Shown piece after piece: positions 1 through 40,000 of a stretch of DNA of 40,000 bases. Origin of the DNA: Desulfovibrio sp. OttesenSCG-928-I05 (lineage in GTDB: Bacteria > Desulfobacterota > Desulfovibrionia > Desulfovibrionales > Desulfovibrionaceae). A program made the position numbers and the translations under genes. The notes under the pieces were generated by a model. It did no database searches, was not told the origin of the DNA, and saw nothing but the letters and a program-made list of their open reading frames with translations. The stretch covers positions 1 to 40,000 of the forward strand of contig JAJDHY010000001.1 of the NCBI GenBank assembly GCA_030266385.1, given 5' to 3'. How positions within the stretch are numbered: the stretch's first letter is position 1; each line of letters opens with the position of its first letter.

Positions 1-165
1 AGCAGGCAGACCAGCAGCCCGGCCAGCCAGAAGTGTGTTCGCGCCAGAGGCCGCATACTCATGTTATAGGGCATACCCGGCTTCCTTTTCATTAACAGCC
101 TCCGTGCTATAGAGTATTTATTGTACTGAAAATATATGTCGCCCATGTTTTAACTGTGATTACTT

Positions 166-1926
166 TCATGGAGTAGAATTTATTATGTAATATCCACTGA
201 CAAAACAGGAGGCGTTTGCATGATTCTTGCTGTCATCTTCCAAAAAGTAGATTGAACTGACGCCATCAGAGGAAACATTGGATACAATTCCTGTATAGCA
301 TACATGGCTGTCGTCATTGCTTTGTGCTATTTTGAATGCGTTGAGCAGAAAGGCATATTCTTTGACGGCAGTGTTGGGGGCTGACAACGGCGCTTTACCT
401 TGGATAAGGGTAAGCTTGAGGGCTTTTGGCAATTGGATCGATTTGCCGACTACAGATTTGTTGGCCTTGTGCCCGCTGTTGTCGGACATATACCCGCTCC
501 ACTTGCCGTCTTTGAAATCAACGCCATACTCTTTTAAATGATGGTCATCGCCTTTAAATTCAAAATTAAAGGCCTGTATGGCGGATATGGTTTCTGTTTC
601 TGCTTCCTTAAGTTTGTCCTTAGGGTATGCGACAACCACAACAGTGATATAGCTTTGAGCTTGAACTAGCTTGTGGCCTGAATCATCAGCCAGGGTTGCC
701 GATGTACTGATCTTGACGCTACGTTCGCCTATCAACTCGGATTTAAGCTTTACACCCAGCTTTTTTACATGATGATCCGTGCTGCCAAAGCTGAGATAAA
801 AGTCTTTGATTCCTGTAATGTAGGTTTCGTCACTGATATCAAAGTCGAAATCAAATACGCATGAGCCACCGGGCTTGAGGGTTTGATGCCGGACATAGTG
901 AGCGTATAGCGGAGTGAATATTTCTGTGGGGTCTTCTATAAATTCTGATTCGGCAGAATCCTCTTTGCCGACAGCGCCGGATATTTTTTCATATGTGACT
1001 ATTGCTCCGCCTTGGGCGTCTTTGGCGGCTGCAACTTTAATCTTGAGTATAGCCCACTTATCTGGATCTTCTGTTTCATATTCGCTGTTTGCAGAACCAA
1101 CGCAGAAAAACCTTCGTTTGGTATACCCTACGTCATCACTCTCTCCAGATGATTGAGCATCGAAGCAATGAGAATGTCCATAAACCATGGCAATTATATT
1201 GTAGCCTGAGATCACTTTCAGAAAACTATTTTGGTCGCGTTGGGGCCACCAGTCATATTCACCACCGCTGTGCTCAAACCCGTAATGCTGAAATATGATG
1301 ATAGGCTCATGCTTTCCGATCGCATTTAGGGAATTTTGAAGAAATCTTTTGGATTTATAGAAGAAGTGCCTGCCAGCATTATAGTATTTTATGTTCCTGT
1401 CATCGTCGCCCATGCCAAGATTGAGCATAATGAAGTGAAAGCGCACGCCTCCAACAACATGCGACCATCTGTAGTAAGCGTCTTTGTACTGCGGGTCAGC
1501 CAAATCGACACTTTGGTTGACGGATAATGCGATATATTCATTATCCTTCAACGCCTTTCTTCTATAATCCGCCTGAGCATTGGCGATAAACTCATATCGT
1601 CCCAAATACTTTGCATGTGAAACATCATATTCAATATATACATCGTGGTTGCCAAAGCCTTCGCAAACGACGAACCCATTCGAATCTTTATTTTTCCAGA
1701 CCGATAGATAGGCCGTATCGTCATCATCCTGATTGTCTCTTGTCAAATCGCCGGGTATGACGACATATTTACGCGTACACTTGTCCTTATCGTTTTTGAT
1801 GTATTTTTTGATGCTCTTGTTAATATCCTTGCTATAATCTGTAAAATCACCCTTTGGAGGGTGCCCGCAAAAATGAACGTCTGAAAAGGCATATATGATG
1901 AAATCATACTGTTCGGATTCTGTCAT
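166..1926 (-). CDS. Calcineurin-like metallophosphoesterase fused to a C-terminal three-fold repeat domain of unknown function
   Basis: 586-aa ORF with a strong SD (AAGGAGG about 7 nt upstream of the ATG at 1926). All five MPE motifs are visible: SDVH, PGDLTRD, GNHD, FQHYG, GHSHCF. No signal peptide. The C-terminal ~230 aa contain three degenerate repeats, each with D-(H/S)-H then D-(D/N)-S-(G/K)-(H/N). AT-rich composition. Confidence 0.85.
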   Translation of the reverse strand: MTESEQYDFIIYAFSDVHFCGHPPKGDFTDYSKDINKSIKKYIKNDKDKCTRKYVVIPGDLTRDNQDDDDTAYLSVWKNKDSNGFVVCEGFGNHDVYIEYDVSHAKYLGRYEFIANAQADYRRKALKDNEYIALSVNQSVDLADPQYKDAYYRWSHVVGGVRFHFIMLNLGMGDDDRNIKYYNAGRHFFYKSKRFLQNSLNAIGKHEPIIIFQHYGFEHSGGEYDWWPQRDQNSFLKVISGYNIIAMVYGHSHCFDAQSSGESDDVGYTKRRFFCVGSANSEYETEDPDKWAILKIKVAAAKDAQGGAIVTYEKISGAVGKEDSAESEFIEDPTEIFTPLYAHYVRHQTLKPGGSCVFDFDFDISDETYITGIKDFYLSFGSTDHHVKKLGVKLKSELIGERSVKISTSATLADDSGHKLVQAQSYITVVVVAYPKDKLKEAETETISAIQAFNFEFKGDDHHLKEYGVDFKDGKWSGYMSDNSGHKANKSVVGKSIQLPKALKLTLIQGKAPLSAPNTAVKEYAFLLNAFKIAQSNDDSHVCYTGIVSNVSSDGVSSIYFLEDDSKNHANASCFVSGYYIINSTP

Positions 1927-1985
1927 GGCTCTCCTCCTTACAAAAAAGTATTAAAAATTACCTGCTCCATTCTTCACGGCATAAG

Positions 1986-2023
1986 GCAAAAAAAGAGCCT
2001 GGAGGCGGAAAACCGCGTCCGGG
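1986..2023 (-). terminator. Terminator-like hairpin plus T-run on the minus strand, 60-100 nt upstream of the MPE start
   Basis: Minus strand reads CCCGGACGCGG-TTTT-CCGCCTCCAGG (11-bp stem, 2 mismatches), then CTCTTTTTTT. Confidence 0.4.
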
Positions 2024-2034
2024 CGAACAAATGT

Positions 2035-2061
2035 AAAAATCGCGCTTTTGAAAAAAAGCGC
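2035..2061 (-). terminator. Second terminator-like hairpin on the minus strand
   Basis: Minus strand reads GCGCTTTT-TTTC-AAAAGCGC (8-bp perfect stem), then GATTTTT. Confidence 0.35.
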
Positions 2062-2074
2062 ATATATAGTGGAG

Positions 2075-2112
<38 letters not shown>

Positions 2113-2330
2113 CAAAAGCCGTGCTACTATAGACGGCGGAACCGCCATCGGAAGCGGCTGGACACCGGCGATGGACTTTCTTTGTGCTCATGATTCTCTC
2201 TATTGTATATGGCTATTTTTTTGACATGGCTGTGTCATGAAGTCAAGGCGCATTATTCCATAAAAACCCGGTTCCTGGCGGCTGGAAAAGCAACGGAGTG
2301 ATGAACAATGCGGCATTCGGCGAGGGTTGC

Positions 2331-2642
2331 CTACGTCTTTTTAAGCCGCCTTTGCATTTTGTGTATCTTTTCTACTCCATAGCGTTTTGCAATCCATACA
2401 AGAAGGGTTTCCGTGTTATACACGATATTTCGCCCAACTTTATAGGCAATTTCCGGTCCTTCTCCTGTCGCATCGGCATTGGAGAGCGATTGATTCGCTA
2501 TAACTCCACCAAGGCACTTTTCAATTTGCTTTCGCGCAATATACGGGGGTAAGCTGTCAATGAACACCTGAACAAACTCATGCTCTGTCTCGGTAAGCTC
2601 TTTGCTTTGATACAAAACTTCCTTCCTCTTTTTGTAGGGCAA
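2331..2642 (-). CDS. Small hypothetical protein, possibly an HTH/excisionase-like DNA-binding protein
   Basis: 103-codon open frame in AT-rich DNA. There is no ATG start. TTG at 2642 has no SD, whereas TTG at 2612 is preceded by GAGGAAGGAAG. The pattern GEGPEIAYKVGRNIVY..LLVWI resembles HTH_17/Xis-type proteins; this is a weak call. Confidence 0.45.
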   Translation of the reverse strand: MPYKKRKEVLYQSKELTETEHEFVQVFIDSLPPYIARKQIEKCLGGVIANQSLSNADATGEGPEIAYKVGRNIVYNTETLLVWIAKRYGVEKIHKMQRRLKKT

Positions 2643-2716
2643 TATAGGTTAATGGTTCGCGGAAATAGCTACCGAAAAAATCGGCATAATTCAAGATGGG
2701 TACTCGTGTATTGCAC

Positions 2717-2747
2717 CATACCGTGACGTACCTTGAGAATTTTTTCC
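2717..2747. repeat. Degenerate third copy of the ICE att repeat
   Basis: CATACCgtgaCGTACCtTGAgaaTTTTTTC compared with attL CATACCtctgCGTACCcTGActtTTTTTTC: about 22 of 30 identical, same orientation. Confidence 0.35.
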
Positions 2748-2783
2748 TTTGAAATAATTTAATAAAAATATTTTTTGATAAAA

Positions 2784-2816
2784 AAAGACTGCTCCGAAAA
2801 AATCGGAACAGTCTTT
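2784..2816. terminator. Bidirectional rho-independent terminator
   Basis: AAAGACTGCTCCGA-aaaaa-TCGGAACAGTCTTT (14-bp stem, 1 mismatch), flanked by an A-run and a T-run. It lies 20 nt past the stop of the 2838-3050 gene. Confidence 0.6.
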
Positions 2817-2837
2817 TAGAAGGGTTTTCAAAAAGAT

Positions 2838-3050
2838 TTATTTATCTCGCACTGTTGCTATTGATATGAAGGTGCGCATCGCTTCCTGAATGGTCATTAC
2901 AGAGTGCATCAGGGGAAGGTGCAGGGGGTCGGAGCGGGCCTTTGTGTCATTCTGTGCTTGCTCTTCTGAAAACTTGAGAAGTTCGGAACGTAAAGCGTCC
3001 ATTGCCGCCTGAATAGACTTCAAATTGTCTGCTGTGGTTCCTTTTTCCAT
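2838..3050 (-). CDS. Hypothetical small protein (70 aa)
   Basis: ATG with SD AAGGAG, followed by the terminator. No recognisable motif. Confidence 0.55.
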   Translation of the reverse strand: MEKGTTADNLKSIQAAMDALRSELLKFSEEQAQNDTKARSDPLHLPLMHSVMTIQEAMRTFISIATVRDK

Positions 3051-3223
3051 GGCCTTACTCCTTTTTGAGCAGGGCGAAGGGAACGGTTTTCACAGCCAGA
3101 CTTGGGACGCCTGGGGGAAGCAGCCTTCCCTTGTTCTCCCCGTCGTACTGCCCGTTACAAGTTCATGGCCGGGCAAAATGCGGGTACTCTCCCAACAATA
3201 TAGTGACTGATTTTTTGTGAAAG

Positions 3224-3532
3224 TCAATACGGCTCCAAGCCCTGCGCTTCTCGTTTCACGTTCTCTTCCGCAAGCGTCACCAGATAGCCGAGCGGTTGAT
3301 TCAAAACCTGGGCCATACGCTGCGCATCTCCAAAAACAAGCCGCTGCTGCTTTCCCGCACGCTTTCCCTGGTAGCCCTCTGTAAGCAGCTTGATTTTTTC
3401 GTGTGCGCGTTTTTCGTCTTTGTCGTGCCATACCTTAATTGCAAATTCTTTTAAGGCGCTTTCCGTGCAACCGGCTTTTCTGACGACAAGCTGCACAAAA
3501 GCTCTCTCAAATTTCTCCGCATAAAATTTCAT
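3224..3532 (-). CDS. Hypothetical protein (102 aa)
   Basis: ATG at 3532 with SD GAGGT. It abuts the attL repeat directly. No recognisable motif. Confidence 0.55.
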   Translation of the reverse strand: MKFYAEKFERAFVQLVVRKAGCTESALKEFAIKVWHDKDEKRAHEKIKLLTEGYQGKRAGKQQRLVFGDAQRMAQVLNQPLGYLVTLAEENVKREAQGLEPY

Positions 3533-3533
3533 T

Positions 3534-3575
3534 CATACCTCTGCGTACCCTGACTTTTTTTTCGGGTCTGGCGGA
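3534..3575. repeat. attL-type direct repeat (ICE end distal to the tRNA)
   Basis: CATACC tct GCGTACCCTGACTT ttttttcgggtc TGGCGGA. It matches 31171-31206 in three blocks of 6, 14 and 7 nt. Confidence 0.7.
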
Positions 3576-3662
3576 ACAAGTTTCCGTACAGGCCTGACAA
3601 ATCATGCTATCCGGTCGAAAAATTCGGCATATATTGCCCCAATTTCAACCAAAGGGAAATGC

Positions 3663-3869
3663 ATGAAACAAATTCTTGAACGGTTTTATTCCGTACTTGG
3701 GAGCCCGTCAAAGGTTGCTTGCTACCTTCAATATTCGGACAGGCAACTCCGAAATATTCGGAAAAAGGTGGAGCTTGGCGAACCGCTCGATCCGCGTGTC
3801 GAGCTTTGGATAAAAACAAAGCACGATCTGCTGCATAACGCCCTCACAATCCAGGGCAAAGGAAAATAA
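3663..3869 (+). CDS. Small basic protein, possible HTH regulator; first gene of the leader operon
   Basis: 68-aa ORF with an SD-like AGGGAAA. The segment SPSKVACYLQYSDRQLRNIRKK looks HTH-like. Confidence 0.5.
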   Translation: MKQILERFYSVLGSPSKVACYLQYSDRQLRNIRKKVELGEPLDPRVELWIKTKHDLLHNALTIQGKGK

Positions 3870-3874
3870 CCCCT

Positions 3875-4189
3875 ATGGACGCCAACAAACGCAAGATAGC
3901 GCGAAACGCGGCGAAAGTTGAATTTCTTGCAAACGCGGAAGAAATTTTGTCGATGCTGGACAAGGGTTTTAACAAATTCAACGTTTATAGCGCACTCACA
4001 GAAAAAGGGCGTCTAACCATGGCCTATCGTTCGTTTTGCTGGAATTTGCAGCAATTCAAAAACCCGGAAAAGAGACAAAAAGAGAAAAAAGACACGCCAA
4101 AATCTATTGCTGCACCCCCCCTGCGGGTACCGGCAAAAAAAGAGGGCTTCGGGCAGCTTGAAGACGTTGATGTAAGCAAACTCGTTTAG
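3875..4189 (+). CDS. traK: TraK-like oriT-binding protein (RP4 leader operon type)
   Basis: 104 aa. Resembles my recollection of RP4 TraK in the N-terminal helix region and the C-terminal GF...D..KL tail. It sits directly upstream of the traL homologue. Confidence 0.65.
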   Translation: MDANKRKIARNAAKVEFLANAEEILSMLDKGFNKFNVYSALTEKGRLTMAYRSFCWNLQQFKNPEKRQKEKKDTPKSIAAPPLRVPAKKEGFGQLEDVDVSKLV

Positions 4190-4212
4190 CAAGGGCTGTT
4201 AACCATGAACAT

Positions 4213-4265
4213 TTTGAAAACACAACTCCTGACTTCCACGCGAGGCAACAACTACGCGGGGAAAT
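4213..4265 (+). promoter_or_regulatory. Conserved leader element, copy 1, upstream of traL
   Basis: The 21-mer CTGACTTCCACGCGAGGCAAC (4229-4249) is identical to 20586-20606, and TTTGAAA..AACT precedes it in both copies. CCACGCG (4236-4242) can pair with CGCGGGG (4255-4261), which covers the SD. Confidence 0.5.
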
Positions 4266-4994
4266 ATGGCAACGGTACATTTTATCCAGCAAGGTAAGGG
4301 CGGCGTGGGCAAATCCATGATTGCCGCAATTCTTTATCAAGTCTTGCTCCACCTCGGCAAAGAGGTTGTCGCTTATGACACCGATCCCGTCAATGCCACC
4401 CTGACGGGCTTCAAGGAGTTTTCCGTCACCCGGCTGCACATTTTGAAGCAGGACAACATTGACGTCCGGGCCTTTGACGATCTTCTGGAAGGCATTTTTG
4501 AACTGCCCCAGGAAGCCCATGCCATTGTGGACAATGGCGCGTCAAGTTTCGTCGCCCTCGGCGGCTACCTGAAGGAAAACGACGTCATTCAACTGCTGGA
4601 AGACAACGGACACCGCGTTTTCCTGCATACGGTCATAACGGGCGGGCAAGCCATTCTTGATACGCTTGCCGGTCTGAACCTCCTGGTAAGCGGCTTTCCC
4701 AAGACGCCCATAGTGATCTGGTTGAATCACTACTTCGGGGAGATTCAGATAGACGGCAAGCCTTTTGAAACATTCAATATCTATAAAGAATACTCGCATC
4801 AGTTCCATGCCCTTGTGCCGATTCCGCAAGGCAATCAGGCCACTATCGGCAAAGACCTGGAAAACCTGTTTGCCAAGCGCCAAAGTTTCAAAACTGCTAT
4901 CAACTCCAGCCAGAGCATTGCGGTGCGCTCCCGCCTCATGCGGTATTGGAACGAACTGATTGCCGCTGTCGAAGCGGCGCAAATATCCGCGTAG
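4266..4994 (+). CDS. traL: TraL-like ParA/MinD-fold ATPase (RP4 TraL family)
   Basis: The N-terminus VHFIQQGKGGVGKS, then DTDPVNATL and DNGASSFV, closely match the RP4 TraL pattern. Confidence 0.9.
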   Translation: MATVHFIQQGKGGVGKSMIAAILYQVLLHLGKEVVAYDTDPVNATLTGFKEFSVTRLHILKQDNIDVRAFDDLLEGIFELPQEAHAIVDNGASSFVALGGYLKENDVIQLLEDNGHRVFLHTVITGGQAILDTLAGLNLLVSGFPKTPIVIWLNHYFGEIQIDGKPFETFNIYKEYSHQFHALVPIPQGNQATIGKDLENLFAKRQSFKTAINSSQSIAVRSRLMRYWNELIAAVEAAQISA

Positions 4995-5004
4995 GGGGGC
5001 TGGC

Positions 5005-5496
5005 ATGACAGAAGCTATGCAGACTCCCGAAGTGCCGCAAAAAGCAGCTGCCGTGGAAACTCCCGCCCCCGCTGCCGCCGAAACCGAAAAAGAGCCGCTT
5101 TTGCCTGATGGCATTGGGCTGTCCATTGAAAGCGTCCGTGATCTACTGGTGAAAATCCATGACTGCAAGGTATCGCTGGACGATCCGGTGCTGATGGTCG
5201 TTACGATGCTGAACGCCTACCTGGGGGAAGTCCAGACACTTCAAAAGAGACATGAGGCGGGTCTGTCCCGGCTCATGACCGACAAAACCGATGACTACAT
5301 GAAGGGCGTCAAAGAAGCGGTCAAGGCGTTGCAGGAAGGCCTTTCCTCGGCTTCGGTGGAAGGCATCAAGGCGGTTTTCAACGAGCATGATTCCCGCCTG
5401 AAAGCCTTCAAGAGCAATCTTTCCTGGCTTGCGGCCATTACCGCGTGTTCCGCGATTATCAACGTCATTGCGTTCGTGCTGATGGGGGTGCGCTGA
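5005..5496 (+). CDS. TraM-like protein (assigned by position), coiled coil with a C-terminal TM helix
   Basis: ATG at 5005 follows GGGGGG. Its stop overlaps the trbB start (TGATG). C-terminal hydrophobic helix LAAITACSAIINVIAFVLMG. Confidence 0.5.
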   Translation: MTEAMQTPEVPQKAAAVETPAPAAAETEKEPLLPDGIGLSIESVRDLLVKIHDCKVSLDDPVLMVVTMLNAYLGEVQTLQKRHEAGLSRLMTDKTDDYMKGVKEAVKALQEGLSSASVEGIKAVFNEHDSRLKAFKSNLSWLAAITACSAIINVIAFVLMGVR

Positions 5497-6470
5497 TGAT
5501 TGCCGCGCACGAAGATACGCGCCTTCTGGACAATCTGCGCTTTGCCTGCGGGCCGCTGATGGTTGGCGCTCTGGAAGACGAAGGCATTATTGAAATCATG
5601 CTGAACCCGGATTCCTCGCTGTGGATCGAGCGATACGGGCAAGACCATGAACGGATAGGGGAAATTCCGCGAAAAGCGGCGGAATCCATCATGTATCTGG
5701 TGGCAAGCGCCCTCAAACTGACCGTCAACGAAAAGAGTCCCATTGTGGAAGGCGAGTTTCCCCTTGACGGTTCCCGGTTTGAAGGCACGTTTCCGCCCAT
5801 TGTCGGGCCTGGGCCGTCCTTCTCCCTGCGCAAAAAGGCGAGCCGGGTTTTTACCCTGGAAGAATACATGCTTGCCGGTTCCGTCACGGCGGAAGTCGTG
5901 CGCATCATTGAAGACGCGGTGCTGCGCCGCTTGAATATCGTTGTGGTCGGGGGCACATCCAGCGGCAAGACTACCTTCGTCAATGCGGTCATTGACGCGG
6001 TTTTCCGGCTTACGCCTTCGCATCGGCTGCTCATTCTGGAAGATACGGCGGAACTGCAATCCAAAAGCCCCAACTCCGTTTTCCTGCGCACCTCTGTTCT
6101 CGCGGAAGTGGACATGCGAAAGCTGGCGAAAGTCAGTATGCGCTATGCGCCCAAACGTATCCTTGTGGGGGAAGTGCGCGACGCTGCCGCCCTGGAAATG
6201 CTGAAACTCTGGAACACCGGGCATCCGGGGGGAATCTCCACATTTCACGCGGACAGTGCGGAAGAGGCGCTTCCACGCCTGGAAGAACTGGTCGAGGAAG
6301 CGGGGCTTGGCCCGAAGCAAAAGCTCATAGGCAGGGCTGTGGATTTGGCGGTCTACATGGAAAAGACGCCGGATAACCAGCGGCGCATATCGAGCATTGT
6401 GCGGGTCAACGGCTTCAACGCCAAAACGGAAAGCTACAATACCGACGTTCTCTACAGCGTCGCCGCATGA
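5496..6470 (+). CDS. trbB: TrbB/VirB11 secretion ATPase
   Basis: Walker A GGTSSGKTT and the GEVRD and GHPG motifs. The ATG overlaps the upstream stop. Confidence 0.95.
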   Translation: MIAAHEDTRLLDNLRFACGPLMVGALEDEGIIEIMLNPDSSLWIERYGQDHERIGEIPRKAAESIMYLVASALKLTVNEKSPIVEGEFPLDGSRFEGTFPPIVGPGPSFSLRKKASRVFTLEEYMLAGSVTAEVVRIIEDAVLRRLNIVVVGGTSSGKTTFVNAVIDAVFRLTPSHRLLILEDTAELQSKSPNSVFLRTSVLAEVDMRKLAKVSMRYAPKRILVGEVRDAAALEMLKLWNTGHPGGISTFHADSAEEALPRLEELVEEAGLGPKQKLIGRAVDLAVYMEKTPDNQRRISSIVRVNGFNAKTESYNTDVLYSVAA

Positions 6471-6482
6471 AGGCAGGAAAGT

Positions 6483-6701
6483 ATGACCAATATCAATAAC
6501 GCTCTGCCTGAAATTCGGTGCCCGCGCTGTAACAAACTGCTTGCAAAGGGGGTGCTTGACGTCGGGATTATAGAGTTTCAATGCCCTGGTGATAAGTGCC
6601 ACAAAAGAAAGATAATCCTGCGGGCCACGCGCCCCAATCTTGCGCCGCATGACGGCCTCTATGGAGACAGTCATGTACGCAAAACCCCTTCTCAATCGTA
6701 G
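6483..6701 (+). CDS. Mu Com-like zinc-ribbon protein
   Basis: IRCPRCNKLLAKG....IEFQCPGDKCHKRKII matches the Com pattern (C-x2-C-N-K-L-L ... IEI-x-CP-x2-C). The ORF ends 29 nt inside trbC. Confidence 0.75.
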   Translation: MTNINNALPEIRCPRCNKLLAKGVLDVGIIEFQCPGDKCHKRKIILRATRPNLAPHDGLYGDSHVRKTPSQS

Positions 6702-6735
6702 CAACCTTCGTACCCCCGGCCTGGCGCTGCTCGGC
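6617..6735 (+). repeat. Translation-initiation module, copy A (Com tail, SD, ATG, start of signal peptide)
   Basis: 6617-6675 is about 50 of 59 identical to 12806-12864. 6711-6735 is 23 of 25 identical to 12882-12906. Confidence 0.9.
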
Positions 6736-7023
6736 CTGATGGCGTTTGCGCTGTTTTTCCCTGAAATTGCCGCCGCTTCCGGGGGCATCACGGAATTTTC
6801 CAGCCCACTTGAAAAGGTGGTGAATACTGTTACCGGCCCTGCCGGTAAGTGGATTTCCATTGTGGCAATGGCGCTGTGCGGCATCATCTTTATCATGAAT
6901 AAAGATGATATTTCAGGCGGCTTCAAGCTCCTGCTCGGCGTCGTCTTCGGCATCAGCTTCATCGCTTTTGCCGGGAGTATCGTCAATAGCGTGTTTACCT
7001 TCTCCGGGGCGCTGGTGGGGTAA
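6673..7023 (+). CDS. trbC: TrbC/VirB2 pilin precursor
   Basis: SD GGAGA 5 nt upstream of the ATG at 6673, a signal peptide, two TM helices, and the expected position between trbB and trbD. Confidence 0.85.
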   Translation: MYAKPLLNRSNLRTPGLALLGLMAFALFFPEIAAASGGITEFSSPLEKVVNTVTGPAGKWISIVAMALCGIIFIMNKDDISGGFKLLLGVVFGISFIAFAGSIVNSVFTFSGALVG

Positions 7024-7316
7024 TGCGCACTATCCCGATCCATCAATCCCTGCACAGGCACAATCATGTCCTGGGGGCGGAAAGGGAACTGGTGCTGACG
7101 GCAGGGCTTATTGCCCTGCTGGTCGGCATCGGTGGCCTTACCCTCATTTCCATTGTGTCCGCTGCCGTCTTCTGGCTGTTCGCGGTCTTTGCCCTGCGGC
7201 GCATGGCAAAGGCTGATCCGCAAATGTCAAAGGTATGGTTGCGCCATATCAAACAACAGCTTTTTTACCCCTCAAAAACAGGCCGTTGGTGCGTGAACGG
7301 GGGTAAAAAATGCTGA
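7023..7316 (+). CDS. trbD: TrbD/VirB3
   Basis: 97 aa. The pattern GAERELV...GL plus a TM hairpin. TAATG overlap with trbC. Confidence 0.9.
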   Translation: MRTIPIHQSLHRHNHVLGAERELVLTAGLIALLVGIGGLTLISIVSAAVFWLFAVFALRRMAKADPQMSKVWLRHIKQQLFYPSKTGRWCVNGGKKC

Positions 7317-9715
7317 AACTCCATGATTTCCGCAGCAAGGCAAAGGGGCTTTCCGATCTCCTGCCCTATGCCGCGCTCATTGGCCCCGGCGTTATTCTGA
7401 ACAAGGACGGGAGCCTTACCGCCGCATGGGAAGTGCGCGGGCAAGATACTGCCTCGTCCACGCCCGATGAACTCGCATACATCAGCGCCCAGGTGAATCA
7501 GGCCGTGAAACTTCTTGGTACGGGGTGGGTCATGCACATGGATGCCGTGCGCGGTTCCAGCCAAGCCTACCCGGAAGCGCATAAAAGCGCCTTCCCTGAT
7601 CGCATCACGCAAATGATTGACGACGAAAGGCGGCGCTATTTCAGCCGTGACGAATGTTACGGCACGAATACCGTTCTGACAGTAACCTATAAACCTGACT
7701 TTGCTGAACAGCGCATTTCAGCCGGGGTGCATACCGGAAGCGGCATAGAAAAAGCCTTGCAACGCTTTGAAACGACGTTGCAGGAACTTGAAGACGCGCT
7801 TTCGGTTGTCCTGCGCATGAAGCGCCTGGAAGAATACGACGCCTATTATGATGATGGGGAAGCATACCGGCAATCCGATCTGCTTTCGCACATCCAGCAT
7901 TGCGTCAGCGGCAATCTTCACCCCATGCGCGTACCGGATACGCCCATGTACCTTGACGCGCTCCTGGGGAGTGAAGACCTGATCGGGGGCGTGGTTCCCA
8001 AGGTCGGCGGTCAATACGTAATGGTTTTGGGCATTGACGGCTTGCCGCAAGAGTCCTGGCCCGCGATCCTGGTCGAACTTGACAGCCTCCCGATTCAGTA
8101 CCGCTTTTCGACGCGGTTTATCTGCCTCGATCAATATGATGCCGTGAAGGAAATACGTTCGTATTGTAAGGGTTGGCGGCAACAGGTTTTCCGGGTCATT
8201 GACCAATTCCTGAATAACCCCAATGCACGGGCGAACCGTGACGCACTCTTGATGGCGGAAGACGCCGAAACGGCAATGACGGAAGTGCAAGGGGGCTATG
8301 TGGGCGCGGGGTATCTCACGTCCTGCATTGTTCTGCTGCATAACAATCTTGACGTTTTGCAAGATTGGGCGCGGGAGTTGCGCCGCTCAGTGCAAACGCT
8401 CGGCTTCGGCTGCCGGATTGAAAGCGTCAACGCGCTTGAAGCCTGGCTCGGCACACATCCGGGCAACACGTTTGCGAACGTGCGCCGCCCGCTGGTGAAC
8501 ACGCTCAATCTGGCGGATTTGCTGCCCCTGGCAAGCGTCTGGACGGGTGCGCCGGGTGCGCCGTGCCCATTCTACCCGCCCGATAGCCCGCCTTTGGCGG
8601 TCTGCACAACGGACGGGCAAACCCCGTTTTGGCTCAACCTTCATCATGGCGACATAGGCCACACGCTGATTTTCGGGCCTACGGGCGCGGGAAAAAGCAC
8701 CCTCCTTGCGGCGTTGGCCGCGCAGTTCCGGCGTTACCGGAACGCGCAAATATTCGCCTTTGACAAGGGCATGTCCATGTTCCCCTTGTGTCACGGCTCC
8801 GGGGGTACTCATTATAATATCGGGGAATCCTCCGACCTTTCGTTTGCTCCGCTGCAACGGATCAGCGAGTCGGAAGAAGAGTTTTCCTGGGCCGCTGAAT
8901 GGGTGGAAGCCCTGCTTGCATTGCAGGGAGTGACGGTCACACCGGCACACCGCAACGCGATTCATACGGCCCTGGACAGTCTGCGGGCCTCGCCGGAACA
9001 TATGCGGTCTTTGACTGACTTTGTTCACCGGCTGCAAGACATGGGCTTGAAAGAAGCCTTGCGCCATTACACCGAAGCCGGGGCAATGGGGCGGCTGCTC
9101 GATGCCCGGTCGGACAACCTGGGTGTATCCAGCTTCACCACCTTTGAAATTGAAGAACTGATGAACCTGGGGGAGAAAAACCTTATTCCGGTTCTGCTGT
9201 ACCTGTTCAGGCGCATTGAAAAGAGCCTGACCGGGCAACCGACGATCCTGATTCTGGACGAAGCCTGGATCATGCTCGGCCACCCGGTTTTCCGCTCCAA
9301 AATCCGCGAATGGCTGAAAGTCATGCGCAAGGCCAACTGCTGCGTGATTCTGGCGACGCAAAGCCTGTCGGACGCGAAAAATTCCGGCATTCTGGACGTT
9401 CTGACCGAATCCTGCCCCACAAAAATCTTTCTGGCGAACCTTGCGGCACGTCAGGAAGGGCAAGCGGCCCTCTACTACGATATGGGCCTGAATACCCGGC
9501 AAATAGACATCATTTCAAACGCCACTCCCAAGCGGGACTACTACGTTGTGACGCCTGTAGGCCGTCGCAAGATTCAACTCGCGCTTGGGGCTGTAACCCT
9601 GGCTTTTGTCGGTTCCTCCGACAAAGAGAGCATTGCCCGTATCAAAGAGCTTTCCGAAGTTCACGGCCCCGATGGCTGGCAAGATTACTGGCTGCGCGAA
9701 TGTCAGGCGATATGA
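7310..9715 (+). CDS. trbE: TrbE/VirB4 ATPase
   Basis: 801 aa. Walker A GPTGAGKST and Walker B ILILDEAW. Confidence 0.97.
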   Translation: MLKLHDFRSKAKGLSDLLPYAALIGPGVILNKDGSLTAAWEVRGQDTASSTPDELAYISAQVNQAVKLLGTGWVMHMDAVRGSSQAYPEAHKSAFPDRITQMIDDERRRYFSRDECYGTNTVLTVTYKPDFAEQRISAGVHTGSGIEKALQRFETTLQELEDALSVVLRMKRLEEYDAYYDDGEAYRQSDLLSHIQHCVSGNLHPMRVPDTPMYLDALLGSEDLIGGVVPKVGGQYVMVLGIDGLPQESWPAILVELDSLPIQYRFSTRFICLDQYDAVKEIRSYCKGWRQQVFRVIDQFLNNPNARANRDALLMAEDAETAMTEVQGGYVGAGYLTSCIVLLHNNLDVLQDWARELRRSVQTLGFGCRIESVNALEAWLGTHPGNTFANVRRPLVNTLNLADLLPLASVWTGAPGAPCPFYPPDSPPLAVCTTDGQTPFWLNLHHGDIGHTLIFGPTGAGKSTLLAALAAQFRRYRNAQIFAFDKGMSMFPLCHGSGGTHYNIGESSDLSFAPLQRISESEEEFSWAAEWVEALLALQGVTVTPAHRNAIHTALDSLRASPEHMRSLTDFVHRLQDMGLKEALRHYTEAGAMGRLLDARSDNLGVSSFTTFEIEELMNLGEKNLIPVLLYLFRRIEKSLTGQPTILILDEAWIMLGHPVFRSKIREWLKVMRKANCCVILATQSLSDAKNSGILDVLTESCPTKIFLANLAARQEGQAALYYDMGLNTRQIDIISNATPKRDYYVVTPVGRRKIQLALGAVTLAFVGSSDKESIARIKELSEVHGPDGWQDYWLRECQAI

Positions 9716-9725
9716 GGACACATAT

Positions 9726-10529
9726 ATGAAGAAAGTACTTTTCCTTTCCGCGCTGTTCGTAGTGCTGATGGTCGGGAATGCAAGCGCAGCCTCGTTCTTC
9801 TGTAAGAACTGCTCAACGAACCTTGTGCAACTTCTGGATAGGGTCACGAACATGGAACAGCTTTCAAGCCTGCTGAAACAGTATGATGAAGCTGTAACGC
9901 AAACCGCGCAACAAATAGAAATGGTGCGGCAGAATATCCAGCAATACGCCAATATGCTGCAAAACACGGCGCAACTCCCGGCAAACCTTGTCAACGAACT
10001 GAAAGGCCGGTTGACGCAACTTGCAAGCCTTACGGGGCAACTGAAAACACTACGTGGTGACGTGGTTTCGCTTGGATCTATCTTTACCCAACTGTACCCG
10101 GAAAGCGGCCTTTTTGGCGATATTGCCGGGGCCAGCCCGGAACAAATGGCGAAGGCGGCGGAAAAGTATCAGGCATCTTGGGATGCGTGGTCTGAAAACG
10201 TGGATCGGGCGTCACAAGCGGCTTTTCAACTCTCCGGTGCGCAACTGAACGAACTGCAACGGGACGCCTCCAAGTTCCAATCCTACCTGGACAATCTGCT
10301 GTCCACGCCTGACGGGCAAATGAAGGCAATTATGGCGGGCAACCAGCTTTCCGCGCTGCAAGTACAGGAAGCCCGCCAACTGCGGGAACTCATGGCAACG
10401 CAAGTGCAGAACTCCATCAGTTCACAAATGAAGCAGGAGAAAGAAAGCCAGATGGGGCAAGAAGCCTGGCGCGACGCTACGAAAGTAGACGGCCTCGGCG
10501 GGCTGAACTCCAAGGCCGATCCATTTTAG
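9726..10529 (+). CDS. trbJ: TrbJ/VirB5-like protein
   Basis: Signal peptide MKKVLFLSALFVVLMVGNASA, a coiled-coil body, and the expected position after trbE. Confidence 0.85.
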   Translation: MKKVLFLSALFVVLMVGNASAASFFCKNCSTNLVQLLDRVTNMEQLSSLLKQYDEAVTQTAQQIEMVRQNIQQYANMLQNTAQLPANLVNELKGRLTQLASLTGQLKTLRGDVVSLGSIFTQLYPESGLFGDIAGASPEQMAKAAEKYQASWDAWSENVDRASQAAFQLSGAQLNELQRDASKFQSYLDNLLSTPDGQMKAIMAGNQLSALQVQEARQLRELMATQVQNSISSQMKQEKESQMGQEAWRDATKVDGLGGLNSKADPF

Positions 10530-10531
10530 TC

Positions 10532-10927
10532 CTAGAACGGGTCAGCCTTGGACGTAAGCGGGTCTTGTTCCGGTTGTGAGGGGGCGGAGAGAATATTTCT
10601 TACTTCGTCCTGGGTTGTGCGGACAAAGGTTTTCGTTCCGAAAATATGATTTGTGAATTGCGCCCAATTCGCGTCGTGAAGCACCGCTACCAGAATGGGG
10701 TCTTTCTCTCCCGTCCTTCTCACAACGTAACGGTTTTTATCCTCTTCAATCGTGATAGCAGCGGAGTTTTCGCCTATGGATATATTGTCTTCACTTATTA
10801 CGACGGTGCGTAGTTTGCCGGTTAAAGAATCGGTTTCCGTGCTTTTCCATGCGCCTGTCACATCAGCGGCCATAGCTGAAAAGGGGAACGCGAACAGCGC
10901 AACCAAAAGCAATGCGGTTTTCTTCAT
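10532..10927 (-). CDS. Secreted protein of unknown function in the trbK position, opposite strand
   Basis: Sec signal peptide MKKTALLLVALFAFPFSAMA. GC is visibly lower than the flanking trb genes. Ends in LTSKADPF. Convergent with trbJ, with a 2-nt gap. Confidence 0.6.
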   Translation of the reverse strand: MKKTALLLVALFAFPFSAMAADVTGAWKSTETDSLTGKLRTVVISEDNISIGENSAAITIEEDKNRYVVRRTGEKDPILVAVLHDANWAQFTNHIFGTKTFVRTTQDEVRNILSAPSQPEQDPLTSKADPF

Positions 10928-10946
10928 CGGACTGATTACCCTTTGT

Positions 10947-12047
10947 GTGTTGGTGGTTTCGTTGTTGAATCCCACAACGGCCTTTGCCGCTGCCGACGCG
11001 GATTTTGTATCAACTTTGGTCAAGGAGTTCTACACTAAAACTTCGGCCTGGGAGCCGGTTCTGCGCAAGTATGCGGTACTGGTTTTTCAATGGCTCGTTA
11101 CCCTGGAAGTCTGTTTCTTGGGCATAAAAGCTGCCCTGAACCGCGATCAGATCGCGGACATATTCAAGCAGTTCGTTATGCTTTTACTGGCGGCGGGCTT
11201 TTTTCTGGCGGTTATCAACAACTATCAGGAATGGTCGTGGAATCTGATTAACGGCCTGAAAGGCATAGGCCTGCAACTCAATTCCTCGCAAATCTCTTCG
11301 GATGGCCCTTTTCTGGCGGGTATGAAGCTGGTGAAGCTGATTCTCTCCAAGCTCTCCGTGTGGTCGCCGGGCAATTCCATTGCCTTGTTGGTGGCGGCGC
11401 TCGTTATCATCGTCTGTTTCGCCCTGATTTCCGCGCAAGTGGTCTTAATCAAGTGCGAAGCCATGATTGCCATGATGGCCGCGCTTATTCTGGTGGGATT
11501 CGGCGGGTCTGCCTTCTTTCGGGACTATGCGATAAACGCGCTTCGCTATGTTCTCTCCGTTGCCTTCAAGCTCTTTGTCATGCAGTTGGTTTTGTCGGTC
11601 GGCATACAGTTCATTGAATCCTTCAATACTGCGGCGGCTGAACTGCAAGACATTTTCGTGATTATCGGCGCGTCCGTCGTCCTTCTGGCCCTGGTCAAAT
11701 CGCTCCCCGATGTTGTTTCCGGCATTATTCACGGCTCCCACGTCAACGGGGGCAATCTCCTGGGCGCTGCCGCTGCTGTGGGCGGCACGGCCCTGGCCGC
11801 TGGCGCTCTAGCTGTCGGCGGTGCGCAAAACATTCAGAACGTCAAAGACGCCTCAAAGATTGCGAACACCGAAGGCAAAAGCGGATTCGGCAAACTCGCC
11901 AGTATGGCCGGTTCCATGATGGGGGCGCGGCGTGACGCGAAAAGCGGCGGGGAACGGTCGCTAACCTCCCGCACACGCTCGGAAATGCAGGAAAGGGTTC
12001 ACAAGGCGACGATGGCGGCAAACCCTCAAAACAAAGGTAGTGAATAA
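10947..12047 (+). CDS. trbL: TrbL/VirB6 (start uncertain)
   Basis: Multi-TM protein with a Gly/Ala-rich C-terminus. Similarity to RP4 TrbL begins near AAADADFV. No ATG lies between 10776 and the mature region, so the candidate starts are GTG 10947, TTG 10950 and GTG 10953. Confidence 0.85.
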   Translation: MLVVSLLNPTTAFAAADADFVSTLVKEFYTKTSAWEPVLRKYAVLVFQWLVTLEVCFLGIKAALNRDQIADIFKQFVMLLLAAGFFLAVINNYQEWSWNLINGLKGIGLQLNSSQISSDGPFLAGMKLVKLILSKLSVWSPGNSIALLVAALVIIVCFALISAQVVLIKCEAMIAMMAALILVGFGGSAFFRDYAINALRYVLSVAFKLFVMQLVLSVGIQFIESFNTAAAELQDIFVIIGASVVLLALVKSLPDVVSGIIHGSHVNGGNLLGAAAAVGGTALAAGALAVGGAQNIQNVKDASKIANTEGKSGFGKLASMAGSMMGARRDAKSGGERSLTSRTRSEMQERVHKATMAANPQNKGSE

Positions 12048-12778
12048 TGGGTTGGTTCAAGAAAGAAGCCGCTCCCAGGCCCGCAAAGGATTCCGGGAGA
12101 AATCCCTACTTTGACGGGCGGCAGGAATGGCTTGAACGATACGGCTCCTATATCAGCCGAGCTAACCAGTGGCGCATTTTCAGCGTCCTTGCGGTGCTGG
12201 CCCTGCTTGTTTCCCTGTCCTGCAACTATGTGCAGTCCTCCCAGGTCAAGGCGGTTCCTTACATCATTGAAGTGGATCAGCTTGGCAAAATCGGCGCGGT
12301 GGCAAGGGCGGACTCCGCCAGTTCGACGCCTCGGCGGCTCATTCAGGCAGAAATTGCACAGTGTATCAGCTCATGGCGGACGGTCACAGCGGACGTGGAA
12401 CTGCAACAAAAAATGATCGACCGGCTTTCATATTTCATGGCGGGTGCAGCAAAGGGCGTTATGCGCGAGTGGTACGAAACGAACAATCCCTATGAAATTG
12501 CCAAGTCCGGCAAGCTGGTACACGTTGAAATCAAGGGGCTTCCCCTGCCTGTCAGCGGCGATTCCTACCGGGTGGAATGGACGGAAACGGTCAGAAGCCA
12601 CGCCGGTATCGTCCTTGACTCCAACCAGTTTGAGGCCACGGTGACGATCCAGATCCAGCCGCCGACGCAGGATGTGGTGATTCTGCGTAACCCCGGCGGC
12701 ATCTACCTGACCGCCATAAGCGCCGGAAAGGTCATTGGCTCCACCGCTCCGAAACTGCCCGAACCGCAAGGGCAATAG
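12047..12778 (+). CDS. trbF: TrbF/VirB8
   Basis: NPYFDGRQEWLERYG motif plus a single TM helix. Confidence 0.9.
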   Translation: MGWFKKEAAPRPAKDSGRNPYFDGRQEWLERYGSYISRANQWRIFSVLAVLALLVSLSCNYVQSSQVKAVPYIIEVDQLGKIGAVARADSASSTPRRLIQAEIAQCISSWRTVTADVELQQKMIDRLSYFMAGAAKGVMREWYETNNPYEIAKSGKLVHVEIKGLPLPVSGDSYRVEWTETVRSHAGIVLDSNQFEATVTIQIQPPTQDVVILRNPGGIYLTAISAGKVIGSTAPKLPEPQGQ

Positions 12779-12787
12779 GACAGTATA

Positions 12788-12916
12788 ATGAAAAACCGCT
12801 TCCTGCTGCGGGCCTCGCGCCCCAACACCGCGCCGCATGACGGCCTCTTTGGAGATTTGTCATGCTGCAGAAAACCCATTGCCCCGGCCTGGCGCTGCTT
12901 GGCCTCGTATTCTTAA
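12788..12916 (+). other. 42-codon ORF that keeps only the Com-like tail (no zinc ribbon)
   Basis: MKNRFLLRASRPNTAPHDGLFGD... compared with Com-like ...RKIILRATRPNLAPHDGLYGD. It overlaps the trbG start in the same way that 6483-6701 overlaps trbC. Confidence 0.3.
12806..12906 (+). repeat. Translation-initiation module, copy B (upstream of and into trbG)
   Basis: See copy A. It includes SD GGAGA, the ATG at 12862 and the signal-peptide segment PGLALLGL. Confidence 0.9.
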
Positions 12917-13815
12917 CCGCTTTTCTGTTTTTGGGCGTGGGCCCGGCGCAAGCCGCCGCCACGCCTCCGGGGTATCCTCCCGCGCTGCCCGAATCGGCAA
13001 ACAAGCCGGTGGCGACGCCTCCCCTTGATTTTATCAGCCCTGACGCGGTTGAACTGACCGACAAAGAGCGCAAAGCCCTGCAACTTTCCGAGGATTGGGC
13101 GCGGCGCAATATCGATCCGGTTCTCACGCCTGGGGGAAAAATCATCTATGTCCACGGCGCGACAATGCCTAGCGTCGTCGCCTCTCCTTTCCAGATTTGC
13201 GATGTGGAACTGGAACAAGGTGAAACCGTCCGTGATATTTTTGTGGGCGATACGGCCCGCTGGCAGGTTGATTCCGGTTCTTCCGGCTCCGGGGCGTCGT
13301 TGGCCGTGCATGTGTTTATCAAGCCGCTGGATGCCGGTTTGGAAACGAACTGCGCCATTACAACGGATCGCCGGGTCTATCATCTGCGCTTTATCTCCAA
13401 GCGCAAGGGCCACACGCCTTATGTGGGCTTTGCATACAACGATTCCATAAAACAACGCCAAGCCTGGCGGACGGAACAGAAAGCCAAGTCCGAACATTGG
13501 CAGTCAACGGAAATTGATGGCGAACGGGCGGATTTGTCGGCGCTGAACTTCAATTACGCGGTTTCGGGCAAGCCGAAATGGAAGCCGGAACGGGTCTATG
13601 ACGACGGCAGACAGATTTTCATTCGTCTGCCCGAATCCGCCAAATCAACGGAAATGCCGGTGTTGCTCGTCCGCAAGGGCGGCAAAGATGTGATTGTCAA
13701 TTACCGGGTCAAGGACAAGGCAATCATTGTTGACGGCATTTTTGACCATATAGCCCTGATTCTCGGCGTCGGCGGCGATCAGGAAAAAGTGGAAATCAAG
13801 AGGGGGAACAAGTAA
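12862..13815 (+). CDS. trbG: TrbG/VirB9
   Basis: 317 aa with a signal peptide, a VirB9-like body, and the expected position. Confidence 0.93.
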   Translation: MLQKTHCPGLALLGLVFLTAFLFLGVGPAQAAATPPGYPPALPESANKPVATPPLDFISPDAVELTDKERKALQLSEDWARRNIDPVLTPGGKIIYVHGATMPSVVASPFQICDVELEQGETVRDIFVGDTARWQVDSGSSGSGASLAVHVFIKPLDAGLETNCAITTDRRVYHLRFISKRKGHTPYVGFAYNDSIKQRQAWRTEQKAKSEHWQSTEIDGERADLSALNFNYAVSGKPKWKPERVYDDGRQIFIRLPESAKSTEMPVLLVRKGGKDVIVNYRVKDKAIIVDGIFDHIALILGVGGDQEKVEIKRGNK

Positions 13816-14351
13816 TGCGTAGCCTCCTTCTTCCTCTTCTGCTGTTTGCTGTGCTGTTTGCTTCCGGTTGCGCGGGCAAGGGCTTTCATGGCTCCTATTA
13901 CGGCGAAGTGCCGCAAAATGCCGCGCCGTCCATGATTGCCGCCGATGCGGCGGGTTATGTTGTCGGCCTGTACCCTCCTGGACATACGAAGCTTCAAATA
14001 CTGAATGCCGAAAAGGCGGATAATGCCTTTGCCATCGCCTTTGAAAACGGCTTGCGTGGTGAAGGCTTCACAATCCTGTCCGCAACGGGCGTTCCGGCTG
14101 ATGCCGACGGGTGCGTTGCGGTCGCCTATACCCTGGATGTTCTGGAAAAGGACGCCGCCTACTATCTGCAACTGCGGTTCAGCGACGGCAAAGCCGTTTC
14201 CAGGGCGTATTCCGCAAGCGGACAGCCGGAAGCGGGCCGAAGCGCCACGCCGCATGATTTCAAGCGTCCTCTCCTTAAACGGGTGGAAGAGAAAGCGCGC
14301 CGCGCCTACTCGTCTACTGTGGATAAGTTCGGGGGCGACAATGACAGATAA
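13815..14351 (+). CDS. trbH: TrbH lipoprotein (VirB7-like role)
   Basis: Lipobox LFASGC after a signal peptide. Lies between trbG and trbI. Confidence 0.8.
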   Translation: MRSLLLPLLLFAVLFASGCAGKGFHGSYYGEVPQNAAPSMIAADAAGYVVGLYPPGHTKLQILNAEKADNAFAIAFENGLRGEGFTILSATGVPADADGCVAVAYTLDVLEKDAAYYLQLRFSDGKAVSRAYSASGQPEAGRSATPHDFKRPLLKRVEEKARRAYSSTVDKFGGDNDR

Positions 14352-15573
14352 ATCCCCTGACAGTCTGATCATGCCCGCTGAAAAGCGCATTACCGCCTTC
14401 AAGCTCTCCCGCTGGCCTTTGTATGCCGTGCTGCTCGGCGCGGGCCTCCTGATCGCCGTCCTGGTCTACAGCGTCAACTTTGCGCACAACGAAGAAGACG
14501 ACGGCAAAACGACAAAGCCCGTAGACATTACAGAACAGGAAAAACCGCTTCTCATGGGCGAAGGCCGGGGGCTGAATTTGCTGCCTCCTTCCAATACGGC
14601 GATTGTCCAGCCCGATTTGCCCGTTCCGGCTGCGAACAAGAAAGAGCCGTTGATCATTGTTCAGCCGTCGGGCGAACACTCGGAACAATATCGGCAAGAG
14701 CTTGAAAACTTACGGCGCATGAAGGCGCAAGCGCAGTTGGAAGCCCTTTCCGCGCCTATCGGCGCGAAAAAAGGCGAAGCTGCCGCAAGCCAGAACCTTG
14801 CGGAGCGCCCGGACGGCGTTGCTGGTCGGGGCGCTGCTCCCGGTTCCTCTTCCGTCACGCTGCCGGTGCAACCGAGTGAAAACTACGATCCTGCTGCGGC
14901 AAAGGACAAAGAAGGTTTCTTTGGCCGGGCCGGTGCTGACGGCTCTTGGATTTCCCCGCATGTACGGACACAAGGGCAACCATATGAACTGAAAACCGGG
15001 GCTGTGGTTCCCGCCGCTCTGGTGACGGGCATAAACAGCGAATTGCCGGGAAGCATTACCGCACAAGTAACGCAAAACGTCTACGATACAGCCTGGGGGC
15101 GGCATCTGCTCATTCCCCAAGGCTCAAAACTCGTAGGGGCTTACGATTCCCGCGTGGTTTACGGGCAATCCAGGGTGCTTGTGGCCTGGAACCGGATCAT
15201 TTTCCCCGATGGCTCGTCAATCACCCTTGAGGCCATGCCTGGGGCCGATCAGAGCGGCTATGCCGGATATAACGACAAGGTAAACAACCACTATCTGCGG
15301 ATCTTCGGCTCGGCCTTCCTTATGTCGCTGATCTCCGGGGGCATGTCCTATGCTGTCGATAGCTTGGATGCGTCCGGCGGAGACAGTGATACGCCCTCAA
15401 TGCAGCAAGAAATGGGTACGGCCCTGGCTTCACAGCTTGGGCAAGCCTCCCTGCGCCTTCTGGAAAAAAATATTTCCATTGCGCCCACTCTGGAAATTCG
15501 CCCTGGTTACGCTTTTAACGTGGTCATCACCAAAGACCTCGTTTTTGAGCGGCCCTTTAAGGCATGGCGTTAG
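14341..15573 (+). CDS. trbI: TrbI/VirB10
   Basis: Start at MTDKSPD (14341), overlapping trbH by 11 nt. TM helix, Pro-rich linker, conserved C-terminal VirB10 domain. Confidence 0.93.
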   Translation: MTDKSPDSLIMPAEKRITAFKLSRWPLYAVLLGAGLLIAVLVYSVNFAHNEEDDGKTTKPVDITEQEKPLLMGEGRGLNLLPPSNTAIVQPDLPVPAANKKEPLIIVQPSGEHSEQYRQELENLRRMKAQAQLEALSAPIGAKKGEAAASQNLAERPDGVAGRGAAPGSSSVTLPVQPSENYDPAAAKDKEGFFGRAGADGSWISPHVRTQGQPYELKTGAVVPAALVTGINSELPGSITAQVTQNVYDTAWGRHLLIPQGSKLVGAYDSRVVYGQSRVLVAWNRIIFPDGSSITLEAMPGADQSGYAGYNDKVNNHYLRIFGSAFLMSLISGGMSYAVDSLDASGGDSDTPSMQQEMGTALASQLGQASLRLLEKNISIAPTLEIRPGYAFNVVITKDLVFERPFKAWR

Positions 15574-15581
15574 GGGGTCGT

Positions 15582-17636
15582 ATGACTGACACAATTCAGC
15601 AATACGGCCTGGGCGGCGGTGCCGGGGTTTCGGAAAGGAAACCGCGCTGGTGGTATGCGGCGTTGCTGGTCGGCCTGTCCGTCTTTTCTATGGGGCTGGC
15701 GACGCAACGGGTAGCGGCCTATTTTGACTTCCATCAGGCATTGGGCAAGCCCCTGGCGGCAGGCCTCTATGCTCCGTGGGCAATCTTCGGCTGGCAAGCC
15801 CGCTTTCTGGCTCAAGATACTTATGGCTTCATGGAAACGGCGATAACGCACAGCCAAGCCCTCTTTCTGGTTCCGCAATTCCTGATTATCGGCACATGGC
15901 TTTTCTGCATGAAAAGCCTACACGGCAATGAGCAGCTTCACGGTTCGGCGCGGTGGGCCACGGAGCCGGAAATCCGGCTCATGGGCTACTTTGAGGGGGC
16001 CGGGGTTTACATTGGCGGCTATATGCGAAAACTCGCCGGGGCCGCGCTTCTGCGGGCTTCTCTTTTGGGGAAGCCCAAAGAAAGGCAAATGTACTTGCGG
16101 CACAATGGGCCGGAACATCTGCTTGTGTTCGCGCCGACACGAAGCGGCAAGGGCGTGGGGTTGATTCTGCCGACGCTCCTTGCCTGGGAAGGCTCGGCCC
16201 TGGTGCTGGACATCAAGGGTGAGAACTGGGCTTTGACTGCCGGATTCCGGCGCTCGATGGGACAAAAGGTGCTGCGCTTTGACCCTTCGGACTCGTCCGG
16301 GGCATCGGCCTGTTTCAACCCCCTGGAAGAAATACGCCTTGATTCCCTCTTGGCTATTCCTGATGCGCAAAATATCGCCTCAATGCTGGTAGACCCCGAA
16401 GGCAAAGGGCTTGACGATCACTGGTCAAAAGCCGGTTTCGCCATGCTTGGCGGCTCTCTCCTGCATTGCTGCATTATGACGATGGCGAAAGAGAAGCGGG
16501 CGGCAACGCTCTATGACCTTTCGTGCATGTTGGCGGACGAAAACCGCACCATTGAAGAGTTGTTCAATGAAATGGTTGCGGCTCCCCATGCGGCACTGCT
16601 GCAAGAGATATTCCCGCAAAGCGATACTACGGAATACGGCGCGAAAGCCCATACCTTCATTGCGTCGTCGGCGCGGGAGATGTTGAACAAAGCCGAAAAC
16701 GAGGCAAGCGGCGTCATAAGCACGGTTCTGGTCAATCTGGCCCTGTACCGCGATCCGGTGGTAGCCCTGAATACGTCCAGGTGCGATTTCAGGATTCACG
16801 ACCTGATGAACCATGACGCGCCGGTAAACCTGTATCTGGTCATATCCCCCGCCGACATTGATCGGGTGCGGCCTCTGATCCGCCTGATGGTGGACATGAT
16901 TGTGCGCCGCACCTGCGCGAAAATGGAGTTTGCGGACGGTTCCAGCGTCAAGTCATACAAGCACAGGCTTTTGCTGCTGCTCGACGAGTTTACGAGCCTC
17001 GGCAAGCTCCCGATCATGGAAAAGGCTCTTGCGTATATCGCTGGCTACGGCGGCAAGGTCTATATCATCGTTCAGGACATTACCCAACTCAACGGCGTCT
17101 ACGGACGGGAAAACGCCCTGATGGCAAACTGCCATATCAGGCTGGCTTATGCGCCGAACACCGTAGACACTGCGAATACCCTGTCGGAAATGACCGGCAA
17201 AACAACGGTTGTAGACAAGAAGGTATCGCTTTCCGGCTCCCGGTCGGGGCACATGAAAAACGCTTCTGTCAGCATCAATGAAACTGCGCGGCCCTTACTG
17301 ACGCCTGACGAATGTATGCGCCTTCCTGGGCCGGTCAAAGACGGCCTGGGCCGGGTGGTAAAGCCGGGTGACATGCTCATTTTCACCGCTGGCAAGCCGC
17401 CCATTTACGGAAGGCAGATATTGTACTTCCTCGATCCGGTCTTCTCGGCACGGTCAAAAATCCGCGCTCCGGGTCTGACTACGGAATATCCAAGCGGGGT
17501 TTCCGATTCCCTGCATTTCACGATGCCGGTGATCCGTCAGGCTACGGCAAGCCAGACTGCCGCGCCCGTGGGCGGCATGGCGGCTGATCCGGCTCCCGAA
17601 AAACAAGAAGGCGGCTCTTATGAATACTTTCAATAA
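15582..17636 (+). CDS. traG: TraG/VirD4 type IV coupling protein
   Basis: Two N-terminal TM helices, Walker A APTRSGKGVG and Walker B LLLLDEF. ATG at 15582 follows GGGGG. Confidence 0.95.
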   Translation: MTDTIQQYGLGGGAGVSERKPRWWYAALLVGLSVFSMGLATQRVAAYFDFHQALGKPLAAGLYAPWAIFGWQARFLAQDTYGFMETAITHSQALFLVPQFLIIGTWLFCMKSLHGNEQLHGSARWATEPEIRLMGYFEGAGVYIGGYMRKLAGAALLRASLLGKPKERQMYLRHNGPEHLLVFAPTRSGKGVGLILPTLLAWEGSALVLDIKGENWALTAGFRRSMGQKVLRFDPSDSSGASACFNPLEEIRLDSLLAIPDAQNIASMLVDPEGKGLDDHWSKAGFAMLGGSLLHCCIMTMAKEKRAATLYDLSCMLADENRTIEELFNEMVAAPHAALLQEIFPQSDTTEYGAKAHTFIASSAREMLNKAENEASGVISTVLVNLALYRDPVVALNTSRCDFRIHDLMNHDAPVNLYLVISPADIDRVRPLIRLMVDMIVRRTCAKMEFADGSSVKSYKHRLLLLLDEFTSLGKLPIMEKALAYIAGYGGKVYIIVQDITQLNGVYGRENALMANCHIRLAYAPNTVDTANTLSEMTGKTTVVDKKVSLSGSRSGHMKNASVSINETARPLLTPDECMRLPGPVKDGLGRVVKPGDMLIFTAGKPPIYGRQILYFLDPVFSARSKIRAPGLTTEYPSGVSDSLHFTMPVIRQATASQTAAPVGGMAADPAPEKQEGGSYEYFQ

Positions 17637-18279
17637 GGGCGTCGTTCTTAGCTGCTTTGACTACACCGGCAACATGGCCCGCCCTTGGGCCGATGCCGGG
17701 TACGTCTGTTATTGCGTCGATTTGCGGCATGAGGCTGGCGAGAGGCGCAAAGGCAATATTGTGTACGTTGGCGCGGATATGCTTGATTGGCTTCCCCCCA
17801 ACGCCCCGGTTGCCTTTGCGGCCTTTTTCCCGCCATGCACTCACATTGCCGCAAGCGGGGCGCGGTGGTTCAAAGACAAGGGTTTGGGCGGTCTGGTGGA
17901 ATCCCTGCGGCTTTTCCTGGCTGCGGTGCGCCTGGCGGAATGGTCGTGTGCGCCGTATCTGATCGAAAACCCCGTTTCAATGGTTTCAACATACTGGCGC
18001 AAGCCTGATTACACCTTCAACCCCTGCGATTATGCCGGATACCTTGGGGGCAAACACGATCTTTATACCAAAAAGACGTGCCTTTGGGTCGGCGGCGGCT
18101 TTGTTATGCCGAAGCCGAAACCGCTTGCGCCGGTACAGGGTAGTAAAATACGCAACCTCCCCGACTCGGCGGGGAGAGCCGATTTGCGAAGCGAAACCCC
18201 AAAGGGTTTTGCGCAAGCGGTCTTTGAAGCGAACCGGACAGACAAGGAAAAGGGCGGCGAACATGAAAATCATGCGTAG
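17620..18279 (+). CDS. Minimal C5-cytosine-methyltransferase-like protein (219 aa, no target-recognition domain)
   Basis: Candidate motifs: motif I FDYTG, motif IV FPPC, motif VI ENP, motif X-like TPKGFAQAVF. Overlaps the traG stop by 17 nt and the traF start by 17 nt. Confidence 0.65.
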   Translation: MNTFNKGVVLSCFDYTGNMARPWADAGYVCYCVDLRHEAGERRKGNIVYVGADMLDWLPPNAPVAFAAFFPPCTHIAASGARWFKDKGLGGLVESLRLFLAAVRLAEWSCAPYLIENPVSMVSTYWRKPDYTFNPCDYAGYLGGKHDLYTKKTCLWVGGGFVMPKPKPLAPVQGSKIRNLPDSAGRADLRSETPKGFAQAVFEANRTDKEKGGEHENHA

Positions 18280-18979
18280 CTGTCTCTTCCTGCTGCTTTT
18301 CGCCTTTTTCGCGCTCTCCGGTCTGTGGCTGGCGGGCCTTCGCGTCAACGTGACGGCCTCCCTGCCTTTGGGCCTCTATCGCCTCTGCCCGGGCACTCCG
18401 GGCAAGGGCGATTATGTGAGTTTTTGCCTTGAAGGCGAATACGCGCAACTGGCCCTTGAACGCGGCTATGTCGCTTCCGGCTCCTGTCCTTCGGGGCTGC
18501 GTCCGCTGCTGAAGCAAGTCGCCGGTCTGCACGGTGATGTGGCCGGTGACGTGATGGACGCTGCGGGCCTTCATGCCCTGGAAGCGGATTCCCTGCACCG
18601 GCCTTTGGCCTCGGCCCTTCGTGACGGGCGCATACCTCCGGGCATGGCCCTTGTGCTGTCTCCCCACGGCGGCAGTTTCGACGGGCGGTATTTCGGCCTT
18701 GTTCCCGTTGCCTCGCTGCAACGGGTCGAGCCGGTTCTTGTGTTTCACCATTCAGCAAAGGGGGAAATTCCCATGCGTACAGATAAAAACTTGGAAGCTG
18801 CGGCCCTTGCCGTGATGGAGCAGTTGGGCGCGAACCCGACACTGGCGATTCCGGTGGATGAAGACGTGGCCGCATATATGGGCCTTTCGGAAGAAAAGGC
18901 CGTTTCAGCGGAAGATTTTGCAGAAGACGGGCTTTTGACCTTCGGGCCTGGCGGGGCGGTGTATGATGGGGAAGAGTAA
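18263..18979 (+). CDS. traF: TraF, S26-type pilin-maturation peptidase, with an acidic C-terminal extension
   Basis: NVTASLPLGLY, KQVAGLHGD and SFDGRYFG match the RP4 TraF pattern. An extra ~70 aa follow the peptidase core. Confidence 0.85.
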   Translation: MKIMRSCLFLLLFAFFALSGLWLAGLRVNVTASLPLGLYRLCPGTPGKGDYVSFCLEGEYAQLALERGYVASGSCPSGLRPLLKQVAGLHGDVAGDVMDAAGLHALEADSLHRPLASALRDGRIPPGMALVLSPHGGSFDGRYFGLVPVASLQRVEPVLVFHHSAKGEIPMRTDKNLEAAALAVMEQLGANPTLAIPVDEDVAAYMGLSEEKAVSAEDFAEDGLLTFGPGGAVYDGEE

Positions 18980-19163
18980 ACGCAACAATCATGCGCGGCC
19001 CATGAAGCACCCGCCGCGATCCGCGTCTGCGGCCCGTCGCATGGCGCGGCGTTTGATTCCCGTCCTGGTCGATGAACAGCAAGCCGTATCCGTGACAGAT
19101 CTGGTGGAAAATCGAATTCTCACAGTAAACGGCAAAGGAGAAGTAATGTATGCAGGGGAATAA
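18963..19163 (+). CDS. Possible small basic protein (66 aa) bridging traF and ardC
   Basis: Overlaps both neighbours. No motif. Coding status uncertain. Confidence 0.25.
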   Translation: MMGKSKRNNHARPMKHPPRSASAARRMARRLIPVLVDEQQAVSVTDLVENRILTVNGKGEVMYAGE

Positions 19164-20547
19164 CAACACATTTGCGTTTCACAAAGATTTGACCGCCACA
19201 ATGCGCGAAGGCTTACGCGGAAGCGGCTTGCCCTTCCAGCGCGAGACAACCGGGCAGTTGCCATATAACCAAGTCACCGGGACGCAATACAACGTCCAGA
19301 ACCTTATCCCGCTTGCCATCGCGGCGGAAAAGGCCGCAAAGGAACAGGGGATACCCGCGAAAGACGCTGATATGCGCTTTATGACGCTGAAACAGGCCAA
19401 TTCGCAAGGCTTGTCCGTCATGCAAGGGGCGAAGGCGACGAAGATAGCCTTCCTTACATGGACGGACAAAGAGCCTGTCTTGGGCCAGAACGGCGAACCG
19501 GAAGTAAGCGAAGACGGCAAACAGAAAATGCAGGCCGTACAACTGGACAAGCCGATATTAAGGGCCGGTAATCTCTTTCATGCCTGGGATATCAAGGGCA
19601 ACGGCTTGCAATACGGGCGCGGAAAGAGCGCGGAAGAAAACGAAGCCGCGCTTGACCGGGCGGAGGCCTTGATAAAGGCATCCGGGGCCGTCATTGTCCA
19701 TGATCCCAAGGTCAAGGAAGCGTTCTATGACCGCTTCAAAGATCGGATCAACATGCCGCCTGTTGATTCCTTTCCTTCGCGTGAAGCTCTGATAGGCGAG
19801 ACAGTGAACCAGCTTGCGCACTGGACGGGCCATGAATCCAGGCTTGACCGGCAAAGCGGCCCTAACGGTTCGTCATACCGGAGCCGGGAAGAACTGACTA
19901 CCGGCTTGGGGGCTTGGGCCGTCCTGAACTCCTTGGGCGTTACCGGCGCGACGTTTGACAGCCGCAACCGGCATGTGCCGGGAATGGATAAGCTGCTTGA
20001 AGGCAGTCAGTATGAGGCAATGCGCTGCTGCAAGGCCGCTGACCAGATACGCGATCACCTGATGGGTCTGGAGCGGAAAAAAGACATTACGGCGGAAGTT
20101 TCGCAGGAAGCGGAACTTGAAGCCGGTTCAAGGACTGTTACCGAAGGCAAGCCTACGCATGAAATGCCGAGTATGCAGGTTATGACGCCGGAACAGGAGT
20201 TAGCCAAGGCCATACAGGACGCGGGCCTGGAATTGGGCGGCAAACCTGTAATCTGGACGGGCGAAACGGTTGTGCTGGAAAAAGGCAAGGGCACGTATTC
20301 CGCAACGAAAGACGTAATACCGGAAGCGACAATACGGAACCATGAAACCGGCATAAGGGTAAGTTGGGTGGCGTCGGGGCACAAGCTCACAACGGAAGCC
20401 GTCAAAATGCAGGAGAAAAAGACGCAAACCGTTCGTAAGGAACGCCAGACAAAGCGCGAACAGGCGAAAGCGGCGGAAAAGAGCCTTGAAGCCAAAATGC
20501 CGCCTCCCGCCAAAAGCAAAGGCCAGTCCAGGGGGTTAGGCTTATGA
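19150..20547 (+). CDS. ardC: ArdC-like antirestriction protein with a degenerate metalloprotease motif
   Basis: The N-terminal ssDNA-binding pattern is present (LPYNQVTGTQYNVQNL ... MTLKQANSQGLSVMQGAK). The central ...NQLAHWTGHESRLDR sits where ArdC has HExxHWTGH. SD AAGGAGAA. Confidence 0.8.
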   Translation: MQGNNNTFAFHKDLTATMREGLRGSGLPFQRETTGQLPYNQVTGTQYNVQNLIPLAIAAEKAAKEQGIPAKDADMRFMTLKQANSQGLSVMQGAKATKIAFLTWTDKEPVLGQNGEPEVSEDGKQKMQAVQLDKPILRAGNLFHAWDIKGNGLQYGRGKSAEENEAALDRAEALIKASGAVIVHDPKVKEAFYDRFKDRINMPPVDSFPSREALIGETVNQLAHWTGHESRLDRQSGPNGSSYRSREELTTGLGAWAVLNSLGVTGATFDSRNRHVPGMDKLLEGSQYEAMRCCKAADQIRDHLMGLERKKDITAEVSQEAELEAGSRTVTEGKPTHEMPSMQVMTPEQELAKAIQDAGLELGGKPVIWTGETVVLEKGKGTYSATKDVIPEATIRNHETGIRVSWVASGHKLTTEAVKMQEKKTQTVRKERQTKREQAKAAEKSLEAKMPPPAKSKGQSRGLGL

Positions 20548-20567
20548 ATTTGCTGACGGCAAAGGGA

Positions 20568-20628
20568 TTTGAAACGGGAAAACTACTGACTTCCACGCGA
20601 GGCAACCGCAAAATAAGGAAGTCAGGCC
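20568..20628 (+). promoter_or_regulatory. Conserved leader element, copy 2, with an SD-sequestering hairpin upstream of the topoisomerase gene
   Basis: CTGACTTCC (20586-20594) is the exact complement of GGAAGTCAG (20617-20625), which overlaps SD AAGGAAG. The ATG is at 20629. Confidence 0.5.
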
Positions 20629-22425
20629 ATGAAGTTATTGATCGTAGAATCCAAGGGCAAAATTGAGAAACTGCAAAGCATCCTGGGGCCGGAATGGAAA
20701 GTTGCCGCTTGTTTCGGTCATGTGCGCGATCTGCCTCCCAAAGCCCTCGGTTTTTCGGACTCCGATTTTGAACCGTATTACGAGGAAACCGAACGGGGCG
20801 CGGGCATCATCGGGCGGCTGAAAACCTTGGTCAAGTCGGCTTCGGAAGTCTACCTTGCTTCTGACCCTGACCGCGAAGGCGAAGCTATCGCGTGGCATTT
20901 GTGGCAATGCCTCAAGCTCAAGGATTACAAACGCATTACTTTTGCGGAAATTACCGAATCTGCCGTAAAGGCCGCTATTGCCGCTCCGCGCAAGATCGAC
21001 ATGGGCCAGGTTGATGCCCAAAAGGCGCGGCGGGTGCTTGACCGGGCCTACGGCTGGCTGACTTCCGGCCCGCTGTCCAGAGCTTGCGGCTGCAAATCCG
21101 CCGGAAGGGTGCAGACTCCGGGCGTCTGCCTGATTGTCGAGCGGGAACGGGAAAGAACGGCCTTCACCACAACCACGCATTACGGCGTGGAATTGAGCTT
21201 TGAAGCAGTGGATAATGTGGCGGACGGCTGGAAAGCCCAATGGATAAGCAAGGATTGGATACCGGACGGGCAAGAGTACTTTCTTGACAAGGACGTGGCC
21301 GCGAAGGTGGAAGCCCTGCGCACCTTGGAAGTTCTGGACTGCCCGCAATCCGAATCTCGCAAGGCTCCCCCGGCTCCCTTCTCCACGTCGGTATTGCAGC
21401 AGACGGCGAAAAAGGCGCTCGGCTTCGCTCCGAAAAAAACAATGGAGCTTGCCCAAGGTTTGTATGAGTCCGGGGCCATCACATATATGAGAACGGATAG
21501 CGTCAACCTCTCGGCGGAAGCGCAAGAATCCATTCGCCGGTTCTGCATAGATCGTCAGTGGCCAGTGGTGGCCACGCCGCGAACCTGGAAGGCGAAAGGC
21601 AACGCGCAAGAGGCGCATGAGTGTGTGCGTCCCACGCATATTGAAGTTGAAAACGCCGGGGAAACAGAAGATCACAAGAAGCTGTACGCGCTGATCCGGC
21701 TGCGCACCCTGGCGACGCAACTTGAAGATACCGTGTACGCAGTCACGGTTCTGAAACTCGGCGCTGATGTGGGCGGCAAAGAAGCCCTTTTTGAAGCAAG
21801 GGGCCGGTCAATCGTTTCCCCCGGCTGGCGGGTGGTCTATGAAGACTCCGGGGCGGTGGCCGATGCTGACGACGCCGAAGGCGGCGGGCAAGAACCGGCT
21901 TTGCCGGTTCCGGCAATGAAGGTCGGCACAAAGGCAACCGCCGTTGCCGGTCGGCTACTGACAAAAAACACCAAGCCTGCGTCGCGGTATGACGAAGCAA
22001 GCCTTGTGCGGGAACTGGAAAAGCGGGGCATAGGCCGTCCGTCCACCTACGTTTCAATCATCGAAACGATAAAGAACCGGGGCTATGTCACGCTTGAAAA
22101 GGATCAGTTTGTCCCTACCCCCTTGGGAAGCACGCTCTATGACGCCGTAAAGGGGCGTTTCGGCTTTGTGGAGTACGAAACGACACAAAACCTTGAAAGC
22201 GCCCTGGACGGCATTGTGGAAGGAAAAACTTCATACAACGCTGTGGTGGCTCCCGCCTATTCCGCCCTGGCGGCGGAAGTCGGCGCTTTTGAGAAGGCGA
22301 CGGGCAAGGTATGCCCGGATTGCGGCAAGGCCATGCGTCATATTGTGAAGCCCGCCAAAGGCAAATACAAAGGTTGCGATTTTTGGGGCTGCTCCGGGTA
22401 TCCTGATTGTAAACACACCATGTAA
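20629..22425 (+). CDS. Type IA DNA topoisomerase with a C-terminal zinc ribbon
   Basis: TOPRIM N-terminus (LLIVESKGK...GHVRDL), active-site ITYMRTDS, and C-terminal CPDCGK...CSGYPDCKH. Confidence 0.95.
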   Translation: MKLLIVESKGKIEKLQSILGPEWKVAACFGHVRDLPPKALGFSDSDFEPYYEETERGAGIIGRLKTLVKSASEVYLASDPDREGEAIAWHLWQCLKLKDYKRITFAEITESAVKAAIAAPRKIDMGQVDAQKARRVLDRAYGWLTSGPLSRACGCKSAGRVQTPGVCLIVERERERTAFTTTTHYGVELSFEAVDNVADGWKAQWISKDWIPDGQEYFLDKDVAAKVEALRTLEVLDCPQSESRKAPPAPFSTSVLQQTAKKALGFAPKKTMELAQGLYESGAITYMRTDSVNLSAEAQESIRRFCIDRQWPVVATPRTWKAKGNAQEAHECVRPTHIEVENAGETEDHKKLYALIRLRTLATQLEDTVYAVTVLKLGADVGGKEALFEARGRSIVSPGWRVVYEDSGAVADADDAEGGGQEPALPVPAMKVGTKATAVAGRLLTKNTKPASRYDEASLVRELEKRGIGRPSTYVSIIETIKNRGYVTLEKDQFVPTPLGSTLYDAVKGRFGFVEYETTQNLESALDGIVEGKTSYNAVVAPAYSALAAEVGAFEKATGKVCPDCGKAMRHIVKPAKGKYKGCDFWGCSGYPDCKHTM

Positions 22426-22443
22426 TAAGGCGCGATAGAACAG

Positions 22444-22480
22444 AAGAGTCCTGCTGCCGGGAACGGTAGCAGGACTCTTC
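22444..22480. terminator. Bidirectional terminator between the convergent topoisomerase and ardA genes
   Basis: Perfect 13-bp stem GAAGAGTCCTGCT / AGCAGGACTCTTC with an 11-nt loop and T-rich flanks. Confidence 0.6.
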
Positions 22481-22494
22481 ATTGTATGTCTTTT

Positions 22495-23103
22495 TTAATC
22501 TCTGAATATCGCGTAGCCGTTGCTGATTCTTGCGGAAGAATACCCGTCTATGAACAAATCACGGGCAAAGGCTTCATAATCGAAATACCGTGTCAGAAAA
22601 TCCGGCGCGTCATGCGGGATCATTTCGTCCGCCAGTTCGTAGGCGTAATCAAGCTCGCTGTCGTATATTCCGCAAAAGGCATCTTCAAATTCGGAAACGC
22701 AAGATGCTATGTCGTTGGACGAAAAAAGGCCGTAGTAGGCTGCGAAGGCTTCGCCGTGTTCTTCCAGGGCTTCCGCCAGTTCGCAAACATGGTCAAAACT
22801 GGCCCATTCGGAAATGTCGATGCCGTCAAAGCCGGAATAATCGTGTATGGCCCATTCTTCGGCCTTATCGCCGTACTTCTTCGCATAGGGGCTGGCGGCA
22901 AGCATATGATGGACTTCGCACCATACATGATCGACGCCGTAACAACAGGAAATCCAGCAACCGTGAAGGATTCCGCCGTTATAGTCTGAAAGGCTGGCTA
23001 CATATATTGACGGTTCATCCAGGTTTACGGCCTTCCCCTGGCTGTCACGGTTGCTGATGATGGGAAGGGGGCAATCCATAATAAGGTCGGTAGCTGCGCT
23101 CAT
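22495..23103 (-). CDS. ardA: ArdA antirestriction protein
   Basis: 202 aa starting at MSAATD (ATG 23103, SD AAGGAG). The IYVASLSDYNGGILHGCWI pattern and acidic composition are typical of ArdA. Confidence 0.9.
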   Translation of the reverse strand: MSAATDLIMDCPLPIISNRDSQGKAVNLDEPSIYVASLSDYNGGILHGCWISCCYGVDHVWCEVHHMLAASPYAKKYGDKAEEWAIHDYSGFDGIDISEWASFDHVCELAEALEEHGEAFAAYYGLFSSNDIASCVSEFEDAFCGIYDSELDYAYELADEMIPHDAPDFLTRYFDYEAFARDLFIDGYSSARISNGYAIFRD

Positions 23104-23141
23104 GTTCTTCTCTCCTTGGTGGTTTCCGCTATCTCCCCCCA

Positions 23142-23209
23142 ACATTTTCCCTGGCGGGTGGGGGTGCGTTCGCTTTTCACGACGCACCCCCGCACGGCGG
23201 GGAAAATGT
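23142..23209. promoter_or_regulatory. Long imperfect hairpin 39 nt upstream of ardA (possible ssDNA-promoter-like structure)
   Basis: The arms are ACATTTTCCCTGGCGGGTGGGGGTGCGT and ACGCACCCCCGCACGGCGGGGAAAATGT. 24 of 28 positions pair, the mismatches cluster centrally, and the loop is 12 nt. Confidence 0.35.
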
Positions 23210-23477
23210 GTACTCATCGGCCTGTGGGCCATACCGACAAGCCTTTGACCGCGCTTGCGCGTGTGGCCGCATGGACTCCGTGAAGAAGGGAATGGATTGT
23301 GACAACCGGAAGGAGAGAGGCCGAAGGGCGCGGAAGCGCCAGAGCGAAGCGGCGAAGCTGCACAAGCCCGTAGGCCGAACGTATGAGGATTGGCGCAATC
23401 CATGCGCCTTTGGCGCACCGCCGTAACGGAATACTTGCGGCCCCGTTTGTGGTTTGGTGTTCGGAAGTCAGGAAGTC

Positions 23478-23501
23478 TTTTGTGGCAGATTTGCCACAAA
23501 A
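23478..23501. promoter_or_regulatory. Perfect 10-bp palindrome (putative operator)
   Basis: TTTTGTGGCA gatt TGCCACAAAA, 42 nt upstream of the ATG at 23543. Confidence 0.4.
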
Positions 23502-23542
23502 ATTAGGTGGACAGTTCTTATTGCGTGTGTCTAATCAGAGGT

Positions 23543-23785
23543 ATGAAAAAAGAGCAAATTACCCCTGTGGTCAGGTCTGGCGCGGCTTTTGGCTATGAAA
23601 CAGGCTTTAGCCAAGCCGTAAGCTATTTCAGGGAAACCGCCGCCAAGCTGGACGGTGATCCTGAGATGAAGACATTGGCCCTGTCTGTCGTTGCGTCTAT
23701 TGAAGAATTTGGGCGGGCGGACAAAGTAAAATTTGTCAATTCATTGGAATTTGAAATATCTGGCGATTTCGTAATTTTTTCGTAG
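23543..23785 (+). CDS. Hypothetical protein (80 aa)
   Basis: ATG at 23543 follows GAGG. No recognisable motif. Lies between ardA and higA. Confidence 0.5.
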   Translation: MKKEQITPVVRSGAAFGYETGFSQAVSYFRETAAKLDGDPEMKTLALSVVASIEEFGRADKVKFVNSLEFEISGDFVIFS

Positions 23786-23866
23786 ACCGAGAGACGCGGG
23801 CCTTGCAAGTGACACCGGAGCGGGGAAGTGCCGCACTGCAAGGGCCGTGACGCCTCAATCTGCGGT

Positions 23867-24193
23867 CTATACTCTGACGGCATCAAGCCCCTTGTGCTTG
23901 ACGATGGACAGCAGGCGTAAGGCTGGCCCTCCCGGCTTCTTTACGCCCCGCTCCCAATCCGAAACGAGATTTTTAGAAACATTCAGATACCGCGCAAAGA
24001 CAGGCTGTGACAATTTTTCCTTTTCACGAATGGCCCGTATTTCATCCGGCGTTATGGTTTCCACCGGGGCAAGGCAGGATTCGTCAAATTCCCGCATGGT
24101 CGTTTTGTCAATAGCACCTTGGGCGTGAAGTGCTTCGGCGGTTTCATGGATAGCGGCAAAGACTTCGCTCTTATAACTTTTTGTCATGGTCAT
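23867..24193 (-). CDS. higA: HTH (XRE-type) antitoxin, HigA-like
   Basis: C-terminal HTH LSQPVFARYLNVSKNLVSDWERG. SD AAGGAGG before ATGACCATG. Lies downstream of the toxin gene. Confidence 0.85.
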   Translation of the reverse strand: MTMTKSYKSEVFAAIHETAEALHAQGAIDKTTMREFDESCLAPVETITPDEIRAIREKEKLSQPVFARYLNVSKNLVSDWERGVKKPGGPALRLLSIVKHKGLDAVRV

Positions 24194-24204
24194 GCCCTCC
24201 TTCA

Positions 24205-24570
24205 TCAAGGAAGTTCGGTAAAATCGCCGTTTTGCAACATTGATTCAAGTTGCTGGTCTGTCAGGGAAAAAAGTATTTTCGCCAGTTTCTTCATTTCTCT
24301 TGTTTCGTCTTGGGCTATGTTGTCTCTGTCGGACTTGGCAAAGCCGTAGATAAAAAATGTTCGCTCCCCGGCCTTGAAACAGAGAATAACCCTGTATCCT
24401 CCCGATTGGCCTTCCCCCGGCCTTGCAATACGCTGCTTGAATACTCCTGCACCAAGGTCGGCGTCAAAATTGCCCGTTTCGATCTCTCTGACGGCTTCAT
24501 ACAGGGATCTATCCGGTATGCCTTCTTTACGAGTGAATCTGACAAACCATTTGTTTTTGAAAATCCGCAT
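24205..24570 (-). CDS. higB: RelE/HigB-family toxin
   Basis: 121 aa. KQRIARPGEGQSGGYRVILCFK...FFIYGFAKSDRDNI is typical of the RelE-like family that pairs with HTH antitoxins. The toxin-first gene order is the HigBA arrangement. Confidence 0.85.
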   Translation of the reverse strand: MRIFKNKWFVRFTRKEGIPDRSLYEAVREIETGNFDADLGAGVFKQRIARPGEGQSGGYRVILCFKAGERTFFIYGFAKSDRDNIAQDETREMKKLAKILFSLTDQQLESMLQNGDFTELP

Positions 24571-24608
24571 AGGCCCTCTTGCATTAGTTTGTCACACTAT
24601 GTATTACA

Positions 24609-24637
24609 CATATATGTCACACCTAGTGTGATGTCAA
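24609..24637 (-). promoter_or_regulatory. higBA promoter with an operator palindrome in the spacer
   Basis: Minus strand reads TTGACA - TCACACTAGGTGTGACA (17 nt, containing the palindrome TCACA..TGTGA) - TATATG. Confidence 0.55.
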
Positions 24638-24652
24638 TATGGATATGGTCAG

Positions 24653-26344
24653 CTATCTCGACAATTCTTTCTTTTTCCGCTGCGGGCTTGGCCGCTCGGC
24701 TTCCCGTTCCTGATCAAAAATCAAACGGCCCTTGTCGGCCTTCACCCGGTTGCCCCATTTCTTTTGCGCATACAGTTGAGCAATCTTCTGCGCGGCCTCG
24801 TCATTGCCGGAAGAATAAACCTCGTTGCCGGTATCAAGTATCCGGCCTCCGGTTGGCAGGATGAAAATGACGGCTCCCTTGTTGTCAACGCGCCGGGTTA
24901 TCCCGTCCAGGTATGGAACGGCGGAACCACGCAATTTTTCTTCCTGGGTCAACTCGTCCATGCGCAAAAAGGCTTGAAGCTGGCGTTTCCCTTTTCGTGT
25001 CAGCTCGTCGGATTCCACAATGCGGGCTTGCTGCTCGGCTGCTTCGGCTTTGAGGGCGGCAAGGGCGGCGTAGTCCGGGCGGGCCTTGACCTGGCGCTGT
25101 TCATCTATGGCTGGCGCGGCTTCCGGCACGACAGCCTTTTTGCGCGACCGAAGCACGGCAAGGGCTTTTTCGTCACCGTCTTCGGCCCTCTCGCGCAAAA
25201 AGTCATTCCATGAATACTTGGACGCCTTGGAATAAAGCGCGTCCTGCCCCTTCTGGTTTTCGGCCTTGGCGGCGGCAATCTCGGCGGCTTCCTTCTTCTT
25301 GGCTATCCGGATCAGGTTTTGCCGGTTGCGCTTGTGGATGGTCAGCTTGTCCAGTTCGGCCCGCTTCCTTGCCCATTTGGCCCTGATTTCCTCAATGGAC
25401 TGCCTTTGTTGCTGCTTGGCGATTTCGGCGGCTGCGGCCCTGGCTGCGGCTTCCTGCTCATATTCGGCCCAAAGAGCCTCTTGGGCCGGGGAACGCTGAA
25501 CAGGCTTGCCCCTGTAGCGGTTGACCTCCCGCGCATCGGCCTTTTCCGGGGCGGCATACGCTCCAAAGCGTTTTTCTAGGCTCTTTTTGGACAAACGCCG
25601 GTCAAGTTCACTGGCTTTCATGCCGTGCTTGCCGTGCATATTTTTTATGGCAAGGCCGTTGTTCTGCGGCTTTATGACAAGACCATATTTCGCAAACTCC
25701 TTGTGCAAGTCCTGCCAGCCCTCGGCAGCGTCAAGGGCTTGTGCGATTTGCTCCTTGTACTGCTTCGCATAGGTGTCGAAAGACTCTATGCCCTGCTGCA
25801 ACTCTACGGCCTTGGCCTTCGCGTTGCCCTTCGCCTGTCCTTTGCTCTCCATGCCGTTGTCAACGGTCAAGCCGTATTCCTTTTCAAGCTGACGACAAAG
25901 CCGGTCACGTTTCGTATGGTCGTGGGAATGGTAATTGCGGTTGTGGGTGACGGGATGAATCAAATTGTAGGCAATCTGCAAATGAAGATTTGCCGTGTCG
26001 TTATGAACGGCGCAATGCCTCTGATGCTCGGAAAGCCCCAACACTTCGGCAAAACGCTGTTCAATGTCTTTCAGAATTACCGGTGTCAATTTGGCTTCGT
26101 CCTCCGGTCTGAAACTGATCACAAGATGATAGGTCGGGTTTGCCTTACTGCGGGTATTGAGCGCCTGGGTGTCCGTGGCCTCCGCTATCCCTTCCAGGTA
26201 GTCGTCGCCGCCGATGCAACCGGCGCACCACGCCATAAGGGGGATTTCCTTCTCGTCGGCGTACTCGTCAAGCCGCGCAAGGTATTTCGCAAGCCTTCCG
26301 TAATTGTCATTCGCCGGTTCGATGGGGATATGTCGGCTTATCAT
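24653..26344 (-). CDS. traI: MOBP-family relaxase (RP4 TraI-like)
   Basis: N-terminus MISRHIPIE...LAKYLAR (catalytic Tyr region) and HNDTANLHLQIAYNLIHP (His motif), followed by a long coiled-coil C-terminus. Confidence 0.92.
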   Translation of the reverse strand: MISRHIPIEPANDNYGRLAKYLARLDEYADEKEIPLMAWCAGCIGGDDYLEGIAEATDTQALNTRSKANPTYHLVISFRPEDEAKLTPVILKDIEQRFAEVLGLSEHQRHCAVHNDTANLHLQIAYNLIHPVTHNRNYHSHDHTKRDRLCRQLEKEYGLTVDNGMESKGQAKGNAKAKAVELQQGIESFDTYAKQYKEQIAQALDAAEGWQDLHKEFAKYGLVIKPQNNGLAIKNMHGKHGMKASELDRRLSKKSLEKRFGAYAAPEKADAREVNRYRGKPVQRSPAQEALWAEYEQEAAARAAAAEIAKQQQRQSIEEIRAKWARKRAELDKLTIHKRNRQNLIRIAKKKEAAEIAAAKAENQKGQDALYSKASKYSWNDFLRERAEDGDEKALAVLRSRKKAVVPEAAPAIDEQRQVKARPDYAALAALKAEAAEQQARIVESDELTRKGKRQLQAFLRMDELTQEEKLRGSAVPYLDGITRRVDNKGAVIFILPTGGRILDTGNEVYSSGNDEAAQKIAQLYAQKKWGNRVKADKGRLIFDQEREAERPSPQRKKKELSR

Positions 26345-26348
26345 GCCC

Positions 26349-26675
26349 TTAGGTGCCTATTTTCTTGATTAAAGTTTGAATGTCCATGCGGCAGGAGTCC
26401 AGTTTGCGCAAAAGATGATTGACCTGATCCCTTGGCGCGGCCTCATGGGCAATAGCCTGTTTCAGCAAGCCGCCGATCTGGCCTATCGCGCCCTTGAGGG
26501 CGCGTAATTCCATGCGTTCCTTCTCAAATTCAAGGCTTTTTACTGGCTGGCCCATGCTGGTCAGGCGTAGGAATTTTGATAGGGATAAGCCCGCCCTGGC
26601 GGCGTTCGCCTTTACTTCCCGATATTCCTCTTCCGTCAGGTACGTTGAAACGTGCATTTTTTTGCTTGGCATTGC
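26349..26675 (-). CDS. mobC: MobC-family relaxosome accessory protein
   Basis: Start taken at MPSKKMHVSTYLTEEEY. RHH-like N-terminus and the motif LRALKGAIGQIGGLLKQ. Stop is 4 nt before the relaxase ATG. Confidence 0.8.
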   Translation of the reverse strand, partial: AMPSKKMHVSTYLTEEEYREVKANAARAGLSLSKFLRLTSMGQPVKSLEFEKERMELRALKGAIGQIGGLLKQAIAHEAAPRDQVNHLLRKLDSCRMDIQTLIKKIGT

Positions 26676-27177
26676 GTTGTCCTTCAAACCATGCTTTGAC
26701 TTTTTCCTTGTCTGCCGCCCGAAAAACTCGCCAAGCGTATGCGCGGCCCTTTTCATCGTCTGGCGAGTGGTATTTGCCCACGGCCTTCCAGGTCAGGCCG
26801 TGCCGGGAAATTTCCTCTGCCAGTACCCAGCGGCCCCATAGCTCGTTGTATTCGGGATCAAGCAAGTCTTCCGGGTCGATCCCGAACTGCCCGCACCACC
26901 AGTTGTTGACTTGCCAAAGCCCGACGTCGAAACTTCGTGCGTTGTCCGCCACGGCTCCGCGTAGCAGGATCAGGGCGTCCGCCCTGGTTGCGGGGAAGTA
27001 AGAAACGCCGTTGATATTCAGGGCGTTCGGGTTCAAACGGGATTCATGCTTGGTCAAGGCTTCTTCCAGCCATTCCGGCACTTGCCGGTGATGCTGCGCT
27101 TCCGGTGGATATGCCTTCGCTGCCGCCGTAAACGGCACGAGGCAAACAAGCGCGATAGCGAGAACGTATTTCCGCAT
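26530..27177 (-). CDS. Lytic transglycosylase (TrbN/VirB1-like)
   Basis: Signal peptide, catalytic ES motif (LTKHESRLNPNA), and FDVGLWQVN. The 3' end overlaps mobC out of frame. Confidence 0.85.
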   Translation of the reverse strand: MRKYVLAIALVCLVPFTAAAKAYPPEAQHHRQVPEWLEEALTKHESRLNPNALNINGVSYFPATRADALILLRGAVADNARSFDVGLWQVNNWWCGQFGIDPEDLLDPEYNELWGRWVLAEEISRHGLTWKAVGKYHSPDDEKGRAYAWRVFRAADKEKVKAWFEGQRNAKQKNARFNVPDGRGISGSKGERRQGGLIPIKIPTPDQHGPASKKP

Positions 27178-27253
27178 TTTTTGTCCTTCTTTCTTAGCGT
27201 TGAGCCGTCAGGCGAATAAGCAAACCCCGTAGGGCCGGTCGGGAATAGGTTGC

Positions 27254-27285
27254 GAAGTAAGCTACTTCCCATGTCCGGCCCTCTT
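27254..27285 (+). promoter_or_regulatory. Candidate oriT nick region (inverted repeat plus RP4-like nic sequence)
   Basis: GAAGTA agc TACTTC, then CCATGTCCGGCCC. By my recollection, RP4 has an inverted-repeat arm ending CTACTTCAC followed by CTATCCTG/CCC. Confidence 0.35.
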
Positions 27286-27340
27286 CTGGTTCTGCTGGAA
27301 ATTGCCGACAGTTGCCGAAAACCGGGTGAAAACCGGACGG

Positions 27341-27440
27341 GCATCTTTTGGCATCTGTGGGCATCTTCCTGCATCTTTCAGCCTCTTAGGGCATTTGCGG
27401 GCCGCTGCTGGCCTCTGTTGGCCTCTTCCGGCAATGCGAG
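27341..27440. repeat. Ten tandem, strictly phased 10-bp repeats (GCMTCTNNNG)
   Basis: GCATCTTTTG GCATCTGTGG GCATCTTCCT GCATCTTTCA GCCTCTTAGG GCATTTGCGG GCCGCTGCTG GCCTCTGTTG GCCTCTTCCG GCAATGCGAG. Confidence 0.9.
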
Positions 27441-27532
27441 GGCGCTTTTTTCGCTTCACAGTGATTTTTCTTCCTGGGTCTGTCTTCAAGGCGGGAAATT
27501 GAGAAAGTCTTTCCGCCGCAGAAGCGTTTGCA

Positions 27533-27793
27533 TCACTCAAAATCAAGGTCGGTGAACTGAAAACCGGCGACGCCGGTATGGCAGTATTCGCCCCTGTGGT
27601 TGCGGATAAACAGGTGCTCCGCTTCCAGATCGGCAAGGGATAGCTCCCAACGGAACAGGGAAGGAACGGACAACTTTCTGACCTGATATTTGTCCACGGT
27701 GCCGGTTTTCCGCTGCTTGCTCCGCGCCCATTCAAGACGCTTTTCCAATGGCGAACTGACAACGAAAGGACGTATTCTCCCGCTATTGCTCAT
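27533..27793 (-). CDS. Hypothetical protein (86 aa)
   Basis: ATG at 27793 overlaps the upstream gene's stop by 11 nt. No recognisable motif. Confidence 0.5.
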   Translation of the reverse strand: MSNSGRIRPFVVSSPLEKRLEWARSKQRKTGTVDKYQVRKLSVPSLFRWELSLADLEAEHLFIRNHRGEYCHTGVAGFQFTDLDFE

Positions 27794-28952
27794 GGCTGTT
27801 TGCCCCGCCTTCACCGTGCCCCCCCATTTGCGGGCCTGGCTCCTTTTCCCTGTCGGGCCAGATATGTTGCCGGAAGTGCTGTCTAAGTCGGACTGCTGCC
27901 GGAATGGCAATGCGGTTGTCAGGCCCAAGTATTTCTTGGCGGGCGTCAGGGGTCAGGCTGGCGATCCAGGCGTCCGCTTCGGCTTCACGGCGAGCCTCAT
28001 AGGCTTTCTTCTCCCGGCGCGTGGTCGCTTCGCGGTCACGCTCGGCCTGTTCTGCGGGGGATATGTAGGCTGCGGGGCGGGGGTAATATCCTTGTGTCGC
28101 AAGGATTTTGAATACCCAATTCAGCGGAGTTGAAACGGGTTCGCCCTTGTGGGTGGTCATGCACTCGCGGGCAAGCTCCCATTCCGCATAGGTCAAGCCC
28201 TGCATGATATGCTCAAGCGTTTCACCTACCTGGGCGCGGCGTTGCATGATTTGCCGAATCTGAACCGTGCCGAAACCGACGCGGGCCAGTTCGGGCCAGT
28301 GAAAGGCTATGTCCTCTTCGGAAAGGGATTCCAGAAGTGCGCTATACCTTTTTGAATTTTCAGAAGAGATAGAAAGAATATTTCTATCTATCTTTTCTCT
28401 TAGAATAGAGGGGGCAAAATCGGCGTCAGGGTGGACGCCGGGGTGGACGGCAGGGTGGACGGGTGCGCAAAGGCATGGCCCTGCCGCTCTGATGTGGGGG
28501 CAAAGCATTTCTTGAATGAGGGTGAAGGTAACGCCCTGGCTGGTGCCTACCTTGGCCTGTTTGCGGCGTAAATAGCCGCGATTCACAAGACGCTCGACAC
28601 TTCGGCGGACGGCTCCGGGGGATCGTATCATTGAGTACACTCGCTCCAATTCGGCGGACAGTTGCTTGTACGGGGTCACGGTTGGCCCGATGGCAAGCAA
28701 CAGCCCGATAATGTTGATTTGTGCGGCTGAAAGCCCTTTGCGGCATGAAATACGGTTGATGTCGTCGGGGATTTCAGGATGGACGCCGGGGTGGACGTCA
28801 GGGCGGACGGGGGGCAGGGTGGACGCCAGGGCGCACGTCAGGTCGCACGCTAGGGTGGACGGGTGGACGTCAGGCTGGACGCCAGAATGGACGCCAGGGT
28901 GGACGCCCGCATGAGAGCCGCCAGGGGCGGTAATCATGCTTGCCGCGCTCAC
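27783..28952 (-). CDS. Winged-helix DNA-binding protein, Rep-like, with VHPG-type repeats
   Basis: The GTG start overlaps the alpA stop (GTGA). MarR-like wHTH (YKQLSAELERVYSMIRSPGAVRRSVERLVNRGYL). Repeats V-H-P-G flank it. Confidence 0.7.
   Translation of the reverse strand: MSAASMITAPGGSHAGVHPGVHSGVQPDVHPSTLACDLTCALASTLPPVRPDVHPGVHPEIPDDINRISCRKGLSAAQINIIGLLLAIGPTVTPYKQLSAELERVYSMIRSPGAVRRSVERLVNRGYLRRKQAKVGTSQGVTFTLIQEMLCPHIRAAGPCLCAPVHPAVHPGVHPDADFAPSILREKIDRNILSISSENSKRYSALLESLSEEDIAFHWPELARVGFGTVQIRQIMQRRAQVGETLEHIMQGLTYAEWELARECMTTHKGEPVSTPLNWVFKILATQGYYPRPAAYISPAEQAERDREATTRREKKAYEARREAEADAWIASLTPDARQEILGPDNRIAIPAAVRLRQHFRQHIWPDREKEPGPQMGGHGEGGANSHEQ
28426..28466. repeat. 12-nt repeat cluster 1 inside the Rep-like CDS (3 units, GGTGGACG core)
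   Basis: GGTGGACG at 28430, 28442 and 28454. Confidence 0.85.
28776..28912. repeat. 12-nt repeat cluster 2 inside the Rep-like CDS (about 12 units)
   Basis: Minus-sense units are GTCCACCC and variants. The spacing is 12 nt except for one 8-nt and one 16-nt unit. Confidence 0.85.
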
Positions 28953-29161
28953 TTCCTGCCCATGCCAAGGGAGATTATGAGGGCGCGTATATCTTCAACG
29001 CGCCAGACGGTTATCTTCGGGCTGATTTTGATAGGCTGCGGAAACCTCTTTTCCTTAACTCCATCCCACCATGTAGACTTGCTGATGGGTATAAGTTCAA
29101 GAACTTGGGCAATGCGTAAAAAACCTGTCGGTGGCAATTTTTCCAATAAGTCATTGGACAT
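28949..29161 (-). CDS. alpA: AlpA-family excisionase/regulator
   Basis: MSNDLLEKLPPTGFLRIAQVLELIPISKSTWWDGVKEKRFPQPIKI..VWRVEDI is the classic AlpA pattern. SD AAGGAG. Confidence 0.85.
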   Translation of the reverse strand: MSNDLLEKLPPTGFLRIAQVLELIPISKSTWWDGVKEKRFPQPIKISPKITVWRVEDIRALIISLGMGRK

Positions 29162-29350
29162 GGTAGGCTCCTTCGGAAATGATTTCCCTAGAGCTACCAT
29201 GCGTTTCTGGAGAAACAGGGGCGAAACGGCAAAATGGGAGTTTTTACAAGGTCAGAGTATGTCGAGGTATGCAAAAATATTTTTGTTTTTGTATTGACAG
29301 GGTTTGCATGATTTTCTCACGGTATGGCAGGGTAAATTTTTCTGCGACGG

Positions 29351-29663
29351 GAAAAATGAACGGTCAGCATGGGTACACATTGATCGTTATTTTTCGTTGG
29401 TATGATTCACTATTGTGGGCTTACCCCGTTCTTTCCTGGGTACACTTGGGGCTATCCGGCCTTCTGTTCCTGGGTACACTTGGGTACACCCTGGTTCCGG
29501 CTTGAGGCGGCCTGACTGCTGCGGGCTTCGGAACCAAAAAAGAACGGTCAACGTGGGTACACATTAACCGTTCTTTTTTGTTGCTATTGCTAGGTTTTGT
29601 GAGACTTAGGCTTGCCTTCCTGGGTACGCTTTGGGCTATGCGGCCTTCGATGCCTGGGTACAC
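29351..29663 (+). repeat. Two tandem ~184-bp modules carrying seven TGGGTACAC sites
   Basis: TGGGTACRC at 29370, 29437, 29471, 29481, 29554, 29621 and 29655. Each module starts with an A-run/T-run-flanked hairpin that has the motif in its loop. Confidence 0.85.
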
Positions 29664-31006
29664 TCCGAGGTAAAGTCTGGCAGGGTCAAAGCCCTGATCT
29701 GCTCGGTTTGGTTTTCCCGGCTGGCGGTAGCCTTCAAATTGTCCAAATAATCCGCGTAATCTTGCATCATTTCAGTGCGAGAAGGCAAAAACTCAGCCTT
29801 GTCGTATGTCGCCTTTGCGGATTCTTTTTCAATCGTATGGGACATTTGCTTGTAGATTACGTCCGAACTGTACTCAAACTTTTCTTTGCAGTTGGTAACG
29901 AAGGCATGACGCCAGCCATGTCCGCACATTTCGCCCTTGTAGCCGATACGGGCAAATACCTTATTCATGGCCTCAATGGTGATATGGCCTGTCTGCGCAA
30001 GCTGCGAATGGAAAATATACTTATTCCCGCCAGTGTAACCGTGCAGTTCTTTCAAAAGGCTGACGGCTTGCTTTGAAAGCGGCACGATGAAGTCTTTCCC
30101 GTTCTTCATCCTCTCGCCGGGGATTAGCCATTGGCTTGCGGCCCAATCTATTTCGCTCCATTCACCCTCTACCATGTGAGAGGGGCGCAAAAAAACGTAA
30201 GGCAAAATTTTGGCTGCATAGCAGACTTCAATGCTTCTGCGGCTCTTGGGTTTATCCACTGAACCTTGGGCGTATTGGTCAATATGCAGTAAAAGATGCC
30301 CGATTTTTTCGGGATCGGTAATGCTCGGAAGGCTGTTGTTCTTGGAAGGCTTGGTGAAATTCAAGCCCTTCCAGATCGCATAGGCCGGGTTATGTTCGCA
30401 CTTACCCAAAGCAACGCCAAAGTTGAAAATGCTGACTGTCTTTTCGGCAACCTTCTTTAAGGTCGTGTATTTGCCCGCGTCTTCAAGCCCTTGAAACAAA
30501 GGGCGTATATGCTCCTGCGCCTTCACGTCCTTGATAAGAAGGTGCCCTAACGGCTGGATCAGGTGTTTCCTGATCCGCTTGGCTTCGGCAATAAACGTCT
30601 TCTTTTTCCACTTTTTTTGCACGTCGGAAAGCCAATCTTCGGCTATGGCCCCCAGGCTGTCCGGGTGGCTCTCGCCCCTGGCGATACGCCTTTCTTCGGT
30701 GAAAACGGCAAGCTGTTCTTCGTGCTTGGCCTTTCGTGCCTTGGCGGGGTTTTCACCTCTGTCTAGCTGCTGCCGCAACTCAAAGTTGGCTTCCCGCGCT
30801 TCTTTCAGGCTCATAAATGGAAAATTGCCAAGAGTCAGGTTTTGTTCCTTCCCCATATAAAAGTATCGTGCCCGCCAGATTTTATTTTGGCTGGTGACGA
30901 AAAGCATAAGCCCATTGCCGTCGGACAGTTTGACAGGGGTTAGTTTGCCGGTTTTTGTGTTCAGTTTGGGCTTTGCCGCCTCAATTCCTTTGATAGTCAA
31001 CGCCAT
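29636..31006 (-). CDS. int: Tyrosine integrase, P4-like (N-terminal arm-binding domain)
   Basis: 456 aa. N-terminus MALTIKGIEAAKP...LSDGNGLMLFV. C-terminal catalytic HGWRHAF and a downstream Tyr. Adjacent to the tRNA. Confidence 0.95.
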   Translation of the reverse strand: MALTIKGIEAAKPKLNTKTGKLTPVKLSDGNGLMLFVTSQNKIWRARYFYMGKEQNLTLGNFPFMSLKEAREANFELRQQLDRGENPAKARKAKHEEQLAVFTEERRIARGESHPDSLGAIAEDWLSDVQKKWKKKTFIAEAKRIRKHLIQPLGHLLIKDVKAQEHIRPLFQGLEDAGKYTTLKKVAEKTVSIFNFGVALGKCEHNPAYAIWKGLNFTKPSKNNSLPSITDPEKIGHLLLHIDQYAQGSVDKPKSRRSIEVCYAAKILPYVFLRPSHMVEGEWSEIDWAASQWLIPGERMKNGKDFIVPLSKQAVSLLKELHGYTGGNKYIFHSQLAQTGHITIEAMNKVFARIGYKGEMCGHGWRHAFVTNCKEKFEYSSDVIYKQMSHTIEKESAKATYDKAEFLPSRTEMMQDYADYLDNLKATASRENQTEQIRALTLPDFTSECTQASKAA

Positions 31007-31028
31007 TTCCGATGTCCTCCCGCAAAGC

Positions 31029-31088
31029 TGGGTAGAGTTAAAAAATCCGAACGGTCATTTGCCAACTATACCCAGGATTGTACCCAGG
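31029..31088. promoter_or_regulatory. Integrase-motif sites between int and the att core
   Basis: TGGGTAGAG (31029, + orientation). CCTGGGTATA and CCTGGGTAC in inverted orientation (31067-31076 and 31080-31088). A third GAACGGTCA at 31049. Confidence 0.45.
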
Positions 31089-31126
31089 CAAGCGGGGGAT
31101 TTATTCGGATTACATCGGATAGCATC

Positions 31127-31171
31127 AGACAAAAGAAAGCCGGGAAGCCTTCTATAACAAGACTTCCCGGC
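31127..31171 (-). terminator. Rho-independent terminator for tRNA-Asp, supplied by the ICE side
   Basis: Minus strand reads GCCGGGAAG - 15-nt loop - CTTCCCGGC, then TTTCTTTTG. Confidence 0.5.
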
Positions 31172-31199
31172 ATACCAGGGCGTACCCTGACTTGAAAAC

Positions 31200-31206
<7 letters not shown>
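31171..31206. repeat. attR-type direct repeat (tRNA-proximal ICE end)
   Basis: CATACC agg GCGTACCCTGACTT gaaaac TGGCGGA. The TGGCGGA is the complement of the tRNA 3' end TCCGCCA. Confidence 0.7.
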
Positions 31207-31276
<70 letters not shown>

Positions 31277-31310
31277 AGGTAGTGCGGTGGGTCACCCCAA
31301 CCGAGATGGG

Positions 31311-31339
31311 AATATGCCCTGAACCCCCTCGATTGTCAA
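31311..31339 (-). promoter_or_regulatory. Sigma70-like promoter for tRNA-Asp
   Basis: Minus strand reads TTGACA - 17 nt - CATATT, about 35 nt upstream of the tRNA 5' end. Confidence 0.45.
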
Positions 31340-31540
31340 TACATTTTCTTTTTTTTCATGAAAAAAAATTTACTTCTATAACCATGTGTAATATATGTAT
31401 TTTTTAAATAAAATATGAACAGCTGTACCTTGATCTGAGAAACTAGCGGACAATACTGCACATCCCTTCACGGTTGAACACGCCGAACATCGTCGAAATG
31501 CCGGGTCCATCCGTTGCCGGTTCCACGCGCTGGCCCCTGC

Positions 31541-31966
31541 CTACTTCGTCTCCGGGAGCGCCCAGAAAGTGCCGCCAGCCGTAGCCAGCAGCTTTTCTTC
31601 GATGCCGAATACCGACGCTTCGGCGACAATCAGGTTTCTGCCGGGCTTCACAACCTTTGCCCGCGCCACAAGGTCGCCCCCGTCGCCGGGGCGGGCGGAA
31701 CGCAGATAGCGTATATTCATCTCCGCCGTCACCGCCATGCGTCCGGCGGGCAGCAGGGAAAGGACTGCGTGAGCCATGGCTTCGTCAGCCAGAGTGGCAA
31801 GAATACCGCCCGCCACAACACCCGCGCCCTGAATGATGCCGTCACTGAGGGGCATGCGTATTTCGGCCTCCCCGTCTTCGGCCCGTTCAAGGCGCGCGCC
31901 GAGAAAGGAAAAAAGCGGATTAACTTCCTGACCGTCGTAGCGCAGTGCTTCCAGATAGCCTGTCAT
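31541..31966 (-). CDS. PaaI-family hotdog thioesterase
   Basis: 141 aa. Pattern NP...LG..........G.....P.......G..HGG..A.L.D; here it reads GGILATLADEAM. Confidence 0.8.
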   Translation of the reverse strand: MTGYLEALRYDGQEVNPLFSFLGARLERAEDGEAEIRMPLSDGIIQGAGVVAGGILATLADEAMAHAVLSLLPAGRMAVTAEMNIRYLRSARPGDGGDLVARAKVVKPGRNLIVAEASVFGIEEKLLATAGGTFWALPETK

Positions 31967-31969
31967 ACC

Positions 31970-33985
31970 CTACTCCTCGCTCAGTGCCAGCCGACGGTTT
32001 TCAAACGCGGCAAGCTGTTCTTCCAGAGGGGTCATCGCTTCCAGCAAATCTTCCGCGCGGGTCTGCAAGGCATGGAAGCTCTTCAAAAGCTCCGTCGCCT
32101 TTGCTCCGTCGGCGTAAACGGCGGGGTCGGCCAACGTCGCTTCGGTTTCCGATTGCTCCGTCAATACAGCTTCCAGTTCCCGTTCCAGCGCGGCATATTG
32201 CTCCTGCACGGGCTTCATTTCCTTATACAGCGCGTTCCGCAACTCCCCCTGTTCCCGCTTGAGGCGCTTTTGCTCCTCACGGGAAAGGGAAGGACGCCCG
32301 CCAGAATCCGCATCCTGTACGCCGAAACTGTCCGCACCGCCCTGTTTCAGCCCCATTCCCGTCCGGGAAGATGCAGCCGACACGGCATCCCGTCGCGCAG
32401 CCATATATTGCTCGTAGCCCCGGTCAAACGTGGTAAACGCGCCCTCGTCCAGTTGCCAGATCTCGTCGGCCACAGTGGAAAGCAGGTAGCGGTCGTGCGC
32501 CACCATGAGCACCGTGCCCGGATACTCCGCCAGCGCCTCAACCAGCGCTTCCCGGCTTTCCAGATCAAGGTGGTTCGTGGGTTCGTCCAGCACAAGAAAA
32601 TTGCAGCGCGCCAGAAACAGGGTCCCCAGAATCAGTCTGCTTTTCTCGCCGCCGGACAGGGTGCCGACGATGCGGTCAAAATAGTTCTGCCCCAGCAGGA
32701 AAAGCCCGAGCACGCTCATCAGCTCTTCCTCTGTGGTCCGCGGGTCCGAAAGACGCCGTATCTCACCGAGCACCGTATTATCCGGGTTCAGCGTCTCAAG
32801 CTGATGCTGGCTGAAATAGCCGAGCTTCACCATCTGGCCCAGTTGGACCGTTCCGCCGGTCTTTTCCAGTTTCCCGGTCAGCAGCCGCAACAGCGTGGAT
32901 TTACCGCAGCCGTTATGCCCGACAAGAGCAATTTTCTGCCCCCGGTATATGGTAAAGGAGAGCGCATCCCACATATGCTTGCCGTCAGGGAAATGAAACG
33001 CCAGATCGGATACGGACAACACCGTGCGGTCCGACTGGGGCGGCTCGGGCCATTTAAAATCCAGATCGCGACGGACCGGGCTTTTCTCAATGCTTTCGAG
33101 TTCCTTTTCCAGTCGCTTTGCCATCTTCTGACGGGAACCGGCCTGCCGGGCCTTGGTGGCCTTGGCCTTGAAACGGCGGACAAAGGCCATCTTGCGCTCG
33201 ATCTCATCCTGCAAACGCGCGGCGAGCCGTTCCTGCTGCTCTTCCATTTCCTGATGCAGCGCGATGAACTGACTGAAATTCCCTTTACGGAACAAGGGCT
33301 TACCGAGACCAAGATACAAAATATGCGTGCTGATGGTATCCATGAACACACGGTCGTGCGCCACGAAAACCAGAATACCTTCGTATTCCATCAGGAACGA
33401 TTCAAGCCACTCCACCGCGTCAAGATCCAGGTGGTTTGTCGGTTCGTCCAGCAGCAACACATCGGCCCCGGCCGTCAGAATCCGGGCCAGTTTGGCTCTT
33501 TCCCGCCAGCCGCCGGAAAGTTCCGTTAACGGGCGGGTCCATTTATCTTCCGCGAAGCCCAGACCGGAAAGCACCGCCTTGGCCCGGTGTTCCGGGTTAT
33601 AGCCGTACATCTGTTCCAGTTCCGCCTGCCGCTGGCCCAGCCGGGTTATGGCCGCCTGATCCTGCGCCTGCACCGCCGCATCCCAGGCTACCCAGAAGTC
33701 GTTCCAGTCCGGCAGCACATCCAGAACATAGGCCAGCAGTTCGCGTTGCAGGCAGCTTTCGGTCAATTCCTGTTCCACATAGCCGAGCCGGGCCCCTTTG
33801 GGCAGCACAACCTTGCCCGCATCCGGCGCTTCAACATCCGCCAGAATGCGCAACAGGGTGGATTTCCCCGTACCGTTGGGTCCGGCGACGCACAAACGCG
33901 TACCGGAGTGAATTTCAAGAGAAAAATCGCTGAGGATATCCCGGCCGCCAAAGGCCTTGGCAAGGTTCTGGATGGAAAGACGCAT
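31970..33985 (-). CDS. ABC-F family ATPase (two ABC domains, C-terminal coiled coil)
   Basis: Two Walker A sites (GPNGTGKST, GHNGCGKST), two signature motifs (LSGGWR, LSGGEK) and no TM domain. Confidence 0.95.
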   Translation of the reverse strand: MRLSIQNLAKAFGGRDILSDFSLEIHSGTRLCVAGPNGTGKSTLLRILADVEAPDAGKVVLPKGARLGYVEQELTESCLQRELLAYVLDVLPDWNDFWVAWDAAVQAQDQAAITRLGQRQAELEQMYGYNPEHRAKAVLSGLGFAEDKWTRPLTELSGGWRERAKLARILTAGADVLLLDEPTNHLDLDAVEWLESFLMEYEGILVFVAHDRVFMDTISTHILYLGLGKPLFRKGNFSQFIALHQEMEEQQERLAARLQDEIERKMAFVRRFKAKATKARQAGSRQKMAKRLEKELESIEKSPVRRDLDFKWPEPPQSDRTVLSVSDLAFHFPDGKHMWDALSFTIYRGQKIALVGHNGCGKSTLLRLLTGKLEKTGGTVQLGQMVKLGYFSQHQLETLNPDNTVLGEIRRLSDPRTTEEELMSVLGLFLLGQNYFDRIVGTLSGGEKSRLILGTLFLARCNFLVLDEPTNHLDLESREALVEALAEYPGTVLMVAHDRYLLSTVADEIWQLDEGAFTTFDRGYEQYMAARRDAVSAASSRTGMGLKQGGADSFGVQDADSGGRPSLSREEQKRLKREQGELRNALYKEMKPVQEQYAALERELEAVLTEQSETEATLADPAVYADGAKATELLKSFHALQTRAEDLLEAMTPLEEQLAAFENRRLALSEE

Positions 33986-34137
33986 GGGAAAACTGCTTTT
34001 GATGCTGGAGGTTCAAGGGAAGTCTCTCTTATACCAGCCCGCCGGAAAAGAAAAGCAGGGGATACACGGCCAAAAGCCGCGCGCGCTCCGCCTTGCCTGA
34101 ACACAGGCGCACACAAAACCGGCCTGATGGCCGCAAG

Positions 34138-35160
34138 TTATACGAGGAGCAGAAGGAGCGTCATACCGCAGCCGAGGAACGCGGACGACAGCACAGTATG
34201 TTTGAGCTGCGTATTGAGACAGGCCGCGTCACCCGCTCTGGTCACCGCCAGCCAGGTGCTGCGTATCAACGGCAGGGCAAAGAAAAGCCCCCAGAGAAAG
34301 GCCGGTTTCACAAGCAGCCAGATCAGCCCCCACAAGAGAACGATGCATACCGTCATACCCGCGTGGTATTTTCTGGCCCGCTCCAGCCCCAGACGCACGG
34401 CCACGGAGCGCTTGCCCGCCTTCCGGTCCGTTTCTATATCCCGCATGTTGTTGATATTCAAAACGGAAGAGCTGCAAAAACCCGCCGCGAAACCGGCCAG
34501 CCACAAAGGAGCCGTCACCGGAGAACCGCACAGCACGGCAGCGCCCATCACCGCCACCGGCCCGAAGAAAAGCCAGGCCATGAAATCGCCGAGACCATAG
34601 TAGCCGTAGGGCCTTTTCCCCATGGTATACGCAATGGCCGCCACCACACAGGCCGCGCCGAGGCCGATAAAGAAAAAAAACAGCGGCCAGTCGCCCCAGG
34701 CGGCAACCAGCAGCAGCGCCGAGCCGGAAACCAGAGAAAGCCCCGCAGCCAGCACCACCGCCCGGAACATGCCGTCCGCGCTGGTCAGCCCGCTGACCAC
34801 CATCCGCAGGGGCCCAAGGCGGTCCGCGCCATCCGTCCCTTTCACGCCGTCGCCGTAGTCATTGGCCAGATTGGACAGGACTTGCAGCAGCAGCGCCGTT
34901 AGAAGCGCCAGCAGCAGGACGGCTTCAGAGGCATCACCGTACAGCGAGGCGAGGCCATACCCAAGAATGATGGCGGCGGCGGCCAGTGGCAGCGTCCGTG
35001 GCCGGATGGCCCAGAACCAGATGGTGAGCGCAGAAGGCTTCCCGGCGGGCGGCTCCTGCGGGGCCGTTTTATGAGCAGTGGAACCGGACACAGAATTCTC
35101 CAACCCGGCAACCTGTTTGCCGGAACATGCACGAAAGGCCCCGTGCCGGGGCTGCGCCAT
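34138..35160 (-). CDS. menA: 1,4-dihydroxy-2-naphthoate polyprenyltransferase (UbiA superfamily)
   Basis: The NLANDYGDGVKGTDGADRLGP motif and multiple TM helices. The start codon is uncertain. Confidence 0.8.
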   Translation of the reverse strand: MAQPRHGAFRACSGKQVAGLENSVSGSTAHKTAPQEPPAGKPSALTIWFWAIRPRTLPLAAAAIILGYGLASLYGDASEAVLLLALLTALLLQVLSNLANDYGDGVKGTDGADRLGPLRMVVSGLTSADGMFRAVVLAAGLSLVSGSALLLVAAWGDWPLFFFFIGLGAACVVAAIAYTMGKRPYGYYGLGDFMAWLFFGPVAVMGAAVLCGSPVTAPLWLAGFAAGFCSSSVLNINNMRDIETDRKAGKRSVAVRLGLERARKYHAGMTVCIVLLWGLIWLLVKPAFLWGLFFALPLIRSTWLAVTRAGDAACLNTQLKHTVLSSAFLGCGMTLLLLLV

Positions 35161-35229
35161 ATTCCATTATAAACGGACAGGCCAAAAAAAGGGAGAGGGG
35201 TGAAGCCCCCTCCCCTGTCTCGTAAAGCG

Positions 35230-36306
35230 CTACGCTTTCAGCGCCGCCCGGATGGCATCACCGACTTCGGCGGTGCCGCTTTGGCCGCCCATATCACGGG
35301 TGCGCACATCGCCTTTCGCAAGGACAGACTGCACGGCCTTGAGCAGCGCCCCGGCGGCTTCGGTCTCACCAAGGTATTCAAGCATCATGCGCCCCGATTC
35401 GATGGAGGCGATGGGGTTGACCACACCTTTGCCCGCCAGAGCGAGGGCGGAACCGTGAATCGGCTCGAACATGGAAGGGAAGCGGCGTTCCGGATCCAGA
35501 TTGGCCCCGGCGGCGACGCCTATACCGCCCTGCAGGACGGAGCCGAGGTCGGTAATGATATCGCCGAACAGGTTGGAAGCCACAATCACGTCGAACTGGC
35601 CCGGGTCGGTGATCATGATCATGGAAAGCGCATCCACAAGCAGGTAGTTCGTCTCGATATCCGGGTATTCGGCGGCCACTTCCCTGAAAATCGTATCCCA
35701 GTACACCATGGAGTAGTTCAGCGCGTTGGACTTGGTGCAACTGGTCACCTTGCCCTTGTATCCCTGGGCCTTACGGGTGCGGGCAAGCTCAAAGGCGTAG
35801 CGCATGACCCGTTCGCATCCCTTGCGGGAAAAAACAGCCATCTGGGTGGCGAAACCGTTGGGCGCGTCCGGGGCGAAGATACCGCCGAGCCGGGCGTACT
35901 CGCCTTCCGTGTTCTCGCGCACCACCACCATATCCACAGTTTCCGGGGTGGCGGTAGTGATGGGGCTGGGCACGCCCTTGTGCAGGATAATGGGACGCAG
36001 ATTCACGTAAAGATCAAAGCCTTTGCGGATTTCCAGCAGACTGGAAAGGGAAACATGATCCGGAGCCTTGGAAGGATCACCAACGGATCCAAGGAAAATG
36101 GCGTCAAAGCCCTTGAGAATCTCCAGGGCGTTTTCCGGCATCATGCGTCCGTGTTCAAGATAATAATCACAGTCCCAGGCAAAGGTTTCGCTGTTGATGG
36201 CAAAGGAAAAAAGGCGCCCGCATTCCTCAAGGGTTTTACGGGTTTCAAGCGCGACTTCGGGACCAACGCCGTCCCCGGGAATAAAGGCGATGCGATAGTT
36301 TTTCAT
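35230..36306 (-). CDS. Tartrate / 3-isopropylmalate dehydrogenase family oxidoreductase
   Basis: MKNYRIAFIPGDGVGPEV N-terminus with SD GGAG before the ATG at 36306. NLFGDIITDLG motif. Confidence 0.9.
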   Translation of the reverse strand: MKNYRIAFIPGDGVGPEVALETRKTLEECGRLFSFAINSETFAWDCDYYLEHGRMMPENALEILKGFDAIFLGSVGDPSKAPDHVSLSSLLEIRKGFDLYVNLRPIILHKGVPSPITTATPETVDMVVVRENTEGEYARLGGIFAPDAPNGFATQMAVFSRKGCERVMRYAFELARTRKAQGYKGKVTSCTKSNALNYSMVYWDTIFREVAAEYPDIETNYLLVDALSMIMITDPGQFDVIVASNLFGDIITDLGSVLQGGIGVAAGANLDPERRFPSMFEPIHGSALALAGKGVVNPIASIESGRMMLEYLGETEAAGALLKAVQSVLAKGDVRTRDMGGQSGTAEVGDAIRAALKA

Positions 36307-36515
36307 GAAGGCTCCGTAGGGCATGGCCCGGCAATGGGTGGATACGATAAAGAGGGAGTTTCCAACCAGATGCGCTTCTTGTCAAGCGAGAGGCGCAGGA
36401 AGGATGGGAGAGAAAGAATAGCCCCGGCAAACAGGCGTTCATTTCCCCTCTGTTCTTTGGTGCATTTTTTGCTTAAACAGTACACTATACACTATTTTGA
36501 CATATGGGGAACACC

Positions 36516-38168
36516 ATGTCCGAACATACCCAGCCGTGCTCCGATACCTGCAACGCGCCACTGGCTTCGGTGATCATTACCACCAGAGACAGGCCGGAGC
36601 TGTTGCGTACAGCCTTGAAAAGCCTGTGCCGCCAGCTGTTCACGGATTTTGAAGTCATCGTTGTCAACGATGGCGGGGTTGACCCTGCGCCCGTTCTTGC
36701 GGAGTTTGCGACAACGCTGCGCATAGTCGCCCTTGAAAACGAGGTAAATATGGGTGTGGCGGCGTCACGGAACAGGGCGCTGGATGCGGCGAGCGGCCGC
36801 TTTATCGCGTATCTGGACGATGACGACTTCTATTATGAGGATCACTTGCAGATTCTGCTGGTGGCCATGCTGAAACATAACACGGCTGTGGCGTATTCGC
36901 TCGCCAACGAAGCGCAGCAGAAACGCGAGGATGGGGAGTACGTCACGGTATCCCGACGGGTGTCGTGGAATCAGGAATTTGACCCGCAAAAACTGTGCGA
37001 GGGAAACTACATCCCGACCCTGTGCGTTATACACGAAAAAAGCTGTCTGGATATCACCGGGAAATTCAAGGAACATCTGGACCGGCACGAGGACTGGGAT
37101 TTATGGCTGCGCCTTTCCCGTCATTTTGATTTCATATTCCTGAACCTGGCCACAGCCGAATACACGGTGCGGGAAGGGGCTGTTTCCCTTTCGAAAGATA
37201 CGGACGCCATGGGCAGATCGCGCTTGCACGTGCGGCTGCTGGGGGAATACCTGTCTGGTATGCCCAGAGTCGCGGAACTGGCCACAGGTGTCAAAAACGC
37301 ACGGACGCACCGCCGTTTCAGCCAGCAGGAATCGCCTCTCTCAATCATCGTGCACTGCGACCGGCAAAGCCCGGAAATCGCACAGTGCCTTTCAATGCTT
37401 GTCGAGGCGTATCCCGACGATGCGGAAATTATTCTCAGTGTGGATGGAGATCCCGGTACCGCCGCCTGGCTGAACCGTTCCATTGACGGCGATTTGACGC
37501 TTATCGAACATCCCGAACGGGTTGGCCGCGTGCTGGCCAACAATTACGCGGCGGCGCGGGCGACGGGAAAACAACTGCTGTTTCTCAGTCAGGACGTGAT
37601 GATGGAGGCGAAATGCCTTGCGGCGATGCTGGCGGCCCCGGATGACGCCGTTATCTCGGCCACCTTGCGCGGGCCGGATGGTACCCTTTTACGCGGCGGA
37701 GCGGTCGATACCGAAGGCGTGCTGCGGCATACGGTGGCAGGTGGCAACGTGGGCGGCGATGCGGACAGCGCACCGGATAACACGGGGCTGTACGCGACGG
37801 AATGCGCCGCCGCTGTCTGCATGATGGTGGAAAAACAGCTGTTCAACGCTCTGGGCGGATTTTCGCTGCGTTTCGCTCCCGGAGGGTACGAAGATGCCGA
37901 TTTCTGCCTCCGGGCGGCGAGGGATTCCGGGGCCCGGACGCTCGTGACCAAAGAACAGGTTCTCTGGACACTGCCGGGCCGAAGCGCCCCCTATTCCCCC
38001 GAAGCGCTTTATGGGGCATCCGAGTTCGCATCCGTGTGGGGCAAGGTGCCCGGCTGGGTCGCGGACCGCGAATTCTGGGTTAATCCGGGCAGAGGGCTGC
38101 GCGGGGATACGCGTAAAGAATCGGCTATTTTCCGTCAGGCCCGCATTCCTCACGATCCGCAGAAGTGA
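36516..38168 (+). CDS. Two-domain family-2 glycosyltransferase
   Basis: First GT2 domain: SVIITTRDRPELL...VVNDGG...DDDD. Second GT2-like domain: SIIVHCDR...YEDADFCLRA. ATG at 36516 has SD GGGGA; the alternative ATG at 36504 has none. Confidence 0.85.
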   Translation: MSEHTQPCSDTCNAPLASVIITTRDRPELLRTALKSLCRQLFTDFEVIVVNDGGVDPAPVLAEFATTLRIVALENEVNMGVAASRNRALDAASGRFIAYLDDDDFYYEDHLQILLVAMLKHNTAVAYSLANEAQQKREDGEYVTVSRRVSWNQEFDPQKLCEGNYIPTLCVIHEKSCLDITGKFKEHLDRHEDWDLWLRLSRHFDFIFLNLATAEYTVREGAVSLSKDTDAMGRSRLHVRLLGEYLSGMPRVAELATGVKNARTHRRFSQQESPLSIIVHCDRQSPEIAQCLSMLVEAYPDDAEIILSVDGDPGTAAWLNRSIDGDLTLIEHPERVGRVLANNYAAARATGKQLLFLSQDVMMEAKCLAAMLAAPDDAVISATLRGPDGTLLRGGAVDTEGVLRHTVAGGNVGGDADSAPDNTGLYATECAAAVCMMVEKQLFNALGGFSLRFAPGGYEDADFCLRAARDSGARTLVTKEQVLWTLPGRSAPYSPEALYGASEFASVWGKVPGWVADREFWVNPGRGLRGDTRKESAIFRQARIPHDPQK

Positions 38169-38775
38169 CATCGCCGGTTGTCCCGTAGGGAGCGAGAAAG
38201 CGAACGCAGCACTCCTTGAGGAATTCGTTTGATACGGTTTCCAGCGTCACAAAATCAAAGTGAATGGCCCTGGCTGAACCGACGACGGTACCAAGCAGGA
38301 CGGCTGCCGTCGCGTGGCTGCGCACGTCCGGGCGGATGGAACCGTCTTCCCGGCCCGCCTCAATGGCTTGTTCCAGTAAGGAGATAAGGTACGCGTAGGC
38401 GTCCTTGACGGCTTCCCGCGCCTCGGCGTTGCTGTCCTGCGGGTTTGTGGACAGAACGTCGCGGAAAATAATGCTGAACTCCGGCAGCGGGCTGGAGGCA
38501 AGGGAATAATATTCCCTGACCGTGGCAAGCACGCGCTCCATCCCGTTGTGACAACGACTTGATTCCAGACGCTTTTCCACGCTGTGAATCAATTCCCCCT
38601 TCACCTTGCGCAGCAGGGTGAGCAATATTTCATGCTTCGAGCGAAAATGCCGGAACAGCGTTCCTTCGGCTATGCCCGCCCCCCTGGCCAGAGCGCTGGA
38701 GGTTGTGCCTGAAAACCCGTTGGCCGAGAAAAGCGTCAGCGCCGCGTTCAGAATTCTCTCACGTACGTCGTTCAT
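38125..38775 (-). CDS. TetR-family transcriptional regulator
   Basis: N-terminal HTH RILNAALTLFSANGFSGTTSSALARGAGIAEGTLFRHFRSK. Confidence 0.9.
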   Translation of the reverse strand: MNDVRERILNAALTLFSANGFSGTTSSALARGAGIAEGTLFRHFRSKHEILLTLLRKVKGELIHSVEKRLESSRCHNGMERVLATVREYYSLASSPLPEFSIIFRDVLSTNPQDSNAEAREAVKDAYAYLISLLEQAIEAGREDGSIRPDVRSHATAAVLLGTVVGSARAIHFDFVTLETVSNEFLKECCVRFLAPYGTTGDVTSADREECGPDGK

Positions 38776-38802
38776 ATCGTCATCGCGTCCTTTCTCGCCC
38801 GG

Positions 38803-39897
38803 TTACCACGATGCGTTCTGGTGGCAACGCCGCAGGGCTTCCTTGTAGCGCAGGGTAAGCTGCTCCAGTTCCGCGAACAGATCACCCACGGCTTCCAGAT
38901 CGTCAGCCGCCGCCGCCCGCTCAACACAGCGGGATACGCGCTCCAGCACTTGCAGATTAAAGGCGGAAGCCTTGTCGGCCAGACGCTTGGAGGCCTCCTG
39001 CACCAGAAGCGAACTCTTGTCGGCTATCCCCTGCCGCGCATCCTTCAGCGCATCATCCATTTCATAGAGCAGACCGGGAATAAAAGGCAGCATCTCGGTA
39101 CTGACGCTGTCGTTTTCACCCGGCAGGGGAATGTTCCCGGCAACCGGCTGTACGGCAGGAGTCTGCGCGGAAACAGCTTCCGTCGGGCTGGGCCGGGACG
39201 GCGCATCCGCTTCGTTCGAAGTTTGAGCGTAGGCGCTCCCTTCTTCATGTGCGGCGGGCAGAACGTCGTCCTCCTCCGTCATGTCCTCGTCGGTGATGAT
39301 CATGTCCAGAAGCGGCAGTTCGCGGGCCGAGCCGGACCGTCCGGCGTTGTCAGACGCTTCGGTTTCGCGGGTATCTTTCGGGGCCGCACTTTCCGGAGCC
39401 GTTTCCGGGGTGGCGTTCAGAGCAGGTTCACCGGCAGCATCAACAGGACGTGCGGGTTCCTCTTTTCCGGGAGCGGCAGCCGGGGCGGGACGCGCCGTTT
39501 CACGCGCTGTTTCCCCATCACGCGGCGTCGGCAGGGCCGTATCGGCGGCAGCCACACGGTCCGGCACAATATCTTCCGCCTTGAGGCCGACCAGAGAAAA
39601 CTCTTCCTTCACCGGTTTTTCGGATGATTCTCCGCTGGTTTTTACCGGCTGGACAGGTTTGGACTTTTCGGTCTTGGTAACCGCGGTCACCTTGCGATTC
39701 TTTCTCGCGCCCGAACCGCCGACAGAGACAGAGATAAGGGGTGCCGTATGCTTTTTGGCAAGCGGTCTGACTGGAACAGGGGCAGGAGCAGGGGCAGAGG
39801 TGGCAGCCGCATCCCCGGCGACCGGTCCGGTTGCCGGGGTCGCCGCTTCACTCTGTGTAGTGCCCTCTTCACGGCGTTCTTCTGCGGGGACGCTCAC
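38803..39897 (-). CDS. Pro/Ala/Glu-rich protein with a helical C-terminal domain (weakly Hpt-like); N-terminus may lie outside the window
   Basis: The listed start is GTG, but the frame stays open to position 40000. The C-terminal ~110 aa are helical, and the residue where an Hpt domain has His appears to be Ser. Confidence 0.55.
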   Translation of the reverse strand: MSVPAEERREEGTTQSEAATPATGPVAGDAAATSAPAPAPVPVRPLAKKHTAPLISVSVGGSGARKNRKVTAVTKTEKSKPVQPVKTSGESSEKPVKEEFSLVGLKAEDIVPDRVAAADTALPTPRDGETARETARPAPAAAPGKEEPARPVDAAGEPALNATPETAPESAAPKDTRETEASDNAGRSGSARELPLLDMIITDEDMTEEDDVLPAAHEEGSAYAQTSNEADAPSRPSPTEAVSAQTPAVQPVAGNIPLPGENDSVSTEMLPFIPGLLYEMDDALKDARQGIADKSSLLVQEASKRLADKASAFNLQVLERVSRCVERAAAADDLEAVGDLFAELEQLTLRYKEALRRCHQNASW

Positions 39898-40000
39898 CTG
39901 TTCAGGTGACTGCCCGGCATTCGCTTCCGCATCGCTCCCCAGAGCGGGGGGCGTGTCGAGGGCGTCGCTCAGAACAGTCTCAAGCGCTTCGGCCTGAGAG

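Follow-up and report, generated by a model that had tools for sequence, protein, structure and literature searches.

What does a cytoplasmic metallophosphoesterase gain from a C-terminal triple repeat that matches no named family? This question is raised by a gene at the edge of the window (the whole 40,000-nucleotide stretch of DNA analyzed here) from an insect-gut bacterium. The gene encodes P0001, in which a phosphoesterase domain is followed by the repeat domain. We lean toward reading P0001 as a horizontally acquired, cytoplasmic two-domain phosphodiesterase or phosphatase whose C-terminal β-prism would recognize the target. The gene, its ribosome-binding site, and its two domains are as follows.

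166..1926, minus strand: whole gene of P0001, 586 aa, stop codon included, a metallophosphoesterase–β-prism fusion
1931..1939, minus strand: Shine-Dalgarno sequence AAGGAGGAG of the P0001 gene, 4 nt upstream of its ATG
922..1926, minus strand: N-terminal calcineurin-like metallophosphoesterase domain, aa 1–335 (PF00149, Foldseek)
169..921, minus strand: C-terminal domain of an unnamed family, predicted to be all-β and pseudo-threefold, aa 336–586 (AF2 model, 116 relatives)

The open reading frame starts with ATG and is intact over its 586 codons, and its Shine-Dalgarno sequence is strong. The first-pass annotation had stated that the protein lacks a signal peptide, and this is borne out: the N terminus is not signal-like, as motif I of the phosphoesterase already begins at residue 14. 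Because of this N terminus, and because only 1 of 116 representatives of the C-terminal domain family has a signal-like one, we read P0001 as cytoplasmic. Upstream of the gene lie a (GA)16 tract and a hairpin that resembles a terminator. All matches from an Rfam search of positions 1–4200 were sub-threshold small RNA matches, and thus no known riboswitch lies upstream of the gene.

The N-terminal domain is, by its sequence, a calcineurin-like metallophosphoesterase with a complete set of catalytic residues. When full-length P0001 was used as the query, Pfam returned nothing at E ≤ 1. This miss is an artefact of query length, and the N-terminal domain therefore needs a query of its own. The N-terminal 330 residues alone matched PF00149 with 30.9 bits (E = 4.6e-7; model positions 3–190/191), which passes the curated gathering score of 21.5 bits, and the match spans residues 11–254 of P0001 (1165–1896). 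All five phosphoesterase motifs claimed on first pass are present and conserved across the six family members.

1873..1881, minus strand: motif I, D16-V-H18 (D in 6/6 members, H in 5/6)
1747..1752, minus strand: motif II, G59-D60 (invariant in 6 family members)
1642..1653, minus strand: motif III, G92-N-H-D95 (invariant in 6 family members)
1285..1287, minus strand: motif IV, H214 in FQHYG (invariant in 6 family members)
1168..1179, minus strand: motif V, G250-H-S-H253 (G, H, and H invariant in 6 family members)

The sole member of this alignment in which H18 is absent is P0006, an N-terminally divergent fragment. With these residues kept, the phosphoesterase is apparently active. The domain would be a divergent but complete binuclear enzyme that hydrolyzes a phosphoester bond, with D16, H18, D60, N93, H214, H251, and H253 as the expected metal ligands and H94 as the expected catalytic histidine.

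A Foldseek search of the PDB with the full-length model, of which the N-terminal half is moderately confident (block pLDDT 50–87), gave 65 matches at E ≤ 1e-3, and all of the listed ones are metallophosphoesterases. The best match is the mammalian purple acid phosphatase 1ute (E = 1.8e-7; TM-score 0.55, normalized to the target), and the nearest solved structures, all with a Foldseek probability of 1.0 and E values of 1.8e-7 to 2e-5, are this enzyme, SMPDL3A/B (5fc1, 5kar), Rv0805 (3ib7), Lmo2642 (2xmo), and GpdQ (3d03). P0001 has in common with PF00149 enzymes the five-motif binuclear metal site and the α/β sandwich fold, but its identity to the solved structures is only 11–15%, and none of these relatives has its C-terminal domain. 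In purple acid phosphatases, motif I is DxG, and the GDxxY motif supplies the Tyr ligand of Fe(III). P0001 instead has D-x-H (DVH) and GDLTRD, and because GDLTRD replaces GDxxY, it is without this Tyr ligand. The assignment of P0001 as a purple acid phosphatase was rejected, as the fold is common to both but the signature (GDxxY, DxG) is absent. Mre11/SbcD nucleases, which carry a nuclease capping domain, appear only as lower-ranked fold matches (4o43, E = 1e-4; 9bi5, E = 1.9e-4), and the PDB sequence search gave no match. Judged by analogy to its closest structural relatives among phosphoesterases, P0001 would most likely target a nucleotide-derived phosphodiester or phosphomonoester.

The C-terminal domain contains three repeat units, each detected by a repeat-unit HMM that draws on 114 units from 38 proteins other than P0001. 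In 300 shuffles, no score with this HMM exceeded 4.6 bits.

616..888, minus strand: repeat 1, full unit, aa 347–437 (unit HMM 73 bits, E = 6e-24)
451..594, minus strand: repeat 2, trimmed unit, aa 445–492 (unit HMM 29.8 bits, E = 1.6e-10)
208..387, minus strand: repeat 3, trimmed unit, aa 514–573 (unit HMM 16.6 bits, E = 2.2e-6)

Thus, the threefold repeat described in the first-pass annotation holds, but the length given there for the divergent units (~60–75 residues) does not: the repeats are unequal in size, with ~90 residues in repeat 1 and ~50–60 in repeats 2 and 3. The motif order described there, a D-H-H or D-S-H element followed by DDSGH, DNSGH, or DDSKN, is found in all three, with DHH at residues 384–386 and DDSGH at 414–418 of repeat 1, DHH at 461–463 and DNSGH at 482–486 of repeat 2, and DSH at 539–541 and DDSKN at 564–568 of repeat 3. 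In the AF2 model of the domain (pLDDT 92.1, pTM 0.88), every repeat has a four-strand core, and both conserved motifs are in loops. Invariant Asp and His residues of these loops are, in domain numbering, D57, H58, H59, D87, H91, D134, H135, H136, D155, D212, H214, and D237, and the Cys content is low, with 3 in 259 residues. A pseudo-threefold β-prism, and not a trefoil, is the high-confidence prediction for this domain; of the two folds suggested earlier, the model and the structural matches described below favor the first and disfavor the second.

The earlier statement that this domain could not be assigned to a family agrees with every library tried. The domain was unmatched in Pfam, NCBIfam, PHROGs, PADLOC, and PDB sequences, and a protein atlas search gave no usable match. 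P0001 and the family profile found only chance matches (E > 0.2) among PDB sequences. In PHROGs and NCBIfam, searches with both domains, family members, and the neighboring islet ORFs returned a single weak match, between the relative P0014 and a PHROG of unknown function (E = 0.0035), and a literature search on the DHHV motif retrieved irrelevant papers only. The prism family is unnamed in Pfam, NCBIfam, PHROGs, and PADLOC and is without a solved relative; the catalytic superfamily to which it is joined is well known.

Structural comparison places the predicted prism among several threefold β arrangements. The top Foldseek match of the C-terminal domain model is APCβ (E = 2.8e-3), and a structural search of BFVD found none at E ≤ 1e-3. 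In VIA-align comparisons, the best whole-domain analogue is the C-terminal domain of PCSK9 (3p5c, 2qtw, 7anq), with Z values of 7.0–7.5 and rmsd values of 3.7–4.1 over ~160 residues, where a Z below 8 at 6% identity can reflect a common arrangement only and is no demonstration of homology. The alignment pairs model residues 15–257 with PCSK9 residues 454–682 and leads the jacalin-type β-prisms, which come next, by ~3 Z units. Both domains consist of three tandem β modules in pseudo-threefold packing. The PCSK9-type domain is Cys/His-rich, with three disulfide-stabilized resistin-like β modules, and the P0001 domain cannot share this disulfide-rich pattern because it has only three Cys residues. 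The P0001 prism is also bacterial and cytoplasmic, and its DHH and DxSG motifs are without a known counterpart in PCSK9. Membership in a PCSK9-type family was rejected on the 6% identity and the Cys count, and PCSK9 is considered an analogue only.

The P0001 prism also resembles jacalin-like β-prism I folds, APCβ domains, and H-type lectin trimers in its threefold arrangement of small β-sheets. Jacalin-like lectins are built of three four-stranded Greek keys with sugar-binding loops, and H-type lectins (PF09458) are six-stranded sandwiches that form trimers. Jacalin-type prisms align with core residues 47–240 at Z 3.5–4.6 over ~105–114 residues, repeat 1 aligns at Z 3.6 with two H-type lectins, HPA (2ccv; rmsd 2.8 over 79 residues) and discoidin (2w94), and the APCβ domains of apicomplexan perforin-like proteins align at Z 3.6–4.3; all of these values are in the range common for unrelated β folds. 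These likenesses raise the alternative that the prism binds carbohydrates in the manner of a lectin and that phosphorylated glycans or sugar phosphates are the substrate of the enzyme. Envelope precursors and polymers from host or diet would be examples, reached possibly once lysis has released the enzyme. The position of jacalin-type lectins directly after PCSK9, the resemblance of a single repeat to H-type lectins and to membrane- or sugar-binding APCβ domains, and the presence of GpdQ and enzymes like the purple acid phosphatases among the nearest phosphoesterase folds are consistent with such a role. The protein atlas also sets the partner domain of a second prism architecture near fucose-lectin and propeller clusters, which is a lead only. 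We nevertheless consider a carbohydrate target improbable, given the missing signal peptide in P0001 and in nearly all of its family and the low structural scores. Pfam gave no match of P0001 to jacalin-like or H-type lectins at E ≤ 1, no lectin sugar-binding motifs were identified in the prism, and a check for a characterized lectin or wall-binding family in the C-terminal domain found no such match.

The distribution of the prism bears on whether it has a function of its own. At E ≤ 1e-3, the C-terminal domain family comprises 116 representatives, which equal 116 clusters at 50% identity, come from several phyla, and in many cases show three matched stretches. Most are standalone proteins of 280–300 residues (98 of the 116 are 200–330 residues long), single-repeat members have 105–106 residues, and 12 longer proteins carry another conserved, unnamed domain. 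Named genomic members are WP_215835692.1 (Lysobacter sp. K5869), WP_141228314.1 (Anaeromicrobium sediminis), WP_331878688.1 (Longimicrobium), and MBD5089145.1, and the relatives P0122 and P0127 are on contigs of 17 kb and 122 kb, respectively. The signature of what we define here as the DHH/DxSG triple-repeat family is a unit of ~50–95 residues with a D-H-H-[VL] loop and, 25–30 residues later, a D-x-S-G-[HN] loop; P0001 belongs to this family, with three units per protein. Because the same module stands alone across several phyla, we read the prism as an autonomous recognition module, which would either direct the catalytic domain toward a target or gate it. In this proposal, the three tandem β-strand units of P0001 would pack into the pseudo-threefold prism, with each unit presenting its D-H-H loop and, ~25–30 residues on, its D-x-S-G-(H/N) loop, and single-repeat proteins would have to trimerize.

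A purely structural or oligomerization role of the prism fits the data equally well. In the version considered here, the prism would have no ligand and would stabilize or regulate the catalytic domain as a structural cap, a scaffold for oligomerization, or a His/Asp-rich module that holds metal. Cap domains are found in many metallophosphoesterases, the invariant loop Asp and His residues would suit metal coordination or capping networks, and the D-x-S-G-N loop can be likened, by inference, to EF-hand-type D-x-D-G-D loops. However, most of the family consists of standalone proteins with three repeats or one, and therefore the module functions independently of any phosphoesterase, which makes this version distinctly improbable in our judgment.

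The fusion itself is rare. The phosphoesterase clade of P0001 comprises six clusters among 5.8 billion proteins, and the contigs with homologues are 1.5–4 kb long. Full-length orthologues have 72% and 44% identity to P0001; P0002 is 73% identical in the N-terminal and 71% in the C-terminal domain, and P0003 is 49% and 42% identical, respectively, suggesting that both domains are under similar constraint. Mismatch-free short pieces of the gene occur in contigs of two further studies. P0001 was not found in 40 related genomes, of which 36 are high-quality, or in 400 genomes of the phylum; one weak single-repeat match was all that these two sets gave. Searching 400 genomes of a second phylum turned up the partner domain of the other architecture and nothing more. 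With tblastn, P0001 gave one weak N-terminal domain match on a Sinorhizobium megaplasmid among plasmids and none among phages, and P0012, a canonical family member, had no match in either set. No relative of P0001 was found in viral contigs, and genome contigs and JGI metagenomes yielded distant generic phosphoesterases only (25–29% identity).

The genomic setting points to an acquired origin.

100..3533, no strand: low-GC islet of 3.4 kb with the P0001 gene and orphan small ORFs (GC)
3534..3556, plus strand: distal att-like direct repeat of an ICE (partner 31171–31193, 20/23 identical)

On the side of the contig edge, the islet is bounded by a GC-rich gene start, and on the other side by the distal att copy of this ICE; GC is 0.39–0.47 over positions 1–4000 versus 0.53–0.62 beyond. 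The att partner lies 7 nt from the 3′ end of tRNA-Asp (31200–31276), and a weaker third att-like copy is found at 2717–2739. The P0001 gene is thus outside, but adjoining, a conjugative element integrated at tRNA-Asp. It is the sole large gene of the islet, in which the other ORFs are all orphans, in agreement with the earlier description of the largest gene in a low-GC islet beside an integration hotspot. We consider the gene horizontally acquired because of its low GC, the failure to find P0001 in the related genomes and in the 400 genomes of the phylum, and its position adjoining the att copy. The contig ends 165 bp past the stop codon, and a search of the assembly for a contig end overlapping the edge of the window found none; synteny with a genome of the same genus only suggests that contig C125 follows.

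This setting could also be that of a decaying, nonfunctional passenger of an old integrated element. The remnant-like islet, the degenerate att copies, the orphan ORFs, and the (GA)16 tract and hairpin upstream are compatible with decay. The intact frame, the strong Shine-Dalgarno sequence, the retention of all catalytic residues, the two full-length orthologues, and the mismatch-free pieces in other studies argue against it, and we regard decay as scarcely credible.

A more serious alternative, although still an unlikely one, is that P0001 is a single-protein conflict module for defense or counter-defense, in which the prism senses an infection-derived ligand or protein and the phosphoesterase depletes nucleotides, degrades a nucleotide second messenger, or cuts nucleic acid. 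A rare and patchy distribution across phyla, a low-GC islet adjoining an ICE at a tRNA site, and SMPDL3A-like enzymes among the nearest folds would all be in keeping with this role. There are also precedents: in the anti-phage module PUA-Calcineurin-CE-HAD, a ligand-recognition domain is fused to a nucleotide-acting calcineurin-like effector (bioRxiv 10.64898/2026.01.15.699771), and a phage metallophosphoesterase is used against host immunity (PMC12287305). P0001 follows the same design principle as the former, a recognition domain plus a calcineurin-like phosphoesterase, but the sensor of that system is PUA-like rather than a β-prism, and no HAD partner gene is seen in the window; P0001 and both precedents correspond at the superfamily level only. 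PADLOC-DB 2.0 (5027 models) gave no match at E ≤ 0.1 for P0001, either domain, six relatives, or the neighboring ORFs of the islet, and P0001 was unmatched even at E ≤ 1. P0001 likewise had no PHROGs match and no relative in phages or viral contigs, and the window contains no recognizable defense genes beside the P0001 gene. The defense or counter-defense role raised on first pass is therefore not supported by these searches, nor is it refuted.

A bolder extension, which we hold as a speculative and rather doubtful one, is that the triple repeat is an unrecognized family of ligand-sensing β-prisms and that P0001 is a sensor-effector in one polypeptide, in which the binding of a molecule derived from infection or stress would switch on a nucleotide-directed phosphodiesterase. 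Such an arrangement would parallel the logic of PUA-Calcineurin-CE with an entirely new sensor. The fusion to an enzyme whose active site is readable provides an experimental handle on the prism family, and the prism ligand should relate to the phosphoesterase substrate. Should the prism serve for sensing or targeting, the accessory genes of mobile elements would gain a new recognition domain; were it a scaffold only, the gain in annotation would be modest. The DHH/DxSG repeat itself occurs in standalone proteins, in single-repeat form, and in fusions with two or more different partner domains.

The N-terminal domain of P0001, the 586-residue product of a gene near the start of the window, is truly a metallophosphoesterase of the calcineurin-like type and retains every catalytic residue, as established by a Pfam match, invariant residues, and structural neighbors. 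The gene has the following features:

166–1926 (−), P0001 gene: single ORF, ATG start, 586 codons
1931–1939 (−), Shine-Dalgarno sequence AAGGAGGAG, upstream of the ATG

Full-length P0001 gives no Pfam, NCBIfam, or PADLOC match at E ≤ 1 except for one spurious NCBIfam match far below cut-off. When residues 1–330 are the query, PF00149 (Metallophos) scores 30.9 bits (E = 4.6e-7; gathering score, 21.5 bits) over model positions 3–190 of 191; whole-protein scans can therefore hide a PF00149 domain. Four of the five relatives of P0001 pass the same cut-off, and P0006, an N-terminally divergent fragment, matches below it. The six-member alignment is invariant at D16, D60, N93, H94, D95, H214, H251, and H253, and H18 is absent from just one member, an N-terminally divergent fragment. 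The full-length AlphaFold model (pLDDT 79, pTM 0.68), moderately confident in its N-terminal half, matches purple acid phosphatases, SMPDL3A/B, acid sphingomyelinase, Rv0805, Lmo2642, GpdQ, and 2',3'-cyclic-nucleotide phosphodiesterases/nucleotidases at Foldseek probability 1.0, with a best E-value among all matches of 1.8e-7. Purple acid phosphatases have a GDxxY tyrosine signature of their own, which P0001 lacks. The active-site set that the first-pass annotation had read as complete is thus complete. Among 5.8 billion proteins, word-index searches returned only five other clusters of this phosphoesterase clade, making it extremely rare: two orthologues, both full-length (72% and 44% identity), a standalone 325-aa domain, a protein with a different N-terminal extension, and a fragment from a Clostridia bacterium.

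The C-terminal domain, here called the prism, belongs to a family that lacks a name yet is real. In an exhaustive phmmer search with residues 328–586, 116 of 1.84 billion representatives match at E ≤ 1e-3, many of them over three stretches. Most (98/116) are 200–330 aa long, 12 exceed 480 aa, and three have at most 160 aa; two of these three, P0106 and P0108, consist of a single repeat (~105 aa). The named members, each carrying a hypothetical-protein annotation, are from Lysobacter, Longimicrobium, Anaeromicrobium, Tannerella, and Clostridiales. Ten family members compared with Pfam yielded no credible family, the sole matches being scattered tiny fragments on the low-complexity member P0073, in keeping with the first-pass annotation, which assigned this domain to no family. 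The repeat unit, present three times per protein, contains D-H-H-[VL] and, ~25–30 residues on, D-x-S-G-[HN]. An HMM of this unit, trained on 114 units drawn from 38 canonical members with P0001 and its orthologues left out, matches P0001 three times:

Residues 347–437, repeat 1: 73 bits, E = 6e-24
Residues 445–492, repeat 2: 29.8 bits, E = 1.6e-10
Residues 514–573, repeat 3: 16.6 bits, E = 2.2e-6

Because the maximum among 300 shuffles was 4.6 bits, the three-fold repeat proposed previously is real, with one full and two trimmed units.

The AlphaFold model of the prism (29-sequence alignment; pLDDT 92.1, pTM 0.88) is all-β, with a four-strand core from each repeat and both conserved motifs in loops. 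The Foldseek comparison suggested in the first-pass annotation yielded nothing in the PDB at E ≤ 1e-3; the top rows, above that value, are APCβ of apicomplexan perforin-like proteins and the PCSK9 C-terminal domain. BFVD gave no match at E ≤ 1e-3. In VIA-align, run against 48,161 chains and followed by a second look, the PCSK9 C-terminal domain ranks first (Z 7.0–7.5, rmsd 3.7–4.1, ~160 aligned residues, whole domain on both sides), whereas Z-scores are lower for jacalin-type β-prisms (3.5–4.6), APCβ domains (3.6–4.3), a single-chain C1q head (4.0), and, against one prism repeat, H-type lectins (3.6). All of these neighbors are pseudo-threefold or trimeric β assemblies, and the pseudo-trimeric β-prism put forward earlier is therefore backed as an architecture. 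By the tool's calibration, homology to any of them does not follow from 6% identity and Z <8.

The prism is mobile and joins more than one kind of partner, since a second architecture pairs it with another conserved domain. A domain of ~300 aa C-terminal to an N-terminal prism is common to eight full-length proteins (P0014, P0025, P0037, P0039, P0054, P0058, P0072, and P0076) and the truncated P0010. This partner has invariant H-x-Q-G and H-P-G-G-x-Q elements and no match among Pfam families or PDB sequences; its proximity to fucose-lectin-like and propeller-like clusters in a protein atlas is a lead only. In the second phylum searched, two genomes (L015 and L016) encode it as a standalone protein.

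P0001 thus joins a catalytically complete phosphoesterase domain, a known kind of enzyme, to an autonomous triple-repeat prism from a real family without a name. The two halves are conserved to the same degree (phosphoesterase and prism identities of 73% and 71% in the orthologue P0002, 49% and 42% in P0003). As noted before, P0001 has no signal peptide, and nearly the whole prism family likewise lacks one. The favored reading is that the prism recognizes a small molecule, polymer, or protein and so directs or gates hydrolysis. Because most substrates of the closest phosphoesterase folds are nucleotides, cyclic nucleotides, and small phosphodiesters, a nucleotide-derived substrate would be our first choice, a tentative one with clearly less than an even chance of being right. 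The defense role raised in the first-pass annotation is conceivable: a part in a conflict system would have published design precedents in PUA-Calcineurin-CE-HAD (bioRxiv 10.64898/2026.01.15.699771) and phage Gp48 (PMC12287305), but PADLOC was negative throughout, and no phage or plasmid relative was found (one weak plasmid match covers the N-terminal domain only). That annotation is therefore confirmed in observation and partly supported in interpretation, where the architecture holds. The fusion is valuable mainly because it makes the function of the prism family experimentally approachable.

The surroundings of the gene contain the following features:

1–62 (−), GC-rich ORF start MSMRPLARTHFWLAGLLVCL, signal-peptide-like, running off the record at base 1
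2331–2642 (−), orphan ORF of 103 aa, upstream of the P0001 gene
2717–2739, third, weaker copy of the 23-nt repeat
3534–3556 and 31171–31193, 23-nt direct repeat bounding the integrative conjugative element (ICE), 20/23 identical, second copy 7 nt from the tRNA
31200–31276, tRNA-Asp

The ICE comprises, beside tRNA-Asp, genes for a tyrosine integrase, relaxase, NikA, SLT transglycosylase, topoisomerase III, ArdC, coupling protein, VirB4/6/8/9/10 homologues, and ParA. Because the 23-nt repeat bounds the element, the phosphoesterase gene lies outside it, in a 3.4-kb islet of GC 0.39–0.47 versus 0.53–0.62 elsewhere, which agrees with the low-GC islet beside an integration site described at first. 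The other islet ORFs are small orphans with no match in any library searched; the C-terminal half of the 103-aa ORF has the look of a small excisionase or an AlpA-type DNA-binding protein, a resemblance that no library bears out. A terminator-like hairpin also lies within the islet, upstream of the P0001 gene. P0001 was not found in 40 related genomes, of which 36 are ≥90% complete; among 400 further genomes from the phylum, only one gave a match to the prism family, a weak one to a single repeat. A same-genus genome (locus L009, G001:C47) has two tandem tRNA-Asp genes at 3455–3531 and 3609–3688 beside an ABC-F gene and no similarity to window positions 1–4000 beyond these tRNA genes, consistent with an unoccupied site.

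The window, a 40-kb record (C1:1–40000), comes from a metagenome-assembled genome that is 54% complete; 165 bp separate the end of the P0001 gene from the first base of the record. Synteny with the same-genus genome suggests that the ORF start at 1–62 continues in contig C125 of G000, the high end of which holds a Gly-rich autotransporter-like open frame. The sequencing runs that best hold the stretch are labeled insect gut metagenome, and two further studies contain short contig pieces identical to 862–1012, within the gene, and 42–276, spanning its 3' end. A perfect (GA)16 tract lies at 2079–2110, ~150 nt upstream of the start codon, and Logan contigs from both source-sample runs break around it, at 2071–2121. 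Within the ICE, eight overlapping GGTGGACG-type copies with 12-nt periodicity form two clusters ~340 nt apart at 28398–28909, inside or adjoining a 389-aa ORF without a Pfam match (27783–28952, −); they look like iterons or a repetitive coding segment. A 129-nt direct repeat, 76% identical (29352–29480 and 29536–29664), lies just past the integrase gene (29636–31006, −) on its 3' side, with the second copy overlapping the gene's end.

Follow-up and report, generated by a model that had tools for sequence, protein, structure and literature searches.

The trb operon of a Desulfovibrio ICE contains an additional small gene

We analysed a stretch of 40,000 nucleotides from Desulfovibrio sp. OttesenSCG-928-I05 (the window), to which all positions refer unless a related locus (L and a number) is named. 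The window carries an IncP/Trb-type integrative conjugative element (ICE) of the Desulfovibrio type. In a single block it encodes TrbB, TrbC, TrbD, TrbE, TrbL, TrbF, TrbG, TrbI, TraG, a relaxase and an integrase, which identifies a P-type conjugative type IV secretion system (T4SS), together with a traK-like DUF5338 gene, traL, a traM-like gene, a TraF-like S26 peptidase, ArdC and a topoisomerase. Chromosomal genes start at about 31.9 kb. Two open reading frames on the reverse strand, 166-1926 (585 aa) and 27783-28952 (388 aa), give no hit in Pfam at E <= 0.001 and are probably cargo or maintenance genes of the element. A scan of 3000-13200 for promoters and terminators gave a result at chance level. 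The genes of the operon that are central to this work are the following:

5445..6470, forward strand: trbB, VirB11-type ATPase (TIGR02782 equivalog, 359 bits against a cut-off of 304.6 bits)
6483..6701, forward strand: com-like gene, 72 aa, an ATG open reading frame (MTNINNALPEIRCPRCNKLLAKGVLDVGIIEFQCPGDKCHKRKIILRATRPNLAPHDGLYGDSHVRKTPSQS) between trbB and trbC
6673..7023, forward strand: trbC, VirB2-type pilin precursor, 116 aa (PF04956, 3.6e-16)
12862..13815, forward strand: trbG, VirB9/CagX, 317 aa (PF03524, 4.8e-51; the exact product is recorded at NCBI)

Homologues of TrbB have 324-328 aa, and the true start of trbB is probably the ATG at 5496. The trbB gene lies directly 5′ of com, with 12 nt between its stop and the com ATG. 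The trbC gene has a Shine-Dalgarno (SD) sequence, GGAG at 6663-6666, 6 nt 5′ of its ATG at 6673, and is followed downstream by the TrbD/VirB3 gene. The NCBI record holds an identical 116-aa TrbC product starting at this ATG, so that the com-like frame ends 29 nt inside trbC (6673-6701), as the first-pass annotation of this DNA had described.

The small gene encodes a homologue of phage Mu Com

The first-pass annotation had also read a Com signature in the 72-aa protein. Taken alone, the window protein does not reach the gathering cut-off of the Pfam family PF10122 (Zn_ribbon_Com; 15.6 bits, E 0.011, against 22.9 bits), because its second knuckle is CPGDKC (CX4C) instead of CPRC (CX2C). The signature is clear in its homologues: 30 of the 34 closest family members match PF10122 (best 9.1e-18), and those that are 55-60% identical to the window protein pass the cut-off. 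Aligned with Mu Com by hhalign, the family profile scores a probability of 97.9% (E 5.5e-13, 47 columns), and by BLASTP the window protein itself is 37% identical to Mu Com across 51 aa (E 1e-6). On these alignments we regard the homology to Mu Com as secure despite the sub-threshold Pfam score.

Cysteines 13, 16, 34 and 39 are predicted to form an N-terminal CCCC zinc ribbon, and all four are invariant in 34 sequences. AlphaFold2 models a four-stranded ribbon over residues 10-47 (pLDDT ~79-88) followed by a low-confidence tail (pLDDT 47-58), in agreement with the published description of Mu Com as an N-terminal CCCC finger with a disordered C-terminus (PMC6483171). Searches of the PDB gave no significant match, either by structure (Foldseek with the AlphaFold2 model, best E 1.1) or by sequence (best E 0.03, to generic zinc ribbons). 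The ribbon is under purifying selection, with pN/pS of 0.40 at pS of 0.56. A chance open reading frame is ruled out by this ratio, by the invariant cysteines and by the conservation of the gene between trbB and trbC in about 40 independent loci.

These loci were found in genome and metagenome scans and come from Desulfovibrio genomes or MAGs and from metagenomes, mostly human-gut; all keep the order trbB-com-trbC-trbD. Across them Com is 50-66% identical and the neighbouring proteins 75-86%. The survey of trbB-trbC intervals proposed earlier thus found com in the same place in the relatives. Relatives in Desulfovibrio genomes carry the NCBI product name 'Com family DNA-binding transcriptional regulator'. 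The exact window protein was found nowhere in a collection of 15 billion proteins, in which TrbC and TrbG of the same stretch are present (NCBI source); apparently the small com gene was not called in the source record. In some metagenome copies com is fused in frame with trbC or broken by stops or frameshifts (L026 2958-3506, L039 223-435, L040 1184-1300, L036 1121-1417). Several of these contig names give a coverage of 0.7-2.3x, and the copies are either pseudogenes or low-coverage assembly errors. One further candidate, a 15-aa tail match in a 6-Mb chromosome (L011), lacks the RNA element described below and was set aside as a chance match.

The expectation that standard Trb operons lack such a gene agrees with the plasmid data: tblastn with the homologue P0002 (61% identical to the window protein) found no Com-like gene in 72,556 plasmids, and megablast of the region against the plasmid collection gave no significant match. 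An exhaustive profile search recovered 303 relatives. More distant relatives (41-45% identity) are phage genes. Searches of the phage collection gave one non-significant match for the window protein (E 0.6) and, for P0002, only weak ones to Com-like proteins of Burkholderia phage (E 1e-3). Outside ICEs, the nearest relatives come from Mu-like prophages of Desulfovibrio piger and D. falkowii, where com (44% identity) overlaps mom (PF25680). In other prophages com overlaps a C5-methylase plus an N6/N4 methylase, and in further ones a small ORF followed by other modification-type enzymes. Most simply, from sequence, the ICE com would be a recruit from such a Mu-like com-modification module.

At the end of some Mu-like prophages (L059-L064, about 750-2800 each) the phage com adjoins a diversity-generating retroelement (bAvd and reverse transcriptase) and overlaps an ORF of 54-59 aa, followed by ParB-N/methyltransferase or formyltransferase-type genes. 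These gene sets may be unexplored DNA-modification cassettes.

A conserved RNA element spans the end of com and the start of trbC

The 3′ third of com is frozen at synonymous sites, whereas the zinc-ribbon codons vary freely at their third positions. At invariant residues, third positions have an entropy of 0.87 in the ribbon and of 0.21 in the tail (Mann-Whitney p = 7.5e-4), and pS likewise falls from 0.56 to 0.21. The following features lie in this part of the gene:

6619..6636, forward strand: hairpin hp1, predicted by minimum-free-energy (MFE) folding and by RNAalifold, with loop CACGC
6642..6659, forward strand: near-invariant block GCGCCGCATGACGGCCTC, which holds the 5′ arm CAUGACGG (6648-6655) and the anti-SD CUC (6657-6659)
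6648..6675, forward strand: start-masking (translation-inhibition-type) helix, from the fold and the RNAalifold consensus

The predicted pairs of hp1 are U6619-A6636, G6620-C6635, G6622-C6634, G6623-C6633, G6624-C6632 and C6625-G6631. About 11 nt further on begins the start-masking helix, in which positions 6648-6653 and 6655 pair with 6668 and 6670-6675, that is, CAUGACGG is joined to CAGUCAUG (6668-6675), the trbC AUG (6673-6675) included. In addition, CUC pairs with the GAG of the SD and hides most of it. The MFE fold also has an outer stem (6640-6644/6679-6683), and the segment 6640-6685 folds at -17.4 kcal/mol (z = -3.0 against shuffles). Unguided, RNAalifold arrived at both hp1 and the start-masking helix from the alignment.

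The 18-nt block 6642-6659 reads GCG CCG CAT GAC GGC CTC in 22 of 24 distinct com copies, synonymous sites included, and the other two each differ by one synonymous change (CAC in L030, GAT in L031). Among 32 ICE copies, 97.8% of the cells are paired compared to 28-44% in slid controls; most changes turn G-C into G-U, and a single compensatory one turns C-G into U-A. When 45 distinct copies are considered, in an alignment fitted to the model, 96% of the cells are paired (33-42% in slid controls), changes on both sides occur at 9 of 17 pairs, and none of 500 shuffles reached these values. The 5′ arm is almost invariant in the ICE copies, and the covariation comes mostly from a few divergent copies and the phage loci; what the statistics support is conservation and pairing.

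The best-kept part is hp1, paired in 100% of the cells over the 45 distinct copies. Its loop varies (CACGC, CUCGC, UGUAA and others), and divergent copies show compensatory changes in its stem: in the trbF copy of L065 GGGC/GCCC has become GAAC/GUUC (G-C to A-U), and in the L059 phage copy a C-G pair has become A-U with the encoded peptide altered to LRDTIP (from the alignment). Phage com genes also keep hp1. In position hp1 matches the Com site of Mu, and by this analogy it is a candidate Com-binding hairpin.

A second hairpin, GCCG-CAUGA-CGGC (6645-6657), is an attractive candidate alternative that would exclude the start-masking helix and be excluded by it; the block that spans it barely varies among the ICE copies. 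Thermodynamics alone does not single out the starts concerned, as trbC and trbG (mean unpaired probability of the SD-AUG region 0.41 and 0.33) lie within the range of the other operon genes (0.15-0.72 over 17 gene starts). An Rfam 15 covariance-model search of 6300-13100 gave no match at E <= 1.

The element is repeated in front of other transfer genes

The exact 16-mer that begins the near-invariant block occurs once more in the window. A covariance model built from the element copies (R1) has only two strong matches over the 40 kb, at 6618-6684 (86 bits) and at 12806-12873 (74.4 bits, E 1e-14). The second match and its surroundings contain:

12806..12873, forward strand: element copy 2, the ~67-nt element with the zinc-ribbon coding part missing, found by the 16-mer repeat and by R1
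12788..12916, forward strand: mini-ORF of 42 aa (MKNRFLLRASRPNTAPHDGLFGD...), with its own ATG 9 nt past the trbF stop

Copy 2 lies between trbF and trbG and has the same layout: hp1 at 12807-12824, the near-invariant block at 12830-12847, the SD GGAG at 12851-12854 and an AUG at 12862, the last two being those of trbG. The same 16 nt are exact in most of the non-coding copies of relatives as well. We propose trbC and trbG as the two regulated genes of the window. The mini-ORF crosses copy 2 and extends 55 nt into trbG; it is probably a remnant of the com tail and a by-product of the duplication, or else a leader peptide that couples trbF and trbG translation.

Two further matches in the window were discarded. 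The segment 6460-6475, just 5′ of the com ATG, is a weak match with 3 mismatches that relatives do not share, and we put it down to chance; the R1 match at 28907-28938 (11 bits, E 0.6) is not significant. Also rejected was the conserved ATG 6649 as the trbC start: it has no SD and lies inside the helix arm, and the equivalent ATG 12837 is out of frame with trbG at 12862.

In related ICEs the element stands before other genes, in the following combinations:

L042-L047 and L050: before traG
L046: before the topoisomerase gene
L065: before trbC and trbF
L066: before trbC, traG and the topoisomerase gene
L067 and L068: before trbC, traG, a Dam-like methylase gene and the topoisomerase gene

Wherever a copy precedes a gene, that gene begins with the AUG of the 3′ arm. 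The 5′ edge of the similarity among copies is sharp and lies at CUGCGGGCC. Genes behind operator copies tend to start with M-x-A-K (MYAK in trbC, MPAK or MCAK in traG, MCAK in the topoisomerase), a tendency seen at 6673-6684 of the window and in the start regions of L042-L047 and L066-L068. Duplication seems to have taken in the first 3-4 codons as well, and these pair with the GCG of the block to make the outer stem.

Small phage-type Dam methylase genes (PF05869) are found in related ICEs (L067 18535-18972, L068 19262-19699, L046 2576-2995, L006 4435-4893), in some directly behind their own operator copy; in the window no Dam-like gene with an operator was seen. A Dam gene in this position recalls the phage habit of placing com before modification genes, and by that analogy it may mark the route by which the module entered the ICE.

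In relatives, toxin-antitoxin cassettes on the opposite strand lie between trbI and traG, directly 5′ of the traG operator copy: HicB/HicA-like in L043 (1294-1883), L044 (646-1238) and L066 (12684-13280), and ParE/Phd in L050 (18697-19342) and L068 (12708-13347). The edge of the element looks like a preferred point of insertion or recombination. Two metagenome contigs hold the 5′ half of the element only, hp1 and the near-invariant block (L048 1524-1594, L049 789-867). In L048 the half-element forms an in-frame fusion with a truncated topoisomerase gene, and in L049 it faces a convergent gene; both are either rearrangement scars or assembly chimeras.

R1 also matches outside ICEs, in com-mom junctions of Desulfovibrio prophages (31-34 bits) and in other phage com genes (21-53 bits). 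In these phage matches hp1 is nearly identical, and the downstream arms differ in sequence yet still pair with the start region of the target; at the L052 junction, for example, CCAUAGAG pairs with CUUUAUGG. The com-mom junctions L052 and L053 each fold unaided into the two-hairpin layout.

Alternative explanations for the element

We considered whether the element could work through translation of the frame that crosses it. Ribosomes translating com or the mini-ORF would melt the helix by pure translational coupling, and the Com protein would have another role or none at these sites. The arrangement allows for this, as the com frame runs through the whole element and 29 nt into trbC, the mini-ORF with its own ATG crosses the trbG copy in the same manner, and several traG copies retain an open com-tail frame with upstream ATGs. 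However, in the topoisomerase copy of L046 and the traG copy of L050 the frame lacks a start codon and is closed by a stop 9-12 nt upstream of the element, so that no upstream ORF reads through them; their sequences argue for a trans-acting factor over ribosome-mediated coupling. Coupling has no need of hp1 either, which is nonetheless better conserved than any other part in ICE and phage copies and stays paired in L059 despite the changed peptide. Finally, in Mu the same overlap geometry still requires Com in trans (PMC6483171, PMC3299994). We judge pure coupling to be unlikely.

The element could also be a site in DNA, its inverted repeat CATGACGG..CCGTCATG and the GGGC/GCCC palindrome being operators of a DNA-binding regulator or junctions of recombination and duplication. 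Its arms are good DNA palindromes, NCBI names the family a DNA-binding transcriptional regulator, and both the truncated 5′ halves at apparent rearrangement points (L048, L049) and the toxin-antitoxin cassettes just 5′ of several traG copies would suit such a site. Nevertheless all 49 significant copies are oriented with the downstream gene, to which the 3′ arm provides the SD and the AUG, and the minus strand scores 16-26 bits with the covariance model against 60-91 bits. The commonest departure, G-C to G-U (about 40 cells), breaks a DNA palindrome and leaves an RNA helix intact, whereas its mirror type, A-C, is rare. Since the copies have gene-sense orientation, G-U outnumber A-C departures, the minus strand scores lower and the homologous system of Mu acts on RNA (PMC6483171), we favour an RNA element, and the DNA-level explanation appears quite improbable.

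A Com-independent constitutive attenuator or a selfish repeat, with com as a passenger from phage, is to us very unlikely. Copy number and targets do differ between close relatives (trbG here, trbF in L065, traG, dam and topoisomerase in L066-L068), which suggests mobility. Against this explanation, the zinc ribbon is kept by selection (pN/pS 0.40, pS 0.56, four invariant cysteines), com is present in every near-complete element-bearing ICE locus that we examined, and insertion is always in register with a start codon.

A putative translational regulon for conjugation

We consider it fairly probable that the Com/operator module of Mu-like phages has been taken up by the ICE and serves there as a small translational regulon for conjugation. 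The Com-like protein would be made from the trbB-com-trbC transcript and would bind the hp1 region of each operator copy. Binding would shift the adjacent helix to an open form on which 30S subunits could load, thereby permitting initiation at trbC and trbG in the window and at the trbF, traG, dam-like and topoisomerase genes in relatives. The sequences themselves establish the gene, its homology, the conserved structure, the repetition of that structure and its register with start codons. That the protein would bind RNA, and would activate and not repress, is drawn by analogy from the homologous Com/mom pair of Mu; the purpose in the cell is likewise inferred.

If so, accumulation of Com would gate the translation of the pilin and of a core-channel subunit, and in relatives that of the coupling protein and of DNA-processing enzymes. 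The outcome would be a post-transcriptional threshold or delay on the assembly of the transfer apparatus, possibly serving to hold back T4SS parts that are costly or that expose phage receptors. The first-pass annotation suggested control of pilin synthesis, and those points of it that could be checked are supported here; by the same analogy, control would reach beyond the pilin, the operator also standing before trbG here and before trbF, traG, dam-like and topoisomerase genes in relatives.

A broader statement is that Com is the domesticated master post-transcriptional switch of conjugation in a family of ICEs of gut Desulfovibrionaceae, opening a portable ~67-nt start-masking operator that has been copied before pilin, core-channel (TrbF/TrbG), coupling-protein, Dam-like and topoisomerase genes to form a dispersed translational regulon. 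We put this only slightly above an even chance.

Until now Com/mom was a curiosity confined to a single gene in Mu-like phages, with one protein, one mRNA site and one toxic DNA-modification gene. Here the protein-RNA pair is found in a conjugation operon, with its operator multiplied before different transfer genes. The protein family and the class of mechanism are already known; new are the genes targeted, an operator multiplied into a regulon and the setting in an ICE, and full-text literature searches returned no description of a Com homologue in a conjugation operon or of a repeated element of this type. Provided that the module works as in Mu, it would be a compact, modular ON-switch of translation, re-used in evolution as a regulon, and it would add an unrecognised layer of control on horizontal gene transfer in abundant sulfate reducers of the human gut. 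On the same condition, the ~45 natural operator variants and the Com proteins that co-evolve with them would make the unsolved Com-RNA recognition code testable.

Comparison with known systems

Other systems also limit the expression of transfer genes, among them FinO/FinP of F-like plasmids, which acts on traJ mRNA, and KorB and TrbA of IncP plasmids. FinOP combines an antisense RNA with a chaperone, targets a structured 5′ region in which the ribosome-binding site lies, and represses a single master regulator; KorB and TrbA repress transcription. To our knowledge, these systems have no homology to the Com system and involve no zinc-ribbon RNA-binding activator.

Among the closest known systems is the Com/mom pair of Mu. 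Both proteins are homologous and combine an N-terminal CCCC ribbon with an unstructured tail, and in both systems the regulator gene overlaps the start of its target, by 29 nt in the ICE and by 50 nt in Mu (AF083977), which upholds the likeness in geometry that had been pointed out earlier. The published target of Mu Com is GAAUGCCUGCGAGCAUCCC (PMC6483171). We find that it lies on the codons L-N-A-C-E-H-P, directly before a CCCAC...GUGGG stem that holds the mom SD and GUG, and in the profile alignment the hp1 codons L-R-A-x-R-P fall opposite L-N-A-C-E-H-P. The two systems thus have in common a hairpin in the 3′ part of com at aligned codons, followed by a helix that sequesters both the SD and the start codon of the target.

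They differ in what is controlled and in how the operator is deployed. The ICE targets are type IV secretion and DNA-processing genes, whereas the target in Mu is a DNA-modification enzyme, and the ICE operator is present in 2-4 dispersed copies and would serve several genes in trans. In sequence, neither the arm nor the hairpin of the ICE is related to the Mu site, a gap of ~11 nt separates hp1 from the helix whereas the Mu site abuts its inhibitory stem, and the second knuckle of the window protein is CX4C. Loop recognition by Mu Com is reported to be sequence-specific, whereas the loop of hp1 varies.

Com homologues placed before non-mom modification genes or methyltransferases, with putative Com sites, have already been described (PMC3299994). 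We compared the com-mom and com-methyltransferase pairs of Mu-like prophages (FluMu hin1523, Pnme1 and the Desulfovibrio piger and falkowii prophages) with the ICE system. Mu-like prophage pairs include its nearest relatives by sequence (41-45% identity), and have in common with it the hp1 sequence (C/G)UGCGGGCCACGCGCCCC and the two-hairpin layout. All of them, however, are in phage late or DNA-modification contexts with a single operator, whereas the ICE lineage has a near-invariant arm of its own, GCGCCGCAUGACGGCC, and has multiplied it.

Follow-up and report, generated by a model that had tools for sequence, protein, structure and literature searches.

Nearly all conjugative plasmids and ICEs practise entry exclusion, which shapes the spread of resistance and other traits. 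For the MPF_T systems (IncP, IncN, IncW, Ti and their relatives) we know of no established donor-side target or specificity determinant of TrbK/Eex. A position of the exclusion gene between virB5/trbJ and virB6/trbL has been stated as a rule (PMC8923210). TrbJ and TrbK, singly or jointly, can exclude or protect from the recipient side (PMC3907764; PMC11045733; bioRxiv 10.64898/2026.09.24.754286). For the Ti plasmid the two proteins are described as synergistic in entry exclusion in a passage of PMC3907764 that cites Cho et al. 2009, and the C-terminal region of IncP-1 TrbK is described as essential for exclusion in a passage of PMC8923210 that cites Haase 1996. VirB5 itself docks on VirB6 in the stalk (PMC9259494). 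VirB6 homologues are also the donor partners that a 2025 review lists for the exclusion proteins of other T4SS types, and it lists none for MPF_T (PMC12282955).

The locus described here is part of a 40,000-nucleotide stretch from Desulfovibrio sp. OttesenSCG-928-I05, referred to as the window. The genes identified around trbJ are trbB, trbC, trbE, trbL, trbF (VirB8), trbI and that of a coupling protein, and the position of trbJ fits the operon order trbB-C-D-E-J-(K)-L-F-G-H-I (Table 1). TrbJ matches the TIGR02780 TrbJ_Ti model with 114.4 bits (cut-off 100.55) over residues 3-247 of 267 and has 444 homologues at E <= 1e-10, including several Desulfovibrio proteins named TrbJ. The AF2 model of TrbJ is all-helical, with the last helix spanning residues 195-253. 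The tail beyond it lies outside the stretch covered by the TIGR02780 match. Of 120 TrbJ homologues, 119 end in DPF, mostly as [AS]K[PA]DPF, and these include proteins from elements with no gene in the trbK slot. The tail is thus an ancestral feature of TrbJ, and a strongly conserved one.

The slot between trbJ (end 10529) and trbL is occupied by a gene at 10532-10927 that sits opposite the operon strand. It is convergent with trbJ and either divergent from trbL or overlapping it, depending on where trbL begins. The start could be the ATG at 10776 (with a GGAG RBS) or a GTG at 10947/10953. The ATG and its RBS are conserved in the related loci L076, L077 and L001 and also in L074, which has lost the convergent gene. 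Translation from this ATG would make trbL overlap the convergent gene antisense by 152 nt.

A preliminary description of this DNA had drawn attention to the convergent gene ends, claiming that both encode SKADPF followed by a stop codon, 2 nt apart, and that they form a 21-bp inverted repeat with four synonymous wobble mismatches. The sequence reads exactly so in both arms. The mismatches are at arm positions 9, 12, 15 and 18, and all are third-codon transitions. The chance of such a placement had been put at 1 in 81, which is (1/3)^4 and inexact; the exact value for four mismatches in 21 positions all falling in the seven third positions is 35/5985, or about 1 in 171. Including the residues just before SKADPF, the two proteins share seven of eight residues (L-N/T-S-K-A-D-P-F). 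The window contains 769 stop-to-stop ORFs of 30 codons or more, and trbJ and the convergent ORF are the only two that terminate in DPF.

Table 1. Coordinates of the trbJ junction, its neighbouring genes and the parts of their products, numbered from the first base of the window.
Feature	Position	Strand	Description
trbE (VirB4 ATPase)	7310..9715	+	Operon neighbour upstream of trbJ; Pfam CagE_TrbE_VirB
trbJ (VirB5-like, P-type T4SS)	9726..10529	+	267 aa + stop; TIGR02780
TrbJ disordered C-terminal tail	10485..10526	+	Residues 254-267, ...DGLGGLNSKADPF; AF2 coil, pLDDT about 37-40
RNA/DNA hairpin from both gene ends	10497..10564	.	
trbJ 3' end	10503-10529	+	CTG AAC TCC AAG GCC GAT CCA TTT TAG
Left arm of 21-nt inverted repeat	10509..10529	+	trbJ SKADPF codons + TAG
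Spacer between the two stop codons	10530-10531		2 bases, tc
Convergent gene, trbK/eex slot	10532..10927	-	131-aa precursor; predicted periplasmic beta-barrel with TrbJ-like tail
Convergent gene stop codon	10532-10534	-	
Right arm of 21-nt inverted repeat	10532..10552	-	SKADPF codons of the convergent gene + TAG
Convergent gene last codons	10552 down to 10532	-	TCC AAG GCT GAC CCG TTC TAG
Convergent protein tail	10535..10585	-	Residues 115-131, ...SQPEQDPLTSKADPF; low-confidence, mostly coil, AF2
Eight-strand beta-barrel core, then helix 106-114	10616..10855	-	Core residues 25-104; AF2
Signal peptide of convergent protein	10868..10927	-	MKKTALLLVALFAFPFSAMA; predicted cleavage after AMA; read from sequence
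trbL (VirB6-like)	10776..12047	+	TIGR02783 TrbL_P, 196 bits

One concern is whether the convergent gene exists at all. It might be an antisense open frame within an extended trbL leader. The gene callers skipped it in L076 and L077, calling a long trbL there instead, and a word-indexed protein search returned a single homologue among 5.8 billion called proteins. However, orthologues were found in L076 (85% identity), L077 (75%) and L001 (64%). Over the four orthologues dN/dS is 0.16-0.32, and the start codon, an RBS-like AAGGG and the signal peptide are kept. An exhaustive profile search recovered a family of 23 members, mostly lipoproteins with a GAWK motif, and the AF2 model built from a 21-sequence alignment has a mean pLDDT of 86 (92-98 in the core). 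The orthologues, the constraint, the conserved signal peptide and the confident fold model together indicate that this is a real gene under constraint, and that the ORF is no gene is extremely improbable.

The product is predicted to be exported by Sec and to form a periplasmic beta-barrel protein about 110 residues long. Its signal peptide ends in ..SAMA/AD and the window protein has no lipobox cysteine, whereas 15 of the 23 aligned relatives have one at that position (L-x-x-C). A GxW motif lies on the first strand of the barrel. Foldseek returned weak calycin/FABP-like matches to the barrel (CRBP/FABP, U-Omp19 and Tp0435; best E = 0.005, TM 0.36-0.42) and no fold family was assigned. The C-terminal tail is probably disordered, going by the model, in which pLDDT is 86 for residues 111-120, 65 for residues 121-130 and 70 for residue 131. 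Pfam has no match to the convergent protein, and the NCBIfam TrbK/EexN models have none to the window protein at E <= 0.01. TrbK/Eex families are also absent from the list of families that the 21-member alignment matched at E <= 0.1. A blastn search of 9600-12100 against plasmids gave no match.

The gene is dispensable, since the closest relative (L074/L075, with a TrbJ 93% identical) has lost it and many relatives never possessed a gene in the trbK slot.

What links the convergent protein to TrbJ is its tail. The preliminary description had proposed aligning homologues of both proteins to see whether the shared tail co-varies, and it does so in dozens of conjugation systems. Tails were compared in 22 TrbJ/VirB5 tail classes, with the neighbour defined as the small envelope protein encoded beside trbJ, and a class passed when the cognate tail score exceeded the 99th percentile (21.2) of non-cognate pairs. 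The neighbour carries the cognate tail in 16 of the 22 classes, and none of 200,000 permutations reached the observed score sum. The window pair scores 29 against the threshold of 21.2. The tails are wholly unlike between classes (DPF, YSKPVP, IRLY, PRW, GMPxIQ and others). Textbook exclusion proteins encoded on the trbJ strand are among the classes, namely TrbK of Ti and IncP-1 plasmids and EexN of R388. In the barrel family the pairs, with TrbJ given first, are SKADPF/SKADPF in the window and L076, SKPDPF/SKADPF in L077, SKRDPF/SKKDPF in L001, NDDGF/NDDGF in L039, DRRGEAL/DRRHEPL in L049 and FPSLY/FPKLF in L057. Two further matches were predicted before they were looked up and both were borne out: ATPAPF/ASPVPFP (L066) and DRRNDPL/DRRNEPL (L068). 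Two other proteins were not usable as tests (P0132 of L069, with no adjoining trbJ, and P0137 of L067, where the contig ends directly after). The comparison shows that when the cognate TrbJ tail differs from one lineage to the next, the neighbour tail differs with it.

The effect is not restricted to barrels or to convergent genes. Unrelated small lipoproteins encoded in the trbK slot reproduce as many as 20 residues of the TrbJ tail, as in WQSATSTDGYDFSKYSEAVP / WKEATDTSGYDFSKYSKPVP. Co-oriented pairs with common tails occur on Ti-type plasmids (three examples), in IncP-1 (two) and in R388, as well as on plasmids of Proteus, Klebsiella oxytoca and Enterobacter hormaechei. The gene with the shared tail is upstream of trbJ in L040. 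A shared RBS or overlap sequence at co-oriented junctions was considered as a source of the similarity and rejected; the similarity extends to as many as 24 residues, and convergent and upstream arrangements, which have no such junction, match too. No report of the tail-sharing rule was found in the literature searched, older key papers being outside its reach.

Homologues lacking the tail had been named beforehand as evidence against its importance, and here the outcome is divided. All three orthologues of the convergent gene keep it, even as the DNA arms drift. However, a distant barrel clade in the same slot (L014, L015, L018-20, L023, L024, L030 and L032) is missing a TrbJ-like tail, and so is a Desulfotalea plasmid protein in that slot. 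The tail is therefore not obligatory.

The last tail residue is aromatic in 17 of the 22 classes, which recalls the C-terminal signal found on outer-membrane proteins. That the tail serves as a general host signal was rejected, since such a signal would not co-vary with the cognate TrbJ.

Could the shared tail be a functionless relic, left behind when the trbJ 3' end was recently duplicated in inverted orientation or underwent gene conversion? The window arms are still identical at 17 of 21 positions, the tail-coding stretches of L040 are nearly identical in DNA, and the trbJ tail codons of L074 equal the reverse-gene arm of the window. However, the tail peptide is retained in both genes across orthologues at dS 0.5-1.0. 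Third-codon positions mismatch in 64% of cases and synonymous tail sites are saturated in most loci, but the peptides still match. The matching also follows TrbJ tails that are no longer recognisably alike in different lineages. A relic is thus largely refuted by the comparative sequence data and must be considered very improbable.

The other alternative is that the nucleic acid is what is selected, as a bidirectional terminator, an mRNA 3'-end stabiliser or a recombination site, with the peptides a side effect. The strong RNA hairpin that had been claimed for the junction is indeed predicted by folding (-31.4 kcal/mol, z = -3.5 on the + strand; -27.6 kcal/mol, z = -3.1 on the - strand). Hairpins are strong at several other convergent loci as well, with z from -2.8 to -8.6 when the window is included. 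In addition, all four arm mismatches are transitions, so each leaves a G-U pair in one transcript or the other. Nevertheless, the codons do not behave as a selected hairpin would require. Over 345 tail codons, mismatches at codon positions 1/2/3 number 111/77/221. At identical degenerate residues in 20 convergent loci the same codon is used 78 times out of 202, against 79.6 expected, and this chance-level codon identity argues that selection acts on the peptide. Switches between Ser TCN and AGY, and between AAA and CGC at a Lys/Arg position in L001 (CGC in trbJ, AAA in its neighbour), break the pairing and spare the peptide. The L001 hairpin is weak at only -18.6 kcal/mol. In the window the intrinsic terminator scan reports no site at the hairpin, and there is no T-run 3' of the stem on either strand. 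Since the hairpin is internal to the trb operon, termination there would also leave trbL through trbI untranscribed. Finally, tails are shared equally by co-oriented pairs and by the upstream gene, where no hairpin forms.

The codon comparison shows selection on the amino-acid sequence of both tails. It bears out the earlier suggestion that the peptide and not the hairpin is under selection, as do the orthologue tails kept while the DNA drifts, the co-variation in 16 of 22 classes and the sharing in co-oriented pairs. The hairpin and the inverted repeat are a by-product, which arises when two convergent genes encode one peptide in a common register, and selection for the hairpin itself is largely refuted, with very little probability left to it.

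What would a periplasmic protein do with a copy of the TrbJ tail? The reading we favour, at a probability of about 0.58, is that the convergent protein is a TrbK/Eex-like exclusion factor and that it presents a decoy of this tail. The TrbJ tail would be a short linear docking motif for some site in the T4SS, most likely on the TrbL/VirB6 platform under VirB5 or on a neighbouring TrbJ protomer. Where a cell already has the element, the convergent protein would show the decoy motif in its periplasm. If a donor of that element then engages the cell, the decoy may fill the tail-binding site of the incoming pilus-tip/stalk complex, and its occupancy would block productive transfer. Specificity for self could come from co-evolution of the tail and its site. 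The antisense orientation would allow expression from a promoter of its own, independent of the trb operon and possibly in opposition to it. A scan of 9500-11400 found no sigma-70-like promoter, and no RNA run was found to contain the sequence. The entry-exclusion or competitor role suggested in the preliminary description gains much weight because the bona fide exclusion proteins TrbK of Ti and IncP-1 and EexN of R388 copy tails too.

A second functional explanation deserves attention, although we consider it unlikely by comparison. The tail might be an assembly or sorting motif that brings TrbJ and its neighbour to one T4SS component, such as TrbL, within the same cell. On this view the neighbour would serve as an accessory subunit or regulate pilus biogenesis, perhaps by limiting TrbJ loading, and would not act as an exclusion factor on the recipient side. 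Co-evolution with a common receptor would explain the co-variation and the peptide-level selection equally well, and the convergent gene is wedged between trbJ and trbL, probably overlapping the trbL start. What does not fit is that TrbK and EexN follow the tail rule yet are dispensable for transfer and act in recipients. In addition, the gene is absent from many close and apparently complete trb operons.

An exclusion decoy at this locus raises a broader and more tentative possibility, to which we give somewhat less than even odds. Perhaps copying of the VirB5/TrbJ tail is the general specificity code of MPF_T entry exclusion, spanning IncP, IncW and probably IncN, as well as Ti/rhizobial plasmids and Desulfobacterota elements. 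If so, the tail would be a portable label of self, with a docking site on the T4SS stalk or tip that co-evolves with it, and exclusion proteins of unrelated folds would do no more than carry it. Exclusion by TrbJ itself, when recipients produce it, would be explained as well. Tail swaps should re-programme which element is excluded, and the donor-side target of TrbK/Eex should be findable through the binding partner of the tail.

The tail-sharing rule leads to the hypothesis that the determinant is a C-terminal peptide of 6-25 residues copied from the cognate VirB5, and it would unify the scattered reports of exclusion by both TrbJ and TrbK. It also offers a sequence signature for exclusion genes of unrelated folds, several of which were missed by gene callers (L076, L077). 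With the present locus the known exclusion modules would gain a beta-barrel family and an antisense gene arrangement, both of them new. In short, the copied tail hints at how conjugative elements shut out their own kind.

How does the window protein compare with described systems? Like classical TrbK and EexN it is encoded in the slot beside trbJ, but it is not on the operon strand, has no lipobox and does not match their family models. In the TraS/TraG (F-like), Eex/TraG (SXT) and YddJ/ConG (ICEBs1) systems a recipient envelope protein recognises a cognate component of the donor T4SS, and specificity resides in short variable segments (PMC12282955). In these systems, however, the donor partner is a VirB6 homologue and mimicry of a donor subunit is not described.

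The EexN family (IncW/IncN; R388, pKM101) has its gene between virB5 (trwJ) and virB6 (trwI). The R388 EexN tail, ..QGDGMPKIR, resembles the TrwJ tail, ..GNQGMPTIQ, although the match is short and, with a score of 16, stays under the 99th percentile for non-cognate pairs. EexN differs in that it is an unrelated 77-aa lipoprotein, co-oriented within a VirB-type and not a Trb-type operon. TrbK of IncP-1 (RP4, R751, pLME1) is likewise a small exported envelope protein from the trbJ-trbL slot, and its tail resembles that of the cognate TrbJ (..EYRASPARNW / ..SFKPSEPKSW in pLME1; ..GDFVPSPDRSW / ..GEFKASPEKEW in an IncP-1-type pair from Methylophaga). However, it is encoded on the operon strand, and its mature form of about 50 residues is lipid-anchored and without a barrel. 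It resembles the window protein neither in sequence nor by profile, and the window protein has no lipobox cysteine. The clearest tail sharing seen is that of Ti/rhizobial TrbK, which occupies the same slot and matches over about 24 residues (..RREKFFNAPTNDIRGGQTMEPRW / ..HRERFFEGDPDRDVRGGQEMKPRW). This TrbK differs in being co-oriented, in overlapping both trbJ and trbL, and in having an N-terminal transmembrane helix as anchor and no barrel.

The last comparison comes from outside conjugation. Tpf (XAC2611, DUF4189) of the Xanthomonas antibacterial T4SS has a disulfide-rich DUF4189 fold and belongs to an effector-delivery system, and tail mimicry has not been reported for it. Nevertheless, Tpf is a protein of the target-cell periplasm that confers kin-specific protection and binds VirB5 directly (bioRxiv 10.64898/2026.05.09.723464). 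This binding provides a precedent for exclusion centred on VirB5.

The window DNA comes from an insect-gut metagenome and carries a P-type conjugation module (trb genes, coupling protein, ArdC, topoisomerase III and relaxase); the nearest named relatives of its TrbJ are from Desulfovibrio. A convergent gene occupies the slot between trbJ and trbL, the trbK/eex position of classical plasmids, and the two stop codons are separated by two bases. The preliminary description held that the shared SKADPF ends differ at wobble positions only, and this is correct. Four mismatches separate the 21-nt arms (10509-10529 and 10532-10552), each of them a synonymous third-position transition; the exact chance of such a placement is 35/5985 (about 1 in 171) and not 1 in 81. 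A DPF end occurs in no other ORF of the window.

Features of the conjugation module and its surroundings in the window
Feature	Position	Strand	Remark
trbB	5445-6470		
trbC	6640-7023		
trbE	7310-9715		
trbJ	9726-10529	+	C-terminus LNSKADPF-TAG
slot gene	10532-10927	-	C-terminus LTSKADPF-TAG
trbL	probable start ATG 10776	+	
trbF	12047-12778		
trbG			part of trb module
trbI	14005-15573		
TraG-type coupling protein	15564-17636		
ArdC-like anti-restriction/metallopeptidase	19150-20547		
topoisomerase III	20629-22425		
MobA/VirD2-type relaxase	24653-26344	-	
ABC-F type ATPase	31970-33985	-	

The slot protein has no match in Pfam or NCBIfam, and a word-indexed search returned a sole homologue, P0002 (64% identity), encoded at the equivalent convergent site of locus L001. 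Two further orthologues lie on contigs of the nearest TrbJ relatives, in L076 (3310-3702, minus strand, 85% identity) and L077 (3301-3693, minus strand, 75%). Both are uncalled in the source annotations, where an over-long trbL is called instead, and gaps in gene calling partly explain why the family seems so rare (one match in 5.8 billion proteins). Pairwise dN/dS among the four orthologues is 0.16-0.32, in or near the trbJ range (0.09-0.14), and all four have a signal peptide (MKK-hydrophobic-AxA). The slot ORF is a real gene with an exported product; that it is no gene at all, as the missing annotations might imply, is very improbable. When 1.84 billion representatives were searched with a profile, the family grew to 23 proteins of 108-139 aa, mostly lipoproteins whose L-x-x-C lipobox is directly followed by an invariant G-x-W-K motif; the lipobox cysteine is absent from the window protein and P0123. 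A confident AlphaFold2 model built with the family alignment (mean pLDDT 86) has eight beta-strands (25-104), a helix (106-114) and a poorly ordered tail (115-131). Foldseek found only a weak calycin-like resemblance.

Which gene is the source of the tail? A DPF end, mostly [AS]K[PA]DPF, is present in 119 of 120 TrbJ homologues among those listed and persists in close relatives with no gene between trbJ and trbL. The TIGR02780 match stops short of it, and AlphaFold2 places it in low-confidence coil past the last helix of TrbJ. Together these observations make the tail an ancestral, conserved and flexible end of TrbJ. Therefore, it is the neighbour gene that copies TrbJ and not the reverse. In the models, both tails are flexible ends. 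TrbJ and the copy alike end in an aromatic residue (F, Y or W) in 17 of the 22 tail classes, which resembles the C-terminal aromatic signals of outer-membrane proteins.

The preliminary description proposed a check for tail co-variation, and this bore it out. The comparison covered 61 genomic loci with a TrbJ alignment. In many Desulfovibrionaceae and Desulfobulbales elements the slot is filled by a convergently encoded small exported protein, whose tail matches that of the local TrbJ although the tails are unrelated from locus to locus (see the table of tails). The same copying occurs in L039, L042, L044, L049, L050, L055 and L057. The variable residue in L001 is Arg (CGC) in TrbJ and Lys (AAA) in the neighbour, a conservative change requiring three base differences. 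Two predictions were made from odd-tailed family members before their contigs were checked, and both held: P0138 (..ASPVPFP) adjoins a TrbJ ending ..ATPAPF, and P0142 (..DRRNEPL) one ending ..DRRNDPL. With one representative for each of the 22 classes, 16 had a cognate score above the 99th percentile of non-cognate pairs, and the observed sum was reached by 0 of 200,000 permutations. Since the barrel family does not include the small lipoproteins of Desulfobulbales, which are unrelated to it, cognate tails are carried by at least six mutually unrelated protein bodies.

C-terminal tails of TrbJ/VirB5 and of the neighbouring slot protein
Locus or element	TrbJ/VirB5	Neighbour
Convergent		
Window, L076	SKADPF	SKADPF
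L077	SKPDPF	SKADPF
L001	SKRDPF	SKKDPF
L012	WQSATSTDGYDFSKYSEAVP	WKEATDTSGYDFSKYSKPVP
L026	WKKATTTTDYDSSRYKEPLP	WKKATKTTEYDSSRYHKPLK
L041	GVSAETAKPMPDNSF	GVSAETAKKMPDNSF
L046	ATKTEILNSGDDNSGTIRLY	ATKNEILNKGDDNSGKIRLY
L056	MGFDPYK	KGFDPYK
Co-oriented		
Ti-type (Agrobacterium, Mesorhizobium)	..RREKFFNAPTNDIRGGQTMEPRW	..HRERFFEGDPDRDVRGGQEMKPRW
Bradyrhizobium	..GGQEMRPRW	..NGQEMRPRW
IncP-1 pLME1	..EYRASPARNW	..SFKPSEPKSW
Methylophaga IncP	..GDFVPSPDRSW	..GEFKASPEKEW
R388 (TrwJ, EexN)	..GNQGMPTIQ	..GDGMPKIR
Proteus pL902	..TGSNKGY	..TGRDKGY
K. oxytoca p2990	..MRTWSFRPSPADKY	..MRQWEFKPSPESNY
E. hormaechei	..FEGLDKPTNRAKSKGY	..YKGMDQPTDRTKSKEY

One alternative is that the repeat is kept for the hairpin it forms. 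The predicted hairpin at the junction is indeed strong (-31.4 kcal/mol, z = -3.5), as anticipated, but no U-tract follows it and a terminator scan did not call it. The codons also speak for the peptide. In 20 convergent loci, with 345 aligned tail codons, there are 111, 77 and 221 mismatches at positions 1, 2 and 3, and serine frequently switches between TCN and AGY. The same codon is used at 78 of 202 identical degenerate residues, where 79.6 +/- 6.6 are expected from each locus's codon usage. Codon identity is thus at chance, no constraint joins the DNA arms and the peptide alone is kept. The decisive control is provided by co-oriented pairs, in which the tail-coding stretches are direct repeats and a hairpin is impossible; these share tails just as convergent pairs do. 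The original claim of selection on the peptide rather than the hairpin therefore stands, and the tail copy is maintained and updated by such selection. The hairpin is a most improbable explanation, and so is a reading of the copy as a relic.

A third arrangement is found in L040, where a gene upstream of trbJ and on its strand (3544-3972, plus strand), with trbE on the other side, encodes a membrane-anchored protein that ends in NFEGLDLTPRDDPAF, compared with NFEGLDLTPKDDPAF in TrbJ. The tail-coding DNA is nearly identical in the two genes, so this copy may be recent. In the TrbK of a Pannonibacter plasmid (L080, 2130-2339), 17 further residues, acidic and glycine-rich, extend past GGQEMRPRW, and the TrbJ-like motif is thus not always at the extreme C-terminus.

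The rule is not universal, and tail sharing is absent in four classes. Homologues lacking the tail had been named as evidence against the proposal. None occurs among the window, L076, L077 and L001, but a clade without a TrbJ-like tail does exist (L014, L015, L018-20, L023 and L032, with L024 and L030 similar). By hhalign (98% probability) it is homologous to the barrel family, the slot-protein relatives with the predicted eight-strand fold. Its proteins end directly past the helix and its slot ORFs overlap the trbJ stop by 4 nt. Either the tail is dispensable there or these proteins work differently. The slot protein of a Desulfotalea plasmid also has no shared tail.

The start of trbL is probably ATG 10776. 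It is preceded by a GGAG RBS; L076, L077, L001 and the slot-gene-less L074 conserve both, and the alternatives GTG 10947 and 10953 have no RBS. With this start, trbL and the 5' half of the slot gene would overlap in antisense by 152 nt (10776-10927, both strands). The slot gene runs against the trb operon, whose transcripts must therefore pass through it to reach trbL. Given this layout, the slot gene and the trb genes downstream may be expressed independently, possibly reciprocally.

In L074/L075, the nearest relative of the window element (TrbJ 93% identical), the slot gene has been lost; what remains (L074 3305-3394, L075 1655-1744) is an 18-residue piece from its middle (AITIEEDK...-like), together with a GC-rich inverted repeat that is new. 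The trbJ tail codons of this relative (TCC AAG GCT GAC CCG TTC TAG) equal the window's reverse-gene arm and not its trbJ arm, which could be chance or past exchange between arms. In the three closest relatives, a Dam-family (PF05869) gene of 145 aa separates trbE from trbJ (L074 2046-2483, L075 396-833, L076 2047-2484). The window lacks it, with trbE ending at 9715 and trbJ beginning at 9726.

What might a copied tail do? VirB5 forms the pilus tip and docks on a VirB6 pentamer (PMC9259494), and in Xanthomonas it is bound by a periplasmic protection factor (bioRxiv 10.64898/2026.05.09.723464). Perhaps the tail serves VirB5 as a docking motif, recognised by a co-evolving site on the stalk or tip. 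The slot protein, by presenting a decoy tail in the periplasm of element-carrying cells, would then jam an incoming cognate apparatus. We put the probability of this exclusion-decoy reading at 0.55-0.6. The main rival, clearly less probable, is that the tail brings TrbJ and the slot protein to a common partner within one cell, in an assembly or regulatory role. Exclusion by TrbJ itself would also be accounted for by a decoy. In RP4, trbK alone gives ~3.5-fold exclusion and trbJ plus trbK ~10^4-fold (bioRxiv 10.64898/2026.09.24.754286), and trbJ and trbK are the only ones of the tested RP4 genes to shield recipients from the RP4 T4SS (PMC11045733). Joint action of TrbJ and TrbK in exclusion is described for Ti plasmids (PMC3907764), and for MPF_T systems the donor partner of exclusion proteins is not listed (PMC12282955).

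A shared TrbJ/TrbK or VirB5/Eex tail is not mentioned in the searchable literature, older primary papers lying outside the search, and no description of a general tail-copying rule was found there; the Ti-plasmid similarity, over 24 residues, may be obvious enough to have been noticed earlier. Judged from the aligned tails, the rule extends to experimentally established exclusion factors. We class the window feature as an entry-exclusion-type module in which both the protein family and the gene orientation are new.

Follow-up and report, generated by a model that had tools for sequence, protein, structure and literature searches.

The closest described system is the com-mom pair of bacteriophage Mu, in which the zinc-ribbon protein Com, an RNA-binding translational activator, binds a short hairpin (GAAUGCCUGCGAGCAUCC) beside the TIS, the hairpin in which the mom start is enclosed (PMC6483171). 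At its 3' end com (35768-35956) overlaps the start of mom (35907-36602) by 50 nt, the mom ribosome-binding site (35896-35899) lies within com, and the hairpin follows the CPRC motif of the protein by about seven codons. Mu Com has a disordered C-terminal segment, which it does not need to bind RNA (PMC6483171). Com-like genes also lie upstream of DNA adenine methyltransferases in Mu-like prophages (FluMu hin1523, Pnme1 and hia5; PMC3299994); in these systems the Com homologue sits directly upstream of a target other than mom, with proposed Com-binding sites at the 5' end of that target. A further precedent is the generic start-occluding coupling hairpin, in which the start is buried and would be opened by an upstream ribosome. 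A literature search for Com-like proteins tied to T4SS or ICEs returned nothing relevant.

The locus described here lies in a window (the whole stretch of DNA that was analyzed) of 40,000 nt from Desulfovibrio sp. OttesenSCG-928-I05 (contig JAJDHY010000001.1, positions 1 to 40,000). Four features are in common with Mu: a small zinc-ribbon gene, a hairpin in the 3' tail of that gene, a predicted start-occluding hairpin, and an overlapping downstream gene, trbC, with an overlap of 29 nt. The short hairpin (HP1) falls within about one codon of the position that the Mu hairpin occupies, some 6-7 codons behind the second knuckle in each system. Unlike Mu, however, the targets are conjugation genes rather than a DNA-modification gene, and the hosts are ICEs of Desulfovibrio-like gut bacteria rather than phage. 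The leader that carries the hairpins is present in two to three copies per element, has been moved among genes by lineage and occurs detached from com; whereas the prophage methyltransferase systems are single com-target pairs, it forms a multi-gene set in a T4SS/transfer module. The start codon pairs with an upstream CAUGAC that may instead sit in a local hairpin, which makes the switch architecture explicit.

Profile matches to gene families identified a P-type (Trb) type IV secretion operon in the window (Table 1). Matches above cut-off were obtained for the TrbC/VirB2 pilin (59.6 bits) and for TrbG (TrbG_Ti, TIGR02775; 230.5 bits), together with matches to TrbB (TrbB_P, TIGR02782; 359 bits) and TraG (PRK13880; 660 bits), and the VirB3, VirB8, CagX and TrbI Pfam families were detected in the operon. 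Downstream of traG lie genes for an S26 peptidase, ArdC, a topoisomerase, a relaxase and an integrase, as well as tRNA-Asp. The core Trb genes, the traG coupling protein, a relaxase and an integrase adjoining a tRNA gene are thus all in place and, since the integrase and tRNA-Asp lie downstream of the transfer genes, the element is an ICE integrated beside a tRNA gene. The integrase/tRNA-Asp junction is likely its boundary.

Several further features of the window were recorded. GC content is low (0.43-0.46) in the first 4 kb, which contain a 586-aa ORF without a Pfam match, and goes from ∼0.53 to ∼0.6 past the integrase/tRNA-Asp junction. Arrays of 12-nt iteron-like repeats (GGTGGACGNCAG/GGGTGGACG), in two clusters ∼350 nt apart, occupy 28398-28909 between the relaxase and integrase regions and overlap a minus-strand 389-aa ORF without a Pfam match; they could be binding sites of the regulator, oriT or replication type. 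At the 3' end of the integrase gene there is a 129-nt direct repeat (29352-29480 and 29536-29664), the two copies being 76% identical and 184 nt apart.

Table 1. Features of the window bearing on the repeated leader (positions in nt of the window).
Feature	Position	Strand	Remarks
trbB	5445-6470		operon gene order
Com-like zinc-ribbon gene	6483-6701	+	72 aa; between trbB and trbC; overlaps trbC by 29 nt
Leader copy A	6612-6690	+	nhmmer E 9e-20; in 3' tail of Com-like gene
Copy A, HP1	6619-6636
Copy A, TIS	6642-6680
Copy A, HP2'	6644-6656
Copy A, SD GGAG	6663-6666
Copy A, trbC AUG	6673-6675
trbC	6673-7023	+	VirB2-type pilin; first target gene; codons 14-22 are the second repeat block
trbD			between trbC and trbE
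trbE	7310-9715		operon gene order
trbJ-like ORF			between trbE and trbL
trbL	10752-12047
trbF	12047-12778
42-codon upstream ORF	12788-12916	+	runs through leader copy B; stops 52 nt into trbG
Leader copy B	12800-12879	+	nhmmer E 1.4e-16
Copy B, HP1	12807-12824
Copy B, TIS	12830-12868
Copy B, HP2'	12832-12844
Copy B, SD GGAG	12851-12854
Copy B, trbG AUG	12862-12864
trbG	12862-13815	+	VirB9 family; second target gene; N-terminal signal-peptide region 12881-12907
trbH			between trbG and trbI
trbI	14005-15573
traG	15564-17636		after trbI
Tyrosine integrase gene	29636-31006	-	directly adjoins tRNA-Asp
tRNA-Asp	31200-31276	-

A repeat search of the window paired 6618-6667 with 12806-12855 (44 of 50 positions identical), and in a 40-kb sequence of the same composition ∼1e-11 ungapped 50-mers with at least 44 matches would be expected by chance. 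The sequence-only reading of this DNA had put the repeat at 6617-6675 and 12806-12864, with about 50 of 59 positions identical; the degree of identity stands, but copy A begins at 6618 and the gapped alignment gives 50 of 58 with one 1-nt indel. The same reading had noted a second shared block behind both copies, which was recovered as 27 nt (6713-6739 and 12881-12907, 23 of 27 identical), and both translations contain the PGLALLGL that it assigned to TrbC and TrbG; its other peptide statements were borne out too. From block to block the distance is 20 nt shorter in copy B (start-to-start spacing 6188 versus 6168). A search of the window with nhmmer returned these two leader copies only, and Rfam 15 at gathering score gave no match at either, its sole match in the window being the tRNA at 31203-31276. 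The translation of the 42-codon ORF through copy B is MKNRFLLRASRPNTAPHDGLFGDLSCCRKPIAPAWRCLASYS; it contains no CxxC motif, which agrees with the earlier claim that the zinc ribbon is missing, and it has no Pfam or NCBIfam match. An AGGA lies 7 nt upstream of its ATG. This ORF is a decayed copy of the com 3' end.

The protein encoded between trbB and trbC ends in ...LRATRPNLAPHDGLYGDSHVRKTPSQS and has CPRC as its first knuckle and an atypical CPGDKC (Cx4C) as its second. Against PF10122 (Zn_ribbon_Com) it scored 15.6 bits (E 0.011), below the 22.9-bit cut-off, because its second knuckle is Cx4C; four of five relatives tested (∼50-60% identity) scored 33.5-40.4 bits, and Mu Com itself 36.8. 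A profile of 12 Com-like proteins with the window protein as its first row was compared by hhalign with Mu Com, whose sequence had been checked against AF083977, and gave a probability of 97.3% and E 1.6e-11, with 53% identity over 34 columns. By these comparisons the Com-like protein is homologous to Mu Com over the zinc-ribbon core, the homology of the window protein itself being drawn from its relatives and from the profile-profile match. In an AF2 model (4-sequence alignment, mean pLDDT 66.5), residues 10-47 form beta strands with block-mean pLDDT of 74-84, and the tail from about residue 50 falls below pLDDT 50; it is predicted to be disordered, as the tail of Mu Com is. Searching the PDB with this model in Foldseek produced no match at E 0.001 or better, and a PDB sequence search with the Com-like profile returned weak zinc-finger matches (E at least 0.019) and no Com entry.

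Database relatives of the Com-like protein are few, and all lie between trbB and trbC; a genome scan found six more loci with the trbB-com-trbC layout, in Desulfovibrio isolates and MAGs. Megablast of 5400-14400 against the plasmid collection returned one unrelated 227-nt match only, and tblastn of the Com-like protein found no match there and one insignificant match (E 0.6) in the phage collection. The CPGDKC knuckle spans residues 34-39 (window 6585-6602); most relatives have CPRC, with CxxC twice, and the 92%-identical P0001 has CPGGKC. In two loci the whole com-plus-leader module is tandemly duplicated (L100 2271-3559 and L137 11307-12595), the first com copy being followed by a 37-aa pilin-like stub and the second, ∼1.2 kb downstream, by a full trbC.

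A pattern from the leader core (GCCCC-N6-GCGCCGC-NN-GACGGCCTC) was scanned against viral and metagenome contigs. At least 120 stretches of metagenome contigs matched (human gut, termite gut and other samples), and there were no matches in the viral contigs; the element is therefore not phage-borne in the collections searched. Across all loci, those from the pattern matches listed included, nhmmer found 140 leader copies, and the relatives of the window element hold more than 150 in total. Among the matches listed, the downstream gene was TrbC in 72 cases, TraG in 43, a topoisomerase in 8, and a Dam-like gene and TrbG (the window) in one each. All of the 72 trbC copies lie inside the tail of a zinc-ribbon ORF except on two frameshifted contigs. 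Complete copies are all on the coding strand, each ending in the SD and ATG of a gene, and they follow the consensus CUGCGGGC-N5-GCCCC-N6-GCGCCGC-AU-GACGGCCUC-N3-6-GGAG-N3-4-GUCAUG.

An nhmmer profile of the repeat placed a leader before trbC in all of the first-found Com-like loci; in five of these (L007-L011) an additional leader lies in the trbI-traG spacer, outside zinc-ribbon ORFs, and none was found by nhmmer before trbG. A second set of loci was collected by way of TrbG protein homology, without use of the leader sequence. Four samples in the 90% TrbG cluster of the window (L152-L155) have the leader before trbC and trbG, as in the window, and L146 (TrbG 82% identical) has it before trbG. 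Loci at TrbG identities of 77-85% (L142-L145) carry it before trbC and trbF, and two at 69-71% (L147 and L148) before trbC, traG and a topoisomerase gene. A leader precedes trbC in every relative and trbG in five other samples (L146 and L152-L155), and the repeat is accordingly no private duplication of the window. The sequence-only reading, that two T4SS genes share one cassette, holds for the window, but most relatives have traG, trbF or a topoisomerase gene as the second target. With a second target that differs in this way, the leader is portable, having been joined to one transfer gene or another depending on the lineage.

Additional genes occur around some of these leaders. Small HicB/Arc-like cargo genes lie between trbI and the traG leader in L147 (12684-13280) and L148 (12698-13462), and around 2822 in L088 a small unannotated gene has been inserted, leaving a truncated 5' half of the leader behind; this suggests that the trbI-traG spacer is an insertion hot spot. 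The truncated copies at L088 2822 and L107 1139 look like remnants after cargo insertions. Dam-family (PF05869) methylase genes were seen inside transfer modules (L136 817-1429, L002 4435-4893 and L152 6662-7099). The one in L136 carries a Com-type leader, with a leader-bearing topoisomerase gene ∼500 nt later, and echoes the com-methyltransferase pairs of Mu-like prophages.

Copy B is a duplicate of the com 3' end and ∼25 codons of the trbC 5' end, placed between trbF and trbG. TrbG of leaderless relatives has a different N-terminus (MKKFIIVFAAALIF...); the duplication appears to have replaced the ancestral TrbG signal-peptide start with a TrbC-type one. The signal-peptide block was duplicated together with the leader and is kept in TrbG of L146 and L152-L155, the N-termini of leader-bearing relatives reading ML(Q/R)KTHC(P/S)GLALLGL or ...SGLALLGFALLG. 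L146 retains a decayed second Com knuckle (QCLCTFRSLLRA) in its trbG upstream ORF (uORF), and P0127 retains more of the trbC-like N-terminus. The window lineage later lost 20 nt between the two repeat blocks.

Eight copies folded with RNAfold share one structure, HP1 (UG.GGGC-loop-GCCC.CA) followed by a long hairpin (TIS), in which GCG..GCAUGAC pairs with GUCAUG..CGC, including the start codon, and CUC pairs with the GAG of the SD. A local hairpin, HP2' (GCCG-CAUGA-CGGC), is mutually exclusive with the TIS. Copy A has an MFE of -25.1 kcal/mol (z -2.17) with its AUG paired, and copy B one of -25.6 kcal/mol; the fold z-scores are modest (-1.0 to -3.0). RNAalifold on a 106-copy alignment returned HP1 and the local hairpin only, with covariation near zero, since the 5' arm is fixed by the search pattern.

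Covariation was therefore retested on an alignment (A4) of 27 copies found independently of the leader sequence. HP1 plus HP2' was 99.3% paired versus 29-59% in slid controls, with 5 pairs changed on both sides, a count reached in 0 of 500 shuffles; for HP1 plus TIS the corresponding values were 92.0% versus 25-51%, and 6 pairs (2 of 500 shuffles). The compensatory events are few and mostly confined to single sequences. In the trbF copy of L142, HP1 changes from GGGC/GCCC to GAAC/GUUC and the TIS from CAUGAC/GUCAUG to CACGAC/GUCGU, and HP2' changes from GCCG/CGGC to GCUG/CAGC (L030) or to GCCA/UGGC (L148 topoisomerase). Compensatory changes are thus carried by both alternative structures. A short hairpin with an adjacent start-sequestering hairpin, as in Mu, is present here as a predicted fold, alike in 8 copies and reflected in the pair counts of 27.

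Insertions of 6-11 nt are located exactly in the HP2' loop. Three insertion-bearing copies (before traG in L007 and L148, and before the topoisomerase in L147) lack the anti-start CAUGAC; start occlusion is therefore not universal. Across the 106 copies, GUC stands ahead of the AUG in 92-100, non-coding ones included, with 14 G.U variants. The AUG pairing probability was 0.73 in leader copies versus 0.50 in 78 other starts from the same loci (p = 0.003), and 1.00 in both window copies. An unusually paired SD was rejected (0.48 versus 0.60 in controls), and only start-codon occlusion is supported, SD occlusion is not.

The view that the nucleotide or RNA element is what is conserved gained from copies before traG, trbF and topoisomerase genes, which keep the bases without a zinc-ribbon ORF. 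Stops even occur in the Com frame, a TAA in a spacer copy (L033) and a TGA at the second codon of the L142 trbF copy, with the bases otherwise kept. Among 12 aligned com genes, none of them collected by the DNA pattern, the invariant tail residues (L, R, P, A, P, D, G, L, G) use one codon each, and the invariant zinc-ribbon residues two or three, with an identical-codon fraction mostly ∼0.4-0.7 (mean ∼0.6). Variable codons in the tail are confined to Ala72 and His80, both in predicted hairpin loops. In the tail of com, but not in its zinc ribbon, the synonymous sites are frozen, and the conservation of the tail peptide is best taken as a side effect of constraints on the RNA.

The loop of HP1 differs from what is known of Mu. 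The Mu Com SELEX motif, CC(N)2-3GAG in a hairpin loop (6-nt in Mu), is absent from HP1, whose loop is C(A/U)CGC or of the GUA type and varies between copies of one element. CCUGCGAG is restricted to the traG copy of L007, and in most copies CUGCGGG straddles the 5' side of the HP1 stem. CUGCG(G/A)G is similar to CUGCGA, the target loop of Mu Com, but this was kept as no more than a lead, as a 7-mer near-match could be chance.

We consider it probable that the repeat is a portable Com-responsive translation switch, a ∼65-nt leader serving a small regulon in the ICE. From homology, gene layout and co-occurrence we infer that the Com-like protein acts on the cassette, and with it the binding to the leader, the direction of the switch and the dependence on Com. 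The ∼65-nt leader would be a cis-acting RNA that provides the downstream gene with its SD and AUG and governs how accessible they are. In the default state the TIS would form, the AUG would be hidden and translation would be low. The Com-like protein, encoded between trbB and trbC, would bind the HP1/HP2' platform of each copy and favor the local hairpin HP2', exposing the AUG. The pilin and one or two further transfer genes would then be translated, the extra target in the window being trbG. Ribosomes crossing the leader through com or the 42-codon uORF may add cis coupling.

Such ribosomes might also suffice, the hairpin being opened solely by translation of an upstream ORF with no trans role of Com on the leader. 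We regard this as unlikely, even though com and the uORF are both read through the leader and the ORF through each window copy ends inside the target gene. The uORF start is common to the window and L152-L155, where the AGGA 7 nt upstream is kept and a 3-nt indel preserves the frame, and trbG of L146 also has a longer ATG-started uORF in the Com frame (...QCLCTFRSLLRAMRPG..., resembling the second Com knuckle). The traG, trbF and topoisomerase copies, however, have no consistent upstream start, several contain stops (the L033 TAA and L142 TGA), and the L008 leader begins 9 nt past the trbI stop in another frame. Unlike a generic coupling hairpin, the leader keeps a ∼65-nt sequence across unrelated genes, has an extra 5' hairpin and is frequently present without an upstream ORF, three features that simple coupling does not predict; the invariable attachment of a Com homologue to the trbC copy would likewise go unexplained. 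At the trbC and trbG copies, cis coupling may act alongside the proposed switch.

The other readings differ from the Com-responsive switch in what they take to be the functional molecule. That the inverted repeats are a DNA operator or internal promoter bound by a zinc-ribbon transcription regulator is a quite improbable reading. Inverted repeats are present, the profile matches its own reverse complement, and PF10122 proteins are often named 'DNA-binding transcriptional regulator' in databases. The complete copies, however, are without exception on the coding strand, keep a fixed distance and contain the SD and ATG, and many G.U-compatible stem changes keep RNA pairs rather than DNA symmetry. 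A site scan of the surroundings of copy B (12500-13000) gave no promoter-like or terminator-like site and no sigma-70-like hexamers, and the characterized homologue, Mu Com, is an RNA-binding translational activator (PMC6483171). A neutral recombination scar or selfish short repeat, with com-trbC junction duplicates carried without function, would fit the clear origin of copy B from the com 3' end and trbC 5' end, part of the signal peptide included, and the truncated remnants at L088 2822 and L107 1139. We hold it to be very unlikely, since the ∼65-nt core is kept in old copies with fully diverged flanks, where TrbG is only ∼60-70% identical, and since compensatory hairpin changes, frozen synonymous sites and the place of every complete copy at a gene start all go against it. 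Lastly, the conserved tail peptide of the Com-like proteins (LRAxRPNxAPHDGL) might be a functional motif and the 42-codon ORF a functional micropeptide. This is hardly credible given identical codons throughout the tail, the same bases where the ORF is missing or interrupted by stops, and the predicted disorder of the tail.

A second shared leader in the window, unrelated to the Com-tail leader, was seen at 4224-4249 and 20581-20606 (AACT(C/A)CTGACTTCCACGCGAGGCAAC, 25 of 26 identical), 17 nt before a parA-like ATG (4266) and 23 nt before the topoisomerase ATG (20629). In the topoisomerase copy CTGACTTCC exactly complements the SD-containing GGAAGTCAG (20617-20625), and for this reason it may form another RBS-occluding hairpin. 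This leader contains CCACGCGAG, loosely like the Mu Com motif CC(N)2-3GAG, and occurs before parA in L001 as well, but in none of the other loci that had been examined by then. The topoisomerase gene of relatives has the Com-tail leader in its place.

Control by Com and a TIS is known; the new elements here are conjugation-gene targets, multiplicity, portability and an explicit alternative-hairpin design. Until now Com was a peculiarity of phage Mu and related prophages, in which one protein serves one target. If the proposed switch is correct, the Com/TIS mechanism would extend to the T4SS and conjugation genes of ICEs, which gut metagenomes contain in abundance (at least 120 stretches), and the target RNA would be a module moved between genes, a natural and compact 'protein-gated RBS' part. 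It would further be a case of overlapping codes, with RNA structure freezing both the synonymous sites and the peptide of the regulator's tail. We give an even chance to the broader view that the leader serves as operator for a post-transcriptional Com regulon gating transfer in a large, undescribed ICE family of gut and termite gut, in which a ∼70-aa protein switches on the pilin and one or two more transfer genes, the operator has been copied repeatedly to new genes (trbF, trbG, traG, topoisomerase, methylase), and the RNA dictates the sequence of the Com tail. The switch model would provide a handle on the post-transcriptional control of horizontal gene transfer in Desulfovibrio-like bacteria.

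Follow-up and report, generated by a model that had tools for sequence, protein, structure and literature searches.

A conserved array of 10-bp repeats in the RP4-type oriT of a Desulfovibrionaceae ICE, a candidate docking site for a TraK/StbA-type protein

In the 40,000-nucleotide stretch of Desulfovibrio DNA analyzed here (the window), ten head-to-tail 10-bp units (27341-27440) lie beside a sequence that aligns with the RP4 oriT core, and on this alignment the array belongs to the IncP/RP4-type oriT of an ICE. The element encodes homologues of TraK, TraL, TraJ and TraI, and related oriTs keep the 10-bp period and the layout of the array through turnover of its unit sequence. We consider it moderately likely that the array is a docking site for a TraK/StbA-type protein within the accessory arm of an RP4-type oriT. 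From these observations we infer where oriT is nicked, which protein binds the array, that the DNA is wrapped, and the functional consequences discussed below.

Sequence, period and phase of the array

The array is non-coding. Taken as 10-nt blocks from 27341, its units start with GCA (six of ten) or GCC (four of ten), and GCMTCT fits seven of the ten, exactly as a sequence-only reading of this DNA had described. Tandem Repeats Finder returned period 10 at 27340-27387 and 27396-27426 and period 20 at 27339-27433, and a repeat search of the window grouped the units into one family with a spacing of 10 bp. Autocorrelation of the 100-bp array segment was 0.644 at lag 10, 0.588 at lag 20 and 0.586 at lag 30; against the lag-10 baseline of all 100-bp segments in the 40 kb (mean 0.258, SD 0.054) the array stands about 7 SD higher, and as the top short-period signal in the window it is followed by a next best lag-10 value of 0.467. 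That reading had further held that a 10-bp period does not reflect coding, which is borne out by relatives that differ by unit-sized indels and altered unit sequence. A 12-bp coding repeat at ~28800 is the only comparable short-period signal in the window.

The array and the elements that separate it from the nick region are as follows.

27341-27440: array of ten 10-bp units, NNNAGAKGCC-like when read on the minus strand; recovered by repeat searches and at the same position in relatives
27317-27336: spacer, GAAAACCGG twice, 11 bp apart (27317-27325 and 27328-27336), with T-tracts on the minus strand
27296-27316, plus strand: two inverted units 10 bp apart, AATTGCC (27300-27306) and AGTTGCC (27310-27316)

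The two copies of GAAAACCGG are the direct repeats that had been said to precede the array, and close relatives keep this spacer as (G)TTTTC..TTTTCGG. The nic-distal array unit, CGCATTGCCG, is of the TTGCC type, and, together with the inverted units, the distal end of the array (27420-27435) makes up an imperfect inverted repeat at long range. No convincing second unit cluster emerged from a PWM scan of the window, made with a matrix of low information content, and WRTTGCC was not enriched in the window. A promoter and terminator scan of 27000-27900 returned no sigma-70-like promoter and only background terminator-like matches, and no similarity was found between the DNA of the array region and plasmids or E. 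coli genomes.

B-DNA has about 10.5 bp per turn. With a spacing of 10.0 bp, successive sites therefore rotate by about -17 degrees, adding up to about half a turn over the array, and the sites share one face only if the DNA is overwound or follows a left-handed wrapped path. The earlier claim of perfect helical phase thus holds as to a period of about one turn and is overstated as to its perfection, given the drift of ~17 degrees per unit. Such a phase drift suits wrapped or overwound DNA.

The array lies in an RP4-type oriT

The sequence-only reading had placed a candidate nick site next to the array, and the flank does align with the RP4 oriT core, with the array on the TraK side. The features of this region are listed below.

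27262-27285, plus strand: nick-region core, CTACTTCCCATGTCCGG followed across the predicted nick by CCCTCT; aligned with RP4 CTTCACCTATCCTG followed by CCC
27251-27271: nick-proximal inverted repeat, TGCGAAGTA / TACTTCCCA, 8 bp from the predicted nick
27197-27220, minus strand: conserved block, CTTATTCGCC..GGCTCAACGC, common to RP4 upstream of traJ

The core was aligned between the window, an RP4-type plasmid and nine related loci. It is the invariant block in the alignment of close relatives, and its hexamer in the window deviates from that of RP4 (TGTCCGG versus TATCCTG). Alignment with RP4 predicts a nick between 27278 and 27279, with the plus strand as the transferred strand, which would put the array at +62 to +161 from the 5' end of that strand. 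Together, the direct units, the T-tract spacer and the inverted units occupy 17 to 161 bp from the predicted nick, opposite the relaxase operon.

Likeness to RP4 extends to both sides of the core. In RP4, a TraJ-bound inverted repeat lies 8 bp from nic (PMC7314908), and the inverted repeat at 27251-27271 is its putative counterpart. On the minus strand just downstream of the array, GGCCGGACATGGGAAGTAG..CTTATTCGCC..GGCTCAACGC aligns with RP4 GGCAGGATAGGTGAAGTAG..CTTATTCGCA..GTGCTCAACG, and a CTTATTCGC..GCTCAACG block that likewise aligns with RP4 precedes the traJ-like/relaxase operon. The block at 27197-27220 is likely the promoter/leader of this SLT-traJ-traI operon. Rfam traJ-II gave a weak match at 27223-27281 (22 bits, below the gathering score).

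The element and its conjugation genes

The oriT is carried by an ICE of ~27.6 kb (3543-31193) that is inserted beside tRNA-Asp in a Desulfovibrionaceae host. Its ends and the genes that bear on the array are as follows.

3543-3556, plus strand: left copy of a 14-bp direct repeat, GCGTACCCTGACTT, putative attL
31180-31193: right copy of the 14-bp direct repeat
3875-4189, plus strand: TraK-family protein, 104 aa; Pfam DUF5338 6.2e-10, above the cut-off
4266-4994, plus strand: TraL, a ParA/MinD-like ATPase of the StbB/VirC1 class; NCBIfam TraL 1.7e-70 (full-length model, 237 bits, under the curated cut-off of 360), Pfam CbiA, KGGVGKS motif
4960-5496, plus strand: TraM-position protein, 178 aa; weak NCBIfam TraM match (E 0.008), synteny with RP4 traK-traL-traM
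24653-26344, minus strand: TraI/MobA(P) relaxase; NCBIfam TraI_MobP_relax 3.8e-119, Pfam Relaxase and TraI_middle
26349-26756, minus strand: TraJ/NikA-like ribbon-helix-helix (RHH) oriT-binding protein; Pfam NikA-like 1.8e-14, NCBIfam TraJ 3.9e-12
26530-27177, minus strand: lytic transglycosylase, Pfam SLT 5.7e-8; first gene of the relaxase operon downstream of oriT
27533-27793, minus strand: 86-aa protein with a conserved C-terminal half, present in the closest relatives only
27783-28952, minus strand: 389-aa winged-helix protein with a novel helical C-terminal domain
28949-29200: AlpA, at the right end of the ICE
29636-31006: P4-type integrase, at the right end of the ICE
31200-31276: tRNA-Asp, at the right end of the ICE

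A VirB/Trb-type secretion system, a coupling protein, ArdC and topoisomerase III are also encoded on the plus strand, and ArdA on the minus strand. The true start of the TraJ-like gene is probably near 26672, judging by homologues that begin MPSKK. Integrase arm-type sites were considered as an identity of the repeats and rejected, the array lying 3.7 kb from att and being tied to the nick core.

Membership of the 3875-4189 protein in the TraK family is established by its sequence matches. RP4-type TraK matches DUF5338 at 6.9e-29 over the whole model, and BLASTP of the window protein against RP4-type TraK gave an E value of 3e-5; tblastn of the same protein against plasmids gave no match. The window protein is predicted to fold into a long N-terminal helix and, after it, two short ones. 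A literature search found nothing on DUF5338.

In the excised circle, the order would read nic-array-86 aa-389 aa-alpA-int-attP-small orf-traK-traL-traM, which we take to be the RP4 order nic-TraK arm-traK-traL-traM with the integration module inserted. Between traK and the array there are 23.4 kb in the integrated form and ~4.3 kb in the excised circle. On the side of the array away from the relaxase operon, the flanking genes converge on the array; it does not overlap a traK promoter and traK is not adjacent, so the layout is not the autoregulatory one.

The period and layout of the array are conserved and its units turn over

Close relatives share the synteny int-alpA-389 aa-(small ORF)-array-oriT core-SLT-nikA-relaxase. 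Fourteen loci sharing the oriT core were compared, 13 of them fetched relatives and one the window itself. In 11 of the 14, the window counted, 10-bp periodicity at the same place was significant: across the 200 bp that lie upstream of the core, autocorrelation peaked at lag 10, and 0-2 of 500 shuffles reached the value. An independent set was drawn from metagenome contigs picked by an 18-nt core pattern alone, and was divided into true-oriT clusters, in which core matches are followed by the CTTATTCGC block (n = 23), and clusters of chance matches (n = 65). A lag-10 z of at least 4 was reached by 8 of the 23 true-core clusters versus 0 of the 65 chance-match controls. Conservation of the periodic pattern in related elements, on which the sequence-only reading had staked itself, was thus found in both sets. 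A literature search found nothing on oriT repeat periodicity.

The layout is kept as well. About ten direct units span -157 to -55 relative to the core, in many cases with a mid-array phase step of 1 bp; the T-tract spacer comes next, and then two to three inverted units at -36 to -16, the latter in L043, L044, L046, L001, L048 and L177 (locus handles are ours). All array-bearing lineages found have a 10-bp period, and position and layout persist among elements whose proteins are less than 50% identical. The units themselves differ between loci, as follows.

Window: AGATGCC / AGAGGCC
L052: AGCGGC
L043, L044 and L046: RTTGCC
L001: TATTGAA
L048: AAGCATA
L049: GAAAYAT
L021: TGCRAA
L023: about 45 AT-rich units
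L177: AGTGTTA (metagenome set, direct-then-inverted layout)
L109: ATCTTA (metagenome set, direct-then-inverted layout)
L117: TTGGCCTGA (metagenome set, direct-then-inverted layout)

L067 mixes GTTGCC and AGCGGCT units; the window and L052 still have TTGCC-type sequence in their inverted units and in the outermost direct unit. When the direct units change, the inverted units change with them, an argument for sequence-specific recognition. In the metagenome set, a 389-aa homologue is missing from many array-bearing oriTs, some of which are orphans that sit beside recombinase/transposon genes without nikA or a relaxase; the TATTGAA unit is common to L001 and the orphan oriTs L090, L131, L152 and L175. 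Since arrays occur without the 389-aa gene and at orphan oriTs, the array is a cis part of the oriT, presumably read by a factor that can act in trans.

TraK as the candidate reader

The idea of a protein-binding array like the TraK region of RP4, put forward from the sequence alone, is supported by the oriT alignment, the TraK and TraL homologues and the conserved position of the array; the identity of the binder is a prediction. The position of the array and the homology with RP4 make TraK the best candidate reader. We propose that a sequence-specific, element-encoded protein, for which the TraK/StbA-family protein at 3875-4189 is the best candidate, would occupy the units cooperatively in head-to-tail order, one at each helical turn. 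Opening and nicking of oriT by the TraJ-like protein and the TraI relaxase would be aided by the wrapped or stiffened complex so formed, which would probably repress the adjacent promoter as well. This complex could also provide a handle by which TraL positions the excised element or the relaxosome at the secretion system, as StbA/stbDR/StbB do in R388.

Several observations speak against TraK. Its gene is not next to the array in either form of the element. In L047, L017, L073 and L144, the four loci where traK adjoins oriT, the tandem array is weak or absent, so TraK does not generally require a strong array, and such an array could even take its place. Array units change quickly, yet the N-terminal domain is rather conserved among 14 TraK homologues. 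The homologues retrieved for pairing TraK with unit sequences came from short contigs or from contigs other than those of the oriT loci. Finally, no traK was seen in the fetched flanks of array-bearing IMEs.

Alternative explanations

Another protein of the element, namely the 389-aa protein, the 86-aa protein, the TraJ/NikA-like RHH protein or AlpA, might read the array, which would then be an accessory site or an excision-transfer switch; we regard this as possible but unlikely. Short repeats in direct and inverted orientation are bound by RHH proteins, e.g., omega and ParR. In each of the 13 related RP4-core loci (protein-based search), 30-500 bp separate the array from the end of the 389-aa gene, residues 70-150 of its product are predicted to fold as a MarR/PadR-like winged helix, and the 86-aa protein has a fast-evolving basic N-terminal half. 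However, the window (AGAKGCC) and L043, L044 and L046 (RTTGCC) share an essentially identical recognition helix and wing in the 389-aa protein, and their AlpA HTH is likewise unchanged. L043, L001 and L050 have one and the same NikA beta-strand despite different or weak arrays, and that of L044 differs from it although L044 and L043 have the same units. Arrays moreover occur in many loci with neither a 389-aa nor an 86-aa homologue and at orphan oriTs that have no nikA, while 389-aa homologues, found in Desulfovibrionaceae genomes and gut metagenomes, also adjoin oriTs of other types, some of them array-less. Of the binders suggested by the sequence-only reading, the MobC/NikA-like protein was set aside because its DNA-reading part does not co-vary with unit sequence, and the 389-aa protein is probably not the array reader, its winged helix showing no co-variation and arrays existing without its gene. 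Nor did the Rep-like character once ascribed to the latter survive family and fold searches, which gave no Rep match; in fold and sequence searches the winged helix alone was recognizable, and the C-terminal domain had no match.

The array might also act with no dedicated binder, either as a curved or anisotropically bendable duplex for the relaxosome or, in single-stranded form, as a direct-inverted hairpin for priming or early transcription in the recipient, a reading we hold to be quite unlikely. In its favor, a wedge model (a phased A-tract control behaved as expected) found 8 of 18 array arms to lie in the top ~3% by curvature of all 140-bp segments of their loci, and the TraK arm of RP4 has been described as intrinsically curved (PMC7314908). 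The array would, by RP4 polarity, be the first DNA to enter the recipient, and in L001 and L044 the inverted units complement two direct units almost perfectly over 18-19 nt. Some relatives could form a single-stranded hairpin by pairing of inverted with direct units. Against this, the curvature prediction that had been suggested as a check found no strong static curvature in the window array, which fell at the 35th percentile, and static curvature was therefore dropped for this element; the inverted pairing of the window is poor (16 nt, 75%), a strict 10-nt unit in many lineages has no rationale for single-stranded DNA, and the sharing of each element's own unit sequence by direct and inverted copies is a signature of specific recognition. 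It is very unlikely that the array is an iteron origin or classical centromere of the excised ICE, served by the 389-aa protein as initiator or by a ParR/ParB-like adaptor. Satellite islands include int-rep-ori layouts, which the order int-alpA-(389 aa)-repeats resembles, and the ICE does encode a ParA-like ATPase, but that ATPase is TraL and not a partition ParA, and it has no ParB, ParG or ParR neighbor. Searches matched the 389-aa protein to no Rep, primase or helicase family, and the 10-bp units are unlike typical iterons, which are 17-22 bp long. There is furthermore no AT-rich unwinding element (GC fraction 0.55), a single 1-mismatch DnaA box lies nearby with no enrichment of DnaA boxes, the distance of the array from the nick core is fixed, and arrays persist without the 389-aa gene. 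That the array is a functionless, neutral product of replication slippage is extremely unlikely: variation in unit number and sequence, such as the ~45 units in L023 and the mixed units in L067, would fit slippage, but period, position and layout are kept and arrays are enriched at true oriTs over the 65 control clusters, which have none.

Comparison with known systems

Docking of a TraK/StbA-type protein, the reading we favor, has its closest known analogue in StbA-stbDR (stbS), with StbB/StbC, of IncW R388 and IncN R46. StbA, a small HTH protein, binds two sets of five 9-bp repeats with 2-bp spacers beside oriT (PMC3098194) and binds consecutive repeats cooperatively (bioRxiv 10.1101/2022.04.29.490116). 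The repeats are required for the effects of StbA on conjugation and stability, and the Stb system controls conjugation, transcription and plasmid positioning (PMC3098194; bioRxiv 10.1101/2022.04.29.490116). StbA is reported to be a homologue of TraK_RP4 by PSI-BLAST, and TraL_RP4 is placed with the StbB-like ATPases (PMC3098194). We confirmed the 11-bp arrays upstream of stbA in R46 (L180, 20318-20370 and 20427-20489). Like stbDR, the array comprises about ten short direct repeats, about one turn apart, beside oriT and away from the relaxase genes, and both systems have a ParA-like partner ATPase of the TraL/VirC1 class, here TraL next to traK. The two differ in period (10 bp here versus 11 in R46), in arrangement (a ten-unit block plus two inverted units versus two sets of five), in oriT and relaxase (MOBP/IncP-like versus MOBF) and in carrier (an ICE versus a plasmid); in addition, the binder gene is not adjacent here and the array does not overlap the promoter of the binder. 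The predicted fold of the TraK-like protein matches the described topology of StbA. Foldseek with the TraK model gave no significant match and did not retrieve StbA, and hhalign of the TraK profile against R46 StbA was weak (probability 7.7%); the link between TraK and StbA therefore rests on the literature.

With RP4 itself, the element shares a homologous oriT core, the position of the array relative to nic and the traJ-traI operon, a TraK of the same Pfam family and traK-traL-traM synteny. RP4 TraK reportedly wraps about 180 bp. It binds a curved ~200-bp oriT region and represses traJp and traKp (PMC7314908). In contrast to the array described here, discrete tandem repeats are lacking in RP4, where the best periodicity does not reach significance; the TraK arms of IncP-type plasmids show weaker, at most modest, 10-11-bp periodicity. 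The traK gene of RP4 is adjacent and divergent, whereas here the integration module separates traK from oriT, and the window array is, unlike the RP4 region, not predicted to be curved by the wedge model.

More distant parallels exist. The oriTs of pAD1 and pAM373 reportedly carry short direct repeats with a period of about one turn beside a conserved inverted repeat; these repeats reportedly vary from one related plasmid to another and are considered determinants of oriT specificity. They belong to Gram-positive pheromone plasmids with an unrelated relaxase family. ParR on parC was the second likeness named by the sequence-only reading. The ParR-parC systems of R1 and pSK41 and the omega heptads share with the array the tandem direct or inverted repeats, and have cooperative binding and a superhelical partition complex, but their arrays sit in parMR or delta/omega operons with RHH adaptors, of which the window has none. 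A plasmid centromere of the ParG, ParR or omega type was considered and rejected, the window holding no parA/parM-adaptor operon and no ParA-like protein other than TraL. The overdrive of Ti plasmids is a single ~24-bp element and not a phased array. Its proteins offer a further comparison, in that VirC1 and VirC2, a ParA-like ATPase and its DNA-binding partner, promote relaxosome assembly and positioning at this nick-side cis site (PMC3098194). The element described here differs in its phased array, and no VirC2 homologue was found.

Implications for conjugative elements

The repeat arm is an interesting variant of a known device rather than a new type of system, and no concept is overturned by it. 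What sets it apart is the 10-bp period, the direct-plus-inverted layout, the fast turnover of the units and the non-adjacent gene of the candidate binder.

We speculate, while thinking it unlikely rather than likely, that the fast-changing 10-bp units constitute an "address code" of the oriT, read in trans by cognate TraK/StbA-family proteins, with arrays matching the TraK of the helper. The carriers of such a code would be ICEs, relaxase-bearing IMEs and orphan oriTs on transposon-like DNA, and long arrays would arise where traK is not in cis, capturing a diffusible protein. Were this true, the identity of the array would decide who mobilizes whom in gut and sediment communities.

If the model of a TraK-bound array holds, the IncP-type (MOBP) oriTs of integrative elements carry an explicit, countable array of TraK sites, with which the poorly understood TraK-oriT complex and the role of TraL would become testable on defined repeats. 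It would also tie the IncP TraK/TraL/TraM module to the StbA/StbB/StbC paradigm of IncW and IncN plasmids. For the annotation of oriTs, about ten 10-bp units and two inverted ones ahead of an RP4-like core would serve as a signature, and this signature would predict the mobilization specificity of ICEs, IMEs and orphan oriTs in Desulfovibrionaceae and other anaerobes.

Tandem arrays across related oriT loci

The array of ten 10-bp units at window positions 27341-27440 has a much larger counterpart in L023, one of the loci fetched for comparison, where the same oriT core is preceded by an expanded arm (2850-3250) of ~45 consecutive 10-bp units arranged as three unit families in succession. Strong arrays occur at loci in which traK, the gene of the TraK-family candidate binder, is not adjacent to oriT, whereas loci with traK directly next to oriT have a weak tandem array or none, a pattern that stands on four cases only (L047, L017, L073, and L144). 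At four other loci (L090, L131, L152, and L175), RP4-type oriT cores with TATTGAA-type units adjoin serine-recombinase and transposase-like genes, and neither nikA nor a relaxase gene lies within the fetched flanks. These cores may be orphan oriTs that have a unit in common with that of locus L001.

The region ahead of traK in the window holds a further short repeat:

3626-3638: GGCATATATTGCC, an inverted pair of the TTGCC type, upstream of the 69-codon ORF
3664-3870: 69-codon ORF, preceding traK

The inverted pair could serve as an operator, although the WRTTGCC motif showed no enrichment in the window.

Element ends and relaxase-side genes

3543-3556 and 31180-31193: 14-bp direct repeat GCGTACCCTGACTT, flanking the element beside tRNA-Asp
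22495-23499: 334-aa protein with an ArdA domain at the C-terminus and a 160-aa N-terminal part without assignment
23867-24570: RelE (PF06296)/HTH toxin-antitoxin pair, adjoining the relaxase gene

With these two copies of GCGTACCCTGACTT as its putative attL and attR, the ICE spans ~27.6 kb. Outside the ICE, the low-GC host flank contains a perfect (AG)16.5 dinucleotide repeat (2078-2110). On the relaxase side, the ORF of the lytic transglycosylase (SLT; 215 aa) overlaps, over 26530-26756, the beginning of the NikA/TraJ-like ORF as annotated; homologues suggest a NikA start near 26672. The SLT protein of L044 is 171 aa long.

A winged-helix family beside oriT

28775-28907 and 28427-28462: 12-bp DNA units repeated in tandem, reading CAGGGTGGACGC on the + strand, within the - strand gene at 27783-28952

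In the 389-aa winged-helix protein they are translated into tetrapeptide repeats of the VHPG type, which lie in its disordered N-terminus and its linker. Nearly all homologous genes carry a lag-12 signal at the 5' end, although the peptide repeat itself varies among the homologues. At least three different types of oriT/mob module lie directly downstream of 389-aa homologues (L005, L006, L009, L013, L015, and L022; L007, L011, and L014), with the site ~60-200 bp past the homologue in the first six of these loci. A MobC-type module, with AGCCAGCCTACCCG in front of it, is among these types; in L015, 2+2 inverted 10-bp units (CAATATTCGC) stand ahead of an oriT of this kind. The 389-aa homologues form an uncharacterized winged-helix family associated with oriT.

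Follow-up and report, generated by a model that had tools for sequence, protein, structure and literature searches.

The gene here called X, carried by an integrative and conjugative element (ICE) in a Desulfovibrio-like bacterium, holds within its own reading frame two arrays of short direct repeats, and comparison with its relatives supports the view that the DNA repeat, rather than the peptide it encodes, is what has been kept. We regard the arrays as putative cis sites for the winged helix of the X protein and, together with an adjoining A+T-rich palindrome, as the likely maintenance site of the excised element, most probably an intragenic replication origin; we hold this sequence-based reading tentatively, at a little under an even chance.

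Two repeat arrays inside one gene

The relevant features are listed below in coordinates of the window, that is, the whole 40-kb stretch of DNA analyzed here.

28949-29200, minus strand: alpA, encoding an excisionase-type HTH protein, immediately upstream of X (Pfam Phage_AlpA, E = 1e-7)
27783-28937, minus strand: X coding sequence, 384 aa from the ATG at 28937 (ORF list, homologs)
28861-28904, minus strand: N-terminal array, units 1-4, in frame (V-H/Q-P/S-G/D)
28861-28868, minus strand: unit 4, only 8 nt, source of the -4 shift
28809-28860, minus strand: N-terminal array, units 5-8, shifted frame (STLA-CDLT-CALA-STLPP), source of the conserved CxxxC
28809-28824, minus strand: unit 8, 16 nt, frame restored
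28773-28808, minus strand: N-terminal array, units 9-11, in frame again (VRPD-VHPG-VHPE)
28494-28745, minus strand: segment coding for the winged-helix DNA-binding domain, residues 65-148 (AF2, pLDDT >90)
28425-28460, minus strand: internal array, three in-frame 12-nt units, GTCCACCC-TGCC/CGGC/TGAC, oriented like the N-terminal array
28345-28410, minus strand: A+T-rich stretch directly 3′ of the internal array, GC 0.30 versus 0.59 for the gene
28367-28389, minus strand: inverted repeat AGATAGAAA-TATTC-TTTCTATCT, local form of a family-wide palindrome
27843-28370, minus strand: segment coding for the all-helical C-terminal domain, residues 190-365 (AF2)

The N-terminal array consists of eleven 12-nt-type units built on the core GTCCACCC (28773-28904, minus strand, within the X ORF), whose lengths in gene sense are 12, 12, 12, 8, 12, 12, 12, 16, 12, 12, and 12 nt. 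The first-pass annotation had reported a repeat array with compensating -4/+4 length changes, and these are real: the ORF translation, GVHPGVHSGVQPDVHP / STLACDLTCALASTLPP / VRPDVHPGVHPE, shows first a -4 unit, next four units read in the other frame, and lastly a +4 unit. Its frame layout stands, while its count of about 12 units is corrected to 11. Tandem Repeats Finder recovers both arrays, the N-terminal one with a 12-nt period at 28775-28907 (11.1 copies, 68% matches, 12% indels, score 90) and the internal one, which encodes PVHPAVHPGVHPD, at 28427-28462 (3.0 copies, 87%). The exact 8-mer GTCCACCC occurs eight times in the 40-kb window, every copy on the minus strand inside the X gene, against an expected count of 1.21 and with eight copies reached by 0 of 100 shuffles. 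A position weight matrix derived from the units finds no site scoring at least 14 elsewhere in the window, and iteron-like sites outside the X gene are absent from the window and scarce in other loci. Repeats upstream of alpA (GTGTACCCAGG, CATACCCTGAC) were considered as partners of the intragenic core; they show no clear covariation with it and are therefore treated as separate features.

The DNA repeat as the conserved entity

Comparison of about 40 related loci bears out the earlier proposal that the DNA repeat is the conserved entity, through locus-specific cores, fourfold degenerate sites and synonymous recodings. First, each locus has an element-specific core (GTCCACCC, ATGCACTC, GTGCAACC, ATGCAGTC, ATGCACCC, and others) that recurs in its internal array and in both frames of its N-terminal array; whichever frame is read, it is positions 3, 5, 6, and 11 of the unit that vary. 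The opposite pattern, in which relatives keep the peptide and lose the nucleotide motif, was looked for and is not what they display. Second, positions 1, 4, 7, and 10 of the shifted-frame units are third codon positions and fourfold degenerate (Ser TCN, Thr ACN, Leu CTN, Ala GCN); positions 1 and 7 are invariant, and positions 4 and 10 varied in 1 of 38 units. The pairwise difference at fourfold sites is 0.12-0.135 in the arrays versus 0.337 elsewhere in the gene, that is, 2.7-fold lower, and 15 of 24 such sites are invariant in the arrays versus 24 of 91 elsewhere (Fisher p = 0.0015), on synonymous-site counts that are small (17, 7, and 5) and with an invariance to which codon bias could add. 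Third, the shifted units fit the in-frame position weight matrix better than do synonymous recodings in 7/7 loci. Out of 5000 recodings per locus, 0 did as well in four loci, including the window gene, whereas 4, 9, and 110 did so in the remaining three. The plasmid pDMC1 carries its own motif, GCAGACAAA, 12 times, on the sense strand only and at 13-, 17-, or 26-nt spacing; the 13-nt spacing causes the repeat to pass through all three frames, and copies lie on both sides of the winged helix.

The frame excursion itself is ancient and fixed, and not tolerated slippage. The first-pass annotation also raised the possibility of a tract prone to slippage and tolerant of frame excursions; this does not agree with an in-frame/shifted/in-frame layout that recurs at the identical place in relatives as distant as about 40% identity, nor with a shifted-frame CxxxC motif in 84 of 93 relatives. 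Unit number differs only by about one among close relatives, with the layout the same. All relatives have an uninterrupted ORF, and programmed frameshifting was rejected on that account. Through an ancient pair of length changes, -4 and +4, four units would have come to be read in the second frame, a frame that would turn xTGC cores into a CxxxC later fixed, and the protein tails would be disordered and of low complexity because the DNA encoding them must stay repetitive.

Gene conversion alone could homogenize repeats irrespective of frame, which counts against reading them as binding sites. At its extreme, the arrays would have no cis function and constitute a coding minisatellite, kept uniform through slippage and gene conversion, with selection acting only on the frame, the cysteines and the disordered tails. 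We consider this decidedly unlikely. It would accommodate the small shifts in unit number, the patchy spread of variant cores (GTGC in L033; GTAC in L034 and L047), as in conversion tracts, and the predicted disorder of the tails, but in every locus homogenization would have to reach the internal array across 312 bp of unique spacer. The single orientation of all units also speaks against a minisatellite, as does a two-sided layout that lasts from ICE to plasmid forms despite unrelated cores and periods. Two further features, described next, weigh in the same direction: a core switch that coincides with a substitution in the recognition helix, and the adjoining palindrome, which has compensatory changes and whose conservation does not depend on the peptide.

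A core switch and the recognition helix

A C-to-A change has turned GTCCACCC into GTACACCC in 8 of the approximately 14 units of L034 and in 8 of the approximately 13 in L047, and the switch spans both frames and both arrays. The recognition helix of the winged helix (residues 107-119, R112 included) reads AVRRSVERL in all eight loci with an unswitched core, whereas R112Q is found in both switched-core loci (2/2 versus 0/8), a covariation that may be one evolutionary event. This co-occurrence lends indirect support to the earlier claim that the repeats are sites for the gene's own product, and X itself is the likely binder of the units. If the origin reading is true, Arg112 with core GTCC and Gln112 with core GTAC would form a candidate specificity pair and a model for co-evolution between a winged helix and its repeats.

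An A+T-rich stretch and its palindrome

The A+T-rich stretch encodes PSILREKIDRNILSISS via rare A/T-rich codons, and nowhere in the gene are fourfold sites less diverged than at residues 176-200 (0.083). AF2 predicts disorder both for the encoded segment and for the best-conserved peptide, PSILEEIDRKNLSISS. The family-wide form of the palindrome is AGATAGATAGA-N(3-11)-TCTATCTATCT, in which one covarying pair is T:A in 11 loci and C:G in 7, a compensatory change. Its 11-bp arms are perfect in pDMC2, pDMC1, and pDRET01, with loops of 11, 5, and 3 nt, respectively, and it is kept as DNA where the peptide differs (L009, L010) and is common to elements with different repeat cores. The palindrome forms the centroid hairpin, with z = -0.65 for its 101-nt context, a value that speaks neither for nor against an mRNA structure, and an Rfam search across 26000-31500 returned the tRNA alone. 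The arrangement inside the ORF, with arrays followed by a 30%-GC tract and a palindrome, appears origin-like.

Protein X and its family

An alternative start for X, a GTG at 28952, would give 389 aa; among 169 homologs, gene calls in relatives begin at the MITAP position. Because the alpA stop codon overlaps this GTG, alpA and X are suggested to form one operon, and int-alpA-X synteny is conserved in relatives. The family is populous, with about 1000 clusters at 50% identity in Desulfovibrionales mobile elements. Structure prediction with AlphaFold2 (mean pLDDT 80.5) yields the winged helix at residues 65-148 plus the helical C-terminal domain, and the segments encoded by the two arrays, between which the winged helix lies, are of low confidence (disordered). 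The C-terminal domain is the best-conserved part between ICE and plasmid relatives, as judged by tblastn coverage in plasmids.

The label "Rep-like" given to this gene in the first-pass annotation is not established, as X fits no known initiator family in sequence or fold. Foldseek with the full model retrieves only generic MarR/PadR winged helices, and family members give weak PaaX/MarR_2/HTH_12 Pfam matches. No family match was found for X in Pfam, NCBIfam, or PHROGs, and none for the C-terminal domain alone in the PDB and BFVD; the X profile against PDB sequences gave only noise, the best being glutaminyl-tRNA synthetase at E = 0.17. Pfam detects no phage replication family in 94 relatives and, in ten long plasmid-type relatives examined for domain fusions, nothing past weak HTH matches; tblastn against 50,697 phage records found nothing. 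By these searches, X is outside every known Rep or ParB family.

Several specific assignments were rejected on these grounds. A Rep_3 initiator of the RepA-RepE-pi type has WH1 and WH2, as compared to the single winged helix of X, which has no Pfam or NCBIfam match. RepA_N (PF06970, DnaD-like) matches neither X nor any of the 94 relatives, the predicted fold being a MarR-like winged helix, and Phage_rep_O likewise has no Pfam match in X or among those 94. The same fold, along with the absence of ParBc or RHH matches, does not fit a ParB of the ParBc-plus-HTH or ribbon-helix-helix kind. Finally, a TubR-type binder is not compatible with a protein of 384 aa with an added C-terminal domain, no TubZ nearby and intragenic repeats.

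Integrated elements and plasmids

The element in the window bears the hallmarks of an ICE, comprising a tRNA-Asp (31200-31276), a tyrosine integrase and AlpA, and transfer genes for a relaxase, a TraG-type coupling protein, TrbI, TrbL, VirB8, CagX, and a VirB4-like protein. In divergent loci, X overlaps the nikA-relaxase genes without intergenic space for an oriT. One could thus picture the repeats and palindrome as an oriT or relaxosome assembly site, or as an operator autoregulating the alpA-X-(nikA-relaxase) operon, and an inverted repeat within an A+T-rich region is indeed typical of oriT. The last unit, CATCCTGA, may also resemble the MOBP nick core, YATCCTG. Yet non-mobilizable, relaxase-free plasmids carry the same arrays and palindrome, the window has a separate 10-nt repeat array upstream of its SLT-nikA-relaxase genes, and an operator does not need 14 sites over 480 bp inside an ORF; we deem either role highly improbable. 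No MOBP-oriT-type inverted repeat was found at 27100-27600.

Plasmid relatives bring in a more serious competitor to the iteron reading, since they occupy the ParB position behind ParA. A ParA gene (about 260-270 aa) precedes the homolog, immediately or at a short distance, in 10/10 plasmid records; 13 of 15 plasmid-type proteins, plus three translated plasmid copies, have at their N terminus a short and mostly basic peptide (MAKKKRRSLYDTL, MSKKRKGFLEL, MAAKKRLTMFDAM, and similar), one of the kind that stimulates ParA and that is absent from ICE forms. ParA adjacency combined with a basic peptide is the signature of a centromere-binding protein, and counts against an origin. The arrays might then be a partition centromere and X a new ParB-like adaptor coating the split arrays, with the segrosome moved by ParA in plasmids, a proposal that we regard as possible, though rather unlikely. 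Its extension to the ICE would have X work with a distant ParA-like gene or without a dedicated NTPase, as StbA does.

The repeat period of 12 bp, as opposed to the usual 17-22 bp of iterons, is closer to that of the tubC, parC, and stbDR centromeres, again counting against an origin, and such a period, with a split array read by a small winged helix, recalls TubR/tubC (PMC6009700) as well as StbA/stbDR, which lies next to relaxosome genes (10.1101/2022.04.29.490116). A ParA-like ORF is present in the ICE. However, the window protein, unlike the plasmid relatives, does not occupy the ParB position with its basic peptide: it follows alpA, starts MITAPGGSHAG, and has its closest ParA-like ORF 24 kb away, at 4266-4994; ICE forms in general lack both the adjacent ParA and the N-terminal peptide. 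Moreover, pDRET01 and the D. bizertense plasmid already own separate ParA/ParG-type modules, and the family-wide A+T-rich palindrome, common to elements with differing cores, is something that a centromere could do without. X-carrying plasmids have no annotated Rep, and were X a partition protein they would be left without a candidate initiator. In the D. bizertense plasmid, cumulative GC skew reaches its minimum at X, and the same holds weakly for pDRET01; this measure cannot tell an origin inside X from one beside the par locus; GC skew in pDMC1 is monotonic and uninformative. An RB-TnSeq paper on D. vulgaris does not address the maintenance genes of pDV1.

A proposed origin inside its initiator gene

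Under the preferred reading, that of an intragenic origin, a sequence of events can be envisaged in which only the anatomy is observed and we infer the other steps. Co-expression of int, alpA, and X would couple excision to X synthesis. X would then cover the 11 + 3 units, all in one orientation, on either side of the segment coding for its winged helix, and the resulting complex would stress the adjacent 30%-GC stretch and the inverted repeat, with its 9-11-bp arms, leading to melting or extrusion, while the conserved C-terminal domain would recruit host replication proteins. In plasmid relatives with a basic peptide behind ParA, the bound complex probably also, or instead, serves as a partition complex. 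Counting against an origin, no DnaA box was identified. A bolder proposal, which we think unlikely, is that X is the founder of an undescribed maintenance family, with element-specific arrays and a universal 11-bp-arm palindrome inside an ORF read in two or three frames, one protein acting as both initiator and ParA adaptor, and origin and centromere being the same DNA.

Origins inside the initiator gene have precedents in the O genes of lambda and Stx phages (PMC7466680) and in RepC (PMC3155836). As is proposed for X, lambda O and ori-lambda place iterons and an A+T-rich tract mid-gene for the binding protein, and the repeats are translated, as a linker, so that additional iterons lengthen the protein (PMC7466680). 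The repeats of lambda differ from those of X, in that a single block of four to six 19-bp iterons, all in one frame, contrasts with arrays of 11 + 3 units of 12 bp that are read in two frames and flank the DNA-binding-domain segment; the two proteins share no sequence or Pfam relation, and the partner genes are P for lambda O and int/alpA and nikA/relaxase for X. RepC of repABC also has its origin within the initiator ORF, beside an essential A+T-rich region kept against the surrounding codon content, and its operon is headed by ParA (PMC3155836), which the plasmid relatives of X likewise follow. However, repABC has a separate ParB (RepB), repC lacks iteron arrays and is unrelated in sequence, and X in the window has no adjacent ParA. 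Many RepA_N origins are located inside repA. RepA_N proteins (pSK41, pTZ2162, PLE RepA) resemble X in having an N-terminal DNA-binding domain and a host-specific, homolog-less C-terminal domain, and their loci in having short repeats with inverted sub-repeats (PMC7145576); they differ in the lack of a Pfam match and in a DnaD-like domain in place of the MarR-like winged helix.

Among integrated elements, the S004-rep-oriV region of SGI1 is comparable, with HTH_17/AlpA-X paralleling the S004-rep operon. SGI1 carries int and xis, coordinates excision and replication through a single operon in which an HTH_17 gene is joined to that of an initiator, and has direct repeats along with A+T-rich regions (PMC7433901). 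Its oriV differs in having four 17-bp iterons and a DnaA box and in being intergenic, downstream of rep, and the SGI1 Rep has a RepA_C-type domain that X lacks. As for centromeres, TubR/tubC, ParR/parC, and StbA/stbDR parallel the proposed behavior of X in that a small (winged-)helix protein coats split direct repeats of ~9-12-bp period, and such complexes segregate DNA and repress their own operon (PMC6009700; 10.1101/2022.04.29.490116). These centromeres are, in contrast, intergenic and upstream of the operon, their small binders lack the 180-aa C-terminal domain, and their motor is TubZ, ParM or none, whereas X plasmids have ParA placed upstream.

If the intragenic-origin explanation is true, it would name a replicon or partition determinant for the Desulfovibrio-group plasmids pDMC1, pDMC2, pDRET01, and perhaps pDV1, and for a widespread ICE/IME group, in none of which an initiator is currently annotated, and could find use in vector building for sulfate reducers. 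It would also provide a clear natural case of dual-coding constraint, in which two disordered tails owe their sequence to a protein-binding DNA lattice and a conserved frame excursion draws a functional CxxxC from the same repeats.

The array-bearing gene and its protein family

The window holds a conjugative element with NikA, a MOBP-type relaxase, a TraG-type coupling protein, Trb/VirB genes, ArdC and a topoisomerase. Both 12-nt repeat arrays lie within a single gene, here called X, whose surroundings are as follows.

31200-31276, tRNA-Asp
29636-31006, tyrosine integrase (int)
28949-29200, alpA
27783-28937, minus strand, X, 384 aa, directly after alpA
27533-27790, minus strand, 85-aa ORF directly after X, without a Pfam or PHROG match

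X itself matched no family in Pfam, NCBIfam or PHROG, and since an exhaustive HMMER search returned 1023 cluster representatives at E <=0.001 (402 at <=1e-10), its family is sizeable as well as undescribed. An AlphaFold2 model built with 94 relatives (mean pLDDT 80.5) consists of a low-confidence tail coinciding with the N-terminal array (residues 1-60), a confident winged helix (65-148), a low-confidence linker that takes in the internal array and the A+T-rich stretch after it (150-190), and a confident all-helical domain (190-365). Foldseek matched the winged helix alone, to MarR/PadR-type proteins, and the C-terminal domain modelled by itself (pLDDT 85) had no counterpart in PDB or BFVD. 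When membership was tested, X fell into no named Rep or ParB family; the label "Rep-like" used by the first-pass annotation is an inference, not a finding. New alongside the family are the two arrays flanking the segment that codes for the DNA-binding domain, a lattice read in two or three frames, and a conserved excursion yielding CxxxC.

A repeat lattice read in more than one frame

Tandem Repeats Finder detects 11.1 copies of a 12-nt unit at 28775-28907 and 3 copies in a further array at 28427-28462. In gene sense, the units of the N-terminal array measure 12, 12, 12, 8, 12, 12, 12, 16, 12, 12 and 12 nt, share the core GTCCACCC or close variants, and are translated as GVHPGVHSGVQPDVHP-STLACDLTCALASTLPP-VRPDVHPGVHPE. 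Because unit lengths and translation agree, the -4/+4 frame excursion described earlier is correct; the array that was put at about 12 units is likewise real and has 11. The exact core occurs eight times in the 40-kb window, always within X and on the same strand, against 1.21 expected (eight was reached in 0 of 100 shuffles), and scanning with a weight matrix of these units turned up no comparable sites elsewhere in the window.

The in-frame, shifted, in-frame layout is present in relatives down to ~40% identity, the frame shifting at an 8- or 20-nt unit and returning at a 16- or 28-nt unit. In the shifted frame, xTGC cores become cysteine codons, and CxxxC precedes the winged helix in 84 of 93 relatives; the other nine are mostly truncated gene calls. 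A layout so fixed does not bear out the suggestion of a slippage-prone tract tolerating frame excursions; the excursion seems to be old and to have been retained because it serves the protein. C65 never varies in the family, C146 occurs in at least 90% of relatives, and a metal site or disulfide is possible.

Conservation of the DNA repeat

We compared 28 genome loci, mostly Desulfovibrionaceae MAGs, and an additional 11 loci encoding close and intermediate X homologs. The core differs locus by locus (GTCCACCC in the window; elsewhere ATGCACTC, GTGCAACC, ATGCAGTC, ATGCACCC, CACGGACT and others), and within each locus one core is common to the N-terminal array, in its two frames, and to the internal array ~300 nt away. 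Concerted evolution without any function is an improbable account of the arrays. Among nine close relatives (proteins 75-98% identical), unit positions 3, 5, 6 and 11 are variable in both frames. Across all 38 shifted units there is no change at positions 1 or 7, and a single unit departs at position 4 and a single one at position 10; these four are third codon positions of the shifted frame, where its Ser, Thr, Leu and Ala codons are 4-fold degenerate. At 4-fold sites, pairs of loci differ on average by 0.124 (N-terminal array) and 0.135 (internal array) versus 0.337 over the remainder of the gene, and 15 of 24 such sites are invariant in the arrays versus 24 of 91 elsewhere in it (Fisher p = 0.0015). 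With a weight matrix derived from in-frame units only, the shifted units were scored alongside 5000 synonymous recodings that leave their peptide unchanged; the native sequence beat these in all seven loci, being matched by 0 of 5000 in four and by 4, 9 and 110 in the other three. Plasmid pDMC1 has 12 occurrences of the motif GCAGACAAA, all on the sense strand and with 13/17/26-nt spacing; they flank the winged helix on either side and are read in all three frames. In the first of the plasmid's two X copies (L038) the repeat has a 13-nt period. Cores, variable positions, synonymous divergence, recoding and the frames and period in pDMC1 thus uphold the earlier claim that the DNA repeat and not the peptide is conserved: the relatives do not keep the peptide repeats while losing the nucleotide motif.

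In two relative loci, L034 (8 of ~14 units) and L047 (8 of ~13), the core has become GTACACCC, in both frames and both arrays, a switch that is silent (Val) in frame and turns Ser into Tyr in the shifted frame. These two are also the only close relatives with a differing recognition helix, AVRQIVGRL or AVRQSIERL versus AVRRSVERL in the other eight. Arginine usually prefers guanine and glutamine adenine, and the Arg-to-Gln replacement together with the C:G-to-A:T change fits these preferences. The joint change suggests that X may read its own repeats, a pairing that is suggestive and not statistical because both loci may descend from a single ancestral event.

An A+T-rich palindrome beside the internal array

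28367-28389, inverted repeat AGATAGAAA-TATTC-TTTCTATCT in the A+T-rich stretch of the X gene

A 66-nt stretch with a GC of 0.30 versus 0.59 for the gene, written in rare A/T-rich codons, follows the internal array immediately on its 3' side. Its synonymous divergence (0.083) is the lowest in the gene, and the peptide it encodes is the family's most conserved, yet is predicted by AlphaFold2 to be disordered. The inverted repeat has AGATAGATAGA and TCTATCTATCT as its arms family-wide. Covariation at one position (T:A in 11 loci, C:G in 7) forces Ile/Thr and Ile/Val exchanges on the protein; two loci (L009, L010) retain the palindrome DNA though the peptide differs (QIDKESSIYL). Three plasmids have 11-bp arms that pair without mismatch around loops of 3, 5 and 11 nt, and the pDMC1 palindrome shows a compensatory double change. 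In pDV1 of D. vulgaris Hildenborough (L039, 1740-5135), the homolog next to ParA has 1131 aa, is packed with 12-nt and 9-nt repeat arrays of several kinds (VTPD, HVTP and similar peptides) and is without the palindrome.

A proposed maintenance site within the gene

In the reading with most support, the arrays would be bound by X itself and, with the palindrome, would make up a maintenance site inside the gene. Such a site is most likely, if still tentatively, a replication origin within its initiator gene, an arrangement with precedents in lambda and Stx O (PMC7466680) and in RepC (PMC3155836). Element-specific arrays beside a universal element follow the scheme of an origin, in which specific sites for the initiator adjoin one for melting or for a host factor.

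Plasmid relatives bear on a second reading, in which the arrays are a partition centromere. Tblastn found X homologs in ten Desulfovibrionales plasmids and none in phage, and each of the nine plasmids examined has a ParA gene (~260-270 aa) just upstream of the homolog. A short, mostly basic N-terminal peptide (e.g. MAKKKRRSLYDTL) is present in 13 of 15 plasmid-type relatives read, and three translated plasmid copies have comparable basic N-termini; ICE forms have no such peptide, and X of the window has neither it nor an adjacent ParA. Because this peptide marks a ParA partner, the centromere is a serious, if rather unlikely, reading. A purely centromeric role, however, sits poorly with the additional ParA/ParG-type modules of pDRET01 and the D. 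bizertense plasmid, with four annotated plasmids in which X is the sole initiator candidate, with the cumulative GC-skew minimum at X (~29.0 kb in the D. bizertense plasmid, X at 28947-30479; weakly in pDRET01), and with a universal palindrome of no obvious centromere use. In plasmid forms, origin and centromere functions may coincide. pDMC1 has two ParA-X modules (L038, 842-2155; L046, about 47950-48927) but lacks an annotated Rep. In the D. bizertense plasmid (NZ_CP090010.1; L043 and L044), the gene order of ~1-24 kb reappears at 50-72 kb, pointing to a large duplication or an artefact of assembly, and the GC-skew curve repeats in step with it.

The element has a possible partner for X near its left end, and in the excised circle this ParA/CbiA-like ORF would lie a few kb from int-alpA-X.

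4266-4994, plus strand, ParA/CbiA-like ORF, 242 aa, which could be a partner of X
4960-5496, plus strand, 178-aa ORF after it, without a family match

Members of the close clade have the gene order int-alpA-X-small ORF-(SLT)-nikA-relaxase, and divergent loci have HTH_17-X-NikA/MobC-relaxase with overlapping genes. A transfer or operator role for the arrays is quite improbable. The HTH_17-X pair resembles the SGI1 S004-rep operon, in which excision and replication are coordinated (PMC7433901). The ORF after X (70-86 aa) is syntenic in eight of nine close-clade loci fetched with gene calls and absent from L035.

Other repeats and cargo of the element

The interval between int and alpA contains seven copies of GTGTACCCAGG with <=1 mismatch (29368-29663, minus strand), and that between int and tRNA-Asp two more (31066-31088, plus strand); at <=2 mismatches there are 15 matches versus 6.2 expected, a count reached in 0 of 100 shuffles. 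The motif recurs at the corresponding place in relative loci L029-L031 and could represent integrase arm-type or regulatory sites. Ten tandem 10-nt units GCCnnnAGAK (27339-27433, minus strand) between the small ORF after X and SLT-nikA-relaxase, with similar arrays in L030 (4464-4543) and L032 (2235-2274), are a candidate oriT or relaxosome accessory site. The 14-nt direct repeat GCGTACCCTGACTT occurs near the GC-content step at ~3.5-4 kb (3543-3556) and just past the tRNA-Asp 3' end (31180-31193), candidate att ends that would give a ~27.6-kb ICE. TACCCTGAC is similar to the repeat unit CACCCTGAC. The ICE carries the following cargo and accessory genes.

24205-24570, minus strand, RelE-family toxin
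22495-23499, minus strand, ArdA
19150-20547, plus strand, ArdC-like anti-restriction protein
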